A stretch of 63,096 bases of DNA, counting the filler, from Sanchytrium tribonematis (Eukaryota), in the NCBI GenBank assembly GCA_018985235.1. It is 28 parts of 28 records of this genome, joined end to end, with 100 filler letters (N's around TTAATTAATTAA, not from the genome) between each part and the next. Parts side by side here need not be neighbours in the genome. Positions count along the whole stretch, not along the records: positions 10,956 to 26,922 come from JADGIG010000140.1; 27 more parts are not named here. One strand, 5' to 3'. The position numbers were made by a program, and so were the translations under genes. Under the pieces are notes generated by a model. The model saw only the letters and a list, made by a program, of their open reading frames with translations, was not told where the DNA came from and did not search any database. Each line of letters starts with the position of its first letter. Position 1 is the stretch's first letter. Below are positions 1-63,096 of this stretch, in pieces.

Positions 1-1124
1 AGAGGGGCAATTAATGCAAGAGCAGTTCTACAACAGTCTAATTATAACGATGAAACTATTTATGATGACGAAGTAACGTCAACTATTCCGGTAACTATCA
101 GAGGTGGATCACAATATATGAGGAAAATAAAAGGCAACATTTTTGCCTTTATTAAAACAATTGGAGTGCCAAGCTTGTATTTAACATTTAGTTGCGATGA
201 ATCCAATTGGTTTTCTTTGAGTTTATATCTAAAACAGTTTGGTACTATAGAAGACAATAATACATTACCAACACACATTCAAAATCCTTGGTTAACAAAT
301 CACTTTTGTTATGAAAGATTACAAGCAATGTGCAAATACATTAAAGATAATGGGTATTTAGGGTATGATGTTACACACTTTTTTCGAAGATTTGAGTTTC
401 AGCAAAGAGGAACTGTTCATGTTCAAACTCATTCATGCTCTACAAACTATTGCTTACGTAATGGAACTTGTAGATTTCATTTTCCTCAACCAGTTAGTAC
501 TTTATCACAATATGATGCCGAAAACGATGTTTTTGTAATTGCTCGATCTACTAACGAAGTCATGATAAATAACTATCACCCAGCATTTTTAAAAGCTTGG
601 AGAGGTAATATGGATGTCAAATTGGTTACGTCAGAAAACGTGGCATTTTATATTTCCAAATATATGACAAAAGATGAGCCTTTTTCCGTAGGCATCGATG
701 AAACTAATTATGCAAGACGATATTTGACGTATCGAGATATTTCTACGCATGAGGTAAGTCATTACACTATGGGCAACAACATTGCACAGTTTAGTACAAA
801 AGTTGTACCTATCCAATTGTGTTATACACTATTAGAGCAACGAACGTTACAACCAGTAAATAGAATAGCAGCACTTGATGACGAAGATGAAGATATATAT
901 TATGACAATGCAGTTGATCTATACTGTAAAAGGCATAACTCATTAGAAAATTTTTCCATAATTGAATATTTTCAACAACACAAAAAAGCGCCTAGAAGCT
1001 ATCGAGGTACCGTACTTTTGGATTATGACGGTCAGCGATGGCAAAAATGTAATACAGAACTAGTTGTTCGCTTGTTTCCTTACTACACTGAATGGGCAGG
1101 TGATAAATACTATGCCCAAATTAT
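1..1124 (+). mobile_element. Helitron RepHel fragment (Rep/HUH region), apparently with an internal deletion; truncated at both contig ends
   Basis: Frame open from base 1. Motifs IRGGSQY, GVPSLYLTFS, FEFQQRGTVH, CRFHFP, NNYHP, WRGNMDVK and YISKYMTK are typical of Helitron Rep domains. Confidence 0.9.
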
Positions 1125-1224
1125 NNNNNNNNNNNNNNNNNNNNNNNNNNNNNNNNNNNNNNNNNNNNTTAATTAATTAANNNNNNNNNNNNNNNNNNNN
1201 NNNNNNNNNNNNNNNNNNNNNNNN
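1125..1224. other. Artificial contig linker N44-TTAATTAATTAA-N44 (first of 27; others start at 2348, 3571, 4792, 6008, 7223, 8438, 9648, 10856, 26923, 28129, 29328, 30526, 31722, 32917, 34109, 35300, 36489, 37678, 38863, 54898, 56081, 57262, 58436, 59609, 60773, 61937)
   Basis: Identical 100-nt spacer with stops in all six frames; genes are cut at every occurrence. Confidence 0.99.
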
Positions 1225-2054
1225 AAAAATCCGTCACCTTAATTTGAGAAGGTTGTCTTGACATAAGGTCTGAGCGGACACCGGGATTAGAATGAATAAA
1301 TGAAATATCGTGCGACATGAACTAAATAAGTTTGAAATACAAGATCGTGCATAGTTTCTCGCGAGTCTATTTCAATATTTTCGAAAAATTTCAAGGTACT
1401 ATATGTCCATCTATCTATGACAGCTACTCCTATTTCATCGGAATTATCATAACTGTAACTATTTTCATCTTTCTCGCTAGACCCAGTACTTAAAACATTT
1501 GGAGAGTATATATATTTATACATCGTGTTTGCCTGACACGTGTCAATCATAAATAAAATTTCCTTATATCTTTTACGATCGAACATTTGAGCAAATGAAT
1601 CAGCAAGATCTTTTGACGTCAACTCCTCATAATCTTGAAATTTAAGAAAGCCGTCTCCACCGTGCCCGGTCAAATACACTAGTATTCTAGACTGATCGTC
1701 GGTTCTCAATTGTTTTGATATTGGCATGTTCTTAGTTCGACCTGTTAGAACTCTCAAAAAGTTATCAACATTCGCTTCATAACCTCGGTAGTCTACTTCG
1801 ACATCAGACCCATAAAGATTCGTTGATCGTTTGCCGTCATTATACACCGTACCTGGAAATGTATTCCTAGCATTGCAGCTAGAATCTTCTGCCAACATTA
1901 ATATAATCTGATTATCTGGAATACCCAACTTCTTAATTGTATGATAAATGCTAAGAGTGTTTGCTGTATGTCTGTAATTAAACCAAAATCGAGATGTACA
2001 TACCAATACAGCCCAATTATTGTGAGCCAAGAGGAGGGATAAAATAGATATCAT
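1225..2054 (-). CDS. GPI8: GPI-anchor transamidase catalytic subunit (peptidase C13), 3' partial, with a 19-nt intron at 1322-1340
   Basis: NNWAVLVCTSRFWFNYRH, TGHGGDGFLKFQD, DTCQA. After splicing it continues HDL|FMSHDISFIHSNPGVRSDLMSRQPSQIKVTDF, the expected downstream GPI8 segment. Confidence 0.97.
1322..1340 (-). other. 19-nt spliceosomal intron GTATTTCAAACTTATTTAG
   Basis: Removal restores the conserved GPI8 frame. Confidence 0.93.
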
Positions 2055-2155
2055 TTCTCCGAGTTTCTCAACAATTATAAAAACCTACAACATTTTGCAC
2101 ATGAAATTAATAATAATACTAGCGATCAATCCATTTGCTAATTTAAATCATTTAT

Positions 2156-2347
2156 TCATTTCTTCTTGACATTAAAATTACCAAAAGGATTGTTTGACAT
2201 ATTATCAGCAAAAGGATTTTGTGAAAATCCACCAGTCTGCATAGGCATTTGAGGAGTACCCTGTGTTGACAGCGAGGGATCTGCAAAAGGATTAGAAATA
2301 TTCTGCTGAGAAGGCTAAATAAGTTAAAAGTACCTGTGCTATATAAT
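2156..2347 (-). CDS. C-terminal fragment of an NPF-repeat endocytic adaptor (epsin/AP180-like tail), 19-nt intron at 2315-2333
   Basis: Not in the ORF track. Reads YIAQ|PSQQNISNPFADPSLSTQGTPQMPMQTGGFSQNPFADNMSNNPFGNFNVKKK*, with three NPF motifs. Confidence 0.65.
2315..2333 (-). other. 19-nt intron GTACTTTTAACTTATTTAG
   Basis: CAG|GT...AG; matches the window-wide consensus and joins onto the NPF frame. Confidence 0.8.
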
Positions 2348-2447
2348 NNNNNNNNNNNNNNNNNNNNNNNNNNNNNNNNNNNNNNNNNNNNTTAATTAAT
2401 TAANNNNNNNNNNNNNNNNNNNNNNNNNNNNNNNNNNNNNNNNNNNN

Positions 2448-3192
2448 CAGGAATTGCAACTTCAAGGCAATTATTTGAGTGGTCCATTTCCTATGTTTCC
2501 TGTTACTTTAAATAGCATTGTACTTGGTGATAAAGTCAAAGAAGGTAATTCATTTAATGACAAGTTGATTTTACAACAGCCGCTGTCAATTATTTTGGGA
2601 AATACAAATATTTATGATGTATTATTTCAAAACACGAGTTCATTAACAAATTGTGACTTGTCATTTAATCCGCTATTAAATAGTACCAATATTGGCAATT
2701 ATACAATGTGCAAACAATATTATTTGACTCCAAAAATAGGCAAATTACTAATTGGCTCTGCTGTTTCAAGTTTTACTACTAAATATACAACTATTTCAAG
2801 TTTTACAGCAATGTCTGTTGTCTCTACTATCAGTTCGTCTCCCACAACTACTGTAGAGCAAGATCATACATTAGAATTTACTGAAATTGACTCAAAATCA
2901 AGTAATTTACATTTATTTAGTTGTTACACGTATATTTTATAAAACCACCAGCAAAGTGTCAAATAATTCAGATTCAACTCTAAATAATGATTGGAATGAA
3001 TCATCAACATCCACAAACTCAATGACACTCTCTAAAATTCATTATAATGTCAAATTATTTGAAATTAATTGGAATTGGCAAATGATTACACGATTAGAAA
3101 TCAGTCTTTTACTGATTGTAAGTTTATTAACTCGTTTGACAGTTTTAAAAAGAAGAAAAACAACAAAAAAGCCTCAATCTTTCACAATTTAA
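2448..3192 (+). CDS. LRR cell-surface protein, C-terminal part (LRRs, Ser/Thr stalk, TM helix, basic tail), 19-nt intron at 2902-2920
   Basis: LQGNYLSGPFP, CDLSFNPL, S/T-rich linker, hydrophobic ISLLLIVSLL then KRRK. The two track ORFs join as DSKS-I-VTRIFY. Confidence 0.8.
2902..2920 (+). other. 19-nt intron GTAATTTACATTTATTTAG
   Basis: Joins ORFs 2454-2942 and 2887-3192 in frame; fits the consensus. Confidence 0.85.
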
Positions 3193-3204
3193 GTAAAATA
3201 TTGT

Positions 3205-3570
3205 TTATTCAGTACTAAAGATACATTGTCTACATCGCACATTTGACGAATTTGTTAAATAATATGTTTTTGGAGTCAATTCTACTTCACATAATTCACA
3301 TGTAAAATGCTGAGTATGGAATACAAATGCCTTGTCACGCATTGGAATTGAAATATATTCCCCTTCTTTAATATGAAACCCGCATCGCATGCATTTCAAA
3401 ATGCTCTCAAAATGTTCCTGGCAATAGCAATTCTCATTCATCAGCACATAATTCCTTCCAGCTATACTCTGCTGACATACTAAACATTTTCTACAATTTG
3501 TATGATATTTCTTGTTATTTATCGTCAAATACTCATTTTCAATCACATCTCCACAATAATCACACACCAT
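3205..3570 (-). CDS. Tandem LIM-domain protein (paxillin/PINCH-like), probably 5' partial
   Basis: Two LIM patterns: CDYC..H..C..C..C..C..H and CMRC..H..H..C..C..C..C. Confidence 0.85.
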   Translation of the reverse strand: MVCDYCGDVIENEYLTINNKKYHTNCRKCLVCQQSIAGRNYVLMNENCYCQEHFESILKCMRCGFHIKEGEYISIPMRDKAFVFHTQHFTCELCEVELTPKTYYLTNSSNVRCRQCIFSTE

Positions 3571-3800
3571 NNNNNNNNNNNNNNNNNNNNNNNNNNNNNN
3601 NNNNNNNNNNNNNNTTAATTAATTAANNNNNNNNNNNNNNNNNNNNNNNNNNNNNNNNNNNNNNNNNNNNCTTTTCGGTTCTATCTAATATTAGAATTAA
3701 TGCCAAATGTTTACATTAATCATACTATTTATATAAATAAGATTGCCATTTACAACCAAATTAATTTTTTGACATTAAAATCTTTGTTAAGAAAAATTTA

Positions 3801-3947
3801 TGGCATCAAAGTGCTTAAAAACATTTCCGGTAAAGCATTGTTTTGCAAGTTCGTATGGTATAAATTTAGGTTCTGGCATCAAAGTGCTTAAAAACATTTC
3901 CCGGTAAAGCATTGTTTTGCAAGTTCGTATGGTATAAATTTAGGTTC
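3801..3947. repeat. Tandem duplication, 73 and 74 bp units
   Basis: TGGCATCAAAGTGC...AATTTAGGTTC occurs twice, differing by one extra C. Confidence 0.95.
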
Positions 3948-4192
3948 TGGTAATTTATCTGCACTAATGGCAACAATTTTCCATCTTGGAATCGATATAC
4001 TATATCTACCTTCGAGTCAATATATCAGGAATAATTTTATCATATAAGTGAATAAAATCACCTTTTTAACAACACTTAAAGTTTTTACATTTTTTTAATA
4101 CATTGGATATAAAACAAAATTATCTTATTTTTGTAAAGCTAACAGAAACAAGCAATCAAGAAAAATAGGTATCATATTTGATCATTAGGAAT

Positions 4193-4540
4193 TTATTTCT
4201 TCGAAATTGCACTACTTGTCGATGACTCAATTTCTTTTTTCTTACTGAAGTAATGGTAATCCAAATATCTGTAACCTTGAACCAGTTGAGCAATTTCGTT
4301 TGTAAAGTGACACGCAAATAAAAGATTGTTTCTAGGTTGAACTTTAATAGCAAATCTCATAAATAGTACCGAATATGCAGCTAATGCTATTGTCATGTTT
4401 CCACTAATAAATTCTGGTGATTTTTGAGTATCTGCAATAGCAGCTAACGGAAGACCCCAATTGAATACTGGACCCCAGAAATGAGTTGAGGTCAGATACT
4501 TTCTAGTCTCCGGAGATTTGAGGGCAGAGAATATTGACAT
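4193..4540 (-). CDS. MPC1: Mitochondrial pyruvate carrier 1
   Basis: [41 protein letters not shown]. Confidence 0.95.
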
Positions 4541-4891
4541 GTGTGTCAAAAAATTCTCAGCAAATTGGATGACACGACATTAAGATTTCAATGCAAGCGA
4601 ACTTATTTTAATTGACTCATGCAAGTAGCAAACAATAAGGACTAGACATATTGGTTTACAAATCCAAGATTAACGTTGCTGTAATGGACCATTATCAGGT
4701 AAATTCATCATCATTTGCAGTCCAGTGTTAATAGAAAGGTGGTAGTGGATGGATTGGTCCAACAAATGGTCGCATTTTCCTTCATTCGAAGNNNNNNNNN
4801 NNNNNNNNNNNNNNNNNNNNNNNNNNNNNNNNNNNTTAATTAATTAANNNNNNNNNNNNNNNNNNNNNNNNNNNNNNNNNNNNNNNNNNNN

Positions 4892-5424
4892 CTACCTTGA
4901 TCTGTTAATAATTCTTTAAACATGCCTCTGAAATGTCGATTAATGTAACAAATGGGTTCATTTTTGGCATTTTTGATGACAAAATCCCATGACCAAAATG
5001 GCGCATCAATTCTACCAAATTGGGTAAATGATTGTGATGTGGCATGAAATAAGTCATATCTACGACGAATAGGGTGCCAATGTGAGTTTACTTTACCTAT
5101 TTCTGATGTATTTTCAGTAATTGTGATTTTTGAATTGATAAATGAAAAGGGTCGTTGCATTTGATATTGGGTGTCATTTAATAGATAATTAAGTTGAAAA
5201 GGTCTGGTTAATCGTGTGAATTGTCTGAATATGTGTCTGGATAGTCCATCTTGCTCATAAATTTCACCTATAAATTGATTTTCATCAAATAAATGGTAAA
5301 TATGAGCTTGTTCTACATGTGCTATTAAATTAAATACTTCAAATTGGCGTATTAAATGTATTTTAGGGACATTCAATGGATGATTTGATTTGAATTTTGA
5401 TAGATTTGGAAGGATTCTCGGCAT
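4892..5424 (-). CDS. Phospholipid scramblase family protein (AIM25-like), 3' partial
   Basis: RQF...RPF, RPFSFINS, WHPIRRRYDLF, QFGRIDAPFWSWDF, ELLTD. Confidence 0.9.
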
Positions 5425-5454
5425 TGTTTGAAAAATAAATTATTAAATAATTTA

Positions 5455-6007
5455 TTACGTAATTCTATTATATGGCCATTTATCATGATAATATTTATCA
5501 TATTCATCAAATGCTCTACCGTGTAAATATTGTAAATATCCACAAAAACCAATCATCCCCGCATTATCTGTCAAATATTGTGGATCTGGAATCACAACTG
5601 GCAATCGATACTCATTTCCAATATCCATTAATAGTTGCTGTAGTGCTGGATTCATCATGGCTCCTCCAGCAGCATATAATCCAGTAATTCGTTCATTTTT
5701 AATAATTTTAAGAATTTGTTTTCTTACATGAAATAATGCAGATTCTTGAAATAAACACATTAGATCCAGATCATTATATAATTGAGATTGCTTCATTCGT
5801 GTAATGGCCGATTTCAATCCAGAAAATGAGAAATCGTGACTCTTTGAATGTTTCATGATATTGATTTTTGGCAAATTGGAGGGTCTATTGAGTATAAGTT
5901 GGCACATTTTAGGTGTTGTTGTATTAAAGAGTCTACTCATTTTATCATATGCTTCACCAATGGCATCATCTAAACAATTTGCTTTAATTTCATAATTTAA
6001 TGGAGAA
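5455..6007 (-). CDS. QRI7: t6A synthase, Kae1/Qri7/TsaD family (probably mitochondrial), 5' partial
   Basis: DDAIGEAYDK upstream of the track start, DFSFSGLKSA, AGGAMMN, TDNAGMIG. Confidence 0.85.
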
Positions 6008-6107
6008 NNNNNNNNNNNNNNNNNNNNNNNNNNNNNNNNNNNNNNNNNNNNTTAATTAATTAANNNNNNNNNNNNNNNNNNNNNNNNNNNNNNNNNNNNN
6101 NNNNNNN

Positions 6108-7222
6108 TCAATGATAATCTATCATATGCTGCTTTCCAGTCAGACTCAGCAACGAGTGAATTCCATTCCGGAATGAGATTTCCGATAGGGCAGCCAAAGT
6201 CCGATTGACAAAAGGGTGTTCCACAATCCATGCATCGTTTGGCCTGCTTAAGGAGTCTCTTTTCTGGCAGCCTTTTAGTTATTTCTTTAAAGCTATTGAC
6301 TCGCATTTTAGGATCGATCTTGTGATCCTTTTCGGCCTCAAAGACTTTAAATCCTTGGTTCTTTGAAATGTCCTCCATGTCCATCATGGATATTCCAGAA
6401 TCATGAGAAGAACTGAGTTTAATAGGTTGATTCATTTTCTTCATGTCTTTTGGAAATAATTTCACAAAACTATCTAGGCTGTTAAGATAACGTTTTGCTA
6501 AATTTGACTGAGTGTGCAAGATGTGCTGCTCCAGCAAATCCTTTAGGGCAACTTGATCTTGAAAATCGATATCTTCAACATCCACAGTTTTAAGATTGAC
6601 GGACTCTATTTCTGATTTCAGTATATAGGCTGTACCACCAGTCATCCCACTTGCAATATTGATTCCAGTTTTACCCAAACAAACAATCATTCCATTAGTC
6701 ATATATTCTAAGCCATGATCACCCATTCCTTCTACCACTGCGTATGCTCCCGAGTTTCTAATCGCAAATCTTTCGCCTACATGACCTCCAACGAATAAGT
6801 TTCCTTTTGTAGCGCCATATAAACAGACGTTACCGCAAAGCAAGTCATTCGTATCTCCTTTAATGATAATTGTGCCGCCACTAAGTCCCTTTCCTACATA
6901 ATCATTACAAGCACCAGTCAACTTTAGTGTAATGTTGGATTGACAAAAGGCGCCAAAGCTTTGCCCTGCATACCCGGTTCCATTTAAATTAATCAAGCCT
7001 TTACATTTATGTTTGCTAATTAAATAAGACCAATATGTTCCTATGGCTCTATCGCAATTTCTTATCTGAACATCAAATTCCACATCTTTGTTGTTAAAAA
7101 TAGCATCATGAACGTAATCAAAGTTCTTAAAATCAAATCTTGATTCTAACTTATGGTTTTGATGCTGCGCTTGATACGGAACATGTAGTATAGGTAGAAT
7201 CTTTTGTATGTCAAGCTTGGAT
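6108..7222 (-). CDS. GLT1: NADH-dependent glutamate synthase, internal fragment spanning the fused alpha/beta junction
   Basis: GXGXG domain ([36 protein letters not shown]) followed in frame by [23 protein letters not shown]. Confidence 0.96.
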
Positions 7223-7322
7223 NNNNNNNNNNNNNNNNNNNNNNNNNNNNNNNNNNNNNNNNNNNNTTAATTAATTAANNNNNNNNNNNNNNNNNNNNNN
7301 NNNNNNNNNNNNNNNNNNNNNN

Positions 7323-8437
7323 TTTATATTTTTTGTTCAACGAAGCGTGTTCTTGCTTTACCAAATTTACTTGATTTTGCAAACTCATTAACTTAATTTG
7401 AACTTGATTTTTTTCGTTTGACTTCTGAAGTTCCAGAGCTTCCACTTTAGCAACTTCTTGTCCTAGTTTTATATTTAAGGTATCCTTTTCGATGGAAAGC
7501 CGATTATTTTCTTTTTCCAACCGAGAAAGGTTGCTATCATACAGCGGTGGCGATTTTTCTGCTTCCTTTACACCGCTTTCTTTTTTAATTTTTCGGAGAT
7601 GGTTATTTTCATCAATATAAGCGGTGCACCTCAGGCTCAATCGTTCCAAATCAAGTTCGAGAGACGCCTTTTCCTTTTCCAGTGAAAGTATTTGATTAGT
7701 CAATAATTGTCTTTCCTTATCAAATTCGGCTCCCACTTTTCTGATAATTTGATCGTGATTTCTCATTTCCGCCGACAGTTTTTCGGTCAAATTCAGGATT
7801 TTCTTGTTAAAAATATCAACTTCCTCTTGTTTTCTTGCATCTTGATGAGAAGCTTTCAAGACTGAAATTTCATCAAGCAGTTTTTGCCTTTCAATTTCAA
7901 AAGAAAATATTTGTGGATTCAGAACCTTTGGAACAGCCTTGAGATCTTTTAGCAGGCTGATAATGAGTTTGTCATGCGTTTGTTGATTATTTTCAAACCG
8001 ATATTGCATTTTATTTGAGTCTAAATTTTTATAAATATGTTGAATGTCATCTACGGGCAGATCGTTTCCCTCAATTTTTAACTCCAAGATGTTTTTATTT
8101 CTATTCGTTAAATTTACCAAAGATTTTGATGTCAAAAGACCCACAATATTCCATCTCAAATCCATATATTTTAAAAAGTTATTACAATATAAAGACTCGC
8201 ATAAAACTTTCGCGCCTTCGCTGGTTATTTGATTGTTTCTCAAATCTATATATTTGACTTTGTTGTTTTTACCTAACCCAAAACAAAACAATTTAAACTC
8301 ATCTTCATATACTCCCAGATTATTTAATTCTAAAATAAGATTCTCTATTGAGCTATTTACGTTGAGCATGTCACCCAAATATTGGCAAGATTGTGCTTCC
8401 AAAAAATTACCTGACAAATTTAGCTTTTGCAACACAT
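7323..8437 (-). CDS. RNI-type LRR plus coiled-coil protein (LRRC45-like), partial
   Basis: LILELNNLG, IDLRNNQI, MDLRWNIVG, then a long coiled coil. Confidence 0.7.
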
Positions 8438-8749
8438 NNNNNNNNNNNNNNNNNNNNNNNNNNNNNNNNNNNNNNNNNNNNTTAATTAATTAANNNNNNN
8501 NNNNNNNNNNNNNNNNNNNNNNNNNNNNNNNNNNNNNTGTCTGACCAGTCTTTCCAATCCATCCTCTGTCTCTTTATTGGCACTATCTGGCTTGCTTTCA
8601 TTAGCTCTGGAGATCAAATCGGAGTTGATATCCGACCCAAAGGACTCATTTGTTACCATAATATGCTCAAGAAAAATGAAAGAAAGAAAAAATTTATCAG
8701 GGGATTTTGAAAATAGAGCAGCATCTCATAAACACCCGGCTGTGCATTA

Positions 8750-9647
8750 AAATAAATACATTGTATTCATAAACGCGGCAACATTTTTTGTAAAAGTTCG
8801 CATTTGAAAAGAATTTAAATTCAGAAAATCCAAATGTTTTTCACCATACCAAAAGCTAGTGGGCCTTTTATTGGAAATTCTACTGGAAGAAAATAAACGT
8901 AAATTTGGAATGCTGGGATTGATTTAACCAGCAAGGGAATCTGCTAACTCATTAAATTCATGTCCAGCATGCCCTTTTACCCACTTATATTGAAGCGAAA
9001 CACCTTTGTGTTTTAGTCAATATAATTCCTTAATTACAATATGAGACAAAGAGGATTTAGAGGGATCGTAATTGTCCCAAATATTTTGACAAATTCTAAG
9101 ACTTGACCCATTGTCACAATAGATAGTAAAATCATTAAATTCGGGTTGATATAAAGCTTCTCTGAGGCACATTTTGATGCCGTACAACTCGATCTCTGTG
9201 GAACATGGAGTTACATCTTCAGTAAAATTTGTAAATCTGAATTGAAATCGACACTCAGATCTTTTTGAATCTGGTGGAACAGTGCCAATGCCAATCCCAA
9301 TATGATTTTGATTTAATTTAATAGATGCATCAGTAAAATAGGAGAATGAAGGGGTTGGAGAATATTGAATAATTTCAGGAATAGTTTGAGTGGTTGTATG
9401 TGGCTTATTAGCGACACTTGGATTTAAATTAGTAAACATATTTCTTGTAGATTGATAGCAATCAAACTTTGCCTTTAAATAAGCATGATCTTGCTTGCAA
9501 ATTTTGCACAAAACATTTTTTGCACGTGTTTTCTTGAATTATTCGAAGAATGTTAGTTGTAATTAATGCATAATTAAATCTAAAAGCCCCAGGTGGTTTT
9601 GGAGGGAAGAGATCGTTGCAAATTAAGCCATCTCTCCATGCCATATG
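8750..9647 (-). mobile_element. Degenerate retrotransposon RNase H region (probably non-LTR); left boundary approximate
   Basis: YFTDAS, EIELYGI, IYCDN, then an in-frame TGA at 9017-9019, KWVKGHAGHEFNELADSLA and a TAA at 8924-8926. Frameshift near 9510. Confidence 0.8.
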
Positions 9648-9747
9648 NNNNNNNNNNNNNNNNNNNNNNNNNNNNNNNNNNNNNNNNNNNNTTAATTAAT
9701 TAANNNNNNNNNNNNNNNNNNNNNNNNNNNNNNNNNNNNNNNNNNNN

Positions 9748-10020
9748 GATGCGCTTATTAATGATTCTCACTGGATATTCTGAATTTTCATCATCTGAGA
9801 CAGGATCCGATAAATCAATCTCGGGAGTAGATTGACTGGTTATTTTGATCTTGGAGGGTGCTGGACTCACTGGAGAAATGGTATTTGTCATTAATTCACC
9901 CACTTGAGGGATTTGAGTGACATTATTTCTTTGATGGTTCAATAAATCCTTTAATTTACGTGTTTTCAACTTTTCAAACTGTTTCTTCTTCTTTAATACC
10001 TTTGTTTTCTTGCTATTCAT
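9748..10020 (-). CDS. Hypothetical protein, N-terminal fragment (Lys-rich start)
   Basis: ATG 13 nt after the upstream stop; open to the contig end. Confidence 0.55.
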
Positions 10021-10033
10021 GATTTGATTGACC

Positions 10034-10762
10034 CTAAATGAATGAGAAATACATCGTTTTTAATTCTAGCTCAATTTGATTATACAGGGCTTCTTTATTA
10101 CTTTCTTTAAGGAATTTAATGAATTTTCGACTGCCTAATTGTTCGTATTTCTCTTTTAATATGGGCACCAATAGATTTTTAGTCAATTTTAAAACACCTC
10201 GTTTATCTCCTAAAGAAGTATCACAAATAGAAAATGGGACAGTCATGAGTCTATTCTGCTGTATAAATAACTGCTTGAGACATTTTAAAAGTCCAATTTT
10301 GGCTGGTATTTCTTTAATCAAATTATTTCTTAAACTGATAACTTCTAACAATTTCATTTCAAATAACTCATCAGGGAATTCACGAATGAAATTATCACTA
10401 GCACGTAGTACTCTTAAATTGATGAGATCTGGCAGACGAGTTGATAAGCAATTGAGTCTATTTCCACTTATATCGAGTACTTTTAATGATTTACACATTA
10501 AGACGCCAGCAGGGAATGCATTTAATCTATTATTACTTAAATCACATGTTGTTAGATATCTATATTTGGTAAATGCTGGGATATATTGGATTTTGTTGAT
10601 GCTGGAATGTAAATGACGCGCGTTTTGACACGCTAATAATTCTTCAGGGAATTCTTGAAATTGATTTCTACTTATGACTAATATTTCTACATCTCTTTGT
10701 CCTATTTCTTTCGATTTATTCAAATCTTTAATTATTTTTGGTTTCACGTCGAGTTTTGACAT
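10034..10762 (-). CDS. LRR protein, Ras suppressor RSU1-like
   Basis: About 7 LRRs (DLSNNRL, DISGNRL, SLRNNLI). Size and both capping segments resemble RSU1. Confidence 0.7.
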   Translation of the reverse strand: MSKLDVKPKIIKDLNKSKEIGQRDVEILVISRNQFQEFPEELLACQNARHLHSSINKIQYIPAFTKYRYLTTCDLSNNRLNAFPAGVLMCKSLKVLDISGNRLNCLSTRLPDLINLRVLRASDNFIREFPDELFEMKLLEVISLRNNLIKEIPAKIGLLKCLKQLFIQQNRLMTVPFSICDTSLGDKRGVLKLTKNLLVPILKEKYEQLGSRKFIKFLKESNKEALYNQIELELKTMYFSFI

Positions 10763-11016
10763 TTTTACGTCAAGCCACAAAATATTTGACAATTAAAGAG
10801 TTGATCAATAAGACACGGACAGTCAAATCATCCATTCAAAGTGTCAAAGATCGCGNNNNNNNNNNNNNNNNNNNNNNNNNNNNNNNNNNNNNNNNNNNNT
10901 TAATTAATTAANNNNNNNNNNNNNNNNNNNNNNNNNNNNNNNNNNNNNNNNNNNNATCATTTACACATCCAAAAACTAGACAATAGTATATAAGCTTACA
11001 GATTCCAATTCAATCA

Positions 11017-11145
11017 ATGGCATTCAGCAACAACACTTCATTGCAACCATCTACTTTCTCCTTCAGAGACAATTATGGAAATATTGACATCTCGTCAATT
11101 TTGGGTGGATTTTCAACTCAGTCATTATCAACATTTTTTCCATAA
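11017..11145 (+). CDS. 42-aa micropeptide, copy A: MAFSNNTSLQPSTFSFRDNYGNIDISSILGGFSTQSLSTFFP
   Basis: TATATAAG about 30 nt upstream; stop inside TAAATAAA; CDS identical to 20459-20587 and paralogous to 19435-19563. Confidence 0.85.
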   Translation: MAFSNNTSLQPSTFSFRDNYGNIDISSILGGFSTQSLSTFFP

Positions 11146-11259
11146 ATAAATGATTTGGTTAAAACAATATGAAATCTAACACGATATTCTTTCAAAACGA
11201 TGATATTTTACCAAGACGGAATTTTCTCCACAGTTTTACATTTTTCGGCAATTCTTGAA

Positions 11260-13683
11260 ATGCTAGAATTTCTCAATAATTCAAACTTGGGCCAATCTTC
11301 TGATATTGCTTATTTTAATAACCATCTATTAATAGCAATTAACAATCAATGTCATGTGTACAGCCTCGACATGCAACTTGCAAAAGTCTTGTCAAAATAT
11401 CCCACCACCCTCATTCATCCAGATGCTGGTAAATTCATGACATCTGGTGGAAACAATGTCTGTATTTATGATGCCAAATTTGAATTGATCAGTCAATATA
11501 CCCATCCAGATAATGTGCTTTCTATACAATATCACCCATCAGTACAAATGGCAATGTCTGCATCAAAATCTGATGTCTATTTCTGGCATTCACACACTTC
11601 TATCCAGAAATTCAAATATACAAATGTCAATTGCACTCATTTGTCTGTAGATGGTCAACTTGCTTGTATTTCCAGTGGAAATTTAGTAGAGTTTATGAAT
11701 ATGCAAAATCAAGTTGTACACACGTATTCTTTCAGCAACCCAATTATAACCATTACTTCATTTATCCATAATAATTCCCTCCATTTTGCACTGTTGTCTA
11801 CAAGAGAATGTCATATTGCCAATTATCCAAATCCCACTTCATTCTTTAATATTCCTCCTTCCCAATCCATCTTATACCATGACCAATGCTTAATGATAGG
11901 TTCTTACAATTCAAATTTAAACATTTACTCATTATCTGGAGATGTATTGTTTAAAATTCAAGTTTCTTCTCCAATCATTCAATTGGCTTTTTTGAAATCT
12001 GAAAATCAATTATCAATAGCCCATATTAATGGCATTTCTAATTATCAATATACTTTCAATCCAGTTATGTTGTATATTTACCCATATCATTTCAAATGCC
12101 ATCATTCACACATCACCATTAATCATAAAATGAGAATTCATTTACATGCTCAATTTGTGAATTTGACAGTGTGGGATCATCATTTGTACATTCACACCAT
12201 TAAATACATCAATGCAACACTCTCAAGTCAATTACATGTTTATTTGCACAAGGATATCTTCCAATATCAATTTTCATTACAGGTGCCGTATCCCTGTCTA
12301 TTTCATGTTCAAGACTATATTTACATTTACAACGTGGATGATGCGCAATTATCAGTGTATTCTACAAATGGGAAACTAAAAAGAATCATAGATATTGAAA
12401 TGACGGATATGATTCCAATGCATACTAAATTATTTTATTATTACAATAATAACCAAGTTATGAAATACAATTTGATTGCTTTAGAGCCAATTACATATCA
12501 CACGGTTGAAAATGATATTTTATCTGTTTATTTGTCATACGATTATTCACAAATGGCTATTTATACTGTGGATCATGAATTGTTGTTGGTGGATATGGAT
12601 TCTTTGGAAACTATTCATAGTTATAAAGATGTGTATCAATTTAGGTATAATTTAATCAATGAACAATACATTATGAATTCTAAAGAAGGATTTATTTTAA
12701 ATGGAGAATACATGAATGTGGAAGGCACTATTTTGGGATTTGTGGGTAATACATTAATCTATTACACAGACAAGACTGAATTTATAGAATTAGGCGAATG
12801 GGATTTGGAAGAATTTGATTATCTTAAATTGATTGAAGACAGATTGAAGCAATTTGATGCGGAGCCTACTGCTGTTGTCACAAAACAAACCACACCTGCG
12901 AGCATTATTAGAGATTATATTGTAAAAGGTGAATTTACAAATGCATTGACTTATATTCACACATTCCCATTGCATTTGCAACACCAGTATACTGAAATGT
13001 ACCATAAATTGCAAATTGAATATTATTTAGAAAAGAGTTGGTTTCATTTAATCACAAACCAAGATGTCTTGTTAAAGCATTTTCACAAATTGAGCAAGAG
13101 TCATTCATATTTAGAAATGCATTGGATTCATAGAATATTGTATCAATCATTTGAATATTTTGGATACCACATGATTTATACGTGGTATGGTCGAAAATAT
13201 ACAACTTATCCAATCGAGAGAATATTAAATGCTTGTATTTTAGTATCTAGTAGGTGGCAGATTCGAAAGCAGCTTAGCTATAGTCTAGAATATATTAATA
13301 TTGGGGTAATTCACATGGTGATGGGACACTTGTTTCGACTATTGGGATATCCAGTAGATGCTTTGGAAACACTAGATAAATGCGACAAATTTATTTTTAC
13401 TCGGAAAGATGAACAAAAAATTGATTCATGGCGAATGCGACTGCAAAATTCAGAGCAATCCGAAAGATATGCTATCAAATGTCAATGTAGTGCAAATTTG
13501 TCTATAGAATGGAAGAATAATGATTTAGTTTGTAAGTTGTGCCACAAGACATATAGTCTTAATAAAAGTACGTGGGATGTTTCCACTGGGGTCTTGCAAT
13601 GCGCAAAGTGTCAGCAATGGTTTGATGTGGACTTCGAATATGACATATTAGTACATGAACGATGTTTGTTCTGTGGAGAATAA
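11260..13683 (+). CDS. Highly divergent WD40 + solenoid + Zn-ribbon protein, IFT122-like (IFT-A)
   Basis: N-terminal WD-like repeats (FMTSGGNNVCIY, YTHPDNVLSIQYHP), helical middle, C-terminal Cys pairs (CQC, CKLC, CAKC, CLFC). Confidence 0.65.
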   Translation: MLEFLNNSNLGQSSDIAYFNNHLLIAINNQCHVYSLDMQLAKVLSKYPTTLIHPDAGKFMTSGGNNVCIYDAKFELISQYTHPDNVLSIQYHPSVQMAMSASKSDVYFWHSHTSIQKFKYTNVNCTHLSVDGQLACISSGNLVEFMNMQNQVVHTYSFSNPIITITSFIHNNSLHFALLSTRECHIANYPNPTSFFNIPPSQSILYHDQCLMIGSYNSNLNIYSLSGDVLFKIQVSSPIIQLAFLKSENQLSIAHINGISNYQYTFNPVMLYIYPYHFKCHHSHITINHKMRIHLHAQFVNLTVWDHHLYIHTIKYINATLSSQLHVYLHKDIFQYQFSLQVPYPCLFHVQDYIYIYNVDDAQLSVYSTNGKLKRIIDIEMTDMIPMHTKLFYYYNNNQVMKYNLIALEPITYHTVENDILSVYLSYDYSQMAIYTVDHELLLVDMDSLETIHSYKDVYQFRYNLINEQYIMNSKEGFILNGEYMNVEGTILGFVGNTLIYYTDKTEFIELGEWDLEEFDYLKLIEDRLKQFDAEPTAVVTKQTTPASIIRDYIVKGEFTNALTYIHTFPLHLQHQYTEMYHKLQIEYYLEKSWFHLITNQDVLLKHFHKLSKSHSYLEMHWIHRILYQSFEYFGYHMIYTWYGRKYTTYPIERILNACILVSSRWQIRKQLSYSLEYINIGVIHMVMGHLFRLLGYPVDALETLDKCDKFIFTRKDEQKIDSWRMRLQNSEQSERYAIKCQCSANLSIEWKNNDLVCKLCHKTYSLNKSTWDVSTGVLQCAKCQQWFDVDFEYDILVHERCLFCGE

Positions 13684-13770
13684 ACGGCGCTTTGTTTAAT
13701 TTCTAAGTTTACACTAACAGTCGCAATTATCCAATAACCTGGTACAAGATCCCCCTGAAAACAATTTTAA

Positions 13771-16077
13771 ATGCTCCAGTATTCATTACATTCTGGAGCG
13801 CTTCAACATAAAGATACTCACAATATGGTGTTTGTTAAATTTGGTTTTGTTGATGATGTTTTGATAATTGTGATTCGCGAAATTGGTGGCATTATGCATA
13901 GCCCATTTCATTACTCTGTCACTTTGAATTCAAATGTAAATCTAGATTCAGTATTCTCGTTATTCATCAAGGAGCTTTCAAATTTCATCGCTTCAAAATC
14001 TAAAGAAAAATTTCAATTAACTCTCAAAAATTTAGGAGAATTGAGTCCAAATGATATTCAATTCGAGTTTGACCCAACTGATAAAGAAATTGCAAACTCA
14101 AAAATTGAAAACTACATTTCCTTTAAATCGCTTATTGTTGATTCTCTTGTGAAACCTAATTACAAGCCTACTAAAATTTGGCTCCAAAAACAACTTGAGT
14201 CAAAAGTTTTGGACAGAGTGGATGAGATTTTTAATATTTCGAAAGAAGTAGCTGATCGAATCAGTAAATATAGAAAGGGTGACTTGAGAACTAATACGGA
14301 TAAAGATCAGTTTCCCATTTTTGTTTATGGCGGAGCAACAGGAATAGGAAAGTCGAGATTGCTTCTTGAGCTCAAGGAATTATATAAACTTGACAAATTT
14401 AATCACATCTTACCAGTCTTGATTTCATTTAGCAGTAATACACCTTACACGCCAGCTGAAAGTGATTATGATATGGAAAAAGTAGTGCTGTCACGATGTG
14501 CTTACAGTTTAGGAATTTTTGACGGTGTGGATGGACTACTAGGTGCTTATGAATCTGATCGGCTACAGTTTAGTTTTGTTTTCCGAGATCCTCCAGAGTG
14601 CATATTGCTATTGATCGATGAATTTAATTATTTACCAGATGAAAGACTCGAGGAATTTGTGAGTTATTGCGGCTCTCTTTTGATTCCAGACACTAATAAG
14701 CCTCTGATAATAATTGTTACAGCAGGAACTAATCCCGGAAGATTGAACGAAATATTCACCAAGTCTAGATGCCCTTCAAAATTCTTTCCAATTTCGTCGC
14801 TTAAAATGGCTACTATGATCAAGGACTTGAATATTCAAGATAATCTAACACTTAAAGAAATGTACAGGGTTCTGCAAGATATTTGTGGAATTCCAAGACT
14901 TTATTCAGTCATGAAGCGTATGAGCAAGTTACCAGATACTTATGAAGAGGGAATTTCTACAATTTTGAGTGAGGCCAATATTTGCACAGCTGGAATGGTC
15001 CCTATCCACAAATTGAAGAAAGTTGTTGCATTTTCTCTTTTGGAATACCCAGTGAATGCCAAAGATCAGAATTGGGATGAATATACTGAGGCTGGGCACG
15101 CTTTTTTGTACCCAGGACATCAAAATAAGCATATTATCAAATTTCCAATGTATTGGATCAGCAATACCTCCCACTATTTTGCGCAATTGCAACCACAACA
15201 AAAGAAGCTAATTCAAAGATTGTATTGGTCCGAATCGGAAGAACTAAATAGAATCGACTTTGTGGAATTGGGTGTCATGTGGATAGCATTCAAGACTTAC
15301 CTTTTCTGCGATATTAAGGGAGAAATCGGCGGTTCAATTTCTTTATCAAATTATATTGGTGTCTCTTTGTTAAAAGATGAAAATATTAATTTGAATTCTC
15401 ACATTGATTTGTTTCAAGCACAAAGCAAAGTAACTGATATTGGATTTGAGAATTTAAAACTTTTTGGTTCTGAATCAATTGTAAGAATTGAGAAATCAAA
15501 GCCTTTTATTGTCGCATGTTTAAACAATCAAGATGGCATAGACTGTGTTGAGCTTCTTTTCAATGATTTGTCTGAAGTAATTCTTATATTTTATCAATTC
15601 AGATTACACAATTCGCCTACTCATGCTAAGAAAAATATTGAGTCATCGAAATTCATTAGAAACGTCAAAAATTGGTATGAGTCCAGATATCAAAAAGTTG
15701 ACAAGTTTCTTTACGTAGCAATCTGCAATTACTGTAATTCTGCAACTCACCAATCTGCATTTGCTCCATTAGTGAAAGAAGGAATGAAATTTTGCACTGT
15801 TCAAGGCAGTGACTGCAGAGCTTTTATGTCGTCCATTCTTTGTGAAAGACAAAACATCTGGACTGGATCCGATAAGCTCTTTATTAATGTTGCACCCTCT
15901 GCGGCCTTGAAAATGCTACCAAATATTGATGAGGAGACCGCTGCGACAATTGTCGAAATAAGGGTCGAGGAAAATGGCATAAAGTCTTTTGACCACTTGA
16001 AAGAGCAATTTAAATTGAGAAAAAAACCACTTTTAGAAAATACTTGCAAATCTTTGAAGAAATATATCATTTGGTAA
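13771..16077 (+). CDS. Crinkler-type protein: N-terminal header, P-loop NTPase, REase-like domain, C-terminal ComEA-type helix-hairpin-helix
   Basis: Walker A GGATGIGKS, Walker B LLLIDE, GIPR, NQDGID...IFYQFR, INVAPSAALKMLPNIDEETAATIVEIR. Confidence 0.75.
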   Translation: MLQYSLHSGALQHKDTHNMVFVKFGFVDDVLIIVIREIGGIMHSPFHYSVTLNSNVNLDSVFSLFIKELSNFIASKSKEKFQLTLKNLGELSPNDIQFEFDPTDKEIANSKIENYISFKSLIVDSLVKPNYKPTKIWLQKQLESKVLDRVDEIFNISKEVADRISKYRKGDLRTNTDKDQFPIFVYGGATGIGKSRLLLELKELYKLDKFNHILPVLISFSSNTPYTPAESDYDMEKVVLSRCAYSLGIFDGVDGLLGAYESDRLQFSFVFRDPPECILLLIDEFNYLPDERLEEFVSYCGSLLIPDTNKPLIIIVTAGTNPGRLNEIFTKSRCPSKFFPISSLKMATMIKDLNIQDNLTLKEMYRVLQDICGIPRLYSVMKRMSKLPDTYEEGISTILSEANICTAGMVPIHKLKKVVAFSLLEYPVNAKDQNWDEYTEAGHAFLYPGHQNKHIIKFPMYWISNTSHYFAQLQPQQKKLIQRLYWSESEELNRIDFVELGVMWIAFKTYLFCDIKGEIGGSISLSNYIGVSLLKDENINLNSHIDLFQAQSKVTDIGFENLKLFGSESIVRIEKSKPFIVACLNNQDGIDCVELLFNDLSEVILIFYQFRLHNSPTHAKKNIESSKFIRNVKNWYESRYQKVDKFLYVAICNYCNSATHQSAFAPLVKEGMKFCTVQGSDCRAFMSSILCERQNIWTGSDKLFINVAPSAALKMLPNIDEETAATIVEIRVEENGIKSFDHLKEQFKLRKKPLLENTCKSLKKYIIW

Positions 16078-16193
16078 ACTTTTGCCATTTTTAATTACCA
16101 CATTCAGATTTATTAAACCCAATTGTGCTATAGAATGGAATGTAACTATTATTGTTTTCAATACATGATCGGTGCTTGAAATAAATGACTTTA

Positions 16194-18945
16194 TTAAGAT
16201 GCTAATGCATCAGCAACTAATTGACTGATCTCAGCTACATCGCTTTTGACTTTGATTTCTAAATTTACACCCACATTAGGCTCCAAAACCATCCTGACGA
16301 CACTAAGCACTTTGATGCCCCCATAAAAGATACCACTTAATTTTAAAACATGGCTCAAATCATTGGTGATTATTTCAGTCTTGTCAACTGCTTTTAGTCC
16401 CAATAATTCTTGCAATGTTTTCACAGTGGTTGCTAAATCTTTGAGAGCAGTAAGTTGGTAGGTTTCTTTTGCTTCATTGCCTAAAGAATCCCATGCCTTT
16501 GTGAATGCAGGAACCTGACTACCTTTGATGTAATGTCCAATCTGTATTTCAACTTGCTCCAACTAAATTATTAAAAATTACATTGTAAGTTTCTTCATAT
16601 CCTTGTTCACTATCTGGCTCAAATGTTTCAGGATCGCAATCTTTGACCGTCATTTTCAAAGCTGCATTAAATGTGGGTAACGGAATTGTGTTTGGTGCTT
16701 TCTGGTATGCAATAAAAGTGCTGTTTGGTCCACTATAATTTACAGTGCAAGGAACAACTACTTTTAATTTCAAAGAATTAGATATGTCTTCTGTTGGATT
16801 TAGTTGAACTTGAGCATTTTCAATAAGGACATCTTGCAAGGTATTAGTGATTTCAAATTGAAATACAATTGCGTCATTTTTGAACATATGGATAAAGAGC
16901 TTAACTACATATTCAGTTTCTTGCTCTGTTAATAATATAGGCGCACTCGTTGAGAAATAAAATTGGCTAAGAGGAGCAAGCTGTGGAATATTTGAAAAGA
17001 TGTCTTGGTGATTAACTGGTTCTGCTGGTGCAATTTCTGGGCTTTGAACAATTGTAGGTTCATTCTGAAGAGTTGGCTTAGCAGTGACTTGCTCAACTGC
17101 TTCAACTTTACTAGTGTATGAGATATCTTGTAAATCTAATGGTCCACTTTTGTATGCTGTCAGATAAGCTGAAAGTTGTTCGATATTTACGACCAAATCA
17201 TCGATGATATATTTTTGCATCCAATCTTTTCTTTTCAAAACGTGAATATAAAACAAGGCTCTATCACGGACTTCATTGTCTTGATCACTGATACACTTCT
17301 CAAGCAAGTTTAATATTCGATTTAAAATCTTAGGGCTTTTCGCACCAAACATAGCTAACGCATGAACAGCTGCAGCTCTGACATTGCTGGACTCTAAAAT
17401 GATTCTATTGTAAATGTATCTGATGTATTGCTGTGGATTATCACTAGATGGACCTTCTATCCCCAAAACATGTAATATTCTAACACTTAAAGTTGTATAC
17501 TCGCAATCTTCAATGAATTCACATAGGTGCTGGAGAGCAGTCGATTTACACTCTGGAATGTTTCTTAACAAATCGAAAATTGCATCGACAATTGATTTTT
17601 TGTATTGGAAATTTCCCTCATCTCTCAATACGTTTGCTAAGAATGCCAACAAAGTTGGATATTTTTTCGGAAATTTGATGCTCAACGATCTGACAGCTTC
17701 TACGACAATGATTTTAAATTCTTCAGTGATGTCATTCAAAAAGAGCTGAATTTGCTTCATCAATCTATCAACACTTTGCTCAGTTCCAGTTTTTAACAAA
17801 GTTGTAATTGCATAAGTGGCAATGCTTCTATTATTATCAGTAATCATATTTTCCATATCAATATTGTAATTGCTAACCAATGTAGGGTAGAACATGCTGA
17901 GTTTGTTGAAATATCGAAGAGCGGCAAATTTAAGTGCAACCTTCGAGCTGCTTAATAGGATACTGAGTTGCGTCACACAGGGATATACTTGCTGAGTAGT
18001 CAAAACCATTCCAACGCCTTTGCTTGTTTTGTAAAGCGCAATATCTGAGATACATTTGCACGCTTCTAAACTGACCATTTCGTACTTACTACTCAAAGCC
18101 TTGGTGATGAACTCAAAAATTTGTAAAAGAGGACCGTTGAGCCATTCTCCTGGAGCTTGATTATTGTACTCACTTAACAAACAAGACTTGCTCATTTTTA
18201 ATAGAACGCAAAGTGCCCATGGAGAATTGACTGCTTTGTGATATTGTAAACAAAGTTTAATAATAGCCATAGAATCTTGTTTTTTGAGCAAATATAATGT
18301 TGCCAAAGCGTGGTAACTAGTAAAATCGTATCCACCCACTTGATCTTGAATTAAATTGCTCCATTTTTTAACAATGTCCTTATTAAATGAATACATTGTA
18401 TAAGCACTACATATGGCGGAAGATGCTGTGATAGGTTGTTTATCTACAAGGCAGGTGGTATAAAATCGTTCAAATGCTTGCAGTAAACTAGGATCAATCA
18501 ATTTGGAAAGAGTTTTTAAAGCATTTGAAGTGTGAAGTAAATGCTGATCTCTTGGCCCATCTTCGAGCTTTGTGCTTAAAGAAATAGTATTTTGTTGCTT
18601 TCCGAACAGTTCTTCATGCGTACTTGCAATATCTTTGGTCAGCAAATTAGTCATGATAATCGTATCTTTGGCATTGGTCAATTCCATCATTAAAATATAG
18701 ACAATCTGCCTCAATTGGTATTCTTTACAATTGAATAATTTCGATGCAGCAAAAAACAATTGAGTTTGTTCATCTTGAGTCAACTCATAATATGCATTTT
18801 TGCCGGAATTATTTATGTAAAGTAAGCATTTTGCAATTAACAAACGACATTTGCGGCTATTCACTTGCTGATGGAAGATCTTCGCATTTTGAAGTAGATA
18901 AGATTTGTCAGGCAGCGAAAAACTCTGGTCGTTTTTCTTGGACAT
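16194..18945 (-). CDS. SEC21: Coatomer gamma subunit, 19-nt intron at 16563-16581
   Basis: DNNRSIATYAITTLLKTG, LCEFIEDCE, YIRYIYNRIILE, LTEQETEY. Likely start is MSKKND at 18945; the track extension to 19134 runs into the micro-gene repeat. Confidence 0.97.
16563..16581 (-). other. 19-nt intron GTAATTTTTAATAATTTAG
   Basis: Joins EETYN|LEQVEIQIG in the gamma-COP appendage. Confidence 0.93.
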
Positions 18946-19008
18946 TTTTGAATGTTTCAAAAAACTCTCTTGGATTGAAATTAGTAAGATTAAAATTTTA
19001 AAGTAAGG

Positions 19009-19269
19009 CCTATTTATTGTAAGGAATAAAAGAAGGCATATCGTTGTAATAACACTCGAATTTGCCATTGATAAATCAATCTGAACAATTGGACGTTTGT
19101 AGTTGCAATTTCTAACCAAAGAGACATAATACAACGGGCCTAGTTGGTATTTATACGTTAGTCTAACATAATCAATCTATTAGATTTCATATTGGATGTG
19201 TGTAAGTAAATCAAAAGTGCCGTCAAGCCTTGACCCACCACATCTAATACACAAAAAACACACATCCAA
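19009..19269. repeat. About 260-bp direct repeat, copy 1 (copy 2 at 20060-20319)
   Basis: Near-identical; all differences lie outside the 114-nt ORF it carries. Confidence 0.97.
19014..19127 (-). CDS. 37-aa micropeptide, copy 1: MSLWLEIATTNVQLFRLIYQWQIRVLLQRYAFFYSLQ
   Basis: TATAAATA on the minus strand ends 20 nt before the ATG; stop lies within AATAAA; repeat homology ends 5 nt past the stop. Confidence 0.65.
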   Translation of the reverse strand: MSLWLEIATTNVQLFRLIYQWQIRVLLQRYAFFYSLQ

Positions 19270-19434
19270 GTTGTCGTTTTATACTTATTTTGAAGTTTTT
19301 TAACAGAAATTCTCAAATATCATTTGCAGATTAATAAATTCAACATCCTATTGGTCAGTATTATGAATTGGACGTGATGTGTTAGCGATTTAAGCTAAAA
19401 ATTTGTATAAATAGCAACAAATTGTCTTTTTCCA
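19128..19434. promoter_or_regulatory. Candidate bidirectional promoter with two outward-facing TATA boxes and clustered CACATCCAA-like motifs
   Basis: TATA at about 19148-19155 (-) and 19406-19413 (+). Motif copies at 19192 (rev), 19239, 19261, 19342 and 19368 (rev). Confidence 0.65.
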
Positions 19435-19563
19435 ATGGCTTTTAGCAACAACACTTCAGTCCAACCATCTACTTCTTCATTCCGAAACAACTATGGAAAT
19501 ATTGACTTTTCCTCATTGTTTGGAGGATTTTCCACTCAGTCTTTATTTACATTTTTCCCTTAA
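19435..19563 (+). CDS. 42-aa micropeptide, divergent paralog B: MAFSNNTSVQPSTSSFRNNYGNIDFSSLFGGFSTQSLFTFFP
   Basis: Same length as copies A and C; about 11 synonymous versus 7 amino-acid-changing codons; TATAAATA upstream; TAAATAAA at the stop. Confidence 0.87.
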   Translation: MAFSNNTSVQPSTSSFRNNYGNIDFSSLFGGFSTQSLFTFFP

Positions 19564-19973
19564 ATAAATAATGTCAAACAACAATCTGAATGTCTAAATT
19601 TATTTTTAGCTGCTTCATTAAATGACACAGTCTAGGATATTCATAATCGACAAATTAAAACTGAGACCTAACAAAATTAATCTAGAACACATGAATTTAT
19701 ATTAATTTTGTATCTTGGTAAAACGGCTATTATTCACTTATAGATAGATTTTGCTTCTTAGCTACTCAGTGTGATGAAATATCAACAACAAATTTCAAAT
19801 TCATACCCAAATGTATGTATAAAACAAGATATTGATAAAAGCAAATTAAATAAAATTGAAAATGTAATTTATTCACAGAAACTGTCCAAGATAGAATTCC
19901 ATAAAACTGTTGAGTTGATGAAAGAATTGAATATTATATAACTAAAACGATATTCTTTAGGCTACTAAAATTA

Positions 19974-20013
19974 AAGCAGTTTACATAAAATGTAAGCAGT
20001 TTACATAAAATGT
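19974..20013. repeat. 20-bp tandem duplication AAGCAGTTTACATAAAATGT x2; an about 36-bp segment (AAACAAGATATTGATAAAAGCAA...) also recurs at about 19822 and 20020
   Basis: Direct reading. Confidence 0.9.
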
Positions 20014-20064
20014 AGTATCAAACAAGATATTGATAAAAGCAATTTGAATAAAATTTAGACCTAT

Positions 20065-20178
20065 TTATTGTAAGGAATAAAAGAAGGCATATCGTTGTAA
20101 TAACACTCGAATTTGCCATTGATAAATCAATCTGAACAATTGGACGTTTGTAGTTGCAATTTCTAACCAAAGAGACAT
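20065..20178 (-). CDS. 37-aa micropeptide, copy 2 (identical to 19014-19127)
   Basis: Identical 114-nt ORF with the TATA box retained. Confidence 0.65.
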   Translation of the reverse strand: MSLWLEIATTNVQLFRLIYQWQIRVLLQRYAFFYSLQ

Positions 20179-20458
20179 AATACAACGGGCCTAGCTGGTA
20201 TTTATACGTTGGTCTAACATAATCAATCTATTAGATTTCATATTGGATGTGGGGAAGTAACTCAAAAGTGCCGTCAAGCCTTGACCCACCACATCTAATA
20301 CACAAAAAGACACATCCAAAACGACGATGGTGACGTAGATAGCACACAACTGAACAAATTATAGTAAATACAAGTTGAATAGATCATTTGGCCGTATATC
20401 ATTTACACATCCAAAAACTAGACAATAGTATATAAGCTAGCAATTTCCAACTTAATTA

Positions 20459-20587
20459 ATGGCATTCAGCAACAACACTTCATTGCAACCATCTACTTTC
20501 TCCTTCAGAGACAATTATGGAAATATTGACATCTCGTCAATTTTGGGTGGATTTTCAACTCAGTCATTATCAACATTTTTTCCATAA
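20459..20587 (+). CDS. 42-aa micropeptide, copy C (CDS identical to copy A)
   Basis: 20398-20592 repeats 10956-11150. Only the TATA-to-ATG spacer has diverged. Confidence 0.85.
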   Translation: MAFSNNTSLQPSTFSFRDNYGNIDISSILGGFSTQSLSTFFP

Positions 20588-20709
20588 ATAAAAAATGATT
20601 CAAATTCATACATTTCTATTAATTTTAATTATTTTTTGCTCAAACTTTAGAAAGTTTAACACTAATCTTGATTTACGATTTTTTTAATTATTTGAAACGA
20701 CTTTTTAAA

Positions 20710-21210
20710 ATGAAGCAATTCATGCTAAAAATACCTTGTAACTCTCTTAATGTTCACGACATTTTGGATTGTGTAATACATAGCATATTATTTCAGCGAC
20801 TGATGATACCGATTCAGCCAAAAGATGAGCAATTACAACTGGATGAATCAGTTGTTTACTGGGTCAAAATTAACAATTCTACAATATCATCCAGTGTTAA
20901 AACTAAAATACAAGAACTTGTGCAACAAGGACATAGACAGTGTGTAGTCCGCTTTTATTACTCAATTTCGCAAAGTTGGTTCTTATCAAAACAACAATAT
21001 TATGAATCCTGGTTACTGCAGCTTCATTATACCGATGCTGAATATGCAATAGAGATAGATGAAATTATTCAACAAATTTTAAATCATAGTTTATACCAGA
21101 TACCCAAATTGGGGAAAGACAAAGAAATAGGATTCGATATACAATTTCTCAATAACTGGAGCCAGGGTCTTTTTGGAAAACTGATGGATGTCCAGCCTAC
21201 CTTGCTTTAA
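20710..21210 (+). CDS. ATG101: Autophagy-related protein 101 (HORMA)
   Basis: IHSILFQR..PIQP, SWF finger, YESW; size fits. Confidence 0.8.
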   Translation: MKQFMLKIPCNSLNVHDILDCVIHSILFQRLMIPIQPKDEQLQLDESVVYWVKINNSTISSSVKTKIQELVQQGHRQCVVRFYYSISQSWFLSKQQYYESWLLQLHYTDAEYAIEIDEIIQQILNHSLYQIPKLGKDKEIGFDIQFLNNWSQGLFGKLMDVQPTLL

Positions 21211-21239
21211 TAAATCATATATCTCTTCATCACAAACGG

Positions 21240-22310
21240 ATGTTGCAAAAGGAAATTACGATTTGTTTGTCGGGTGGAATAGATTCCGCAATAGCTGGCT
21301 ATTTACTAAAGAAAAGAGGGTATAAACTTAAGGCCATTTACATGAAGAACTGGGATACACCTATTACACCTGATCCTACACCAAAAGTTAACAGAAATTT
21401 TGATCTGAGTTGTCCCTTTCACAAAGATTATTTATATGCACAAAATATTGCTGAATTCCTAGAGATTGATTTAAAACTAATTAATTTAGAAAAAGAATAC
21501 TGGAATTTAGTTTTCGAACCTTTTCTAGAGGAATTAAAAGATGGAAACACCCCAAATCCAGATATAACATGCAATCAGTCTATTAAATTTGGAGCTCTTC
21601 GAGACCATTTAGATACCAAATTATTGGCAACGGGACACTATGCGAGGCTTATTAATGGCCATCTGACTAGGGCAAGAGATCGATTTAAAGACCAATCCTA
21701 CTTTCTATGCGAAGTTGAAAATTTTGACAATTGCGTATTTCCTTTAGGAGATATTTTAAAGCTACAGGTTAAATGGCTAGCATACAAGATTTCTAAGTCA
21801 GGCCGACCCAATTCTAAAATTTTTGAAGACCTGCTTCAAAAGAAGGAAAGTATGGGCATTTGTTTTATTGGCAAGAGAAAATTTGGAGACTTTGTTGGCG
21901 AGTACATCGAACATACCAAAGGGAAAGTCATTGATATTCGAAATCATAGAGTCATTTCTGATCATCAAGGTTTGCATCTGTTTACAATAGGGCAAAAAAT
22001 TAGGATTTCTGGCCAGCCTGAAAGTTTGTTCGTAATTCGAAAAAATGAAACCGATATTTATGTTGGACCGCATGATCATCCCGAATTGTTCACCGATACA
22101 ATTAATGCTTCAAAAATTAAATGGGTATTTAAGCCGGATAACTGCAAAGCGTTAAAATACAAATGTCGACACCCAAGTTCTCTAAAAGATTGTACATACG
22201 ATTCAAAATATAATTTAATTAGGTTTTCAATCCCTGTTCGTGCTATGACACCTGGGCAAACACTGTGTTTCTATGATAATGATTTAGTTGTTGGAAGCTT
22301 CAAACTATAA
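21240..22310 (+). CDS. SLM3: Mitochondrial tRNA 2-thiouridylase (MnmA/TRMU)
   Basis: SGGIDS, YMKNWD, TPNPDITCN, ATGHYA, KDQSYFL, ESMGICFIG, TPGQ. Confidence 0.96.
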   Translation: MLQKEITICLSGGIDSAIAGYLLKKRGYKLKAIYMKNWDTPITPDPTPKVNRNFDLSCPFHKDYLYAQNIAEFLEIDLKLINLEKEYWNLVFEPFLEELKDGNTPNPDITCNQSIKFGALRDHLDTKLLATGHYARLINGHLTRARDRFKDQSYFLCEVENFDNCVFPLGDILKLQVKWLAYKISKSGRPNSKIFEDLLQKKESMGICFIGKRKFGDFVGEYIEHTKGKVIDIRNHRVISDHQGLHLFTIGQKIRISGQPESLFVIRKNETDIYVGPHDHPELFTDTINASKIKWVFKPDNCKALKYKCRHPSSLKDCTYDSKYNLIRFSIPVRAMTPGQTLCFYDNDLVVGSFKL

Positions 22311-22397
22311 TTAATTTCAACTTATTTACTAAAATGAAAGCCTTGATATGCTATTGTATTAAGACATTGCTCAAAATAAATCCGGAACTCATACAAC

Positions 22398-22724
22398 TTA
22401 TTGTTCTCTCCACAAATGTTTGCAAGAACAACACTTATAAAATATTGTAGATGGCTCATCCGCACTTCGAGTTTGAACTTGCATAAAATATGCCCTGGTG
22501 TGTTGACACTGGGGACAAATAGTGTCCGTAGCGTCTACATTCTTCCATGCTTCCTCGCCACCCAATACATCATCAACTTGTTTCTTTTTCAAAGGCTGAT
22601 GAAATGAATATGTCTCTCGAATTTTATAGATATATGGGCAAGCAGGGCAAGAAAATCTATTTCTTCCTTCCATCTGGTCGGCTTCAACTAATAACATGTT
22701 TCCACAATTGGGACAAAAAATCAT
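22398..22724 (-). CDS. RPC11: RNA polymerase III subunit C11
   Basis: MIFCPNCGNML, VDDVLGGEEAW, QVQTRSADEP. Confidence 0.97.
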   Translation of the reverse strand: MIFCPNCGNMLLVEADQMEGRNRFSCPACPYIYKIRETYSFHQPLKKKQVDDVLGGEEAWKNVDATDTICPQCQHTRAYFMQVQTRSADEPSTIFYKCCSCKHLWREQ

Positions 22725-22746
22725 GTTTACTCCTTTAAATTTTTGA

Positions 22747-23035
22747 ATGTCAAGTATTGGCAATCCAGGCAATATAAGCTCGAGTAAGTATTCCAGTGCT
22801 CCAGACAAAGGGTCCTTTCCGCTAGACAGATCTGGAAAGTGCAGGACTCAAATGACTTCTTACATAAAGTGCTTGAAAGAAAACAAGCAAAAAACAGAAA
22901 ATTGTAGAAGTCTGAGTGCATTTTATTTAAAATGTAGAATGGAAAAGTATTTTTGATTTATTCAGTCGGTTAATGGATGAAGAAGAATTGTCTATTTTAG
23001 GCTTCCCTCAAGCCAATCTGAAGAAAGATTTTTGA
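22747..23035 (+). CDS. COX19: Cytochrome c oxidase assembly factor (twin CX9C), 19-nt intron at 22947-22965
   Basis: PDKGSFPLD..G.C; spliced end reads YLKCRMENRLMDEEELSILGF. Confidence 0.95.
22947..22965 (+). other. 19-nt intron GTATTTTTGATTTATTCAG
   Basis: Restores the conserved LM....LGF tail of COX19. Confidence 0.93.
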
Positions 23036-23060
23036 GCAGAAAGAGGAGTTAACGGGAGTC

Positions 23061-23381
23061 ATGGGTTCTTTTGTCTGTGATACCTGCCAGGACACTATTA
23101 AGAAAGGCAAAGTAAAAACGCATGTATATAATTGTAATATGTATACAATATCTTGCGTTGATTGCGGCAAAACATTCACTATAAAAACCTACAACTTACA
23201 CAATCAATGTATGACAGAAACCGAAAAATACGCTGGTGCATTGGCAAACGAGCGAGTCAAAAAACAGGCTTCCGAAATCAAAATTGACGATATTAAAGTC
23301 CTGTCAAAAAAAATCAAAAAGGAAAAGAAAAAAAAGAAAAAAACCAACAAAAAATCAAAATCACATGGTCTTATAAAGTAG
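23061..23381 (+). CDS. LYAR-type C2HC zinc-finger nucleolar protein
   Basis: SFVCDTCQDTIKK, SCVDCGKTF, HNQCMTETEKY, Lys-rich tail. Confidence 0.92.
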   Translation: MGSFVCDTCQDTIKKGKVKTHVYNCNMYTISCVDCGKTFTIKTYNLHNQCMTETEKYAGALANERVKKQASEIKIDDIKVLSKKIKKEKKKKKKTNKKSKSHGLIK

Positions 23382-23388
23382 AATAAAT

Positions 23389-24042
23389 TTACTGTTCGTG
23401 TTTTGGGTAGCCAATGTTATGATGATTTTTGATCGAATAGTAACTTTCTGAGTGAACTTGCTTCACAATTCCAACTGGCTCAAAATGTGGTTCCTTTTCA
23501 TTTTTTAAGGATCTAATCTCGGATTTAAGCCGTTCATTTTCTTCTTGAAGTTGATTGACTTTCTTACGACTCTCCTGGTTAATATTTAACAATGTATTCT
23601 TTTCTGCGTTGTGTTTCTCAATAAAATTCTCATGTAATTCTGACATATCATCAATCAATGTATTGATCTTAAGATCGAAGCTTCCAAACTGCTGAAATTT
23701 TAATTGAAGATCATCGTAATCAGATCTTAATTTTTTGTAAGATTCTGCCAAATCGGCCAAATCGTTGTTAGATGTAGATGGAGCATCGGGGTTTGCAGAA
23801 TTTGTAGGCTTTGTCATTATTTTTCTATGAACAATTTCTAGATCATCTATAATCTTGATAATTTCATCATCAATTATGGAAATCCGACGAACACTGCCCT
23901 TGCTCATTTTACTCTTCTGTTTTATTTCATCAAGTTCATCCTGAAGCTTATCAATCTGTTGTTGTTGCTCGACATTTCTGGTTAACAACGTTTGGCGAGT
24001 GTTTCGCAACGCACGGTTTTGTTCTTCCAAATCGAGTTCCAT
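23389..24042 (-). CDS. Coiled-coil hypothetical protein
   Basis: 217-aa ORF with heptad composition. Confidence 0.75.
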   Translation of the reverse strand: MELDLEEQNRALRNTRQTLLTRNVEQQQQIDKLQDELDEIKQKSKMSKGSVRRISIIDDEIIKIIDDLEIVHRKIMTKPTNSANPDAPSTSNNDLADLAESYKKLRSDYDDLQLKFQQFGSFDLKINTLIDDMSELHENFIEKHNAEKNTLLNINQESRKKVNQLQEENERLKSEIRSLKNEKEPHFEPVGIVKQVHSESYYSIKNHHNIGYPKHEQ

Positions 24043-24085
24043 CTCCTTTGTTTGAGTTTGGCAAATGAAGTGAAACTTTTTATTT

Positions 24086-25330
24086 TCAATACAAACCCGG
24101 TATAATTTTATATTTCACAATCTCGCAATACTTGTTCCAGCCATCACCATACTTTTTTGAGCATTTTTGATCATCCCTTATACTTCTATGGATTAATAAA
24201 ACAGTCAAGTAAATTGGATACAACAGAGTCACTTCATTAAATGTTCCAGTCGTACACCACGCCAAACTTGCCAATATTTCAGGGACATAATTGAAATGTC
24301 TGCTCCATCCCCAAAATCCGGTGTAAAGTAACTTTGATTCTTGTAGTCCTTGATCTGTCTCATATTCTACAGTTAATATTCGCGCTTGTTTCCCAAACAG
24401 AAAACAATTACCATCAGTTTGTCTTGCAAGTTGCCTTTGGTAGTCTACCCAATAATTTAGTCCTATCATCAAAAGCCCGAAAATTCCAAAAACAAAAGAA
24501 ATCGAAAACCCAGAATCCACTTTTGACTGATGCATCCAATAGTAGCTGCTTAGTGTGTAAAATGTTGGGATCAAACAGACACAGCCGTAGCATATCATAA
24601 AGCCAGCATGGTCAACAATAATGTCAATCGACTTCATATATCCGCTTTCCCACCAGAAGAATTTGGCAATGTATATTGATTGCAGAGCAAAACAAACGAG
24701 AGCATTTGTGGAGTAATGAGCTTTAAAAAAGCAATAAATTATAATGTTCCACAACATCATTCCATACCTACAATTTGTAAATAATTTAATGTCAAAGTTG
24801 CGAATTCTAGGGTATAATTCAATACCCCAATATAAATCAAATAAAAAGTTAGATCTAAAATACTCACCATGACTAGGATAGAATATTCCTTTTATATAAA
24901 GAAGAATAACAACTAAAATTCCTATAAAATTACTGAATATCGTATAAACTACAAAATTTTCCGCTAAAAGCTTCACATCAAATTGTCCCTGAATTTCCAT
25001 ACCTGCCATCATACTCATTGTTAAGACGTAATAAATAAATCCATTATCTCTGTATCTGGGGGTAAACCCAGTAGAAGTTTCTGGTCCATAATAATATTTT
25101 CCAAATGGTATATACTGAGAAGCTGCTGCCCATATAACAAACAAAATCCATTGTTTAATCCATTTAAAAGAAGCCGCATTTGACAATAAATTAGGTATTT
25201 CTGCTATACTATTTCCAGATACGTAAGAAATTAATAATATATTTAGAAATGGAACCACAAGTATAGCTATGAGCGGAAACAAGTTATATTTCCATAGTTG
25301 CTCTAGTTGAGATCGTCTCTCAACCAACAT
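24086..25330 (-). CDS. DHCR7: Sterol delta-7 reductase (ERG4/ERG24 family, DHCR7/DWF5 type)
   Basis: YWGIELYPR, FDIKLFTNCR.GMM, KFFWWESGY, GFWGWSRHFNY, RDDQKCSKKYG. Confidence 0.88.
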   Translation of the reverse strand: MLVERRSQLEQLWKYNLFPLIAILVVPFLNILLISYVSGNSIAEIPNLLSNAASFKWIKQWILFVIWAAASQYIPFGKYYYGPETSTGFTPRYRDNGFIYYVLTMSMMAGMEIQGQFDVKLLAENFVVYTIFSNFIGILVVILLYIKGIFYPSHGEYFRSNFLFDLYWGIELYPRIRNFDIKLFTNCRYGMMLWNIIIYCFFKAHYSTNALVCFALQSIYIAKFFWWESGYMKSIDIIVDHAGFMICYGCVCLIPTFYTLSSYYWMHQSKVDSGFSISFVFGIFGLLMIGLNYWVDYQRQLARQTDGNCFLFGKQARILTVEYETDQGLQESKLLYTGFWGWSRHFNYVPEILASLAWCTTGTFNEVTLLYPIYLTVLLIHRSIRDDQKCSKKYGDGWNKYCEIVKYKIIPGLY

Positions 25331-25594
25331 TTGTTTCAGGTTCCCCAGATTTTGTAAAATTGCACTTATTACGGGGAAATGTAACAAAATAACGAGTCAT
25401 CCTTAGTAATGAGGTGCTCGTATAATTTAAGGCACGAATTAACGCTTACAATGACCTTGGCTGAAATTTGTTAGACTTTTGAGATTTTAAATTTCATTTT
25501 TGTCTTGAAATTCCTATGTTGAAAATATATCATAAAAACTGGTTTCACTAAGATCTTTGCCTAAGGGTTCAAGCAATTCATTCTTGATCACACA

Positions 25595-26915
25595 ATGAAC
25601 CCGAAACAATTTAATAAACATTTAAATATGAATGCAATATATTTGAGTGAATTTCAAGACAACTTCAGTGAATTGGATGAGTTTCTATGTATGTATATAA
25701 ATGAAAATAATATTATTCTTAGAATGGAATGGTTTGGAGTTTTGGAAATTGTGTTTCCTGATCAATATTATGATGTATTGAAAATGGCAGTACAAGATTT
25801 GATTGAGATGAATGCATTAAATGGGTTCATAATCCAAGACCATTTACTTGTGGTTCACCCGGACGAAGAAATCGAAAGAGTTTCCAACATAATCAATGAA
25901 TTGAAAGAAGAAAGAGACTTGGAAATACTTGTTGACTGCCTTAATTTGAAAAAGTATTACAGTTCCACTCTACGAAGACTTGAATGGACCATGAAGTATG
26001 GAGATGTCGATGATCAACATATAAAGATTCTAAGTAGAACAATCTTTGTTTCGAGGCTCGGCAGAGCCAATGTACAGCAAATCAGAACCTTGTTTCGACA
26101 ATTCGGTTATATCGATAAAATCGATTATGATCAATTGAAAAAACGATGTTTTATCAAATATAGGTACAGGATAGGAGCATCTGCAGCTATAGAAGCTGTT
26201 TTGCACTTAAATGACACCAAATTACTTGTTCGATATGCATGGCCATTTGGTAGTCGCAACTAACTTAGGACCTCAAGATGATTTTTTCTACGACGAAGGC
26301 TATTCTGTCACCCATATCGAGAGATTTACGGAAGCGGATATCAAGGCACTAGTTGATTGTCGACATGGTGGAATGAAAACATTTCAAGGAGGGATGACTA
26401 TTGAGGAACCATTTATTCACATGTTTAAAAGCCAGGATTATTTGCCCAAAGACTCTTTCTACGAGCAAAGCCAATTTCAAGGGCCTTGGAGTATTGTATC
26501 TCACAAGCTAGACTGTAACCATATTCAAGTCTTCAGCAGAACTCTTTACGTGGGAAATCTGTGCAATACAAACAAATATGAACTAGCTGATTATTTTAAT
26601 TACAACGATAAGATACAAATTGAATCCTTGGAATATGTTGATGCTAGACATTGCTGCTTCTTGAAGTTAAAAACAAGAAAGATGGCAGAATTAGTCTTGA
26701 AGGCATACCATTTAAAAATTTATAACAATAATGTTATAAAAATTGGATTTGCTTGTGGATTTGGCCCCAAAGAAGCATTTGATTACAAAAAAGGTGTAAG
26801 TATGATTCCTGTTTACAACTTAACTCAATTAGATCATAAATTGCTCAAAGCATCTAATATCATATTAAAAGGCAGCCAAATTATAGATGAACCGATGGCA
26901 TTCCTGAACAAATAG
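25595..26915 (+). CDS. Protein with two Nrd1/Seb1-type RRM modules, 19-nt intron at 26250-26268
   Basis: Two repeats of HI...SRT(I/L)(F/Y)V...(C)F.K...R..A...FGP.....G.S; the first FGP forms only after splicing. Confidence 0.8.
26250..26268 (+). other. 19-nt intron GTAGTCGCAACTAACTTAG
   Basis: Contains a canonical ACTAAC branch site; joins WPF-G-PQDD. Confidence 0.93.
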
Positions 26916-27022
26916 CAAAATGNNNNNNNNNNNNNNNNNNNNNNNNNNNNNNNNNNNNNNNNNNNNTTAATTAATTAANNNNNNNNNNNNNNNNNNNNNN
27001 NNNNNNNNNNNNNNNNNNNNNN

Positions 27023-28128
27023 TAGATGTGATGATGGGATTGGCAACAGTCAATTGATCATTTGGCGTATATTTGGGCAAAACATTGCCATTTCCAAATC
27101 TATTTGAAACTACAATTTCATTGTTAAAAACCCATACAACTATCATATCACCCACCATATTAGCACCCAATCCCAATGAACCCCATCCGAATCCATCCAT
27201 GGTGATTTTAACTGTCATTAAATTGGATTCTGGTTGGAATTTAAAATCAAAACAAATCTTGCTAAAACAGTAATTAACAAGACTGAGTGGGATATAAGTA
27301 GCAGATGTACTTTGTAAAGTAGTAGTAGCTAGTTGTGCTTGTATACCAATGAATAAATAATCTTCTGCTCGATTATCTCCATGATTTAATAATTGGCCAT
27401 TTTGTAAATTACCATATGCCCAAATAATGGGATTACTCCCAATTTTAATTGAATTCTGCCATTGCGTATTGGTATTATTAAGCAATCTTGAGAATATAGC
27501 AGTATTTGAATTGCCTTTTGTCAATGAAATTAATTTAAATTCATTTGCATTTGGGGTAAATTCTACTGGCATCACGTAATCATTGCTGCTTCTAGTCACT
27601 AATTTCAAAATATTTCCATCATTTTGAATGGTAAAGCAGTCTGCCTTTGTCATGGCATCACCAATGCAGAAACCTATGAAACCAATCATGCTTTGAGTTT
27701 GCATGGTAAAATAGGCATTTGTGGCATCCGTATTTGCAGAAATACATAAAATGTTGTTGGCATAGCATTGCATATCAGAGAAGATAGTGGTGGATGGTTG
27801 ATTTGTCGTATATTTCCATTCAAATGTAGCAAAAGAATCAGATGATTTGATGGGTGTAATTAAAAGTGTATTTACGGGTGTATTCACTGGCGCATTCATA
27901 GGAGTATCCACAGGTGTATCACTCATAATGGCATTGGTCATTTGCACATTATTTGTATTCGTATTTACAATATTACTTGTAAATGCATTTGATTTTGCAT
28001 TTGTAAGCACTGTTTGACCCTGTTGATTATTAGTAGAAGTGATTACTGCTTGATTAACAGTAGCAATAGAGGCTGTAAACGTAGATGAAGTAGCTGGTGG
28101 ACTATTCAATGGAATACTCAAAGTGCTT
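27023..28128 (-). CDS. Ser/Thr/Asn-rich protein with tandem DOMON-like domains, partial
   Basis: GFIGFCIGDAMTKAD, IIWAYG...H, GWGSLGLGANMVGDMIVVW. Confidence 0.75.
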
Positions 28129-28228
28129 NNNNNNNNNNNNNNNNNNNNNNNNNNNNNNNNNNNNNNNNNNNNTTAATTAATTAANNNNNNNNNNNNNNNN
28201 NNNNNNNNNNNNNNNNNNNNNNNNNNNN

Positions 28229-28943
28229 GGAATCTCTACAATTAGTAAAAAAAACCGTGAAACTTCGGATGAATGGCAAAGGAATTATAGACAATGAATA
28301 TTGGGACTTTGTTTTAAGCAGAATCTATTTCAAGATTTCAGAAACTGTTTTACGAGATTTTATCCATCAGAGGTATGAGAGATATGGAAGGGTGTTGCAA
28401 AAAACTTTGTCTGCCAAAGGAAATGGTATAGACTATGTTGACGAATTAAACGATTTGATTTTCAATCAAATTGAAAAAATACAAATTATGAAACTTGAAA
28501 ATGAGGAACAAGATCCTTGGATCATTGAGCAAATTGCAAAAATGCCACTGACGCAAGGCGAAATGTTGTTTCATGACATGGATCCGGATAATGGAATCAA
28601 GCCCAAATATTTTTGTAGAGTTCTATGTGGAATTGAATGGTCTTCTTATAATCAAGCTAATTTTACTTCGGAAAACCTGCCGGATACTCAAATATTGGGA
28701 TACAAGTTTTCAATTTTTTATCCCAATCTAGATGGTGTACCGGATTATGAGAAAACCCCAGACTCAGAAAGCAAGGATCACGAAATAGTTGTATTTAAAA
28801 GCTCAAAGCCTTATGCAAACTTGAGATTCCGAATTTTGAAAAGAGAATGGGAAACAAATTACAAAAGAGGATTCAATTGTGTTTTTGAAAACAAGGTATT
28901 ACACTTGGAATTTAAGTTTAAAAAATTTGTTTATAGACCTTAG
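28229..28943 (+). CDS. Cactin (spliceosomal factor), C-terminal part
   Basis: KPKYFCRV..GIEWSSYNQ, GYKFSIFYPNL, PYANLRFRI..REW, GFNCVFE. Confidence 0.9.
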
Positions 28944-28960
28944 TGTATTTGAGAATTTCT

Positions 28961-29327
28961 TTAAGCATACAGTCTCCTAAATTTGATAAGACCTTTTGCA
29001 ATCGGAATTTCCGGTTTGCTTTCCTCAACAGTGCGAGTTTTTATATTTGGCCCTATTCCAATTAAACTCTCATACGTAGGATATTCGAATTGTAACTCTT
29101 CGTCCGGTTTCTCATCTGCAATTAGAAAGTCAGAATAAGTGTCTTTCAAGAAAGAGATATCCTTGGGATCAAATAAATCGTAGCATATTTTATCGCAGGC
29201 ACTATCATCTTTTTGAAGGCTTTCTAACTCGATTGTCAAGTCTTGAATTTCTCTTGTACATTCGTCCTTCAAATCATTAAACACAAGTTTCAAATTTTTG
29301 ACTTCATGGTAGGATTGCTTCAACTTT
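28961..29327 (-). CDS. Hypothetical protein, C-terminal fragment
   Basis: Open to the contig end; convergent with cactin. Confidence 0.6.
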
Positions 29328-29572
29328 NNNNNNNNNNNNNNNNNNNNNNNNNNNNNNNNNNNNNNNNNNNNTTAATTAATTAANNNNNNNNNNNNNNNNN
29401 NNNNNNNNNNNNNNNNNNNNNNNNNNNCAACAAGGTCAATCAGTCCTGATTTGTGTGAGGCTAACCCATTTAATACCGATTCGATACTATTCTGGGAGCC
29501 TTGATGGCTCAATTAATAAATGCAAAGTCATATTATTAATTTTGAAAACTTTTAATTTTTAAATTTGAAGAG

Positions 29573-29690
29573 AAAAAAGGTAATATCTTCAGTGATGCAT
29601 CACTTAGTGCATCGCTAAGCCAGTCCGATTAGGAGCGTCTTGCACTTGGTAGTAACGCTTTAGGGTGATCGACAGGATATGATTTTTGCG
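29573..29690 (+). ncRNA. Candidate Sm-class snRNA-like structured RNA (U1/U11-like); ends uncertain
   Basis: Closing helix ATATCTT/AGGATAT, a 9-bp hairpin, a long second stem topped by TTGCACT, then ATTTTTG. G-U pairs favour the + strand. Confidence 0.4.
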
Positions 29691-29704
29691 TATAAGAACT
29701 TAAT

Positions 29705-30091
29705 TTATTTTCCACAATTAGTTTGCAATTGGGATAGGATTTCGTTATAGCGACTTTTTGTCATAATTTCACCATGTGACTTCAATTTTATATGCGTATT
29801 TAAGTGACTAATCGAACCATAGCCTTTTTCACAAAAGAAACACTGGTATATTCTTTCAATTTCGTCACTTCTACGCCTGGGCCGTTTATTGGCTCTGGCA
29901 CCAACCATAAAGTACTGACTAGAGTCTAGATGTTGACTTAGCAATGATTGAGCAACTTGGTTAATTTCCCGATAGTAGTTCAATAGCGACTTTGGTCGAA
30001 TTGGAACAGGAGCTTTCACCTTATTGACTATTGGATAAAGCTTCTGTAATAGTTGATTCTCTTTCTCGACTTGACTAAATTCCACTTGCAT
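29705..30091 (-). CDS. Single C2H2 zinc-finger transcription factor
   Basis: KRPRRRSDEIERIYQCFFCEKGYGSISHLNTHIKLKSHG. Confidence 0.9.
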   Translation of the reverse strand: MQVEFSQVEKENQLLQKLYPIVNKVKAPVPIRPKSLLNYYREINQVAQSLLSQHLDSSQYFMVGARANKRPRRRSDEIERIYQCFFCEKGYGSISHLNTHIKLKSHGEIMTKSRYNEILSQLQTNCGK

Positions 30092-30351
30092 TGTCGCTTA
30101 AGGGATCAGACGTGTTTAAATACGTCAAGGTAGGGTAAAACAATCTAACTTAAGAGATGCAGCATGGTATAATTTTCCGCTAGATCGTTCCAATCATATA
30201 TACTTACAAGACTAAAACAAATAAATAGTTACCCGACATCTACTTAAATAATAATTTTCTTGGTTAGCCTGAAATTTAGCCCAACTTTACTGTACTGATC
30301 TACTTTTTGGATGACTCCTTCCAATATCGCTATAAGATAAGTAATTATTTA

Positions 30352-30525
30352 TTACTGTTGCTGTTGACTTTGATTACGTAATTTAAGAGCAATGTATTCA
30401 CTCTTACGAATTGGGCGGCCACCGTGAATTTTTTTGACGTGGGTGTTTAAGTGCGAAACTTGCCCATAGCCTTTTTCACAATGGAAACATTGATAGCATC
30501 TATTAACAAGACTAGATTGCGTTCT
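30352..30525 (-). CDS. Second, tandem C2H2 paralog, C-terminal fragment (not in ORF track)
   Basis: RCYQCFHCEKGYGQVSHLNTHVKKIHGGRPIRKSEYIALKLRNQSQQQQ*. Confidence 0.85.
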   Translation of the reverse strand, partial: RTQSSLVNRCYQCFHCEKGYGQVSHLNTHVKKIHGGRPIRKSEYIALKLRNQSQQQQ

Positions 30526-30675
30526 NNNNNNNNNNNNNNNNNNNNNNNNNNNNNNNNNNNNNNNNNNNNTTAATTAATTAANNNNNNNNNNNNNNNNNNN
30601 NNNNNNNNNNNNNNNNNNNNNNNNNATATGCTTGGCCAATCACAGTGTCCAATCATTTATTTAAAGTTTTCCAAA

Positions 30676-31721
30676 TTATTGCTGCAATGCAAAGTTTTTA
30701 AAAGCATTATCCATAGCATCCAACATTACCAATTCGTCAACAGATTCCATGTCGCTATCGTTGAGAAGCAAATCTGCTTCGTTAATTTCTTGGTCCATGA
30801 CTTCAGTTAGGCAACTTTCAGTAATACTTTTCAACCAATTTAATAGAAATAAAGTATTGAAGTGAGAATAACCTTTGTTAATAAATGTCTCGGTCTTCTC
30901 GTGTCTATATCTCAAGTAACAAATTAATGCGATTGTTCTATGAAAGGATTCAATTTCTTGTACCATTGGAGAATCAAATTTAACTCCATTAAATAAAATC
31001 AATTTCTCATTCGCAAATTCTGGGAATTGACTCGGTTGCTGTAAATCACTCATAATATCCCACACATTTTCAGAATTAAATTTTGGATGAAGGAGACCCG
31101 GAAAGCTAACTTTCAAGTGGTCAACGATGTCAAAATACTTCTTGGTCGCAAAAGCACTAGCTATCTATGTTAATTTCAATTACTTTCACAAGAGTATTAG
31201 ATTCAGGACAAGGTCGACTAGTACATGGAGCACAACAAAAGTAGTATTTCTCTTCTAATGGAAGAGCGACTCTTTCCAATAGCGAGGCGCGACCAAGAAA
31301 TGAATCTAAATCGCACACGAATGCGTCCTCTGCTTCACATGTTGAGTATTGAATAAATGTCTTAATTAATCTAGAAAAAGAATTCACCATGGGAAGACAT
31401 TTTTTAAACTTGTTAATCTGAGTAAATGTGGGAAAGAAACCCATTCGCAAGGGTTCCATTGGCTCAGTAGTCATATAAGCTCTCAAAATATTGAAATGTT
31501 GCTTGTAGAAAGTTGTTACATATCCTTTATCGAAAATACCAAAACGTCCAGCACGACCTGCAATTTGATGCACTTGTGCATGGTCTACATTTGTAGTTTT
31601 TTTCCAAATCTGTCTATGCATCGACAAAAACACAACTCTTTTAATATTTAAATTTAATCCCATTCCAACAGCATCAGTTGCAACGAGAATCTCTTTTTTG
31701 CCCTTGTTAAAAAGTTCAGCT
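30676..31721 (-). CDS. SUV3: Mitochondrial RNA helicase, 5' partial, 19-nt intron at 31165-31183
   Basis: LVATDAVGMGLNLNIKRVVF, QIAGRAGRFG, IESFHR...Y.YLRYR. Confidence 0.93.
31165..31183 (-). other. 19-nt intron GTAATTGAAATTAACATAG
   Basis: Joins TLVK|IASAFATKK into the downstream ORF. Confidence 0.9.
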
Positions 31722-31821
31722 NNNNNNNNNNNNNNNNNNNNNNNNNNNNNNNNNNNNNNNNNNNNTTAATTAATTAANNNNNNNNNNNNNNNNNNNNNNN
31801 NNNNNNNNNNNNNNNNNNNNN

Positions 31822-32852
31822 GTCCAAAATTGAGAATTTTGTATTTTCAAGCGAATCAATTGACTCAATTGCCTGAAATGAGAATGCATTACTTACATAC
31901 ACTATATTTGCAAATGAATAACTTGCAGGATGTTTATGGATTGCAGGATTGTGAGAATTTGAGAGTTCTTGATTTGACATTGAATTTTATAAGTGATTTG
32001 AAATGCATTTATGGACTAGGATTTAACAACAAATTGATAGATCTAGCACTAGAGGGGAATCCAATCTGTAAAGAAGTAGAATATTTCGAGTTTATTGTAA
32101 GCGCATTGCCAAATTTAGAGAAATTGGATCACAAAGAATTGACACAGAAAGACAAGAATTTAGCAATGAAGACCTTTCCAAATCAAATTAATGAGATGAA
32201 AGAGTACCTCAAAAACTACAAGAGACTGAAAATTGAGATAAATCAAGAATTAATCCAGCCAAATTTGAATATCACTTCAGATGATTTCGCAAAACAAATG
32301 TGTGCTCATACTATTGAAGATAGAATTCGTACAGCACGAGAATTGAAAATTATTAGAGATAAAGATGAGAAAGCCAATGAAGTTGTACTAAAAACGCGAG
32401 AATATTTGGATGGAAATGGCAATATTTATCAATGTGACGAATTGGGCTTCAAATATAAGTGTAAATTGACTAGTAATGTGATTCAATTCATAATTTATAT
32501 TCCAAAATACATCCCAAGAAGTGAAATCACCTGTAATGTCGAATTCGATCACATCAAAATAATTTACAATGAAAAACGCTTACAGCTCAAATCCATTTGT
32601 GAGATGCACAAACAAACATCAAATGCCACTAGAAATGAAACTTCTGGGATTCTCTACTTGACAGCATACAAATTGGCAAATTTCAAAGATTTCAAAGAAT
32701 CTCCGTTGAAAATGTTTGAGAGAGAAATGGAGTCAGAAAAGGCTTTGAAATCTCTAAAAAATACCAAATCAACCTATCCACAAACACATTCAACAGCTGT
32801 TGAAGACACTTTCATTGATTCTGACCTAGAAATGCCAGATTTAATAAATTGA
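31822..32852 (+). CDS. Dynein axonemal assembly factor LRRC6/DNAAF11-like, 5' partial
   Basis: ILYFQANQL, LDLTLNFI, LEGNP, LPNLEKLD, HTIEDR, GNIYQCDE, CS-like C-terminal domain. Confidence 0.8.
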
Positions 32853-33016
32853 TTCCATTTATTCACAATTTGTTGCCAAATAAACCAATTTCTCTAAAAT
32901 CGCATTTTTAGCCTTTNNNNNNNNNNNNNNNNNNNNNNNNNNNNNNNNNNNNNNNNNNNNTTAATTAATTAANNNNNNNNNNNNNNNNNNNNNNNNNNNN
33001 NNNNNNNNNNNNNNNN

Positions 33017-33634
33017 ACTATTGAGATTTTTGAGTTCGACTCTACCTTTCTCATTTTTTGATATATTTACGTCGCATCTGAATGATCCATCTTCCATGTC
33101 GGCATTTGAAATGTCGAAAGATCTAACAATACCCTGGACAGCCTTAATCGTAGACACTGCGTCCTCTGCGCTTCTAATGTCAGGTTTCGTAACAATTTCA
33201 ATCAAAGCCATTCCTGCTCGATTGAGATCTAACGAATAAATCGATTCTTTAATGAGACTTGATTTTGCAGTATCTTGTTCCAATTGAACGCATTCAATAC
33301 CGACTTTGAAAGCATCTTTCGCTCCTAAAGCAATTAATTGTCCATCAAAACCAATTGGTTTAAATTTCTGAGTGATTTGATATCCGCTGAAAAGATCCGG
33401 ATATGCATAGTGCTTTCTATCAAATTGAATGGGCGTATTAATATTACATTTGAAAGCTAGAGCTGCTCTTAACCCCAATTTTACAGCTTCGAGATTCAAA
33501 ATTGGCAAACTCCCTGGTAACGCTATGTCAAATGGCTGAACCTGGGAATTTATAGCTCCACTAGTCTCGGAGCACGAAAATAATTTGTGTTTAGATTTTA
33601 ATTGACAATGGATTTCCAATCCTATTTTGAGCAT
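33017..33634 (-). CDS. PET112: Glu-tRNA(Gln) amidotransferase subunit B, 3' partial
   Basis: IGLEIHCQL, FDRKHY.YPD, GYQITQ, LEQDTAK, DLNRAG, GSFRCDVN, RVELKN. Confidence 0.95.
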
Positions 33635-34208
33635 CTCCTATGTTTTTTGTCGGAAATAAAAACTTTTTTGAATTTTATTTTATTTATTATCAAGGTATAG
33701 ACTGATTTATTATCTGTTAAAAAATTTGGAATTATCAGGGATCTTAAAATAGAAAATCTATTTCTTTCATTTCCACGAAGAAAATTGCAGGATTCTAATT
33801 GCAATTGTATAATTGATTATCGTTTAAGAAACGAATTTAAAAATCGAAGGCTAATGAAATTTAGTCAAATGGTGTATTTTAGGCTTCAGGATTTATACCT
33901 TTAGTCAACCAACCCCTTTTTCCATAGCACTTTCAGATAATACCCAAGTCACACTCACGTTCTTCACTGATTAAGCATTATTTCTCGAAATCCAATTTTT
34001 TGCAATATCCTTACTACTTGAATGCGACGGCATGACGTCGGAAACTCGAAATTGTAGCGGATGGTTGTCAAACCTTCTTTCTGTTACTTCATTGAGACTC
34101 AATAACATNNNNNNNNNNNNNNNNNNNNNNNNNNNNNNNNNNNNNNNNNNNNTTAATTAATTAANNNNNNNNNNNNNNNNNNNNNNNNNNNNNNNNNNNN
34201 NNNNNNNN

Positions 34209-34439
34209 ATCATGAAATGCAATTGATTTTTGTGCCTTACCATATTCATGAATCCAATAAAGTGGTAATTGATGGATTGGGTGATCTGGAATGGAGGGAA
34301 TTGAGCAAGTAGATTTAAGCTGATGAGCTAGATGGATTCTTAATTTGATAGAGCAATTTAATAGAGATGCAATGTAATAATCATTCGTATAGCAACAGAT
34401 TAAATCAATTATTTCTATCGGTAGTTTATTATTGATCAT
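34209..34439 (-). CDS. Hypothetical protein with an F-box-like start, partial
   Basis: KLPIEIIDLICCY. Confidence 0.5.
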
Positions 34440-34471
34440 TTGTTTCAAAACCGTGGAAAACTATAATTTAT

Positions 34472-34933
34472 TCAAGAACTCAGTTCTTTAAAGTATTTTG
34501 CAGTTGAATCTGCCATTACTTGTAAACTCTTTTGTTTACAATAAAACCAACTATAATTCATATCACAATCATCCATATCTTTCATCCATCTGTTACAATT
34601 CCCAGTATTTATACTGCAATAAGGTGCATATGGTGGACATGTTCGTACATGAAGTGTAACACCATCATAAGAAGATCCACAATTCCATCTTCTACATGCT
34701 GGATGCGAGCTGAAACTTGGGTGGCATATTTTTTTGGCTGTTTCATCATTCGTACAAGTCCCTTTGAATTCATAATCATTTCCAAATTCACTATTTTTTG
34801 CAGCATTTACACAATATGGTTTATCTTGTGTACAAGTTTTTGCATATCCGTTAATAGCACCACAATTTCCATCTGTACTCAAAAATGGATTCTTTTGAGC
34901 TAATGCAAATGTCGATTGTAACATGTAAATCAT
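34472..34933 (-). CDS. Small secreted Cys-rich protein with two hevein/CBM18-like repeats
   Basis: Short signal-like N-terminus; STDGNCG..TC....PYC and NCG..TC....PYCS..GNC. Confidence 0.65.
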   Translation of the reverse strand: MIYMLQSTFALAQKNPFLSTDGNCGAINGYAKTCTQDKPYCVNAAKNSEFGNDYEFKGTCTNDETAKKICHPSFSSHPACRRWNCGSSYDGVTLHVRTCPPYAPYCSINTGNCNRWMKDMDDCDMNYSWFYCKQKSLQVMADSTAKYFKELSS

Positions 34934-35619
34934 ACTCAATGGATGATTTTGCAGTTTAAATACATTGCAATATCATGTGATTGGTCGGCAAGGTTGATTT
35001 TTAACCATGAAACAATCCTGATTGGCATCAATCTAATTCAAATCCACTTGCATTCCCTTGTACGCATTTGCATCAAATAATCATGTCTAGCAGTCGCATG
35101 TCATGTCAATTTATTTATGTCAATTTATTTATTCAAATAATTGTCGTTTCAATTCTCTCAATACAAGTCAGTGACATCTGAAGTAGAAGGAGAAAATATT
35201 TAGGACAAGTATACAATTGGTGAAAGCCCAACAAATTGCAATTATTGATACAAATCAATTACGATACTCTCAATAAACACTTTACCCTTATTATTTGACN
35301 NNNNNNNNNNNNNNNNNNNNNNNNNNNNNNNNNNNNNNNNNNNTTAATTAATTAANNNNNNNNNNNNNNNNNNNNNNNNNNNNNNNNNNNNNNNNNNNNT
35401 AGTTGTATAATAAAATTTTGAATCGTTGATCAATTGACAAGTACTCTCGAGTTGGTGATCGATGCTTTGCTTGATCGACTTGTCTAATTTCTGTAAAGCG
35501 GACTGTTTTCTTTGCCCAAATATTAACTGTGTCATTAGATTCGGAAATTTGTATCAGAAAATGGGAGATTTGCACGTGCAACAGAACTCTATTTTTGAAA
35601 GGAATTAATAATCATTGAA

Positions 35620-36012
35620 ATGGCACCAAAATTAAGAAAGCAATTGAACCAATACGTAGTAGATGTTTCCATTCCAGCTAGAGACAAGGTTTTTGACGTC
35701 AAACAATTCGAAAAATATTTACACGATCACATCAAGGTGGATGGCAAAACCAACAATTTTGGTGAAGTTGTCACCATTACTTTGAAAGGAGACAAATTGG
35801 TAGTTGATGCAACAAACTTTACTCCGCTATACACAAACCCAAAGCAGCAAAAAAGTGGTCAATGTCCTAGATACTCAATCTCTAAAAAGGCCTTGAAATT
35901 TTACACCAAAAAATTTTTAAAAAAATCTGACTTGAGAGATCATTTAAGAATTGTTTCGGAAGACAAAAATAGTTTTGTTCTAAAATATTACAATGTTGGC
36001 AGTGCTGAATAA
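35620..36012 (+). CDS. RPL22: 60S ribosomal protein eL22
   Basis: FEKYLHDHIKVDGKTNN, TKKFLKK.DLRD.LRIV, LKYYN. Confidence 0.95.
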   Translation: MAPKLRKQLNQYVVDVSIPARDKVFDVKQFEKYLHDHIKVDGKTNNFGEVVTITLKGDKLVVDATNFTPLYTNPKQQKSGQCPRYSISKKALKFYTKKFLKKSDLRDHLRIVSEDKNSFVLKYYNVGSAE

Positions 36013-36130
36013 ATACTTCAACCAGTGTAACAGTCTCTGGTAGTTGTCGCAAAGCGTCAACTTACTTTTTTCATATTAATTCGTCGGCTCCTCCAAATCG
36101 CAAATAAAATAATGTTTGAAACATTTTGTA

Positions 36131-36488
36131 ATGGCCAGCTTTGGTGAAAAAATTGTGATCGTATTTGTAGTTTGGCTAATTACATTTATCCCTATTACAT
36201 CACAAAGATACGTATGGCTACCTTGGCTGATCGAAAATGAAAAGAATTTGTTTTTATGGTTAGGGCCTTTTAATTTGGTAATTTTTTCTATTTGGATTAA
36301 TTATTTTTTAGCAGTGACCACGCCACCTGGCTCGCCTCCGGAAAATTGGAAGCCTTCGAATGACTATATGGTTCTAAAGAAGTCTCAAAAGAAGCCAAGG
36401 TACTGCCAGATATGTAAAAAGTATAAACCTCCCAGGGCGCATCATTGCTCTGCTTGTGACCAATGCATTTCTAGAATGGATCATCATT
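36131..36488 (+). CDS. DHHC palmitoyltransferase (PFA4-like), 3' partial
   Basis: TPPGSPP, RYCQICKKYKPPRAHHC..C..C..RMDHH. Confidence 0.92.
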
Positions 36489-36923
36489 NNNNNNNNNNNN
36501 NNNNNNNNNNNNNNNNNNNNNNNNNNNNNNNNTTAATTAATTAANNNNNNNNNNNNNNNNNNNNNNNNNNNNNNNNNNNNNNNNNNNNAGTGATTTGGCG
36601 TTAAATGACTTGATATTGTTGTATATATTACTTGGCACTTCTTTAATATTTATGATGGAAATTTGTTCAGAAAACATTTAAGGGGTATAAACCTTCTACA
36701 ATATTGTACCTAAAACTCTATATTAACAATATGATATTTGTCAATATCCATAAGAACATAGCATACTTTCAGTGCCTACAGCTTTTTGTAGCGGGATGAA
36801 GAATGATCTTGTCAACTAATAACATTTTGTCATGAGTCTCAGAACAATCACCAGCAATGCGAAAAAAATTCCCCAATATTAGGGATGAACCTTGAATTAA
36901 AGTATTTCCCAGAAAACAAATGA

Positions 36924-37006
36924 TGAGAGAGAGGGGATTCGAACCCCTGCTTACAGAGTAAATCACGGCCTTAACGTGACGCCTTAGACCACTCGGCCAC
37001 TCTCCC
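36924..37006 (-). tRNA. tRNA-Leu(AAG)
   Basis: Acceptor GGGAGAG/CTCTCTC-A, D arm TGGCCGAGTGGTCTAAGGC, anticodon arm TCACG-TTAAGGC-CGTGA, long variable arm, T arm AGGGG-TTCGAAT-CCCCT. Confidence 0.96.
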
Positions 37007-37165
37007 TATCATAATTTTAGTTCTTGCTCTTTCTAAGCCAGTATTTCGATATTTTACCAATTGATAGAATTTCCCAGATCATGAAATTAGTTTTCAAAGT
37101 GTATATATAACCTTTTTTAGCACAAATTGATCGAATCCAGAAACGCGGAGTTAACATTTTTCAAA

Positions 37166-37677
37166 ATGCAGTCACCAACAATTAAAACCAAGATGAGCCA
37201 TTTGCTGCATAAGCAAGTGGGAAATATTAAAATATTGAAATCATTGGGCAGTGGAGCAAATGCTACTGTATATCTTGGAGAAGTTTTTGATGATAAAAAA
37301 AAGTCACCGCATCTAAAACTTCATTTTGAAGATATTCTGCATCACAATCACCATCATGAATCTGATGATGATGTACAACTAGTTGCAGTGAAACAACTTC
37401 ATTCTGAGGATCAGAGACATGTACAGCATTTGACCGAAGAGTATTGTATAGCATCGCAATTGAACCACGATAACATTGTGAAAGTATTTGATTTGTTTTA
37501 TGATCACTATTGGTGCTATGTCTCGGAGTACGCTGGTTGCGAATTATTCAAATGGATCGAAGCGGGGATGTCAACTTCACAATGCAATCGAACTGTTAAG
37601 CAATTGCTTAGCGCAGTGGCATATCTAGATGAAGTTGGCATCTGTCATAGGGATATCAAACCTGAAAATATCCTTTG
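37166..37677 (+). CDS. Ser/Thr kinase, fungal HAL/NPR-like family, 3' partial
   Basis: LGSGANATV, VAVK, EYCIASQLNHDNIV, HRDIKPEN. Confidence 0.9.
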
Positions 37678-38023
37678 NNNNNNNNNNNNNNNNNNNNNNN
37701 NNNNNNNNNNNNNNNNNNNNNTTAATTAATTAANNNNNNNNNNNNNNNNNNNNNNNNNNNNNNNNNNNNNNNNNNNNCATGTCTCTTTTATAACAAATGG
37801 GGCAACACGTGGTTGTACAAATATACCCCGCTGCTAAATAGTCAAGTCGCACACAGGTGAGTACAACGAATTTGCAAATGGACGCCCCCGAAATGACTCA
37901 CCAGTGACTCCCAAATGTCAAAAATCCATTTATTTTGCCCATTTATTTGCCCATTGATTCCAAAAAACTGATTAATTTTGCCCATTAATTTACCCTGTAC
38001 TTCCAAATGCAAATCAGAATCTG

Positions 38024-38833
38024 TTAAATAAGATCCATACTCGCAAAAGATTCAATTATACGATCTGGATTTCCTATTAATTCGGGTGGCAATTCTACCG
38101 ATTCGTCAAATTCACTAAATGAATCAGAATAGTCAGCGGGAAGCCACTTTATAAATGAATCTACATCTCCCTGATAATGATATTTTTTACAAATATTAGT
38201 GATGGCCTCTATCTGTTTTTCTTTTGTTCTAGGTCTGTTTATATAAAATATTTGTGCAAAATCGTTGAAACACCTTGGAATTCGAATTTTCAACTGTTCT
38301 TTGTATTCTGCGCCATTTAGTTTCGGTTCAGCTGTTTTCAAATCACTAAATATCTGATAATATACTGCATACATTGTACGGTAATACGCTTTTCCTTGTT
38401 CAGACAATTGATCTATAGATCGAAGGGTTGTAATCACCGCATACCAAATAGAATTTATCTGCTGTTCAGAAAAATCATTACTTGAAATATATTTTGCTGC
38501 GTAAAATAGAATATTGACTGGTTTTGCAGGATCTTTAATTTTTGGGAGAAGTGTATAAATATTAGGATCACCAAATGCTTCGAAATATTTTGATTTCAAA
38601 GTAAGCTTTTTAAATTCATCTTTTCTCTTTTCTTCCAATTTTTGATTTGCTCCCTTTTTAGCAGCTCTTTGATTTGATTTATAAGCCTTTGACTGTGCCC
38701 TTTTTTTTCTCGTTGATGTTCCGGACACCGTATCAACGTTCATATTTTGAAAACTTTTTAAAAGGGATGACGGTAATTCTTTGTTTTCCTCATTTACATA
38801 CATTCCAAATACAATCCATAATACAATCAACAT
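38024..38833 (-). CDS. Hypothetical protein with a short hydrophobic N-terminus and basic segment
   Basis: 269-aa ORF; MLIVLWIVFG start; RKKR motif. Confidence 0.7.
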   Translation of the reverse strand: MLIVLWIVFGMYVNEENKELPSSLLKSFQNMNVDTVSGTSTRKKRAQSKAYKSNQRAAKKGANQKLEEKRKDEFKKLTLKSKYFEAFGDPNIYTLLPKIKDPAKPVNILFYAAKYISSNDFSEQQINSIWYAVITTLRSIDQLSEQGKAYYRTMYAVYYQIFSDLKTAEPKLNGAEYKEQLKIRIPRCFNDFAQIFYINRPRTKEKQIEAITNICKKYHYQGDVDSFIKWLPADYSDSFSEFDESVELPPELIGNPDRIIESFASMDLI

Positions 38834-38962
38834 GGAGGATGGACATCAATTTTCTTTTAATANNNNNNNNNNNNNNNNNNNNNNNNNNNNNNNNNNNNNN
38901 NNNNNNTTAATTAATTAANNNNNNNNNNNNNNNNNNNNNNNNNNNNNNNNNNNNNNNNNNNN

Positions 38963-40948
38963 TCATGTTTCCCCAAAGTTGAGAGATTATTCACCTTGAT
39001 TGGAGTAGCTTTTAAAAATTTTGAATCTGGTGAATCAGAAATTTCCATACTGCTTCCAGATCTTTCATCGGATGATATTTTCGAGTCCAACTCCAACTTA
39101 CTGTCCATCTTTACTCGCATAATATCTGGAAAACTTCTGGTTCTAAAAAGTCTGGCTTCAACAACTTCTATATCATTTAAATCATTTTTAACCGAAGTGT
39201 AAAGCTCATTAGTTTCCCCAAATGACATCAAAACTCGTTGAAGTGCTTCACTATTTCCACTTTCTTTACATAATTCCATATAGCCATCTAGAATACTAGA
39301 CTGAGTATAAATAGAATTTTCGTACAATTCTAGCTGAGTGGTCAGACCAGCATTTGCGAGAGATAGTTTAAAACGATCAACTTCGGCTTCTGCGTATCTC
39401 GATGTCACAGAGGTATAATTTTTTTTCAAATCTTCTACTTCTTCAAATCCTCGTTCAATGGTATCCTGGAGAGAAGCTTGTTGTTCTAAAAGTAGCGCGT
39501 TGGAAATATCCAACTTTTCAAGTTTTCGAACTATTATAAATTCCAGTCTAGTCCGAATTGACGAATCAAGATTCGCGGCAAAAGTTCTCAATTTTTCAAA
39601 GCAGTGCGCATCGATGCGAATTCGATGCAGTTTGAAAGATATCTCTGCCAGCTCCTTTTGCGTCTCTCCAATCTTGTCGAATATAAGCTTAGCTTGAAAA
39701 GAGAATTCTTGTAATGATTCCTGAGTCTTTTTTTGATGCTCTTTCACTGCATTTTCTGTCATGGATCTTAACTTGAAATTTTCAGACTTCAATTCATCAA
39801 TCATTTCCAAATATTGCGCAACATGTAGTTTTACATTTACAATGTTTTTTTTCACATTAACCTGAATGTTTTTGGCCCTATTTGCATATTTGAGCGTATT
39901 GTGGGTCTCTTCATAGTGCGCTAATGTAGGGCTAATGTTGCAGATCATCACCGTTTTACAATTTCCGGATAGACTCTGTTTCAGAAGTCGGGTGAGTTTG
40001 GAGTCCCTAAATGGTATATGCCTTCCTTTGTTTGTACAGAGAGCATTAATACAATTTCCAAGTGCCAGCAAAGAGCGATTAATGTTAGCACCTTCCCGAC
40101 GTCTTTGCATTCCTTTTTTCGATGTCGCACTAGCCCTTTCACTTCCTGCGAGATCAATAATACTTAATATACTTTCATTGTAATTGGACTCTCCTTTCAA
40201 TCGCGATTTGACTTTCACCCTTAATATCGCATGTGATCTTGATGAATTGGCATTTGCTTCAGTAGCCGACTGAGAGCGCCTTTTGTTTCCCATGATTATC
40301 AAGTCCATTACGGCAGATGCAGATTGTGGTATATGTCGTGACAAATTTGCCACCATTGTTTCCCTTTTATCTTCTCGTAATTGAAGCTGAGATTCAGGAA
40401 CGAGCAGGTCTCGCAACTGTTCATTATAAATTTCCAAATAACTCATTTCAAAATGTATTTCAGATTCCGGATGTTCATCTATCTGTTTATATAAATATTG
40501 CATAGACAAAAACACAATTCCAGGGTCCTCCTTGACTCCACTTATGGTGTAAGTTTTCCCTATGTGAATGAGTAATACCTGCTCCAGTGGCACCATATGC
40601 AAATATAGTGGCATGATACCCATCGATAACGTCTTTTAGTAAAGGTTCGCATAGGCTTGAAAATATTTGTTGTTGCGAAGTTTTCATATCAAAAACTCTG
40701 TCAAATGCATATTTTATATCTTTTTTATATCTTTTACTCGTAGCTAATCTAGCTAAACGATTTTCATCTGGCTGGGATTTATGTATTGGATCAAATATAA
40801 GCACAGTCTCGTCAAGTGGCTGTACTGTATGGACTGGTTGGTAAAATTGATCAAGCTCTGATGGTGGCTGCAATTCCTGAGGACTGAATGGTCTTATCCT
40901 AACAGCAACAGATATTGATGGCATATCTTGTAAAGAAGGAGAAAACAT
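38963..40948 (-). CDS. KIP3: Kinesin-8 family motor, 3' partial, 19-nt intron at 40560-40578
   Basis: VAVRIRP, YAFDRVF, spliced P-loop YGATGAGKT, NANSSRSH, IDLAGSER, EGANINRSLLALGNCINAL, ETHNTLKYANRAK. Confidence 0.95.
40560..40578 (-). other. 19-nt intron GTATTACTCATTCACATAG
   Basis: Interrupts the invariant P-loop GAGKT, which fixes both boundaries. Confidence 0.97.
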
Positions 40949-40965
40949 TGTTTTCACAGACCGAT

Positions 40966-41823
40966 TTATTGAGAAATTTTGATTAAAATTGACGAATCAG
41001 GATTTAGGCTGATAAATTCATTGAACCTACATTGATATTCGAGTGTTCCAATTAATAATTTTATAACCGAGTAATATTTTACAATTCTGTATAATGATAC
41101 CAAAGAATCTTTAGAGCTTGGGCTTCTCAAGGTGAATTCGCTTTGCTTTTTCTTTATGCCAAATCCAATCTCCTTAATGTCCAAATCTAGGTCCAGTTGG
41201 AGACCGTCACCATGCAACTTAATTGTCGGACTTGATGACGGAATTGATTTTATAAATTCTAAAAATTTACCTTCTATCTTTAATGTAAAGCAAATCACTT
41301 GAATTGGTATATTTTTTGCTATTGTGATTTTGCTATTTATTCTAAGTTTTTCATTCTTTTGTTGCAAGATTGACTCGTAATCAAAAATCAAAGAAATTGG
41401 ATTTTCTGAACAATTCAATGAAATTATTCCTTGGGGAAGCAGAATCGTATCTAAGCTGCTCAAATTGTTTCCTCTTATATCCAAATATTTTAGTTTTTCT
41501 AGCGTGGTAATTACTGGGACCTCCGTGAATTCATTATATGCCAAGCCCAATACCACAAGATTGGGTGGAAGGCTTCTTTCTATTCTAGAGATATAATTTC
41601 CATTAAGCATTAGAATTTCGAGGTTTTGAGGCCATTCTATATCAATTTTTGACAACAAATTGCAACATAGATTCAATTCTTTTAAATTAGAATATTTTGC
41701 AATATTTACAATATCCAAATTCAAATTGGACATATCTAGTGTAACTATAAATTGATTTTTCATTTCTTCTGTCCACTCTTTTTTCAAATACCGAAATTGC
41801 GGTGAAATAATCGTTTTTATCAT
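40966..41823 (-). CDS. LRR protein (SDS22-like repeats)
   Basis: LMLNGNYI, LGLAYNEF, LDIRGNNL, ENPI. Confidence 0.8.
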   Translation of the reverse strand: MIKTIISPQFRYLKKEWTEEMKNQFIVTLDMSNLNLDIVNIAKYSNLKELNLCCNLLSKIDIEWPQNLEILMLNGNYISRIERSLPPNLVVLGLAYNEFTEVPVITTLEKLKYLDIRGNNLSSLDTILLPQGIISLNCSENPISLIFDYESILQQKNEKLRINSKITIAKNIPIQVICFTLKIEGKFLEFIKSIPSSSPTIKLHGDGLQLDLDLDIKEIGFGIKKKQSEFTLRSPSSKDSLVSLYRIVKYYSVIKLLIGTLEYQCRFNEFISLNPDSSILIKISQ

Positions 41824-41854
41824 GACCTAATTGATATATTCGAAATTAAGCGGA

Positions 41855-44770
41855 ATGAAACAGCAATGTCCCGTTTGTGAATTCAAGAAATCCCACAACC
41901 TTAATGATTATTTACTTAATTCCTGCAAGATCGTCAACAATGCCCAGCATGCTCAAAAAATAATAAAGCAACTTGAGCAATTTGGTGCCAATTCCTGTAC
42001 GGACGACATTAAAATTTACTCCGAAATAGTAGAAATTCTTATTGAATACTTAAGCCAAGTAGATAATAATATCAGGAAAGGATCTATTTTTATGATTGGG
42101 ACTATCGCGTTTACTCTGACAGATAAATTAAATGTTCACGAAATATTCACTCTTTTTATTCGAATGTTACTTCAGAATAGCGAACTAGACTGTGAAATAA
42201 CACTTCAAGTCTACATTTACACTTTCAGAAATAGAAATGCGATCTCTAATGTGTCTCATTTGCTTCTGATGATAGTTGATAAGTGTATCACCAAATACAA
42301 GGAATTTGCAAAAGATAAGTGGGGGAATCGTTGGAATGATAATTACAAAGAACCAGAAGTGAAAATCTGTGCTAATGTCAGTCATATATTGGCTATATTA
42401 CTAGAAACTGAAAAATACCCAAAAGAGTCCATGAAAAAATTCCTGGGCTTGGTTCTAGACAATTTGAATGACCTTGGCTTTGCTACATTCTTCAAACTCC
42501 AAAATCCAGTTGGTATTGAAATGTTCAGTCGTGAGGGAATAAAGACTAGTATTGTCTATAGCGAGTTTCTTATCAATTTCTCGAAAAAGTATGGATTTCG
42601 AGACGTATGGGAACAATGGGGAAGAGAAATTATCATTAACCAATACAAATATTCAGCGCAGTTATATCTTTTATTTCAACCGGATTTAACAAATATTGAA
42701 ATGTTTGAAGAATTGCTGAGTTTAACAGAATGTAGCGATTGTGAAATATTATCGGAAATTTTGCTTGACATATCTCTATTGCACTACAAAAACGATAGGA
42801 GCCTTGACTTGTTGTCGGCTTGCTTTAAGAAATTTAGCACTTCGCACAAATTTTCAAATAGATTTATTGATTTTCTGAATCTCAGCTTTGATGGGGATCT
42901 AGTAATACTTCATCGGATAACATTTAATTCAAAGTACTTCGCAGAGACAGTGGTTCCCTTTGTGCATCAGCATATGAATGAAGGGACATTTTTGTCTACT
43001 TTAAGTATTCTGAAATTTCTAAATTTATTACTAGCCGATTTCCATTACTTCATGACGATTGATGGATTTTATGATGACATATTTCTACTTTTAACCCGTT
43101 GCATTCGAGATTTCGGTTTCGAGAAACTAGAATCTAAACAATTACTTTATCAACAGGTTTTACTTAATATTGGCGAGTTTGTCAAATTCAAGTCTTTGCT
43201 CAGTTTAAGCAAATCCCAATTAGATGAAATGGTTGCTTGTATGGACTTGGCTTTGCTAAAATGGCCTTCTATCGCGAAAACTACAATTTATATAATTGAT
43301 ATTATGACACATGAATTGCAAGAATCAATGTGTAGGTTTCTACCATCAATATTAGATAAATTTGTTCAAGTAGTAGGCCATTTAAATATTAGTGTTCATA
43401 TTTTAGAGATGCTTTCTTCTTTGAGTAACGTTGGAAATGTTTACAAAAACTGCACTGAAAATGACTTTAAAACTATTTTTGGGATAGCAATTCAATATAT
43501 AACCTCTGCAAAGTTCGAAAGCAATTCTTATAAGCAGTACCATCTATACTTAGCTTTTCATGTCATTGATACATGGATCTTGCATGTCAGAGATATAGAT
43601 GAGCATTTTAAATTCCTGGTCCAAAAATTAATTATGGCAAATAATATGAATTCTTTTGTCAAAGAAAGAGTGATGATTTGTCTGGATTATATAAGTCGTC
43701 TTTATTTAGGTTGTAAAACAACACCATACAGTGACCTGGAAAAGCCAAGCACTGCGTATAGCTTTGGGAATTGCTTGATCACAACTGAGGGCGAAAATAT
43801 TGTGATTCGGAGACCCAGTGGAACAACATACCACCATCCTGACGATGGCCTTATCGGAAAATCTTTGCCAATTGTAGATGCCAGCAGAAGCAAGTCAAAT
43901 GGCTCAATATTCAGTCGAAAACCGAGTATGAAGTTGAGAAGGTCGAGCTCTGCTAGTTCTGATCATTGCCTGATCCAGGATCTTCTTCATGGGTTCCCCT
44001 TACAATGCTTCCACAATGAGGTTCGAATATTGGGAAATTTCGTGTTTACGTCGAGCGCTGCCAATATTTTATGCGAAAAAGATCTGATTATCACAAGCCT
44101 GCCCATTTCAGAGAAACTCCTGCGAAACGTGAATGTACTTGATCATACGCCTGTCGTAGACTTTCACAAATTTGGAATTTACTGCATTAAAGAGACACAA
44201 TCAGAAGCGGAGATTTTATCAAATATTGAGATGTCGTCTGACTTTTTAGACATTTACAAGGGATTTGGTGATGTTGTGGAAATAGAATCCAAACACTACA
44301 AATATTGGGGTGGGCTTTCAAAAGAGAATGATGGAACTGAGACTGTGATTTGGCAAGACGCCATAACTTACATTGTTTTTCTAAATAGTTGCTTTATGCC
44401 AAATCATGACTCTGATCCTTCAAGAAACATGAAAAAACGGCATTTGGGTAATTGTTTTGTCAATATTGTCTTCAAAGAAGCGAATTCAAAATTGTCATTG
44501 ATTCAATCTCAGCAGGTATCTGTTGCTATTATTATAGAGCCATGGACACACTCCAATATGTTCAAGGTATATCAAATTTTAAGGAAAAATTTATCTTATA
44601 TTGGCCCACTTACGACGCCAAAAATAATACACAAAGATAATGTTTCGAAATTTGTGAGGCAGATTGCATTGCATGCCAATATCTATGCTCAAATTAATTC
44701 TAATACTCAAGGTAATTCAGAATATATTTCAGATTGGCGTCAAAGGTTAAGAATCTTGCAAAAAATATAG
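41855..44770 (+). CDS. TSC2: Tuberin-like Rap/Rheb GAP, compact
   Basis: IVIRRPSG, LDHTPVVDFHKFG, KKRHLGNCFVNIVF, FVRQIALHAN, WRQRL. Confidence 0.9.
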   Translation: MKQQCPVCEFKKSHNLNDYLLNSCKIVNNAQHAQKIIKQLEQFGANSCTDDIKIYSEIVEILIEYLSQVDNNIRKGSIFMIGTIAFTLTDKLNVHEIFTLFIRMLLQNSELDCEITLQVYIYTFRNRNAISNVSHLLLMIVDKCITKYKEFAKDKWGNRWNDNYKEPEVKICANVSHILAILLETEKYPKESMKKFLGLVLDNLNDLGFATFFKLQNPVGIEMFSREGIKTSIVYSEFLINFSKKYGFRDVWEQWGREIIINQYKYSAQLYLLFQPDLTNIEMFEELLSLTECSDCEILSEILLDISLLHYKNDRSLDLLSACFKKFSTSHKFSNRFIDFLNLSFDGDLVILHRITFNSKYFAETVVPFVHQHMNEGTFLSTLSILKFLNLLLADFHYFMTIDGFYDDIFLLLTRCIRDFGFEKLESKQLLYQQVLLNIGEFVKFKSLLSLSKSQLDEMVACMDLALLKWPSIAKTTIYIIDIMTHELQESMCRFLPSILDKFVQVVGHLNISVHILEMLSSLSNVGNVYKNCTENDFKTIFGIAIQYITSAKFESNSYKQYHLYLAFHVIDTWILHVRDIDEHFKFLVQKLIMANNMNSFVKERVMICLDYISRLYLGCKTTPYSDLEKPSTAYSFGNCLITTEGENIVIRRPSGTTYHHPDDGLIGKSLPIVDASRSKSNGSIFSRKPSMKLRRSSSASSDHCLIQDLLHGFPLQCFHNEVRILGNFVFTSSAANILCEKDLIITSLPISEKLLRNVNVLDHTPVVDFHKFGIYCIKETQSEAEILSNIEMSSDFLDIYKGFGDVVEIESKHYKYWGGLSKENDGTETVIWQDAITYIVFLNSCFMPNHDSDPSRNMKKRHLGNCFVNIVFKEANSKLSLIQSQQVSVAIIIEPWTHSNMFKVYQILRKNLSYIGPLTTPKIIHKDNVSKFVRQIALHANIYAQINSNTQGNSEYISDWRQRLRILQKI

Positions 44771-44778
44771 AATTACGT

Positions 44779-45258
44779 TTATTTATTAAATACATTCATA
44801 ATTTCAAAGGCAACATGTTTTTCCTCCACTTTGTGAATCCCAAATTCCTCAAAGCCAATAAAGTGTTTTTTAGCGACACCATCTTCAAATACTACTAAAT
44901 GTGGTAGTACTTTGATTTTGAATTTTTCAACAATGAATGGACATTGTAACACATCACAATAACCAAACCTGATGTTGCGGTATTTTTTGGCCATAGATTT
45001 TAAGTAACCATCCATTTCCAAGCATTTTTTAAAATCAGAGTGTCTGAAATGAAGCACTACCTTTTTCAGTGTCGTAGTCAATCTCAATATTTCCTCATCC
45101 GTTTTCACTGGGTTGTAATCACCACAGCCCATTTCCCTCATTCTATTGTTTTCATCGAATTGCTTTTGCAATTCCACCACTCTTTTTTCATAGAGATGAT
45201 TTGGCATCTCTTCAGCTTCCAATTGCTCTAGTAGAAGATCATCGGACAAATCTGGCAT
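44779..45258 (-). CDS. Phosducin-like thioredoxin-fold protein (TXNDC9/Plp1-like)
   Basis: VVLHF....F.KC..MD, PFIVEKFKIKVLP, GFEEFG. Confidence 0.9.
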   Translation of the reverse strand: MPDLSDDLLLEQLEAEEMPNHLYEKRVVELQKQFDENNRMREMGCGDYNPVKTDEEILRLTTTLKKVVLHFRHSDFKKCLEMDGYLKSMAKKYRNIRFGYCDVLQCPFIVEKFKIKVLPHLVVFEDGVAKKHFIGFEEFGIHKVEEKHVAFEIMNVFNK

Positions 45259-45299
45259 TTCTGTAGAATTTAAAACAAGGGATTTTACATTTTGTGAAA

Positions 45300-46553
45300 A
45301 TGCTTTCTTTAGCCAAATTTAATAAAGCACCTGTGAAAACCGTAGTGCTAGGAACTGGGTGGTCTGCATTCTCTCTTGTCAGATCTCTCAAAAGTCCTAT
45401 AACTGTTGTGTCGCCCAGGAATCATTTTGTTTTTACTCCATTGCTCTGTAGTACTACAGTAGGAACATTAGAGTTTAGAGCTATAACGGAACCCATTAGA
45501 AGATTACGCAATGTCGAATATTTTGAAGGTGGCTGTACTGAAATTTCCATGGATGAGAAAAAAGTCTTGTACAATGACTTGCATGGTAAATCACATCAAA
45601 TTCAATATGATAGATTAATTTTGGCTTACGGAAATGTTTCAAATACTTTTAATATACCTGGTGCCAAAGAAAATGCTTTATTTTTAAGGGAAATTCATCA
45701 CGCTAGGAAAATAAGGAAAAAAATAATTGAATGTTTAGAAGATGCTTCACACCCGGAAGTAAGTGAGCAAGAAAGGAAACGATTATTGCATTTTTGCATT
45801 GTTGGCGCAGGGGCTACTGGAGTCGAATTTGGTGGTGAGCTTTATGATTTTCTCAAAAGTGATGTTTTGAAATCATATCCTCAATTGGTTCCATATATGC
45901 ATATATCTATATTTGATGTCGGAAATAGAGTTTTAAATACATTCGACAAAAGTCTTTCAAATTATGCTGAAAGTAAGTTTAAACGAGATGGAATAAATTT
46001 GAGAATGTCGACTAGGATAATTAAAGTACACCCGACTGCAATTGAGCTATTAACAGGTGAAATGGTACCATACGGACTATTAGTATGGAGCACGGGCTTG
46101 ACTGAACACCCTTTAACATCCAAATTACAAGTTGATAAAAACAAAGGAAGAATTGTTGTTGATGCATTTTGTCGAGTTTTGAGAGATGGTAGGCCATTTG
46201 GTAATGTTTATGCTATTGGAGATTGTGCCATTGGATCTAGTCAATCGAATCAGCTGCCTCAGACAGCTCAAGTAGCGGCTCAAGAAGGACTGTACCTAGC
46301 CAAAGAATTTAACTCGGAAAAAGAAGTTCAACCGTTTAAATATAGACATTTTATGAGTATGGCATATATTGGGTCTTGGAAATCAGTTATTGACAAACCG
46401 GGGGTTGGCTATCTTCATGGCACTTTGGCTTGGCTGTTGTGGAGATCCGCTTATTTCACGCAAACTGTATCTTTAAGAAACAAGATATTGATTCCAGTGT
46501 ATTGGTTTACTAGTTGGTTGTTTGGGAGAGATATTTCGAGAATCAAAGAATAA
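45300..46553 (+). CDS. Type II NADH:ubiquinone oxidoreductase (NDE/NDI family)
   Basis: VVLGTGW, SPRNHFVFTPLL, VGAGATGVE, AIGDC, LPQTAQVAAQEG, LWRSAY. Confidence 0.96.
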   Translation: MLSLAKFNKAPVKTVVLGTGWSAFSLVRSLKSPITVVSPRNHFVFTPLLCSTTVGTLEFRAITEPIRRLRNVEYFEGGCTEISMDEKKVLYNDLHGKSHQIQYDRLILAYGNVSNTFNIPGAKENALFLREIHHARKIRKKIIECLEDASHPEVSEQERKRLLHFCIVGAGATGVEFGGELYDFLKSDVLKSYPQLVPYMHISIFDVGNRVLNTFDKSLSNYAESKFKRDGINLRMSTRIIKVHPTAIELLTGEMVPYGLLVWSTGLTEHPLTSKLQVDKNKGRIVVDAFCRVLRDGRPFGNVYAIGDCAIGSSQSNQLPQTAQVAAQEGLYLAKEFNSEKEVQPFKYRHFMSMAYIGSWKSVIDKPGVGYLHGTLAWLLWRSAYFTQTVSLRNKILIPVYWFTSWLFGRDISRIKE

Positions 46554-46603
46554 TTCTATATAAAAACAAAATAAAAAATTATTTTAACAAGCCCAATTTT
46601 TGA

Positions 46604-48689
46604 ATGCCACAAAAATCAATTCTTTCCAAAGCAACAACTCTCAGCACTATTAATTCATTTCTGACGCGACACAAAGTCAGCAAAGTAGAGGTGAATCAAC
46701 TGGCATTTATTAAAAGTCCAATCATCATTAAAGCCTTAGATGACACCCTAAGTCAATTTTTAGAATATCAGACTTCTACTAAAAGTAAAATATCATCTAT
46801 AAATAGCGAAAAGAAGAAAATTGGAGAAATTAGAAATAATCTGAAGGAATTTTTCAGAACTGAAGAAACATATTGCAGGAAACTTGATACGCTGGCAAGT
46901 ACCATTAAAAAATGCATTGAGCCATATTATACTGATATTAGCTCCACATTGGAGCCTGACAGAGTTCAAAAATGTCATTTTGTCGATGATATAGACAGCA
47001 ATATCAAAATTCACTTAAACTCCTGGCACAGCATTTTAAAAAGCATCACTTACATTCGCGACAGTCACCTGGATCAATTATCAAAGCATGAAATTAATGT
47101 TTATAGTTTAGAAGATGTTGCAAGTAACTTTATGTCAAGAGAACTGACAGAAGCTTACAAAAAGTTTTTCAATTTGAGCTTAGGAAAAAGAGATATGTTT
47201 TTGCCACAACTCTTGAAAACTCTTGAAAATTCAAATGTAAATTCAATGGTGTTTGACGAACTAATGAGTGAACCGCAGCAGAGAATTATGAGATACCCAT
47301 TAATGATCAAGACAATGCTGTCAGTCGCTAGTGAAGAAGAAAGTTTTGTATTAGAGAATCTATTGGAAAAGATTAAGATACATGTGTTAGCAATCGAATC
47401 TTACTTTTCAAGAACAAATGAGATTGCAGAATATTTGTCTCTCATGAAAATTATTGAGGGCATTCCAGTCTCCGCACAAAATGCAGGAGATGAAGTGTTG
47501 GGTATATTTCCTGTTTTTAAGGTTCCATTTGAAAACGGGAAACTCGGGGTTGCACTTGATGATTATAAAACCACTCACACAATATTAATCCTAAAATCTG
47601 GTTTAATTTTATTAGACTACAGAATTAAGACTACTTATATTGAAAATGTTCAAGATGGTGTTGCTATTCTAAAGAAAAAGAGAAAGATTAAAGCCGTGGG
47701 TTATGTAAAATTTAACCAGGCTGATGCGAAATTTAATGCAGAGTACAGGCTACTTTGTCTATCTGCTTATGGTGAGCCAATTGAAGAGTATTTTCAATTT
47801 CAGCCCAATTACACATCTGAATTTATGGAACTTCAAAAAGGATTTTTTAACGAAGTGAGACACAAGCACTCTGCTCATGGAATAGATTATTTGGAAAACA
47901 TTTACACTTGTTACACTTCAGATCCAACCGCTCTTTCAGATATAAGATTTTTGAGGGAGAATGAAGAGCCCAACGTCAATGATGTTATAATAATTAAAAG
48001 AAATGGCGGAAATTTTGATATTTTTAAGAAAGATAATTATGCTGGGTGTAAAACGGGCAATTTGTCTAGACGTAATTTTATCTCATACAGTAGTAGAAGT
48101 TCTAAGGGCAAACAGGAAAATAGCGAATTCGAATGTCGATGATAAAAATTCCATTCCCACATTGCATAGAAGATTTTCTTTGTTAACAACCGCTCCAAAA
48201 AGCTTTAAAAAAGTCCGACATCAAATTCCAGAATTTTTAGAATTTGATATTCAAACTCCCGAAATAATACGACTCTTTGATCTGATTAAAACGGAACTTG
48301 AACTAAAAAATATTGTCAAGGATGATAACATAACAAGTCTTGGTCCATTCGATAAAGACAAAATAATACAAGCTACAATGAGAATGAAAAGTATTAAAAA
48401 CACCAAGTTACTGACATTCCAGGGCCTCTTCAAAGGATTAGGACTTTTAGACGTAATTCAAGGTGCAAAAATATACGTATCTGAAAATCCCCATTTAATC
48501 ATCAGGTCGGATAATCCTAATTTCTCTAAATTTGTACAATGCTCGCGAGAATTGTGGCATTTACTACCAAGTGATTATTTTAAAGAATGGGTCACAGAAT
48601 TTTGGAGGTTAGAATTTGAAGAAATCAAAGAAGTCATGAAAAAAGATCCAAGTAGCTTAATGCGACTGGATAGCCGTTATGTTAACTAA
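46604..48689 (+). CDS. DH (RhoGEF) domain protein, 19-nt intron at 48072-48090
   Basis: EFFRTEETY and EPQQRIMRYPLM; two track ORFs are joined by the intron. Confidence 0.8.
48072..48090 (+). other. 19-nt intron GTAATTTTATCTCATACAG
   Basis: Joins NLSR-L-VEVLRA. An upstream 22-nt GT-AG alternative gives the same frame but fits the consensus less well. Confidence 0.78.
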
Positions 48690-48720
48690 TATTATGATTT
48701 CCAATAAACTTTTTTGTAAC

Positions 48721-50064
48721 ATGTCAAGTCCCAAAGAAGAATTTTTTGACGCTAAATCCGAAATTAGTGAGCCATTGTCACCCATAATACTCTCACCCAC
48801 GAAAGAGGATACTACACAAAAGACAGCAAGCCCTATAAAATCTGCTTCCCAAGCCAATAGCATAGATGTTTCGCCACTAAATAGTAAAGCAAATTCGAAT
48901 TCAAGTTTGTCTCCGAAATTAGAAAATTCCTCCAAAGATAAAAGTCCTACTCTACCCAGAATTGATGGAGCAATTAAGGGAGATATAATTCAAGAGGAGG
49001 ATGGTCAAACTATTCAATTTCAAAATGAACCTCAAGAAGAACCAGAAGAGATCCCGGAACTTCCAAATGATACTAATGATGATTTGGCAAAAGAGTTCGC
49101 TTCTCTGATGGAACAACGGGAGCTGGAAAATACCCAAGACGAAGATGAAGATGATTTGTTTAAAGGTGAGAAGTTAGAAATGGACCAAGAGAATGTACAA
49201 ATTGCCCCAATATCATTCGGTCTTAAATTAAAGCAATCTACTCCGCAACCAATTGTTCAGGCCATAACTTCCGTTGATGATGACGATGAATTTGATGACT
49301 TTGAGACATTCTCGACAACTGTAGTTGAACCAAACGAAATCAACAAAATTGAAGAGTCGCCACCAGAACCTGTAAAAGTAGAGGAATTAAAAACATTAGA
49401 AAATTCAGAAGATCTTGATTTCATAAATACATTTTTGGAGAAACAAAATTTAGGAATTGATAAATTGGTCGAGTTTTTTATTGACAGTTTGCCATTCGAT
49501 ATAGATAGTAAAACATTCGAAGACCATTACAGTGAGATAGGGGACATTGTGGATTATAGCACACCATATGGCAAAAGACTATATTTCGAACCTACGGAAT
49601 ATGTGAAAGAAATTAAGGAATATCAGAAAATGAGCAACATATTTGAAAAATCACATGTTCCTAGTGACCAAAAACCGTTTGTTTGGCAAAAGTCTAACTT
49701 TAGGCGAAAATTGCTTCAAATCTCAGGAATACCCTTAAATTTGGATGAATTTTATACTTCGACTTCAAAAAGGAAATTTGGCCCTTTGTCCCAAAATGAG
49801 GTTGCATTAATAGAGCAAGTCATTCAGTTCACCGAATCACTGGACGAAAAGCAATTGAAGGACAAAAAACTGGAAGAACTTGGAACCATTCACCTAGATG
49901 TTGAAAAGGCTCTAGGTCGAGTGCTAGATGCCAACTCGTGGTACAAAGAACAGATTTCTAAATTGAATTCAGTAATTGAAGCTGCGAACCAAGAGATTAA
50001 AGATGCACTTCAGGAAGCTCAATCAAAGAAAAAACAATCCGCGAAGAAAAGGTATTTTTATTAG
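48721..50064 (+). CDS. Acidic AP-1 accessory-like protein (Laa2/DUF5102-like)
   Basis: DDEFDDF motif; WQKSNFRRKLL...GIPLNLDE; C-terminal coiled coil. Confidence 0.6.
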   Translation: MSSPKEEFFDAKSEISEPLSPIILSPTKEDTTQKTASPIKSASQANSIDVSPLNSKANSNSSLSPKLENSSKDKSPTLPRIDGAIKGDIIQEEDGQTIQFQNEPQEEPEEIPELPNDTNDDLAKEFASLMEQRELENTQDEDEDDLFKGEKLEMDQENVQIAPISFGLKLKQSTPQPIVQAITSVDDDDEFDDFETFSTTVVEPNEINKIEESPPEPVKVEELKTLENSEDLDFINTFLEKQNLGIDKLVEFFIDSLPFDIDSKTFEDHYSEIGDIVDYSTPYGKRLYFEPTEYVKEIKEYQKMSNIFEKSHVPSDQKPFVWQKSNFRRKLLQISGIPLNLDEFYTSTSKRKFGPLSQNEVALIEQVIQFTESLDEKQLKDKKLEELGTIHLDVEKALGRVLDANSWYKEQISKLNSVIEAANQEIKDALQEAQSKKKQSAKKRYFY

Positions 50065-50083
50065 TTGTGATAGCTGATTTTTA

Positions 50084-50500
50084 TTACAAACCTAGATCCT
50101 CGTAATCCTCCTCTGCAATTGTCTGATTTTCTTTTTGCTTCATAAATCTTTGATAATCCTCTTCACTGTATTGTGATTTACATTGGCAACAAACAAAAGT
50201 CAATCTTAGATCTGCATTTCTTGAGGTGCTTCTGTTAGAAAAGTAAATAGCATCGGTTCCTTCACAGTCAGGACACCCTTTAGAGATTCGAGGTAGAGTA
50301 CAATCGTAGATAATATCGTCATTTAATTTCAAACCGCTTTTTAATTCATCTCTTGTCAATTCATTTCGATATATTAACGTATTGTCAGCAATTGTCACAA
50401 AATCACAATTCTTGCATTTCATGTTTAAAGTTTTCGACTCCCTGTCTTCTTCAGGATATAGCAAATTTCCGCATTCGCGGCAAAAACTCAAAGAACCCAT
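50084..50500 (-). CDS. RPB9: RNA polymerase II subunit 9
   Basis: FCRECGNLLYPEED, D.TLPR, CPDC, FVCCQC. Confidence 0.95.
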   Translation of the reverse strand: MGSLSFCRECGNLLYPEEDRESKTLNMKCKNCDFVTIADNTLIYRNELTRDELKSGLKLNDDIIYDCTLPRISKGCPDCEGTDAIYFSNRSTSRNADLRLTFVCCQCKSQYSEEDYQRFMKQKENQTIAEEDYEDLGL

Positions 50501-50543
50501 TTGTGTTTGAGATTACTCCGGAAATTCACAGAAAAGATCTTTA

Positions 50544-51807
50544 TTATAAATAATCTTCATTTAAAGTTTCCAACAGCGTGGAAACAGTGTCTTTTAAAGC
50601 AAGCATACAATTTCTTCTTTGGCGGTTAATCTCCTGACCATTAAGAATATTAAGTAATTTTCCTTCATTCTTAGGCAAGATCTGCTTGAGCAAATTTTGC
50701 TTGACTAATTGTGATTTATCTTTTAGGTATTGATTAACCTCTTTCATCTCTTTCTCTTTAGAATCAAAGAAAGAAGATAACGCATCTACTAATTCACCCT
50801 TCACGTCATCAAACCCACATGCGTCCGATATACCAGAGTCAGATGTACTACTGTCAACTGATGATAGTGATGAACCATACCCTTTATCAATTTGGTGTGC
50901 AGGTAAAGTCAGTTTATCGCTCAAATTATAATTGTCTGATCCTATCTCCAATTTTTTTTGAAATAGCCCATGGCTATGAATTTTCTTATTACTTCCATTT
51001 GGAGCCGGGTCTTTCTTGTCTGCTATTATCGTCTCATCGTGCTCAAGAAAAGCAGATGGTACTAGAGTCTCTCGATTACTTCTTCGCTTTTTCGAAATGA
51101 TCGAATTTGAGGCTTTTCTTTTTTTAGATTTCCCTTTTTTAGGAGTTACCGCTTTCTTAATCTGTTCAAACTCTTTCTCTGCAACGATTGAGACGCTAGT
51201 TATCGACTATGTCAGCAAGATTTACCAATTTCTTTTGATTAATCCATTTCTTCATTTTATTCATTGAGGTATTATTTTTTAACTTTAAAATAAACTTTCG
51301 AGAACCTTCATATATTGAAAGTACACATCCATCAATGTCAACCATAGTTATATTTAAAGGATTTATCATTTTGAAGCAATTAAAATCATCAACATATGTG
51401 AGCTCTTCTTGCAGAAATGCAAATTTACCGTTTTCTAATTCTGCAGATGATTTGCTGTATAGTTGACCAAGAAACAAGGTGTAATCCATCTTGTTTTCAG
51501 AGAACAACTTCCACCACTTTGCCCCCTTAAACCCAGCATCACCTATAACTTGCTCAAACAACACTTTGTTTTTCTTAACACTATTGCATTTAATTTTTCG
51601 AAGCAATTTAAGAACAAACAGCTTCACTTCAAATTGTGAATTAGTAAAAACACTTCCTAAAAACAATCCCAACTTTTTGCCTTCATAGCAACCTTTCCAT
51701 AGTTCCATTTTAATAGTGTTGTCAGCGCAGCAATCTAGCAATTTTGAAGATTCCTTACTGCAGAACTTTTCACAAATTTTGACAAGGTCTTCAACTGTAC
51801 CAGTCAT
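50544..51807 (-). CDS. Hypothetical protein (about 414 aa), 19-nt intron at 51207-51225
   Basis: Splicing joins track ORFs 51196-51807 and 50544-50951 through a stop-free basic linker. Confidence 0.75.
51207..51225 (-). other. 19-nt intron GTAAATCTTGCTGACATAG
   Basis: GCTGAC branch site; opens a 221-codon last exon. Confidence 0.87.
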
Positions 51808-52054
51808 TTGTTTCGAATATTTCTTGGCAATTTATTCCTTTCCTCAAATTTTCTGCTTTTCCTCAAACCAGCGCAGAGAAGATCTTGTTATATTTGTGTG
51901 GTGTCGAGTAGTCATTGATCGAATCGGTTGAGACACGTGATCTATGGCTCTTTATTTAAGGCTTTTCAAGCTCTCCGGATCTATGAATAATCCAACTTGC
52001 TTTATTGGAAAAGCTTTACCTTACTAAATCAAATTTCAATTCGATAGACCCAAT

Positions 52055-52498
52055 TTGCACAAGAAATTTTCGCAAGTATATGCAAATGAATTGGAAATAA
52101 TATTGCAAATAAGTAATACCGACTCAGGAATTGATATCTCTCACAAGAAGGAAGTAGGAAATATCCGTCGATCACCGCGTTGGGGTAAAAATTATGCCAT
52201 TTACGAAAATGAACAAAACTTAATTGGAGAGTTGCTTGCTAAATATTCATTAAGAGACACGTATGAAGGGTTTTTCTTAAGCAAAAGCGGAGACACTATA
52301 AAAATTTCGGTAAAACTGGACATGCTTAATCATTCTGCTCGAATTTATCTCGGTTCTGCTAAAAATGGAAAAATGATTGCAAATATGACAAAAAATTGTA
52401 AAAATTTGCACGATCTAGAAATCGAACCTCATGTCGACATTTTTATGATGTGTTGTTTAGGACTCATTATTCAAGATATTCAATTTACTTGCCTGTAA
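52055..52498 (+). CDS. Tubby-C/LURP-one-like beta protein; start uncertain (possible upstream exon)
   Basis: LEIEPHVDIFMMCCLGLII C-terminus; no ATG at the track start. Confidence 0.5.
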   Translation: MHKKFSQVYANELEIILQISNTDSGIDISHKKEVGNIRRSPRWGKNYAIYENEQNLIGELLAKYSLRDTYEGFFLSKSGDTIKISVKLDMLNHSARIYLGSAKNGKMIANMTKNCKNLHDLEIEPHVDIFMMCCLGLIIQDIQFTCL

Positions 52499-53073
52499 TC
52501 CTTATAAGGCCCTCTATAAATTAGATACACTAACAATTGAATGCAGGAAAGAATCAAACCTATCATATTGGGCACTATTACGAACGAGTCGCTTAATTCA
52601 TATCCAACTAACATCCAAGACAACGATACAAACGTGCCTAGTACAATTCTTTTGTAATTTAATAAACTATTGTTTTTAGTGGCAATCACCTTTTTCAAAT
52701 GACCCAGTGGACTACCAAACATGAAAATTGTCAACGTGCAAGCCAATAATCCACAGTAATACAAAGCAACAGGGTATAGTTGAAATTTCAAGTAAAGTAG
52801 TACCATTATTATGACAATTAATGAATTTCGAAAATGGTTGCTATTTGTTCTTGACCTTGAAGATAATTTGTATATTCCGAATAAGCTGCAAAGCACTCCT
52901 ACTAAATTTACGATTATCATAGAAAATGAAAAGTTTAAGACGCCATACTTTAACCAAATAATACAATTTGCGAATGTCGAAATGGTTGGCCATAAATCGA
53001 AATGTTTTAAATTTAATCCGAAAAATGAAATGGTTAAAACAGTAGCAGCCAAGTCGTAAAACATGGAGAACAT
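52480..53073 (-). CDS. SWEET/MtN3 sugar transporter
   Basis: NC..WLKYG, VNLVG, MFGSPL, W..GY.L.D.F..VPN..G, QL..Y. Confidence 0.92.
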   Translation of the reverse strand: MFSMFYDLAATVLTISFFGLNLKHFDLWPTISTFANCIIWLKYGVLNFSFSMIIVNLVGVLCSLFGIYKLSSRSRTNSNHFRNSLIVIIMVLLYLKFQLYPVALYYCGLLACTLTIFMFGSPLGHLKKVIATKNNSLLNYKRIVLGTFVSLSWMLVGYELSDSFVIVPNMIGLILSCIQLLVYLIYRGPYKDYRQVN

Positions 53074-53076
53074 TTA

Positions 53077-54396
53077 TTAATATCGAAGTAAATTCATTGC
53101 ACTTCGCACTCTGTTGTAATCTGACATTAATTCCAAAGGCCCAATTCCGACTAAAGCAACATCTTTATCATAGACATATTTCGAAATCGTTTTAGATAAT
53201 TCATCAGCAGATACATTGTCAATTTTAATTTGTAAAGTAACAGGGTCAGTGTAATTTTCAAAGCATGTCAATTGTCTACCGAGGTCTTCCATCAGCAAAG
53301 CATTCCCATCTTGGTTTTTTGCAAGAAGATATTTAGTTGCTTCTTTTGCTTTCTTGAGTTGAGCATCTGTGATAGACAAGGAATATTTCAACATTTCTTT
53401 TTGAGCGAAATTGATGACTTGATCGAGATAATCTTTGGCTTCAGACTGTATGTAATACCCAAATAAACCACTTTTTGCATACGTGGCGTAAAATCCCATG
53501 TAAGAATTTGCAATATTATATTTGGAGTACTGCTGAGATAAAGGAGAAGAAAGTTTTGAGGCGGCGCCAAGAGATCTATCCCATTGACCCAAAAGAGAGC
53601 TCGCAATCAACATCGGAATATAATCGGGACTATTGTGGCTCGGGCCTTCGACTGCCAAAGCCAAGTGTGCAATTTTCATATCATCGTGTCTAAATCTTCC
53701 ATCACTACCAATAAATTTGGCGGAAGGTACAGCATGCGTTTCTGCTTCTGGTAATTTCAGATATTTAGAAACCCATTCGGCAACTTTTGAATGTTCAACA
53801 TCGCCTACGACAGTTACAACAGCATTATCTTGCGAATAATGTTCTTGATGAAAATCTCTTAATTTATCCTGGGACATTTGTTCAACAACTTCCGCTTGAC
53901 CTAGAATTGTATATCCTAAGGTGTGGCCATTGTAAGCAATTGAATGAAGATGGTCGAAAGCGGTTTCCATTTGGTCCTTGGCAATTTCTTCCATCTCTCT
54001 TTTAATAACACTTTTTTCGTTTTCAATGGCATTCTTTTCCAAAGCAGGAATGCTGACCATCTCCGCTAAGTGCTGAAAAGCTTTCTCGGACTTTGAAGCC
54101 AAGGCATGGGCAGAATAGCAAGTTTGTTCTCTAGTTGTGAAAGCTGCGAAAGGAACACCATTGTGCTCCGCGAACTTTTCTAATTCTGCCTGTGAAGTTT
54201 TCTGGGTGCCCTTGAATAACAAGTGTTCCAAAAAATGAGCTGTACCATTATTATCTAAGTTTTCAAAAGCCGATCCAGTTTTGAACCAGACTCCAAGAGA
54301 AGTAGTTGGCGTAGGCACTTTAATTGTAGCAACTTTAATTTTACCAACTTGAGATATGTCTGGATTGATGGAAAATTTGCGAATACTTCGTAACAT
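53077..54396 (-). CDS. MAS1: Mitochondrial processing peptidase beta / core 1 (M16)
   Basis: NNGTAHFLEHL.FKGT, AFTTREQT.Y, LGYTILG, DYNRVRS.M..LRY. Confidence 0.93.
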   Translation of the reverse strand: MLRSIRKFSINPDISQVGKIKVATIKVPTPTTSLGVWFKTGSAFENLDNNGTAHFLEHLLFKGTQKTSQAELEKFAEHNGVPFAAFTTREQTCYSAHALASKSEKAFQHLAEMVSIPALEKNAIENEKSVIKREMEEIAKDQMETAFDHLHSIAYNGHTLGYTILGQAEVVEQMSQDKLRDFHQEHYSQDNAVVTVVGDVEHSKVAEWVSKYLKLPEAETHAVPSAKFIGSDGRFRHDDMKIAHLALAVEGPSHNSPDYIPMLIASSLLGQWDRSLGAASKLSSPLSQQYSKYNIANSYMGFYATYAKSGLFGYYIQSEAKDYLDQVINFAQKEMLKYSLSITDAQLKKAKEATKYLLAKNQDGNALLMEDLGRQLTCFENYTDPVTLQIKIDNVSADELSKTISKYVYDKDVALVGIGPLELMSDYNRVRSAMNLLRY

Positions 54397-54404
54397 ACGT
54401 TATT

Positions 54405-54897
54405 TCAGGGGTGACTCAAAAAATTTTGATTTAACAAATTGACGGCTGTGGATATTGCTCTTTCTCTTTCTTCTGCGCTTGTTTTCATGGCAGCCAGTGT
54501 CTCGTCGTTTGTCTTTTGTCGTTGTTGAAGGTCTATGATTGTTGATTTGAGAGAATGGTAGTTGTTTAACAAACCTAATTTTTCTTGAATTTCTACGAAG
54601 GAGTCCTGCGCTTGAAGTTTCACGCTGTGTTTTTGCTGCCGTTTTAAGGCCTGTTTGACCTTTTTGTATCTATTTTTATATCGATGAAGCTTTGTTTCTA
54701 ATTTGTTAAATGAAAGGTTACGATTGTCTAAATTCGATCGCAACTCTTCTGAAATTTTAAGCAAATTCTCAGATGCACTCTTGTACTCAGCGGACTTCTG
54801 TTTTAAACTTAAATTTTTGCCTTCCAAATCCGCAATCTTTTTAGATTGCTTCCCAAATTCAACGATTTTATTGTCCAAGGCTTGCTTCACATTTTTG
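54405..54897 (-). CDS. Coiled-coil protein, C-terminal fragment
   Basis: Open to the contig end. Confidence 0.65.
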
Positions 54898-55170
54898 NNN
54901 NNNNNNNNNNNNNNNNNNNNNNNNNNNNNNNNNNNNNNNNNTTAATTAATTAANNNNNNNNNNNNNNNNNNNNNNNNNNNNNNNNNNNNNNNNNNNNTAT
55001 CTAACCAATTTTCTGGATGTTTGAATACTCGTTTGATTTGCTCTGGCGAAGACTGCATTAAAAGTGAAAAAGTTAACTTGAATTGGATTTTTTAATCGGA
55101 TGAAACGTGTTTGCAATCTTATTTTAGACCTCTAAAATCACTATAAAATGGACCACGTCACTTTTATTTC

Positions 55171-56040
55171 ATGTGTCTGATCAATAGCCACTTACCATTA
55201 GAAATAATTCTTAATATTTACGAGTATTTACCATTAAATTTCAATTATTATTTAATTTGCAAATCAGTTTATCAAGAATATGCCAATTTAGTATTCTCAA
55301 AATTCATATTTATAGAGGGATTAATAGAACATATTAAATATGGATATTTATTAGAGAATCCATTCATCAATTATTCTAATTTCGTAAAAGAGATTATTTT
55401 AATGGGTCAATATTTGCCATTATTCTCAAATTATCCATATTTACCACATGCTACTAAATTGAGTATTAATCATTGCCATTTTAATGATGTTGTAACCCAA
55501 TTTCCAAATATCCAATCCCTTGAAATCGATCAATACAAAACAATCAATTTCAGCGGATTAAATAAATTCCATCATTTAAATGAAATTCACTTTTCAGAGA
55601 GTTGTCCATGTGAAAATATATCCATTCAACAATTCAAATCCATTCCATTGATTAAAAATGAAGTTGATTTAACATTTTACAATATTCACTCTCAAGTCAT
55701 TTTATTGATTCCTATTAAGTTCCCTAAATTCAGTCGATTATCATTTGTATTCACGATTGAATGTGTCAATCATGCAGATATAGATACGGCTATTCAATTA
55801 ATCCAATCTGTGGGCAGAGATGTTTATATTTATATTAATGAGCATATTACTATTCAAAATAGTGATTGTAATGAATTAGAGATGAATATGATAGAAACTA
55901 GACAATGTGGAATCCATTTAATAGCCAGAAATGAGATGGATTACGAGTTTTATGGCCATTTAATGACAATTCCGTGTTTGAAACCAATTTTATCGAATTT
56001 GGATATTCATAAATACACGTTGGAGAGTGAAGATGAATAA
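55171..56040 (+). CDS. F-box protein
   Basis: LPLEIILNIYEYL.....LICK, then LRR-like repeats. Confidence 0.75.
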   Translation: MCLINSHLPLEIILNIYEYLPLNFNYYLICKSVYQEYANLVFSKFIFIEGLIEHIKYGYLLENPFINYSNFVKEIILMGQYLPLFSNYPYLPHATKLSINHCHFNDVVTQFPNIQSLEIDQYKTINFSGLNKFHHLNEIHFSESCPCENISIQQFKSIPLIKNEVDLTFYNIHSQVILLIPIKFPKFSRLSFVFTIECVNHADIDTAIQLIQSVGRDVYIYINEHITIQNSDCNELEMNMIETRQCGIHLIARNEMDYEFYGHLMTIPCLKPILSNLDIHKYTLESEDE

Positions 56041-56180
56041 ATTATGATTGAATAATGTTGTGTTCAAATCGCACAATCACNNNNNNNNNNNNNNNNNNNN
56101 NNNNNNNNNNNNNNNNNNNNNNNNTTAATTAATTAANNNNNNNNNNNNNNNNNNNNNNNNNNNNNNNNNNNNNNNNNNNN

Positions 56181-56365
56181 TCAAATGTGCTACTTGTTCA
56201 ACAACATTGACAATGGCAACGTTTGCTTGTTTGGATGGGGTCAACTATTGTAAACCTCACTTTAAGCAATTGTTCAAAAGAAAAGGAAGCTACAAAGATA
56301 TCCAACCAGACGCTTTACAAACTGAAGAAATGAAAAGAAAAAGTATGGCTTCCCAAGGAGAATAG
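56181..56365 (+). CDS. LIM-domain protein, C-terminal fragment (not in ORF track)
   Basis: KCATCSTTLTMATFACLDGVNYCKPHFKQLFKRKGSY. Confidence 0.85.
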
Positions 56366-56504
56366 TTATTTATAAAATAAATATATTCTATACAACTTGC
56401 AAATGTAAAATTCAATTCTGAACTTTCGATATTTTATTTGTCTCGATTTACAAAAAACGCGATTTGATTAGCGTTGAAAGCAAACGAAGCCATTTTCTGA
56501 AAAA

Positions 56505-57261
<757 letters not shown>

Positions 57262-57421
57262 NNNNNNNNNNNNNNNNNNNNNNNNNNNNNNNNNNNNNNN
57301 NNNNNTTAATTAATTAANNNNNNNNNNNNNNNNNNNNNNNNNNNNNNNNNNNNNNNNNNNNAATTAAATGCTGCCGCTTTGCATTTTGAGTATACATAAA
57401 TCGTCATAAAAAATCAATCCA

Positions 57422-58435
57422 TCAGAGAGCTAAGAAATGTTTTACCAAACACTCCAGGTGATATTGGATTGTTCTCAAATCACAAATCAATAAAGTATCA
57501 TCAAATTTGATGGTGACATCCAACACCAGATTATTATGTATAAACAATGCAGCAGGGCGTAAAAATGTCAAATTGCCACTCATGAAATTATCATTGAAAT
57601 AAATCGTAGTTCCTGTAAATGAGGCATCTGTGCAGCCACTTATTTGATTATAAGATATATCTAAGGTTGTAGCTGTGGCTATAGTTTTTGGAATATTGCC
57701 AGTTAATAAATTGTGAGACACATTTAAAAATACCAAATTTGACCAATTCGGGATCTCACCAATAAGATAGTGACTAGATAAATCAAGAGATGTGACTGTA
57801 TTAGGTATGTTATATGTCGATTTAATGGATTGTTACTAAAGTAAAAGCCATTTATATTTAAAGGAAATGATTTTGGGAATTTCTTGAATTGGTTTGAACT
57901 CAAATACAAATTTGTAATGGTCATATAGCTTAAATCAATCTCACCACTCAATTGGTTATTTGAAAAATCAACATAGAATGCGAACTGCTCTTTAAAGTTG
58001 GTAAATTTCCTGTAAATAAATTCCATGAAAAATCAACTTTTGAAGATAGGGTGCTAGAGATATTTGGAATTATACCAGTAAGCATATTATGGGACACTGA
58101 TAATGTGACTAGTCCTACTGGCCAATTAGCAGATAGATCGCCTGTTAATTGATTAAATCCTACTTGGAAAGTTTTCATTAAACTTGGAATATTTGGCAAA
58201 TTACCATTAAATTGATTGTTTTCAAGGTTCAAATCGGTAATTATAGATGTCAGAGATGGTATTGGTCCATATATTTGATTAATATTGCCATATATCTTGC
58301 TCAAACCAAAAAGGAATAAATTTGGAAATTTACCAAAAATCAAATTATTAGAGATATCTAAATACTGCAGATTGGTCGGAAAGAGTGGCATTTTGACAAG
58401 TCCAATTTGGTAATACCATCAGGGAATGAGGCAGG
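57422..58435 (-). pseudogene. LRR surface-protein pseudogene
   Basis: LRR periodicity switches frame three times (near 57990, 57810 and 57475) with no GT-AG intron at the junctions. Confidence 0.75.
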
Positions 58436-58535
58436 NNNNNNNNNNNNNNNNNNNNNNNNNNNNNNNNNNNNNNNNNNNNTTAATTAATTAANNNNNNNNN
58501 NNNNNNNNNNNNNNNNNNNNNNNNNNNNNNNNNNN

Positions 58536-59608
58536 ATTCGATAAAAACTCCTGATTTAGGGTACCCAGACTTCCAAAATTTGCGAATGACTGCTCAAATA
58601 AGGACGAGTCAAAGGTGTTTTCAACAGGTTCCTTTTCTGTGTTTTTTTCTTCCCCGTAGCCTTTAGGTCTTGGCAATTTCATTTGCGATACCTTCATATT
58701 ATTTAATGGACCTTCGACCAAAAGGCTCTTTTCGCGAAAATGACCGATAAGATGATACCATAAAGAATTCTTCGCCAACACTCTGGGGTTTCCAACAATA
58801 ATAAGTCCGAATTTGGACCGAGTAATTGCCACATTCAATCTACGAGGATCTCTCAAGAATCCGATTCCTTGCTTTTCATTAGATCTGACACACGTTAAAA
58901 TAATATAATCTTTTTCCCGACCTTGAAAAGAATCCACGCTGGCAATTTCAATTTTTGAAAGATCGTCGCGACTAATCGATCCATTGTTCATCATATGTGC
59001 AACTAGAAAAGCTCTTTGTCCTTCATACGGTGTAATAATCCCGATTTGATCTGGTAAAATACCTGATTTCATCATTTTTGTTACAATTTTATCAACAATA
59101 CTTGCTTCTGTTCTATTGAGATATGATAGACCAGATCCAGATATTTCTTCTTGGCCTTGGCAGCTAAAAAAGAACATTGGGGAATCGGGATTCGGCCAAG
59201 GAAATTCCTGATTAGCTTGTCTAGCAAACTTTGAAACACCGTTCTGAAGATTGCCCTCGTAAAACATATTGGACGGAAATTCAGACAAGCAAGGATGCAT
59301 TCTGTATTGAATTTGAAGCATAAGAGGCTTGAACCCATTTTTGACAAGTCTTTCGAATAAACTTTGAGTAAGACCTAATTTAGTATAATATACCAGCTTT
59401 AGCTACAGCTTTCGACATTATGACAGGAGGTAATTGCTCATGATCACCAATTAATACAGCACGCTTGCACCCCTTAACCAGAGGAATGAGGCACTCCGGC
59501 TCTGTGGCTTGTGTGGCCTCGTCTATAACTACGGTCTCAAATTGCATCTTATTAAGCCGCAAATCACCAGCACCAACACAAGTACAGCAAATAACATCAG
59601 CTTGTTCT
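58536..59608 (-). CDS. UPF1: Nonsense-mediated decay helicase, internal fragment, 19-nt intron at 59375-59393
   Basis: [68 protein letters not shown]. Confidence 0.96.
59375..59393 (-). other. 19-nt intron GTATATTATACTAAATTAG
   Basis: Interrupts the conserved AGL.QSLFERL. Confidence 0.96.
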
Positions 59609-59708
59609 NNNNNNNNNNNNNNNNNNNNNNNNNNNNNNNNNNNNNNNNNNNNTTAATTAATTAANNNNNNNNNNNNNNNNNNNNNNNNNNNNNNNNNNNN
59701 NNNNNNNN

Positions 59709-60602
59709 TATATGGATAAACTTTACAGAAACCCTAAAAGGGAAATTGGAGTGGTCGATGGAAGTGAATGGTACAAGCAGCAAGCAATCAGGGCGATAAA
59801 TCAAGCAATTGGTCGTGTGATTAGACACAAGAACGATTTTGGCTGCATTATATTGTTAGATCAGCGATTTTGTGTCAATAGCTATAAGAAATATCTTCCA
59901 CAATGGATCCGTCCCTATTTTATTCAGAACGAAAATTTCACTGATACCCTGCTAGCAGTCAAGTCGTTCTTTCGAAATCCGAAAATTAAAGAAATAAGGC
60001 AATTAACTTTAAAAAAAGATTCTATAAAAGTCACTAAAAGAGCTAATCAGGAACCACAGGATACGGTAATTTCGCACAAGAAGCAGAAAATTGAAATGGA
60101 AAATGAGGATAAGAAAGCATCTCGTGAAGGGAAAAAGGCGGAGGCAAAATTGTTTATGGAGCAATTGAAATTAAGACTTCAAAAACCAGACTTTACAAAA
60201 TTTAAGCAAAACTTGCTTCAGTTGAATAACAAAACTATGGATAGCGCTGATTTTGCTAGAGAAATAATTCAATATTTTTTAAATTCAAAAGTAACTATGA
60301 TTGATCAACGACATCTTTTAACAAAGTTAGCTACTTTTATTCCTGGTAGTACTCGAGTTCATTATTTGTCAATAGTCAATTCTCATATAAGAAAGTAAAT
60401 TGTTGTTAATTTTAGGTTACATACGCCAAGATTACCACGTTGTGTGTTCTGTACCAAGTCGGTCGATAAGCCACATTGTTGCATAAGGTGCAAAATTGTA
60501 GGCTGTTGGTCCTGCTGGTTTGTCAAAGATAGGTGCGAGTGCGGAGCTAGACTTGGAAAGCACCGTTTAAAAAATTTAAAAGAAATTTGCATTTTCATTT
60601 GA
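59709..60602 (+). CDS. RTEL1: RTEL1-like XPD-family helicase, C-terminal part with a Cys-rich RING-like end; 21-nt intron at 60395-60415
   Basis: WYKQQAIRAINQAIGRVIRHKNDFG; spliced tail CVFC..C..C..CWSC..CEC. Confidence 0.85.
60395..60415 (+). other. 21-nt intron GTAAATTGTTGTTAATTTTAG containing an in-frame TAA
   Basis: Removal attaches the Cys-rich exon in frame. Confidence 0.75.
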
Positions 60603-60627
60603 GAAAGGCAATTTTTGAAACGGGCTC

Positions 60628-60772
60628 ATGCCGAAATCTATTGAAGAAATCAAAGCAACTAGGCCAGGGAAAACCCTTATTGATCAAATTCCGTCATATG
60701 AGCAGCAACGAATAATACAAGAAAGTGGAATCTTGAATGCCAACCCTTCTCAACATACTCCCACCGGAAAAT
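60628..60772 (+). CDS. Hypothetical protein, N-terminal fragment
   Basis: ATG 25 nt after the RTEL1 stop; open to the contig end. Confidence 0.5.
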
Positions 60773-60872
60773 NNNNNNNNNNNNNNNNNNNNNNNNNNNN
60801 NNNNNNNNNNNNNNNNTTAATTAATTAANNNNNNNNNNNNNNNNNNNNNNNNNNNNNNNNNNNNNNNNNNNN

Positions 60873-61852
60873 TGAGATGATATATTGTCAATTGACTCAA
60901 TTTAATGGGTAAAATAGGCACATTTCCAGTGAATTGATTGTCACTTAAATCTAAAATACTTAAATTGGATTTGGAATTGAGTTGTACGTGGAAATAAGTG
61001 ATATTGGAGATATCCCCACTTAATCGATTATCATTTAATGTCAATTGGATGAATGAAGGTGGCAATTGGGGTAAAATGCCGTGAAATAAATTGTTATCTG
61101 CCACGAAAAAATGGATATTTGGAGGAAATTCGAGTGTGGCATTGATTCTGTTGTAATATAAATTGATATCTGTTAAATTGACTGGAAATGGATATGTTAC
61201 TCCATTTAAATTGTTGTAACACGCATTTAAACCCGTCAGACTAGGAGGTAATTTAGGAAGAATACCACTGAATTTATCACCACATATTCCCAAATATTTA
61301 AGTGAATTTGGTAGATTGGTAATATTTCCATCATACTTGTTGCTATCTAATTCTAAATATTGTAGACCATTTGGCAAATGAAGGGGAAATGAACCTGAAA
61401 TTTGATTTGAAATGACACTCAAATATGTCAAATTGGATGGTAGTGCATTGAATCCGGTAAATTGATTGTTTCCCAAGGATAAATTGATCTACAGAATCAG
61501 GGAAACTGGGAATAGTGCCATTGAATTTGTTGTACGGGACTTTAAATTGATTTAAAGTGGGTGGATATCCTGTAGTGGGTAAATTGCCAATGATAGAATT
61601 ACCCTCCAAGTCAATATATTGTAATTGAGATGGTAAATTTGCTGTAAAAATTCCATTTAATCCCAAAAAACGCCAAGATATCCTTGTAATCACCCCTACT
61701 GTGCAAGTGACACCGGTGACAATACCAGTACAGCAATTGTTATTGATTTCATTCATGATAGTTGGATTTGTCAAATGCATGTTTAAACCGAGCGCAAATT
61801 GCTTCAAGTTTTGGCAATCAGTAAGTGCAGTAGTGAAAGTGACAAGAAGCAT
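60873..61852 (-). pseudogene. Secreted LRR protein with a single frameshift near 61472 (pseudogene or assembly error)
   Basis: Signal-like start, DC...A.GLNM...NNCC..GVTC cap, LxxNxxxGxxP repeats; one extra base in GGGAAACAAT. Confidence 0.7.
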
Positions 61853-62036
61853 CTTGGAGAGGGGCGTTGCTGCTATTTACATTGAAATATAACCCATTGA
61901 ATGGTCGATAATTAGAATATTCTAAAAATGGCATTTNNNNNNNNNNNNNNNNNNNNNNNNNNNNNNNNNNNNNNNNNNNNTTAATTAATTAANNNNNNNN
62001 NNNNNNNNNNNNNNNNNNNNNNNNNNNNNNNNNNNN

Positions 62037-63096
62037 TTGCTTAAATTTTGTAAAGTCTGGTTTTTGAAGTCTTAATTTCAATTGCTCCATAAACAATTTT
62101 GCCTCCGCCTTTTTCCCTTCACGAGATGCTTTCTTATCCTCATTTTCCATTTCAATTTTCTGCTTCTTGTGCGAAATTATCGTATTCTGTGGTTCCTGAT
62201 TAGCTCGTTTAGTGACTTTTATAGAATCCTTTTTTAAAGTTAATTGCCTTATTTCTTTAATTTTCGGATTTCGAAAGAACGATTTGACTGCTAGAAGGGT
62301 ATCAGTAAAATTGTCGTTCTGAATAAAATAGGGACGGATCCATTGTGGAAGATATTTCTTATAGCTATTGACACAAAATCGCTGGTCTAACAATACAATG
62401 CAGCCAAAATCGTTCTTATGTCTAATTACACGACCAATTGCTTGATTTATCGCCCTAATTGCTTGCTGCTTGTACCATTCACTTCCATCGACCACTCCAA
62501 TTTCCCTTTTAGGGTTTCTGTAAAGTTTATCCATATATGCCTTTTTCAAACTCACTTTTGCATCTCCTAAATTTGGAAAAGGGAACCCTATACATATAAC
62601 AGCTCTACATTTATCATTTCTAAAATCAATACCTTCACTTGCCTTTCCTCTACATACAGCGAATAAAATAGCCCCCTTTTTAAGAGATGTGGCATTTTCA
62701 AAATCTAAAACTATTTTTTCAAATTCGTCACGATTTTTTGATTCAATAAACAATTGCTTATCCAGGGTCAGTCTTTGATAGATTTTCGTACCTGAGGCTT
62801 TAAAATTTGTTTGACGCCATGATGTCAAACATTTCTCCATCAATGCATAAGCAGGGAAAAATACAAGAACTCCACCTATGACCTCGTCGCAAATTTCCAG
62901 AACAGAGTGGCCTAAATCTGCTAAATATTTCGGATCGTCTCTCTTGTCAAACGTACTAGATAAACTGTATCCCAAAGAGCCAGTAGAACTACTTCTAATG
63001 CAAACTTGAAATGGCTGAATCACATGAGGGTTGCTTAATTTGCTCCCATAAGTTAGACCAGACTCAAATGCAAAGGTGTCTAATGGGCTTAATGTT
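62037..63096 (-). CDS. RTEL1: RTEL1-like helicase, internal fragment; second allele or strain copy
   Basis: TLSPL, GGVLVFFPAY, AVCRGKASEGIDF, QAIGRVIRH; nearly identical to 59709-60210. Confidence 0.9.

What the first reader, a model, noticed from the sequence alone, without database searches (positions are those of the whole stretch)
19009..20592. Duplicated cassette of two divergently transcribed micropeptide genes
Seen: the ORF-free gap between gamma-COP and ATG101 holds two units of [37-aa gene on minus] - about 300 bp - [42-aa gene on plus]: 19014-19127 with 19435-19563, and 20065-20178 with 20459-20587. All four have a TATA box ending 20-22 nt before the ATG and a stop overlapping AATAAA. 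The spacers are long for a genome where genes are usually 3-60 nt apart. Neither peptide resembles anything I recognise, and neither has a CAAX box or classical signal peptide. Inference: a co-regulated two-peptide module. Possible roles include a toxin/antidote pair, mating or recognition signals, processed peptide precursors, or abundant stage-specific structural peptides.
Basis: partly seen in the sequence, partly recalled or inferred. Interest (0 to 1): 0.85.

Follow-up and report, generated by a model that had tools for sequence, protein, structure and literature searches.

The report
Repeated head-to-head pair of orphan microproteins
In a gene-dense genome, likely from an alga-parasitic fungus, two tiny genes with no known relatives (37 and 42 amino acids) sit back to back around a likely shared promoter in several copies and show signs of selection on their protein sequence; they are likely switched on together to make abundant building blocks at one life stage, though expression and function are untested.

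Summary
All four ORFs, their TATA boxes (20-22 nt before ATG) and stop-overlapping AATAAA are where stated; 0 of 22 longer genes checked have such a TATA box. The 42-aa gene B is under purifying selection (dN/dS 0.13, p=2e-5). The 37-aa gene A has a diverged copy in the one sequencing run holding this DNA: likeness stops at the ATG and just past the stop, and 3 of 3 listed changes are silent (5 more unlisted). Copies look homogenised by gene conversion. No relative was found in any protein, family, structure or RNA search. A folds as one hydrophobic helix; B is predicted disordered. Best reading (0.4): a co-induced, high-output pair of structural microproteins, organised like silkmoth chorion or histone gene pairs but unrelated to them. 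Toxin-antidote (0.17), signal or effector peptides (0.18) and independent roles (0.18) stay open. No RNA data, complex model or sister genome was available.

The parts
19014..19127 (-). Gene A, copy 1: 37-aa ORF, hydrophobic and Gln-rich, predicted single helix
   Evidence: identical in DNA to A2 (114 of 114)
19128..19434 (.). Spacer 1 (307 nt), likely bidirectional promoter: TATA for A1 at 19148-19155(-), TTGGAYGT sites at 19192, 19262 (reverse) and 19368, 13-nt palindrome at 19222-19234, TATA for B1 at 19406-19413(+)
   Evidence: promoter function inferred
19435..19563 (+). Gene B, copy 1: 42-aa ORF rich in Ser/Thr/Asn/Gly and Phe, older paralog (35 of 42 residues identical to B2)
19810..20064 (.). 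Non-coding stretch downstream of A2 that is also repeated elsewhere in the genome; left flank of the A2-B2 type unit
   Evidence: the 55-aa ORF at 19774-19941 has no TATA and 3 of 3 variants change residues
20065..20178 (-). Gene A, copy 2
   Evidence: diverged copy laid here with 3 of 3 listed changes silent
20179..20458 (.). Spacer 2 (280 nt), likely bidirectional promoter: TATA for A2 at 20199-20206(-), TTGGAYGT sites at 20243, 20312 (reverse) and 20407 (reverse), palindrome at 20273-20285, TATA for B2 at 20429-20436(+)
   Evidence: first 130 nt match spacer 1 at 125 of 130, the B-proximal half aligns poorly
20459..20587 (+). Gene B, copy 2
10956..11016 (.). Cut-off spacer of a third unit at the contig start, with TTGGAYGT site (10965, reverse) and TATA at 10987-10994
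11017..11145 (+). Gene B, copy 3, upstream of an IFT122-like gene; ORF identical to B2 (129 of 129 nt) but 7 differences in the last 19 nt before the ATG and a different 3' flank

Best explanation
Two protein-coding microgenes, A (37 aa) and B (42 aa), lie head to head in several copies and are likely switched on together from one shared TATA promoter to give large, matched amounts of two peptides that would act as building blocks of one stage-specific cell structure. Shown: the ORFs, TATA boxes, copies, and purifying selection on B. Supported less strongly: that A is coding, and that gene conversion keeps copies alike. Inferred: a factor binding the repeated TTGGAYGT sites drives both genes at one stage (for example sporangium, zoospore or cyst formation), and extra copies raise output. 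Speculative: A, a helix hydrophobic on most sides, packs with itself, with B or on a lipid surface, while B, a disordered polar-aromatic chain, folds or polymerises on assembly. With no classical signal peptide, the structure would most simply be inside the cell (a granule, lipid body or cortical coat).
For: Selection on B: 18 of 42 codons differ between B1 and B2, 11 silently; 16 of 23 base changes at third positions; dN 0.10, dS 0.77, Fisher p=1.8e-5. A: diverged copy whose likeness ends at the ATG (20178) and just past the stop (20063), 3 of 3 listed changes silent, chance about 0.05. TATA boxes mark these five genes and 0 of 22 longer genes. TTGGAYGT occurs 3 times in each spacer (0 of 5000 shuffles reach 3; 3 sites in 58,413 nt elsewhere), once in each poorly alignable B-proximal half; a control for picking the motif afterwards gave 43 of 1500 (spacer 1) and 1 of 1500 (spacer 2). 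Pairing: A1 sits beside the old paralog B1, A2 beside B2, and an unbroken contig piece carrying the seven B3-type letters runs back through the spacer to 20279, the next piece to 20213. Conversion signature: identical ORFs with diverged leaders and flanks. Paired divergent genes with a common promoter, tandem copies and gene conversion are how silkmoth chorion structural genes are organised (PMC4639761, passages). Slow protein change fits a structural role better than an arms race (inference).
Against: No expression, localisation or binding evidence of any kind. A's helical amphipathicity is no better than shuffles of its own residues (2429 of 5000 reach it) and its best 19-residue hydropathy is only 0.82, so neither a lipid-surface nor a transmembrane role is supported. 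B's model is low confidence (pLDDT 53). A diverged A copy seems to lack the spacer and B within 710 nt at 80% likeness, which argues against strict 1:1 use. 5 of the 8 differences in the diverged A pieces were not listed and could not be classed. All extra-copy evidence comes from one run that may be the source of the window itself. Neither peptide has the signal peptide expected of wall or coat proteins (no dedicated predictor run). The chorion comparison is an analogy of gene layout only.
Confidence: 0.4

Rival explanations
1. A poison-antidote module: one peptide harms cells that lack the other, and the unit spreads by duplication and conversion, like fungal spore killers.
For: Tight linkage; the unit is copied as a block to at least three places; one A copy seems to stand without B, as a lone antidote might. 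A very small fungal poison is on record: RFK-1 of at least 39 aa (10.1101/404004, passages).
Against: Purifying rather than diversifying change; A1 pairs with both B types without changing a residue, so no lock-and-key divergence between units. In the Neurospora case the resistance gene rsk is a separate gene and RFK-1 derives from a longer gene; no longer relative of B or A was found. A sexual cycle is not shown for this organism here.
Confidence: 0.17
2. Precursors of signals or small effectors (mating or recognition cue, cyclic or modified peptide, or a two-peptide agent against the host alga or bacteria), exported without a signal peptide.
For: Strong inducible-type promoter and several copies; B has Pro at 11 and 42, which could be cut sites (sequence); A is net +2 and aromatic-rich; the organism is likely a parasite.
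Against: No Cys (no CAAX), no dibasic site, no repeated core, no follower after a second Pro (sequence); B1/B2 changes are spread over positions 9-38 with no hypervariable core; no processing enzyme or transporter among the flanking genes; 0 hits in Pfam and NCBIfam; A is not significantly amphipathic.
Confidence: 0.18
3. Two real genes induced by the same cue (stress, dormancy, encystment) but doing separate jobs; they share a promoter and were copied together for dosage.
For: Head-to-head layout is common in this compact genome; A seems to occur without B; no shared sequence between A and B proteins.
Against: The A-B layout is kept across an old split (dS 0.77 between B1 and B2) even though half of the spacer has been replaced or has diverged.
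Confidence: 0.18
4. A is not a protein gene (non-coding RNA or repeat), or the duplication is an assembly artefact.
For: A1 and A2 are identical, so the window alone gives no selection test; only 3 classed changes support A's frame (p about 0.05).
Against: No Rfam match at gathering score; folding z -0.88 and -1.36; TATA, ATG, stop and AATAAA in register; likeness of the diverged copy bounded by ATG and stop; B1 and B2 differ at 23 bases and each has its own flanking contig in the run, so the duplication is not a simple artefact.
Confidence: 0.07

Closest known systems
Silkmoth chorion A/B gene pairs (PMC4639761, passages read)
   Same: Paired, divergently transcribed genes with a common promoter region, TATA boxes, shared cis-elements, tandem copies, gene conversion, some unpaired members.
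   Different: No sequence relation found; chorion proteins are secreted and number 127 genes; here 37 and 42 aa, no classical signal peptide, a handful of copies, in a fungus-like microbe; co-expression and structural role untested.
Histone gene pairs on bidirectional promoters (recalled; PMC6900853 seen as search listing only)
   Same: Head-to-head pair, short spacer, several copies, slow protein change, presumed matched output.
   Different: No histone fold or Pfam match; peptides are not Lys/Arg-rich; no relatives outside this genome found.
Neurospora Sk-2 rfk-1 / rsk poison-resistance system (10.1101/404004, passages read)
   Same: A very small fungal ORF (at least 39 aa) can be a poison.
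   Different: RFK-1 came from partial duplication of a longer gene and may be longer after splicing; rsk is not described as a head-to-head micropeptide partner; no sequence comparison was run; no toxicity shown here.
MSDIN-type cyclic peptide precursors and a-factor-type pheromone precursors (features recalled)
   Same: Short multi-copy ORFs of similar size; B has a Pro at position 11.
   Different: No Pro-bounded short core with follower, no CAAX, no family hit.

Membership tests
Chorion-type divergent structural gene pair | Two genes head to head on a short common promoter with TATA boxes and shared cis-elements | tested here: met
   (layout only)
Chorion-type divergent structural gene pair | Repeated as a unit, copies homogenised by conversion | tested here: met
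   conversion inferred from identical ORFs with diverged flanks
Chorion-type divergent structural gene pair | Coordinate stage-specific expression | not testable with these tools
   no RNA run available
Chorion-type divergent structural gene pair | Homology to chorion proteins | tested here: not met
   0 Pfam, PDB and protein-library hits; works-like claim only
Poison-antidote (spore-killer-like) element | Tightly linked pair copied as a block | tested here: met
Poison-antidote (spore-killer-like) element | One product toxic, the other rescuing | not testable with these tools
   needs expression tests
Poison-antidote (spore-killer-like) element | Fast divergence into mutually specific pairs (recalled trait; allele specificity described for rsk) | tested here: not met
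   dN/dS 0.13 for B; same A beside B1 and B2
a-factor-type lipopeptide pheromone precursor | C-terminal CAAX (recalled) | tested here: not met
   no Cys in A or B
alpha-factor-type / Kex2-processed precursor | Signal peptide, dibasic sites, repeated cores (recalled) | tested here: not met
   no dibasic site or repeat in the sequences; hydropathy maxima under 0.9; no signal-peptide predictor run
MSDIN cyclic peptide precursor | Leader ending in Pro, short Pro-ended hypervariable core, follower (recalled) | tested here: not met
   B has Pro only at 11 and 42; changes spread out; 0 hits
Hydrophobin | Eight Cys and secretion (recalled) | tested here: not met
   no Cys
Fungal NLR amyloid signalling motif peptide | Known motif family, or motif shared with a neighbouring NLR N-terminus (recalled) | tested here: not met
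   0 Pfam hits; tblastn of B against the window gives nothing better than E 3 outside its own copies
Structured non-coding RNA | Rfam match or unusual folding | tested here: not met
Transposon-borne unit (MITE or Helitron capture) | Terminal inverted repeats, target duplication or Helitron ends | tested here: inconclusive
   no inverted repeat marks the unit ends; other copies' ends not readable

The most novel reading that the evidence does not exclude
A selfish or host-directed two-microprotein poison-antidote cassette, both partners under 45 residues, driven from one symmetric promoter and spreading by duplication and gene conversion in an early-diverging zoosporic fungus, with a lone A copy acting as a free antidote or toxin.
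Probability: 0.15. Interest if true: 0.85.

Novelty: new variant of a known kind. Interest (0 to 1): 0.5.

Why it matters
Both peptides are absent from a 15-billion-protein collection, so standard annotation misses them, yet they carry the only clear TATA promoters among the genes checked and are kept in several copies in a genome with almost no spare DNA. They are therefore good candidates for major stage-specific products of a poorly known fungal lineage in which most lineage-specific proteins lack annotation (93.4% of 1217, PMC8371127 section 6, if the lineage guess holds). The TATA plus TTGGAYGT signature also gives a direct way to find the rest of that regulon. If the pair is poison and antidote it would be an unusually small eukaryotic system of that kind.

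Tried and rejected
No whole genome is held for this window, so no genome-wide tblastn and no sister-genome test. No RNA holder listed. No model of an A-B complex was obtained; binding is untested. Homology searches without result: Pfam, NCBIfam, PADLOC, PHROGs at E up to 10; PDB sequences; ESM Atlas; B against 5.8 billion proteins, near and longer lengths; A against 1.84 billion representatives, 0 at E 0.001; exact look-up 0 of 3; B in viral contigs 0 of 90 candidates. One metagenome hit for B (L001, 1 of 120 candidates, 38%) rejected: it lies in a stop-to-stop frame without matching start or ends and rests on the search word. 29 prokaryotic matches to a motif of A rejected: at most 12 of 37 residues alike including the searched core, 29 of 29 scored (one search had scored only 14). 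A was not searched in metagenome or viral contigs. A and B as ancient inverted paralogs: DNA z 3.0 against B1 but 1.5 against B2, inflated by shared start and stop; protein scores below shuffle mean: not supported. A as amphipathic helix: not above shuffles. The 55-aa ORF at 19774-19941: rejected as a gene. Contig depths (single-copy about 103-125; A about 417-650; B2 type 255) hint at about 5-6 A and 3-4 B copies but are no copy number. Uncovered bins at 19070-19217 reflect placement on the identical copy. Single-gene tree (30 of 30 rows) leaves the lineage on a very long branch and does not place it. Earlier scan notes: 4 look-ups, nothing relevant. Fold search not run: a single helix and a pLDDT 53 model give no meaningful matches.

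Full report
Setting. The window is a string of contigs joined by N-padded linkers; the finding lies on the piece 10956-26922. The genes are eukaryotic, close-packed and mostly uninterrupted, GC 27-35% by 2-kb bin. The mitochondrial processing peptidase beta subunit has two unnamed relatives at 72-73% and then chytrid and blastoclad proteins at about 40%; in a tree of all 30 hits these three form a fully supported group on a very long branch that the tree cannot place. An IFT122-like gene (weak Pfam hit) points to a flagellated stage. This fits the sanchytrids, fast-evolving alga-parasitic zoosporic fungi with small genomes of about 35% GC (PMC8371127, passages and section 6 read). That assignment is an inference (about 0.8). 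No whole genome was held.

Observation. The four ORFs are at the stated places, between gamma-COP and ATG101. TATA 8-mers end 20-22 nt before each ATG. This is special: 14 of 2283 ATGs in the window have it, five being these genes, and 0 of 22 longer genes do. One of 3000 shuffles of unit 1 gave two such small ORFs. The stop-overlapping AATAAA is real but common here (6 of 22), and two of four other head-to-head gaps are also near 300 nt.

Is B a gene? Yes. B1 and B2 differ in 18 of 42 codons, 11 silently; 16 of 23 base changes are at third positions; dN/dS is 0.13, Fisher p=1.8e-5. A third copy, B3, sits at 11017-11145 at the broken start of the same contig, 9.4 kb upstream of B2. Its ORF equals B2's at 129 of 129 bases, while the last 19 nt before the ATG differ at 7 places and the 3' flank differs right after the poly-A signal.

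Is A a gene? Probably. A1 and A2 are identical (114 of 114), so the window gives no test. One public DNA run, X1, holds the stretch; it may be the source of the window and is not independent support. Laid on the locus, its contigs show a diverged A: a 782-nt record matches 20107-20178 with 6 other letters and turns unlike exactly at the ATG, and a 163-nt record matches 20063-20119 with 2 other letters and turns unlike just past the stop and AATAAA. That both belong to one copy is inferred. The three differences that the tool listed are third-position and silent in A's frame (chance about 0.05 for random transitions); the other five were not listed. There is no Rfam match and no unusual RNA folding.

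Do A and B travel together? Mostly. In X1 an unbroken 314-nt piece carries the seven B3-type letters and runs back through the spacer to 20279; the next piece runs to 20213, with no loose end listed there. B3 is therefore likely the end of a third A-spacer-B unit. Variant letters downstream of A2 (20058, 19855-19970) also point to further A copies with related flanks. Against strict pairing, the 710 nt upstream of the diverged A did not lay on the spacer or on B at 80% likeness, whereas the 83% B1 paralog did (5 records not shown). It is either alone or paired with a more diverged B.

Promoter and history. Each spacer holds, from the A side, TATA, TTGGATGT, a 13-nt palindrome, the same 8-mer reversed, a third TTGGAYGT site and the TATA of B. 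The first 130 nt are 125 of 130 alike between units; the B-proximal halves align poorly, yet each keeps one site, in different place and orientation. No shuffle of 5000 reaches 3 sites; a control for choosing the motif afterwards gives 43 of 1500 and 1 of 1500; the rest of the window has 3 sites in 58,413 nt. I read this as a regulated bidirectional promoter; that is inference. An identical A beside an old B paralog, and identical B ORFs with diverged leaders, are best explained by gene conversion among copies.

The peptides. A: 23 of 37 residues hydrophobic, five Gln, charges E6, R16, R24, R29; AlphaFold gives one helix, residues 3-36, pLDDT 93 from a single sequence, which for a short helix says little about function. 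Its helical moment is no higher than shuffles (2429 of 5000) and its hydropathy is below a membrane-spanning level. B: 22-23 of 42 residues Ser/Thr/Asn/Gln/Gly, 13 Phe/Tyr/Leu/Ile/Val, 2-3 charges, no Cys; model pLDDT 53, largely disordered. No search found a relative of either; one metagenome hit and 29 prokaryotic motif matches were rejected as chance. A and B are not detectably related to each other.

How it most likely works. Rare TATA promoters, short leaders, several copies, slow protein change and a kept head-to-head layout are what one expects of products needed in bulk, together, at one stage. I commit to a pair of structural microproteins for a stage-specific structure, most simply inside the cell (0.4). 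The gene-level steps are shown or well supported; co-expression is inferred; co-assembly and the structural role are speculative. Rivals: signal, processed or effector peptides (0.18), co-induced but independent genes (0.18), poison-antidote (0.17), A non-coding or artefact (0.07).

Comparison with known systems. The layout works like silkmoth chorion pairs, which are divergently transcribed from a common promoter, tandemly repeated and subject to conversion (PMC4639761, passages), and like histone pairs (recalled). It is a member of neither: no homology. Neurospora RFK-1 shows that a fungal poison can be about 39 aa (10.1101/404004, passages), but the lock-and-key divergence expected of such systems is not seen. 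CAAX pheromones, Kex2 precursors, MSDIN precursors and hydrophobins fail on sequence (features recalled).

Novelty. Five literature searches (titles and abstract starts of the listed papers only) showed no description of such a pair; one search listed 15 of 16,710 papers, none mentioning sanchytrids. Supplementary protein lists of PMC8371127 were not read and could bear on whether these ORFs were annotated. The library lacks most subscription papers. Verdict: two real, apparently undescribed orphan microprotein families in a known kind of gene arrangement, function open.

Noticed in passing
window, whole: The window is not one molecule: about 25 short contigs of 1.1 kb and two of 16 kb joined by N44-linker-N44; ORFs crossing linkers are artefacts.
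   Followed up: yes
window 13771-16077 (+): 768-aa intronless ORF between B3 and gamma-COP with a C-terminal helix-hairpin-helix hit and weak AAA/NACHT hits; the layout recalls Crinkler-type NTPase-nuclease proteins (recalled, not tested).
   Followed up: partly
window 118-1122 (+): Fragment of a Helitron-type helicase (Pfam Helitron_like_N): rolling-circle transposons are present in this assembly.
   Followed up: partly
window 11200-13683 (+): Highly diverged IFT122-like gene (below Pfam cut-off), in line with a reduced flagellum.
   Followed up: no
window 59712-60398 and 61989-62840 (+): Two near-identical C-terminal fragments of a DNA helicase-like protein on separate contigs: a duplicate or two haplotypes.
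   Followed up: no
window 57724-58391 and 61343-61852 (-): Leucine-rich-repeat protein fragments, one with an apparent signal peptide and Cys-rich cap: likely an expanded surface-protein family.
   Followed up: no
window 18946-19068 (-): The gamma-COP frame is open upstream to an ATG inside A1 (19068), another frame of the same strand; automatic annotation would extend gamma-COP over A1 and hide it.
   Followed up: partly
window 46116, 52611, 57516: The only other TTGGAYGT sites in the window; not examined.
   Followed up: no
window 36924-37006 (-): tRNA-Leu(AAG) gene.
   Followed up: no
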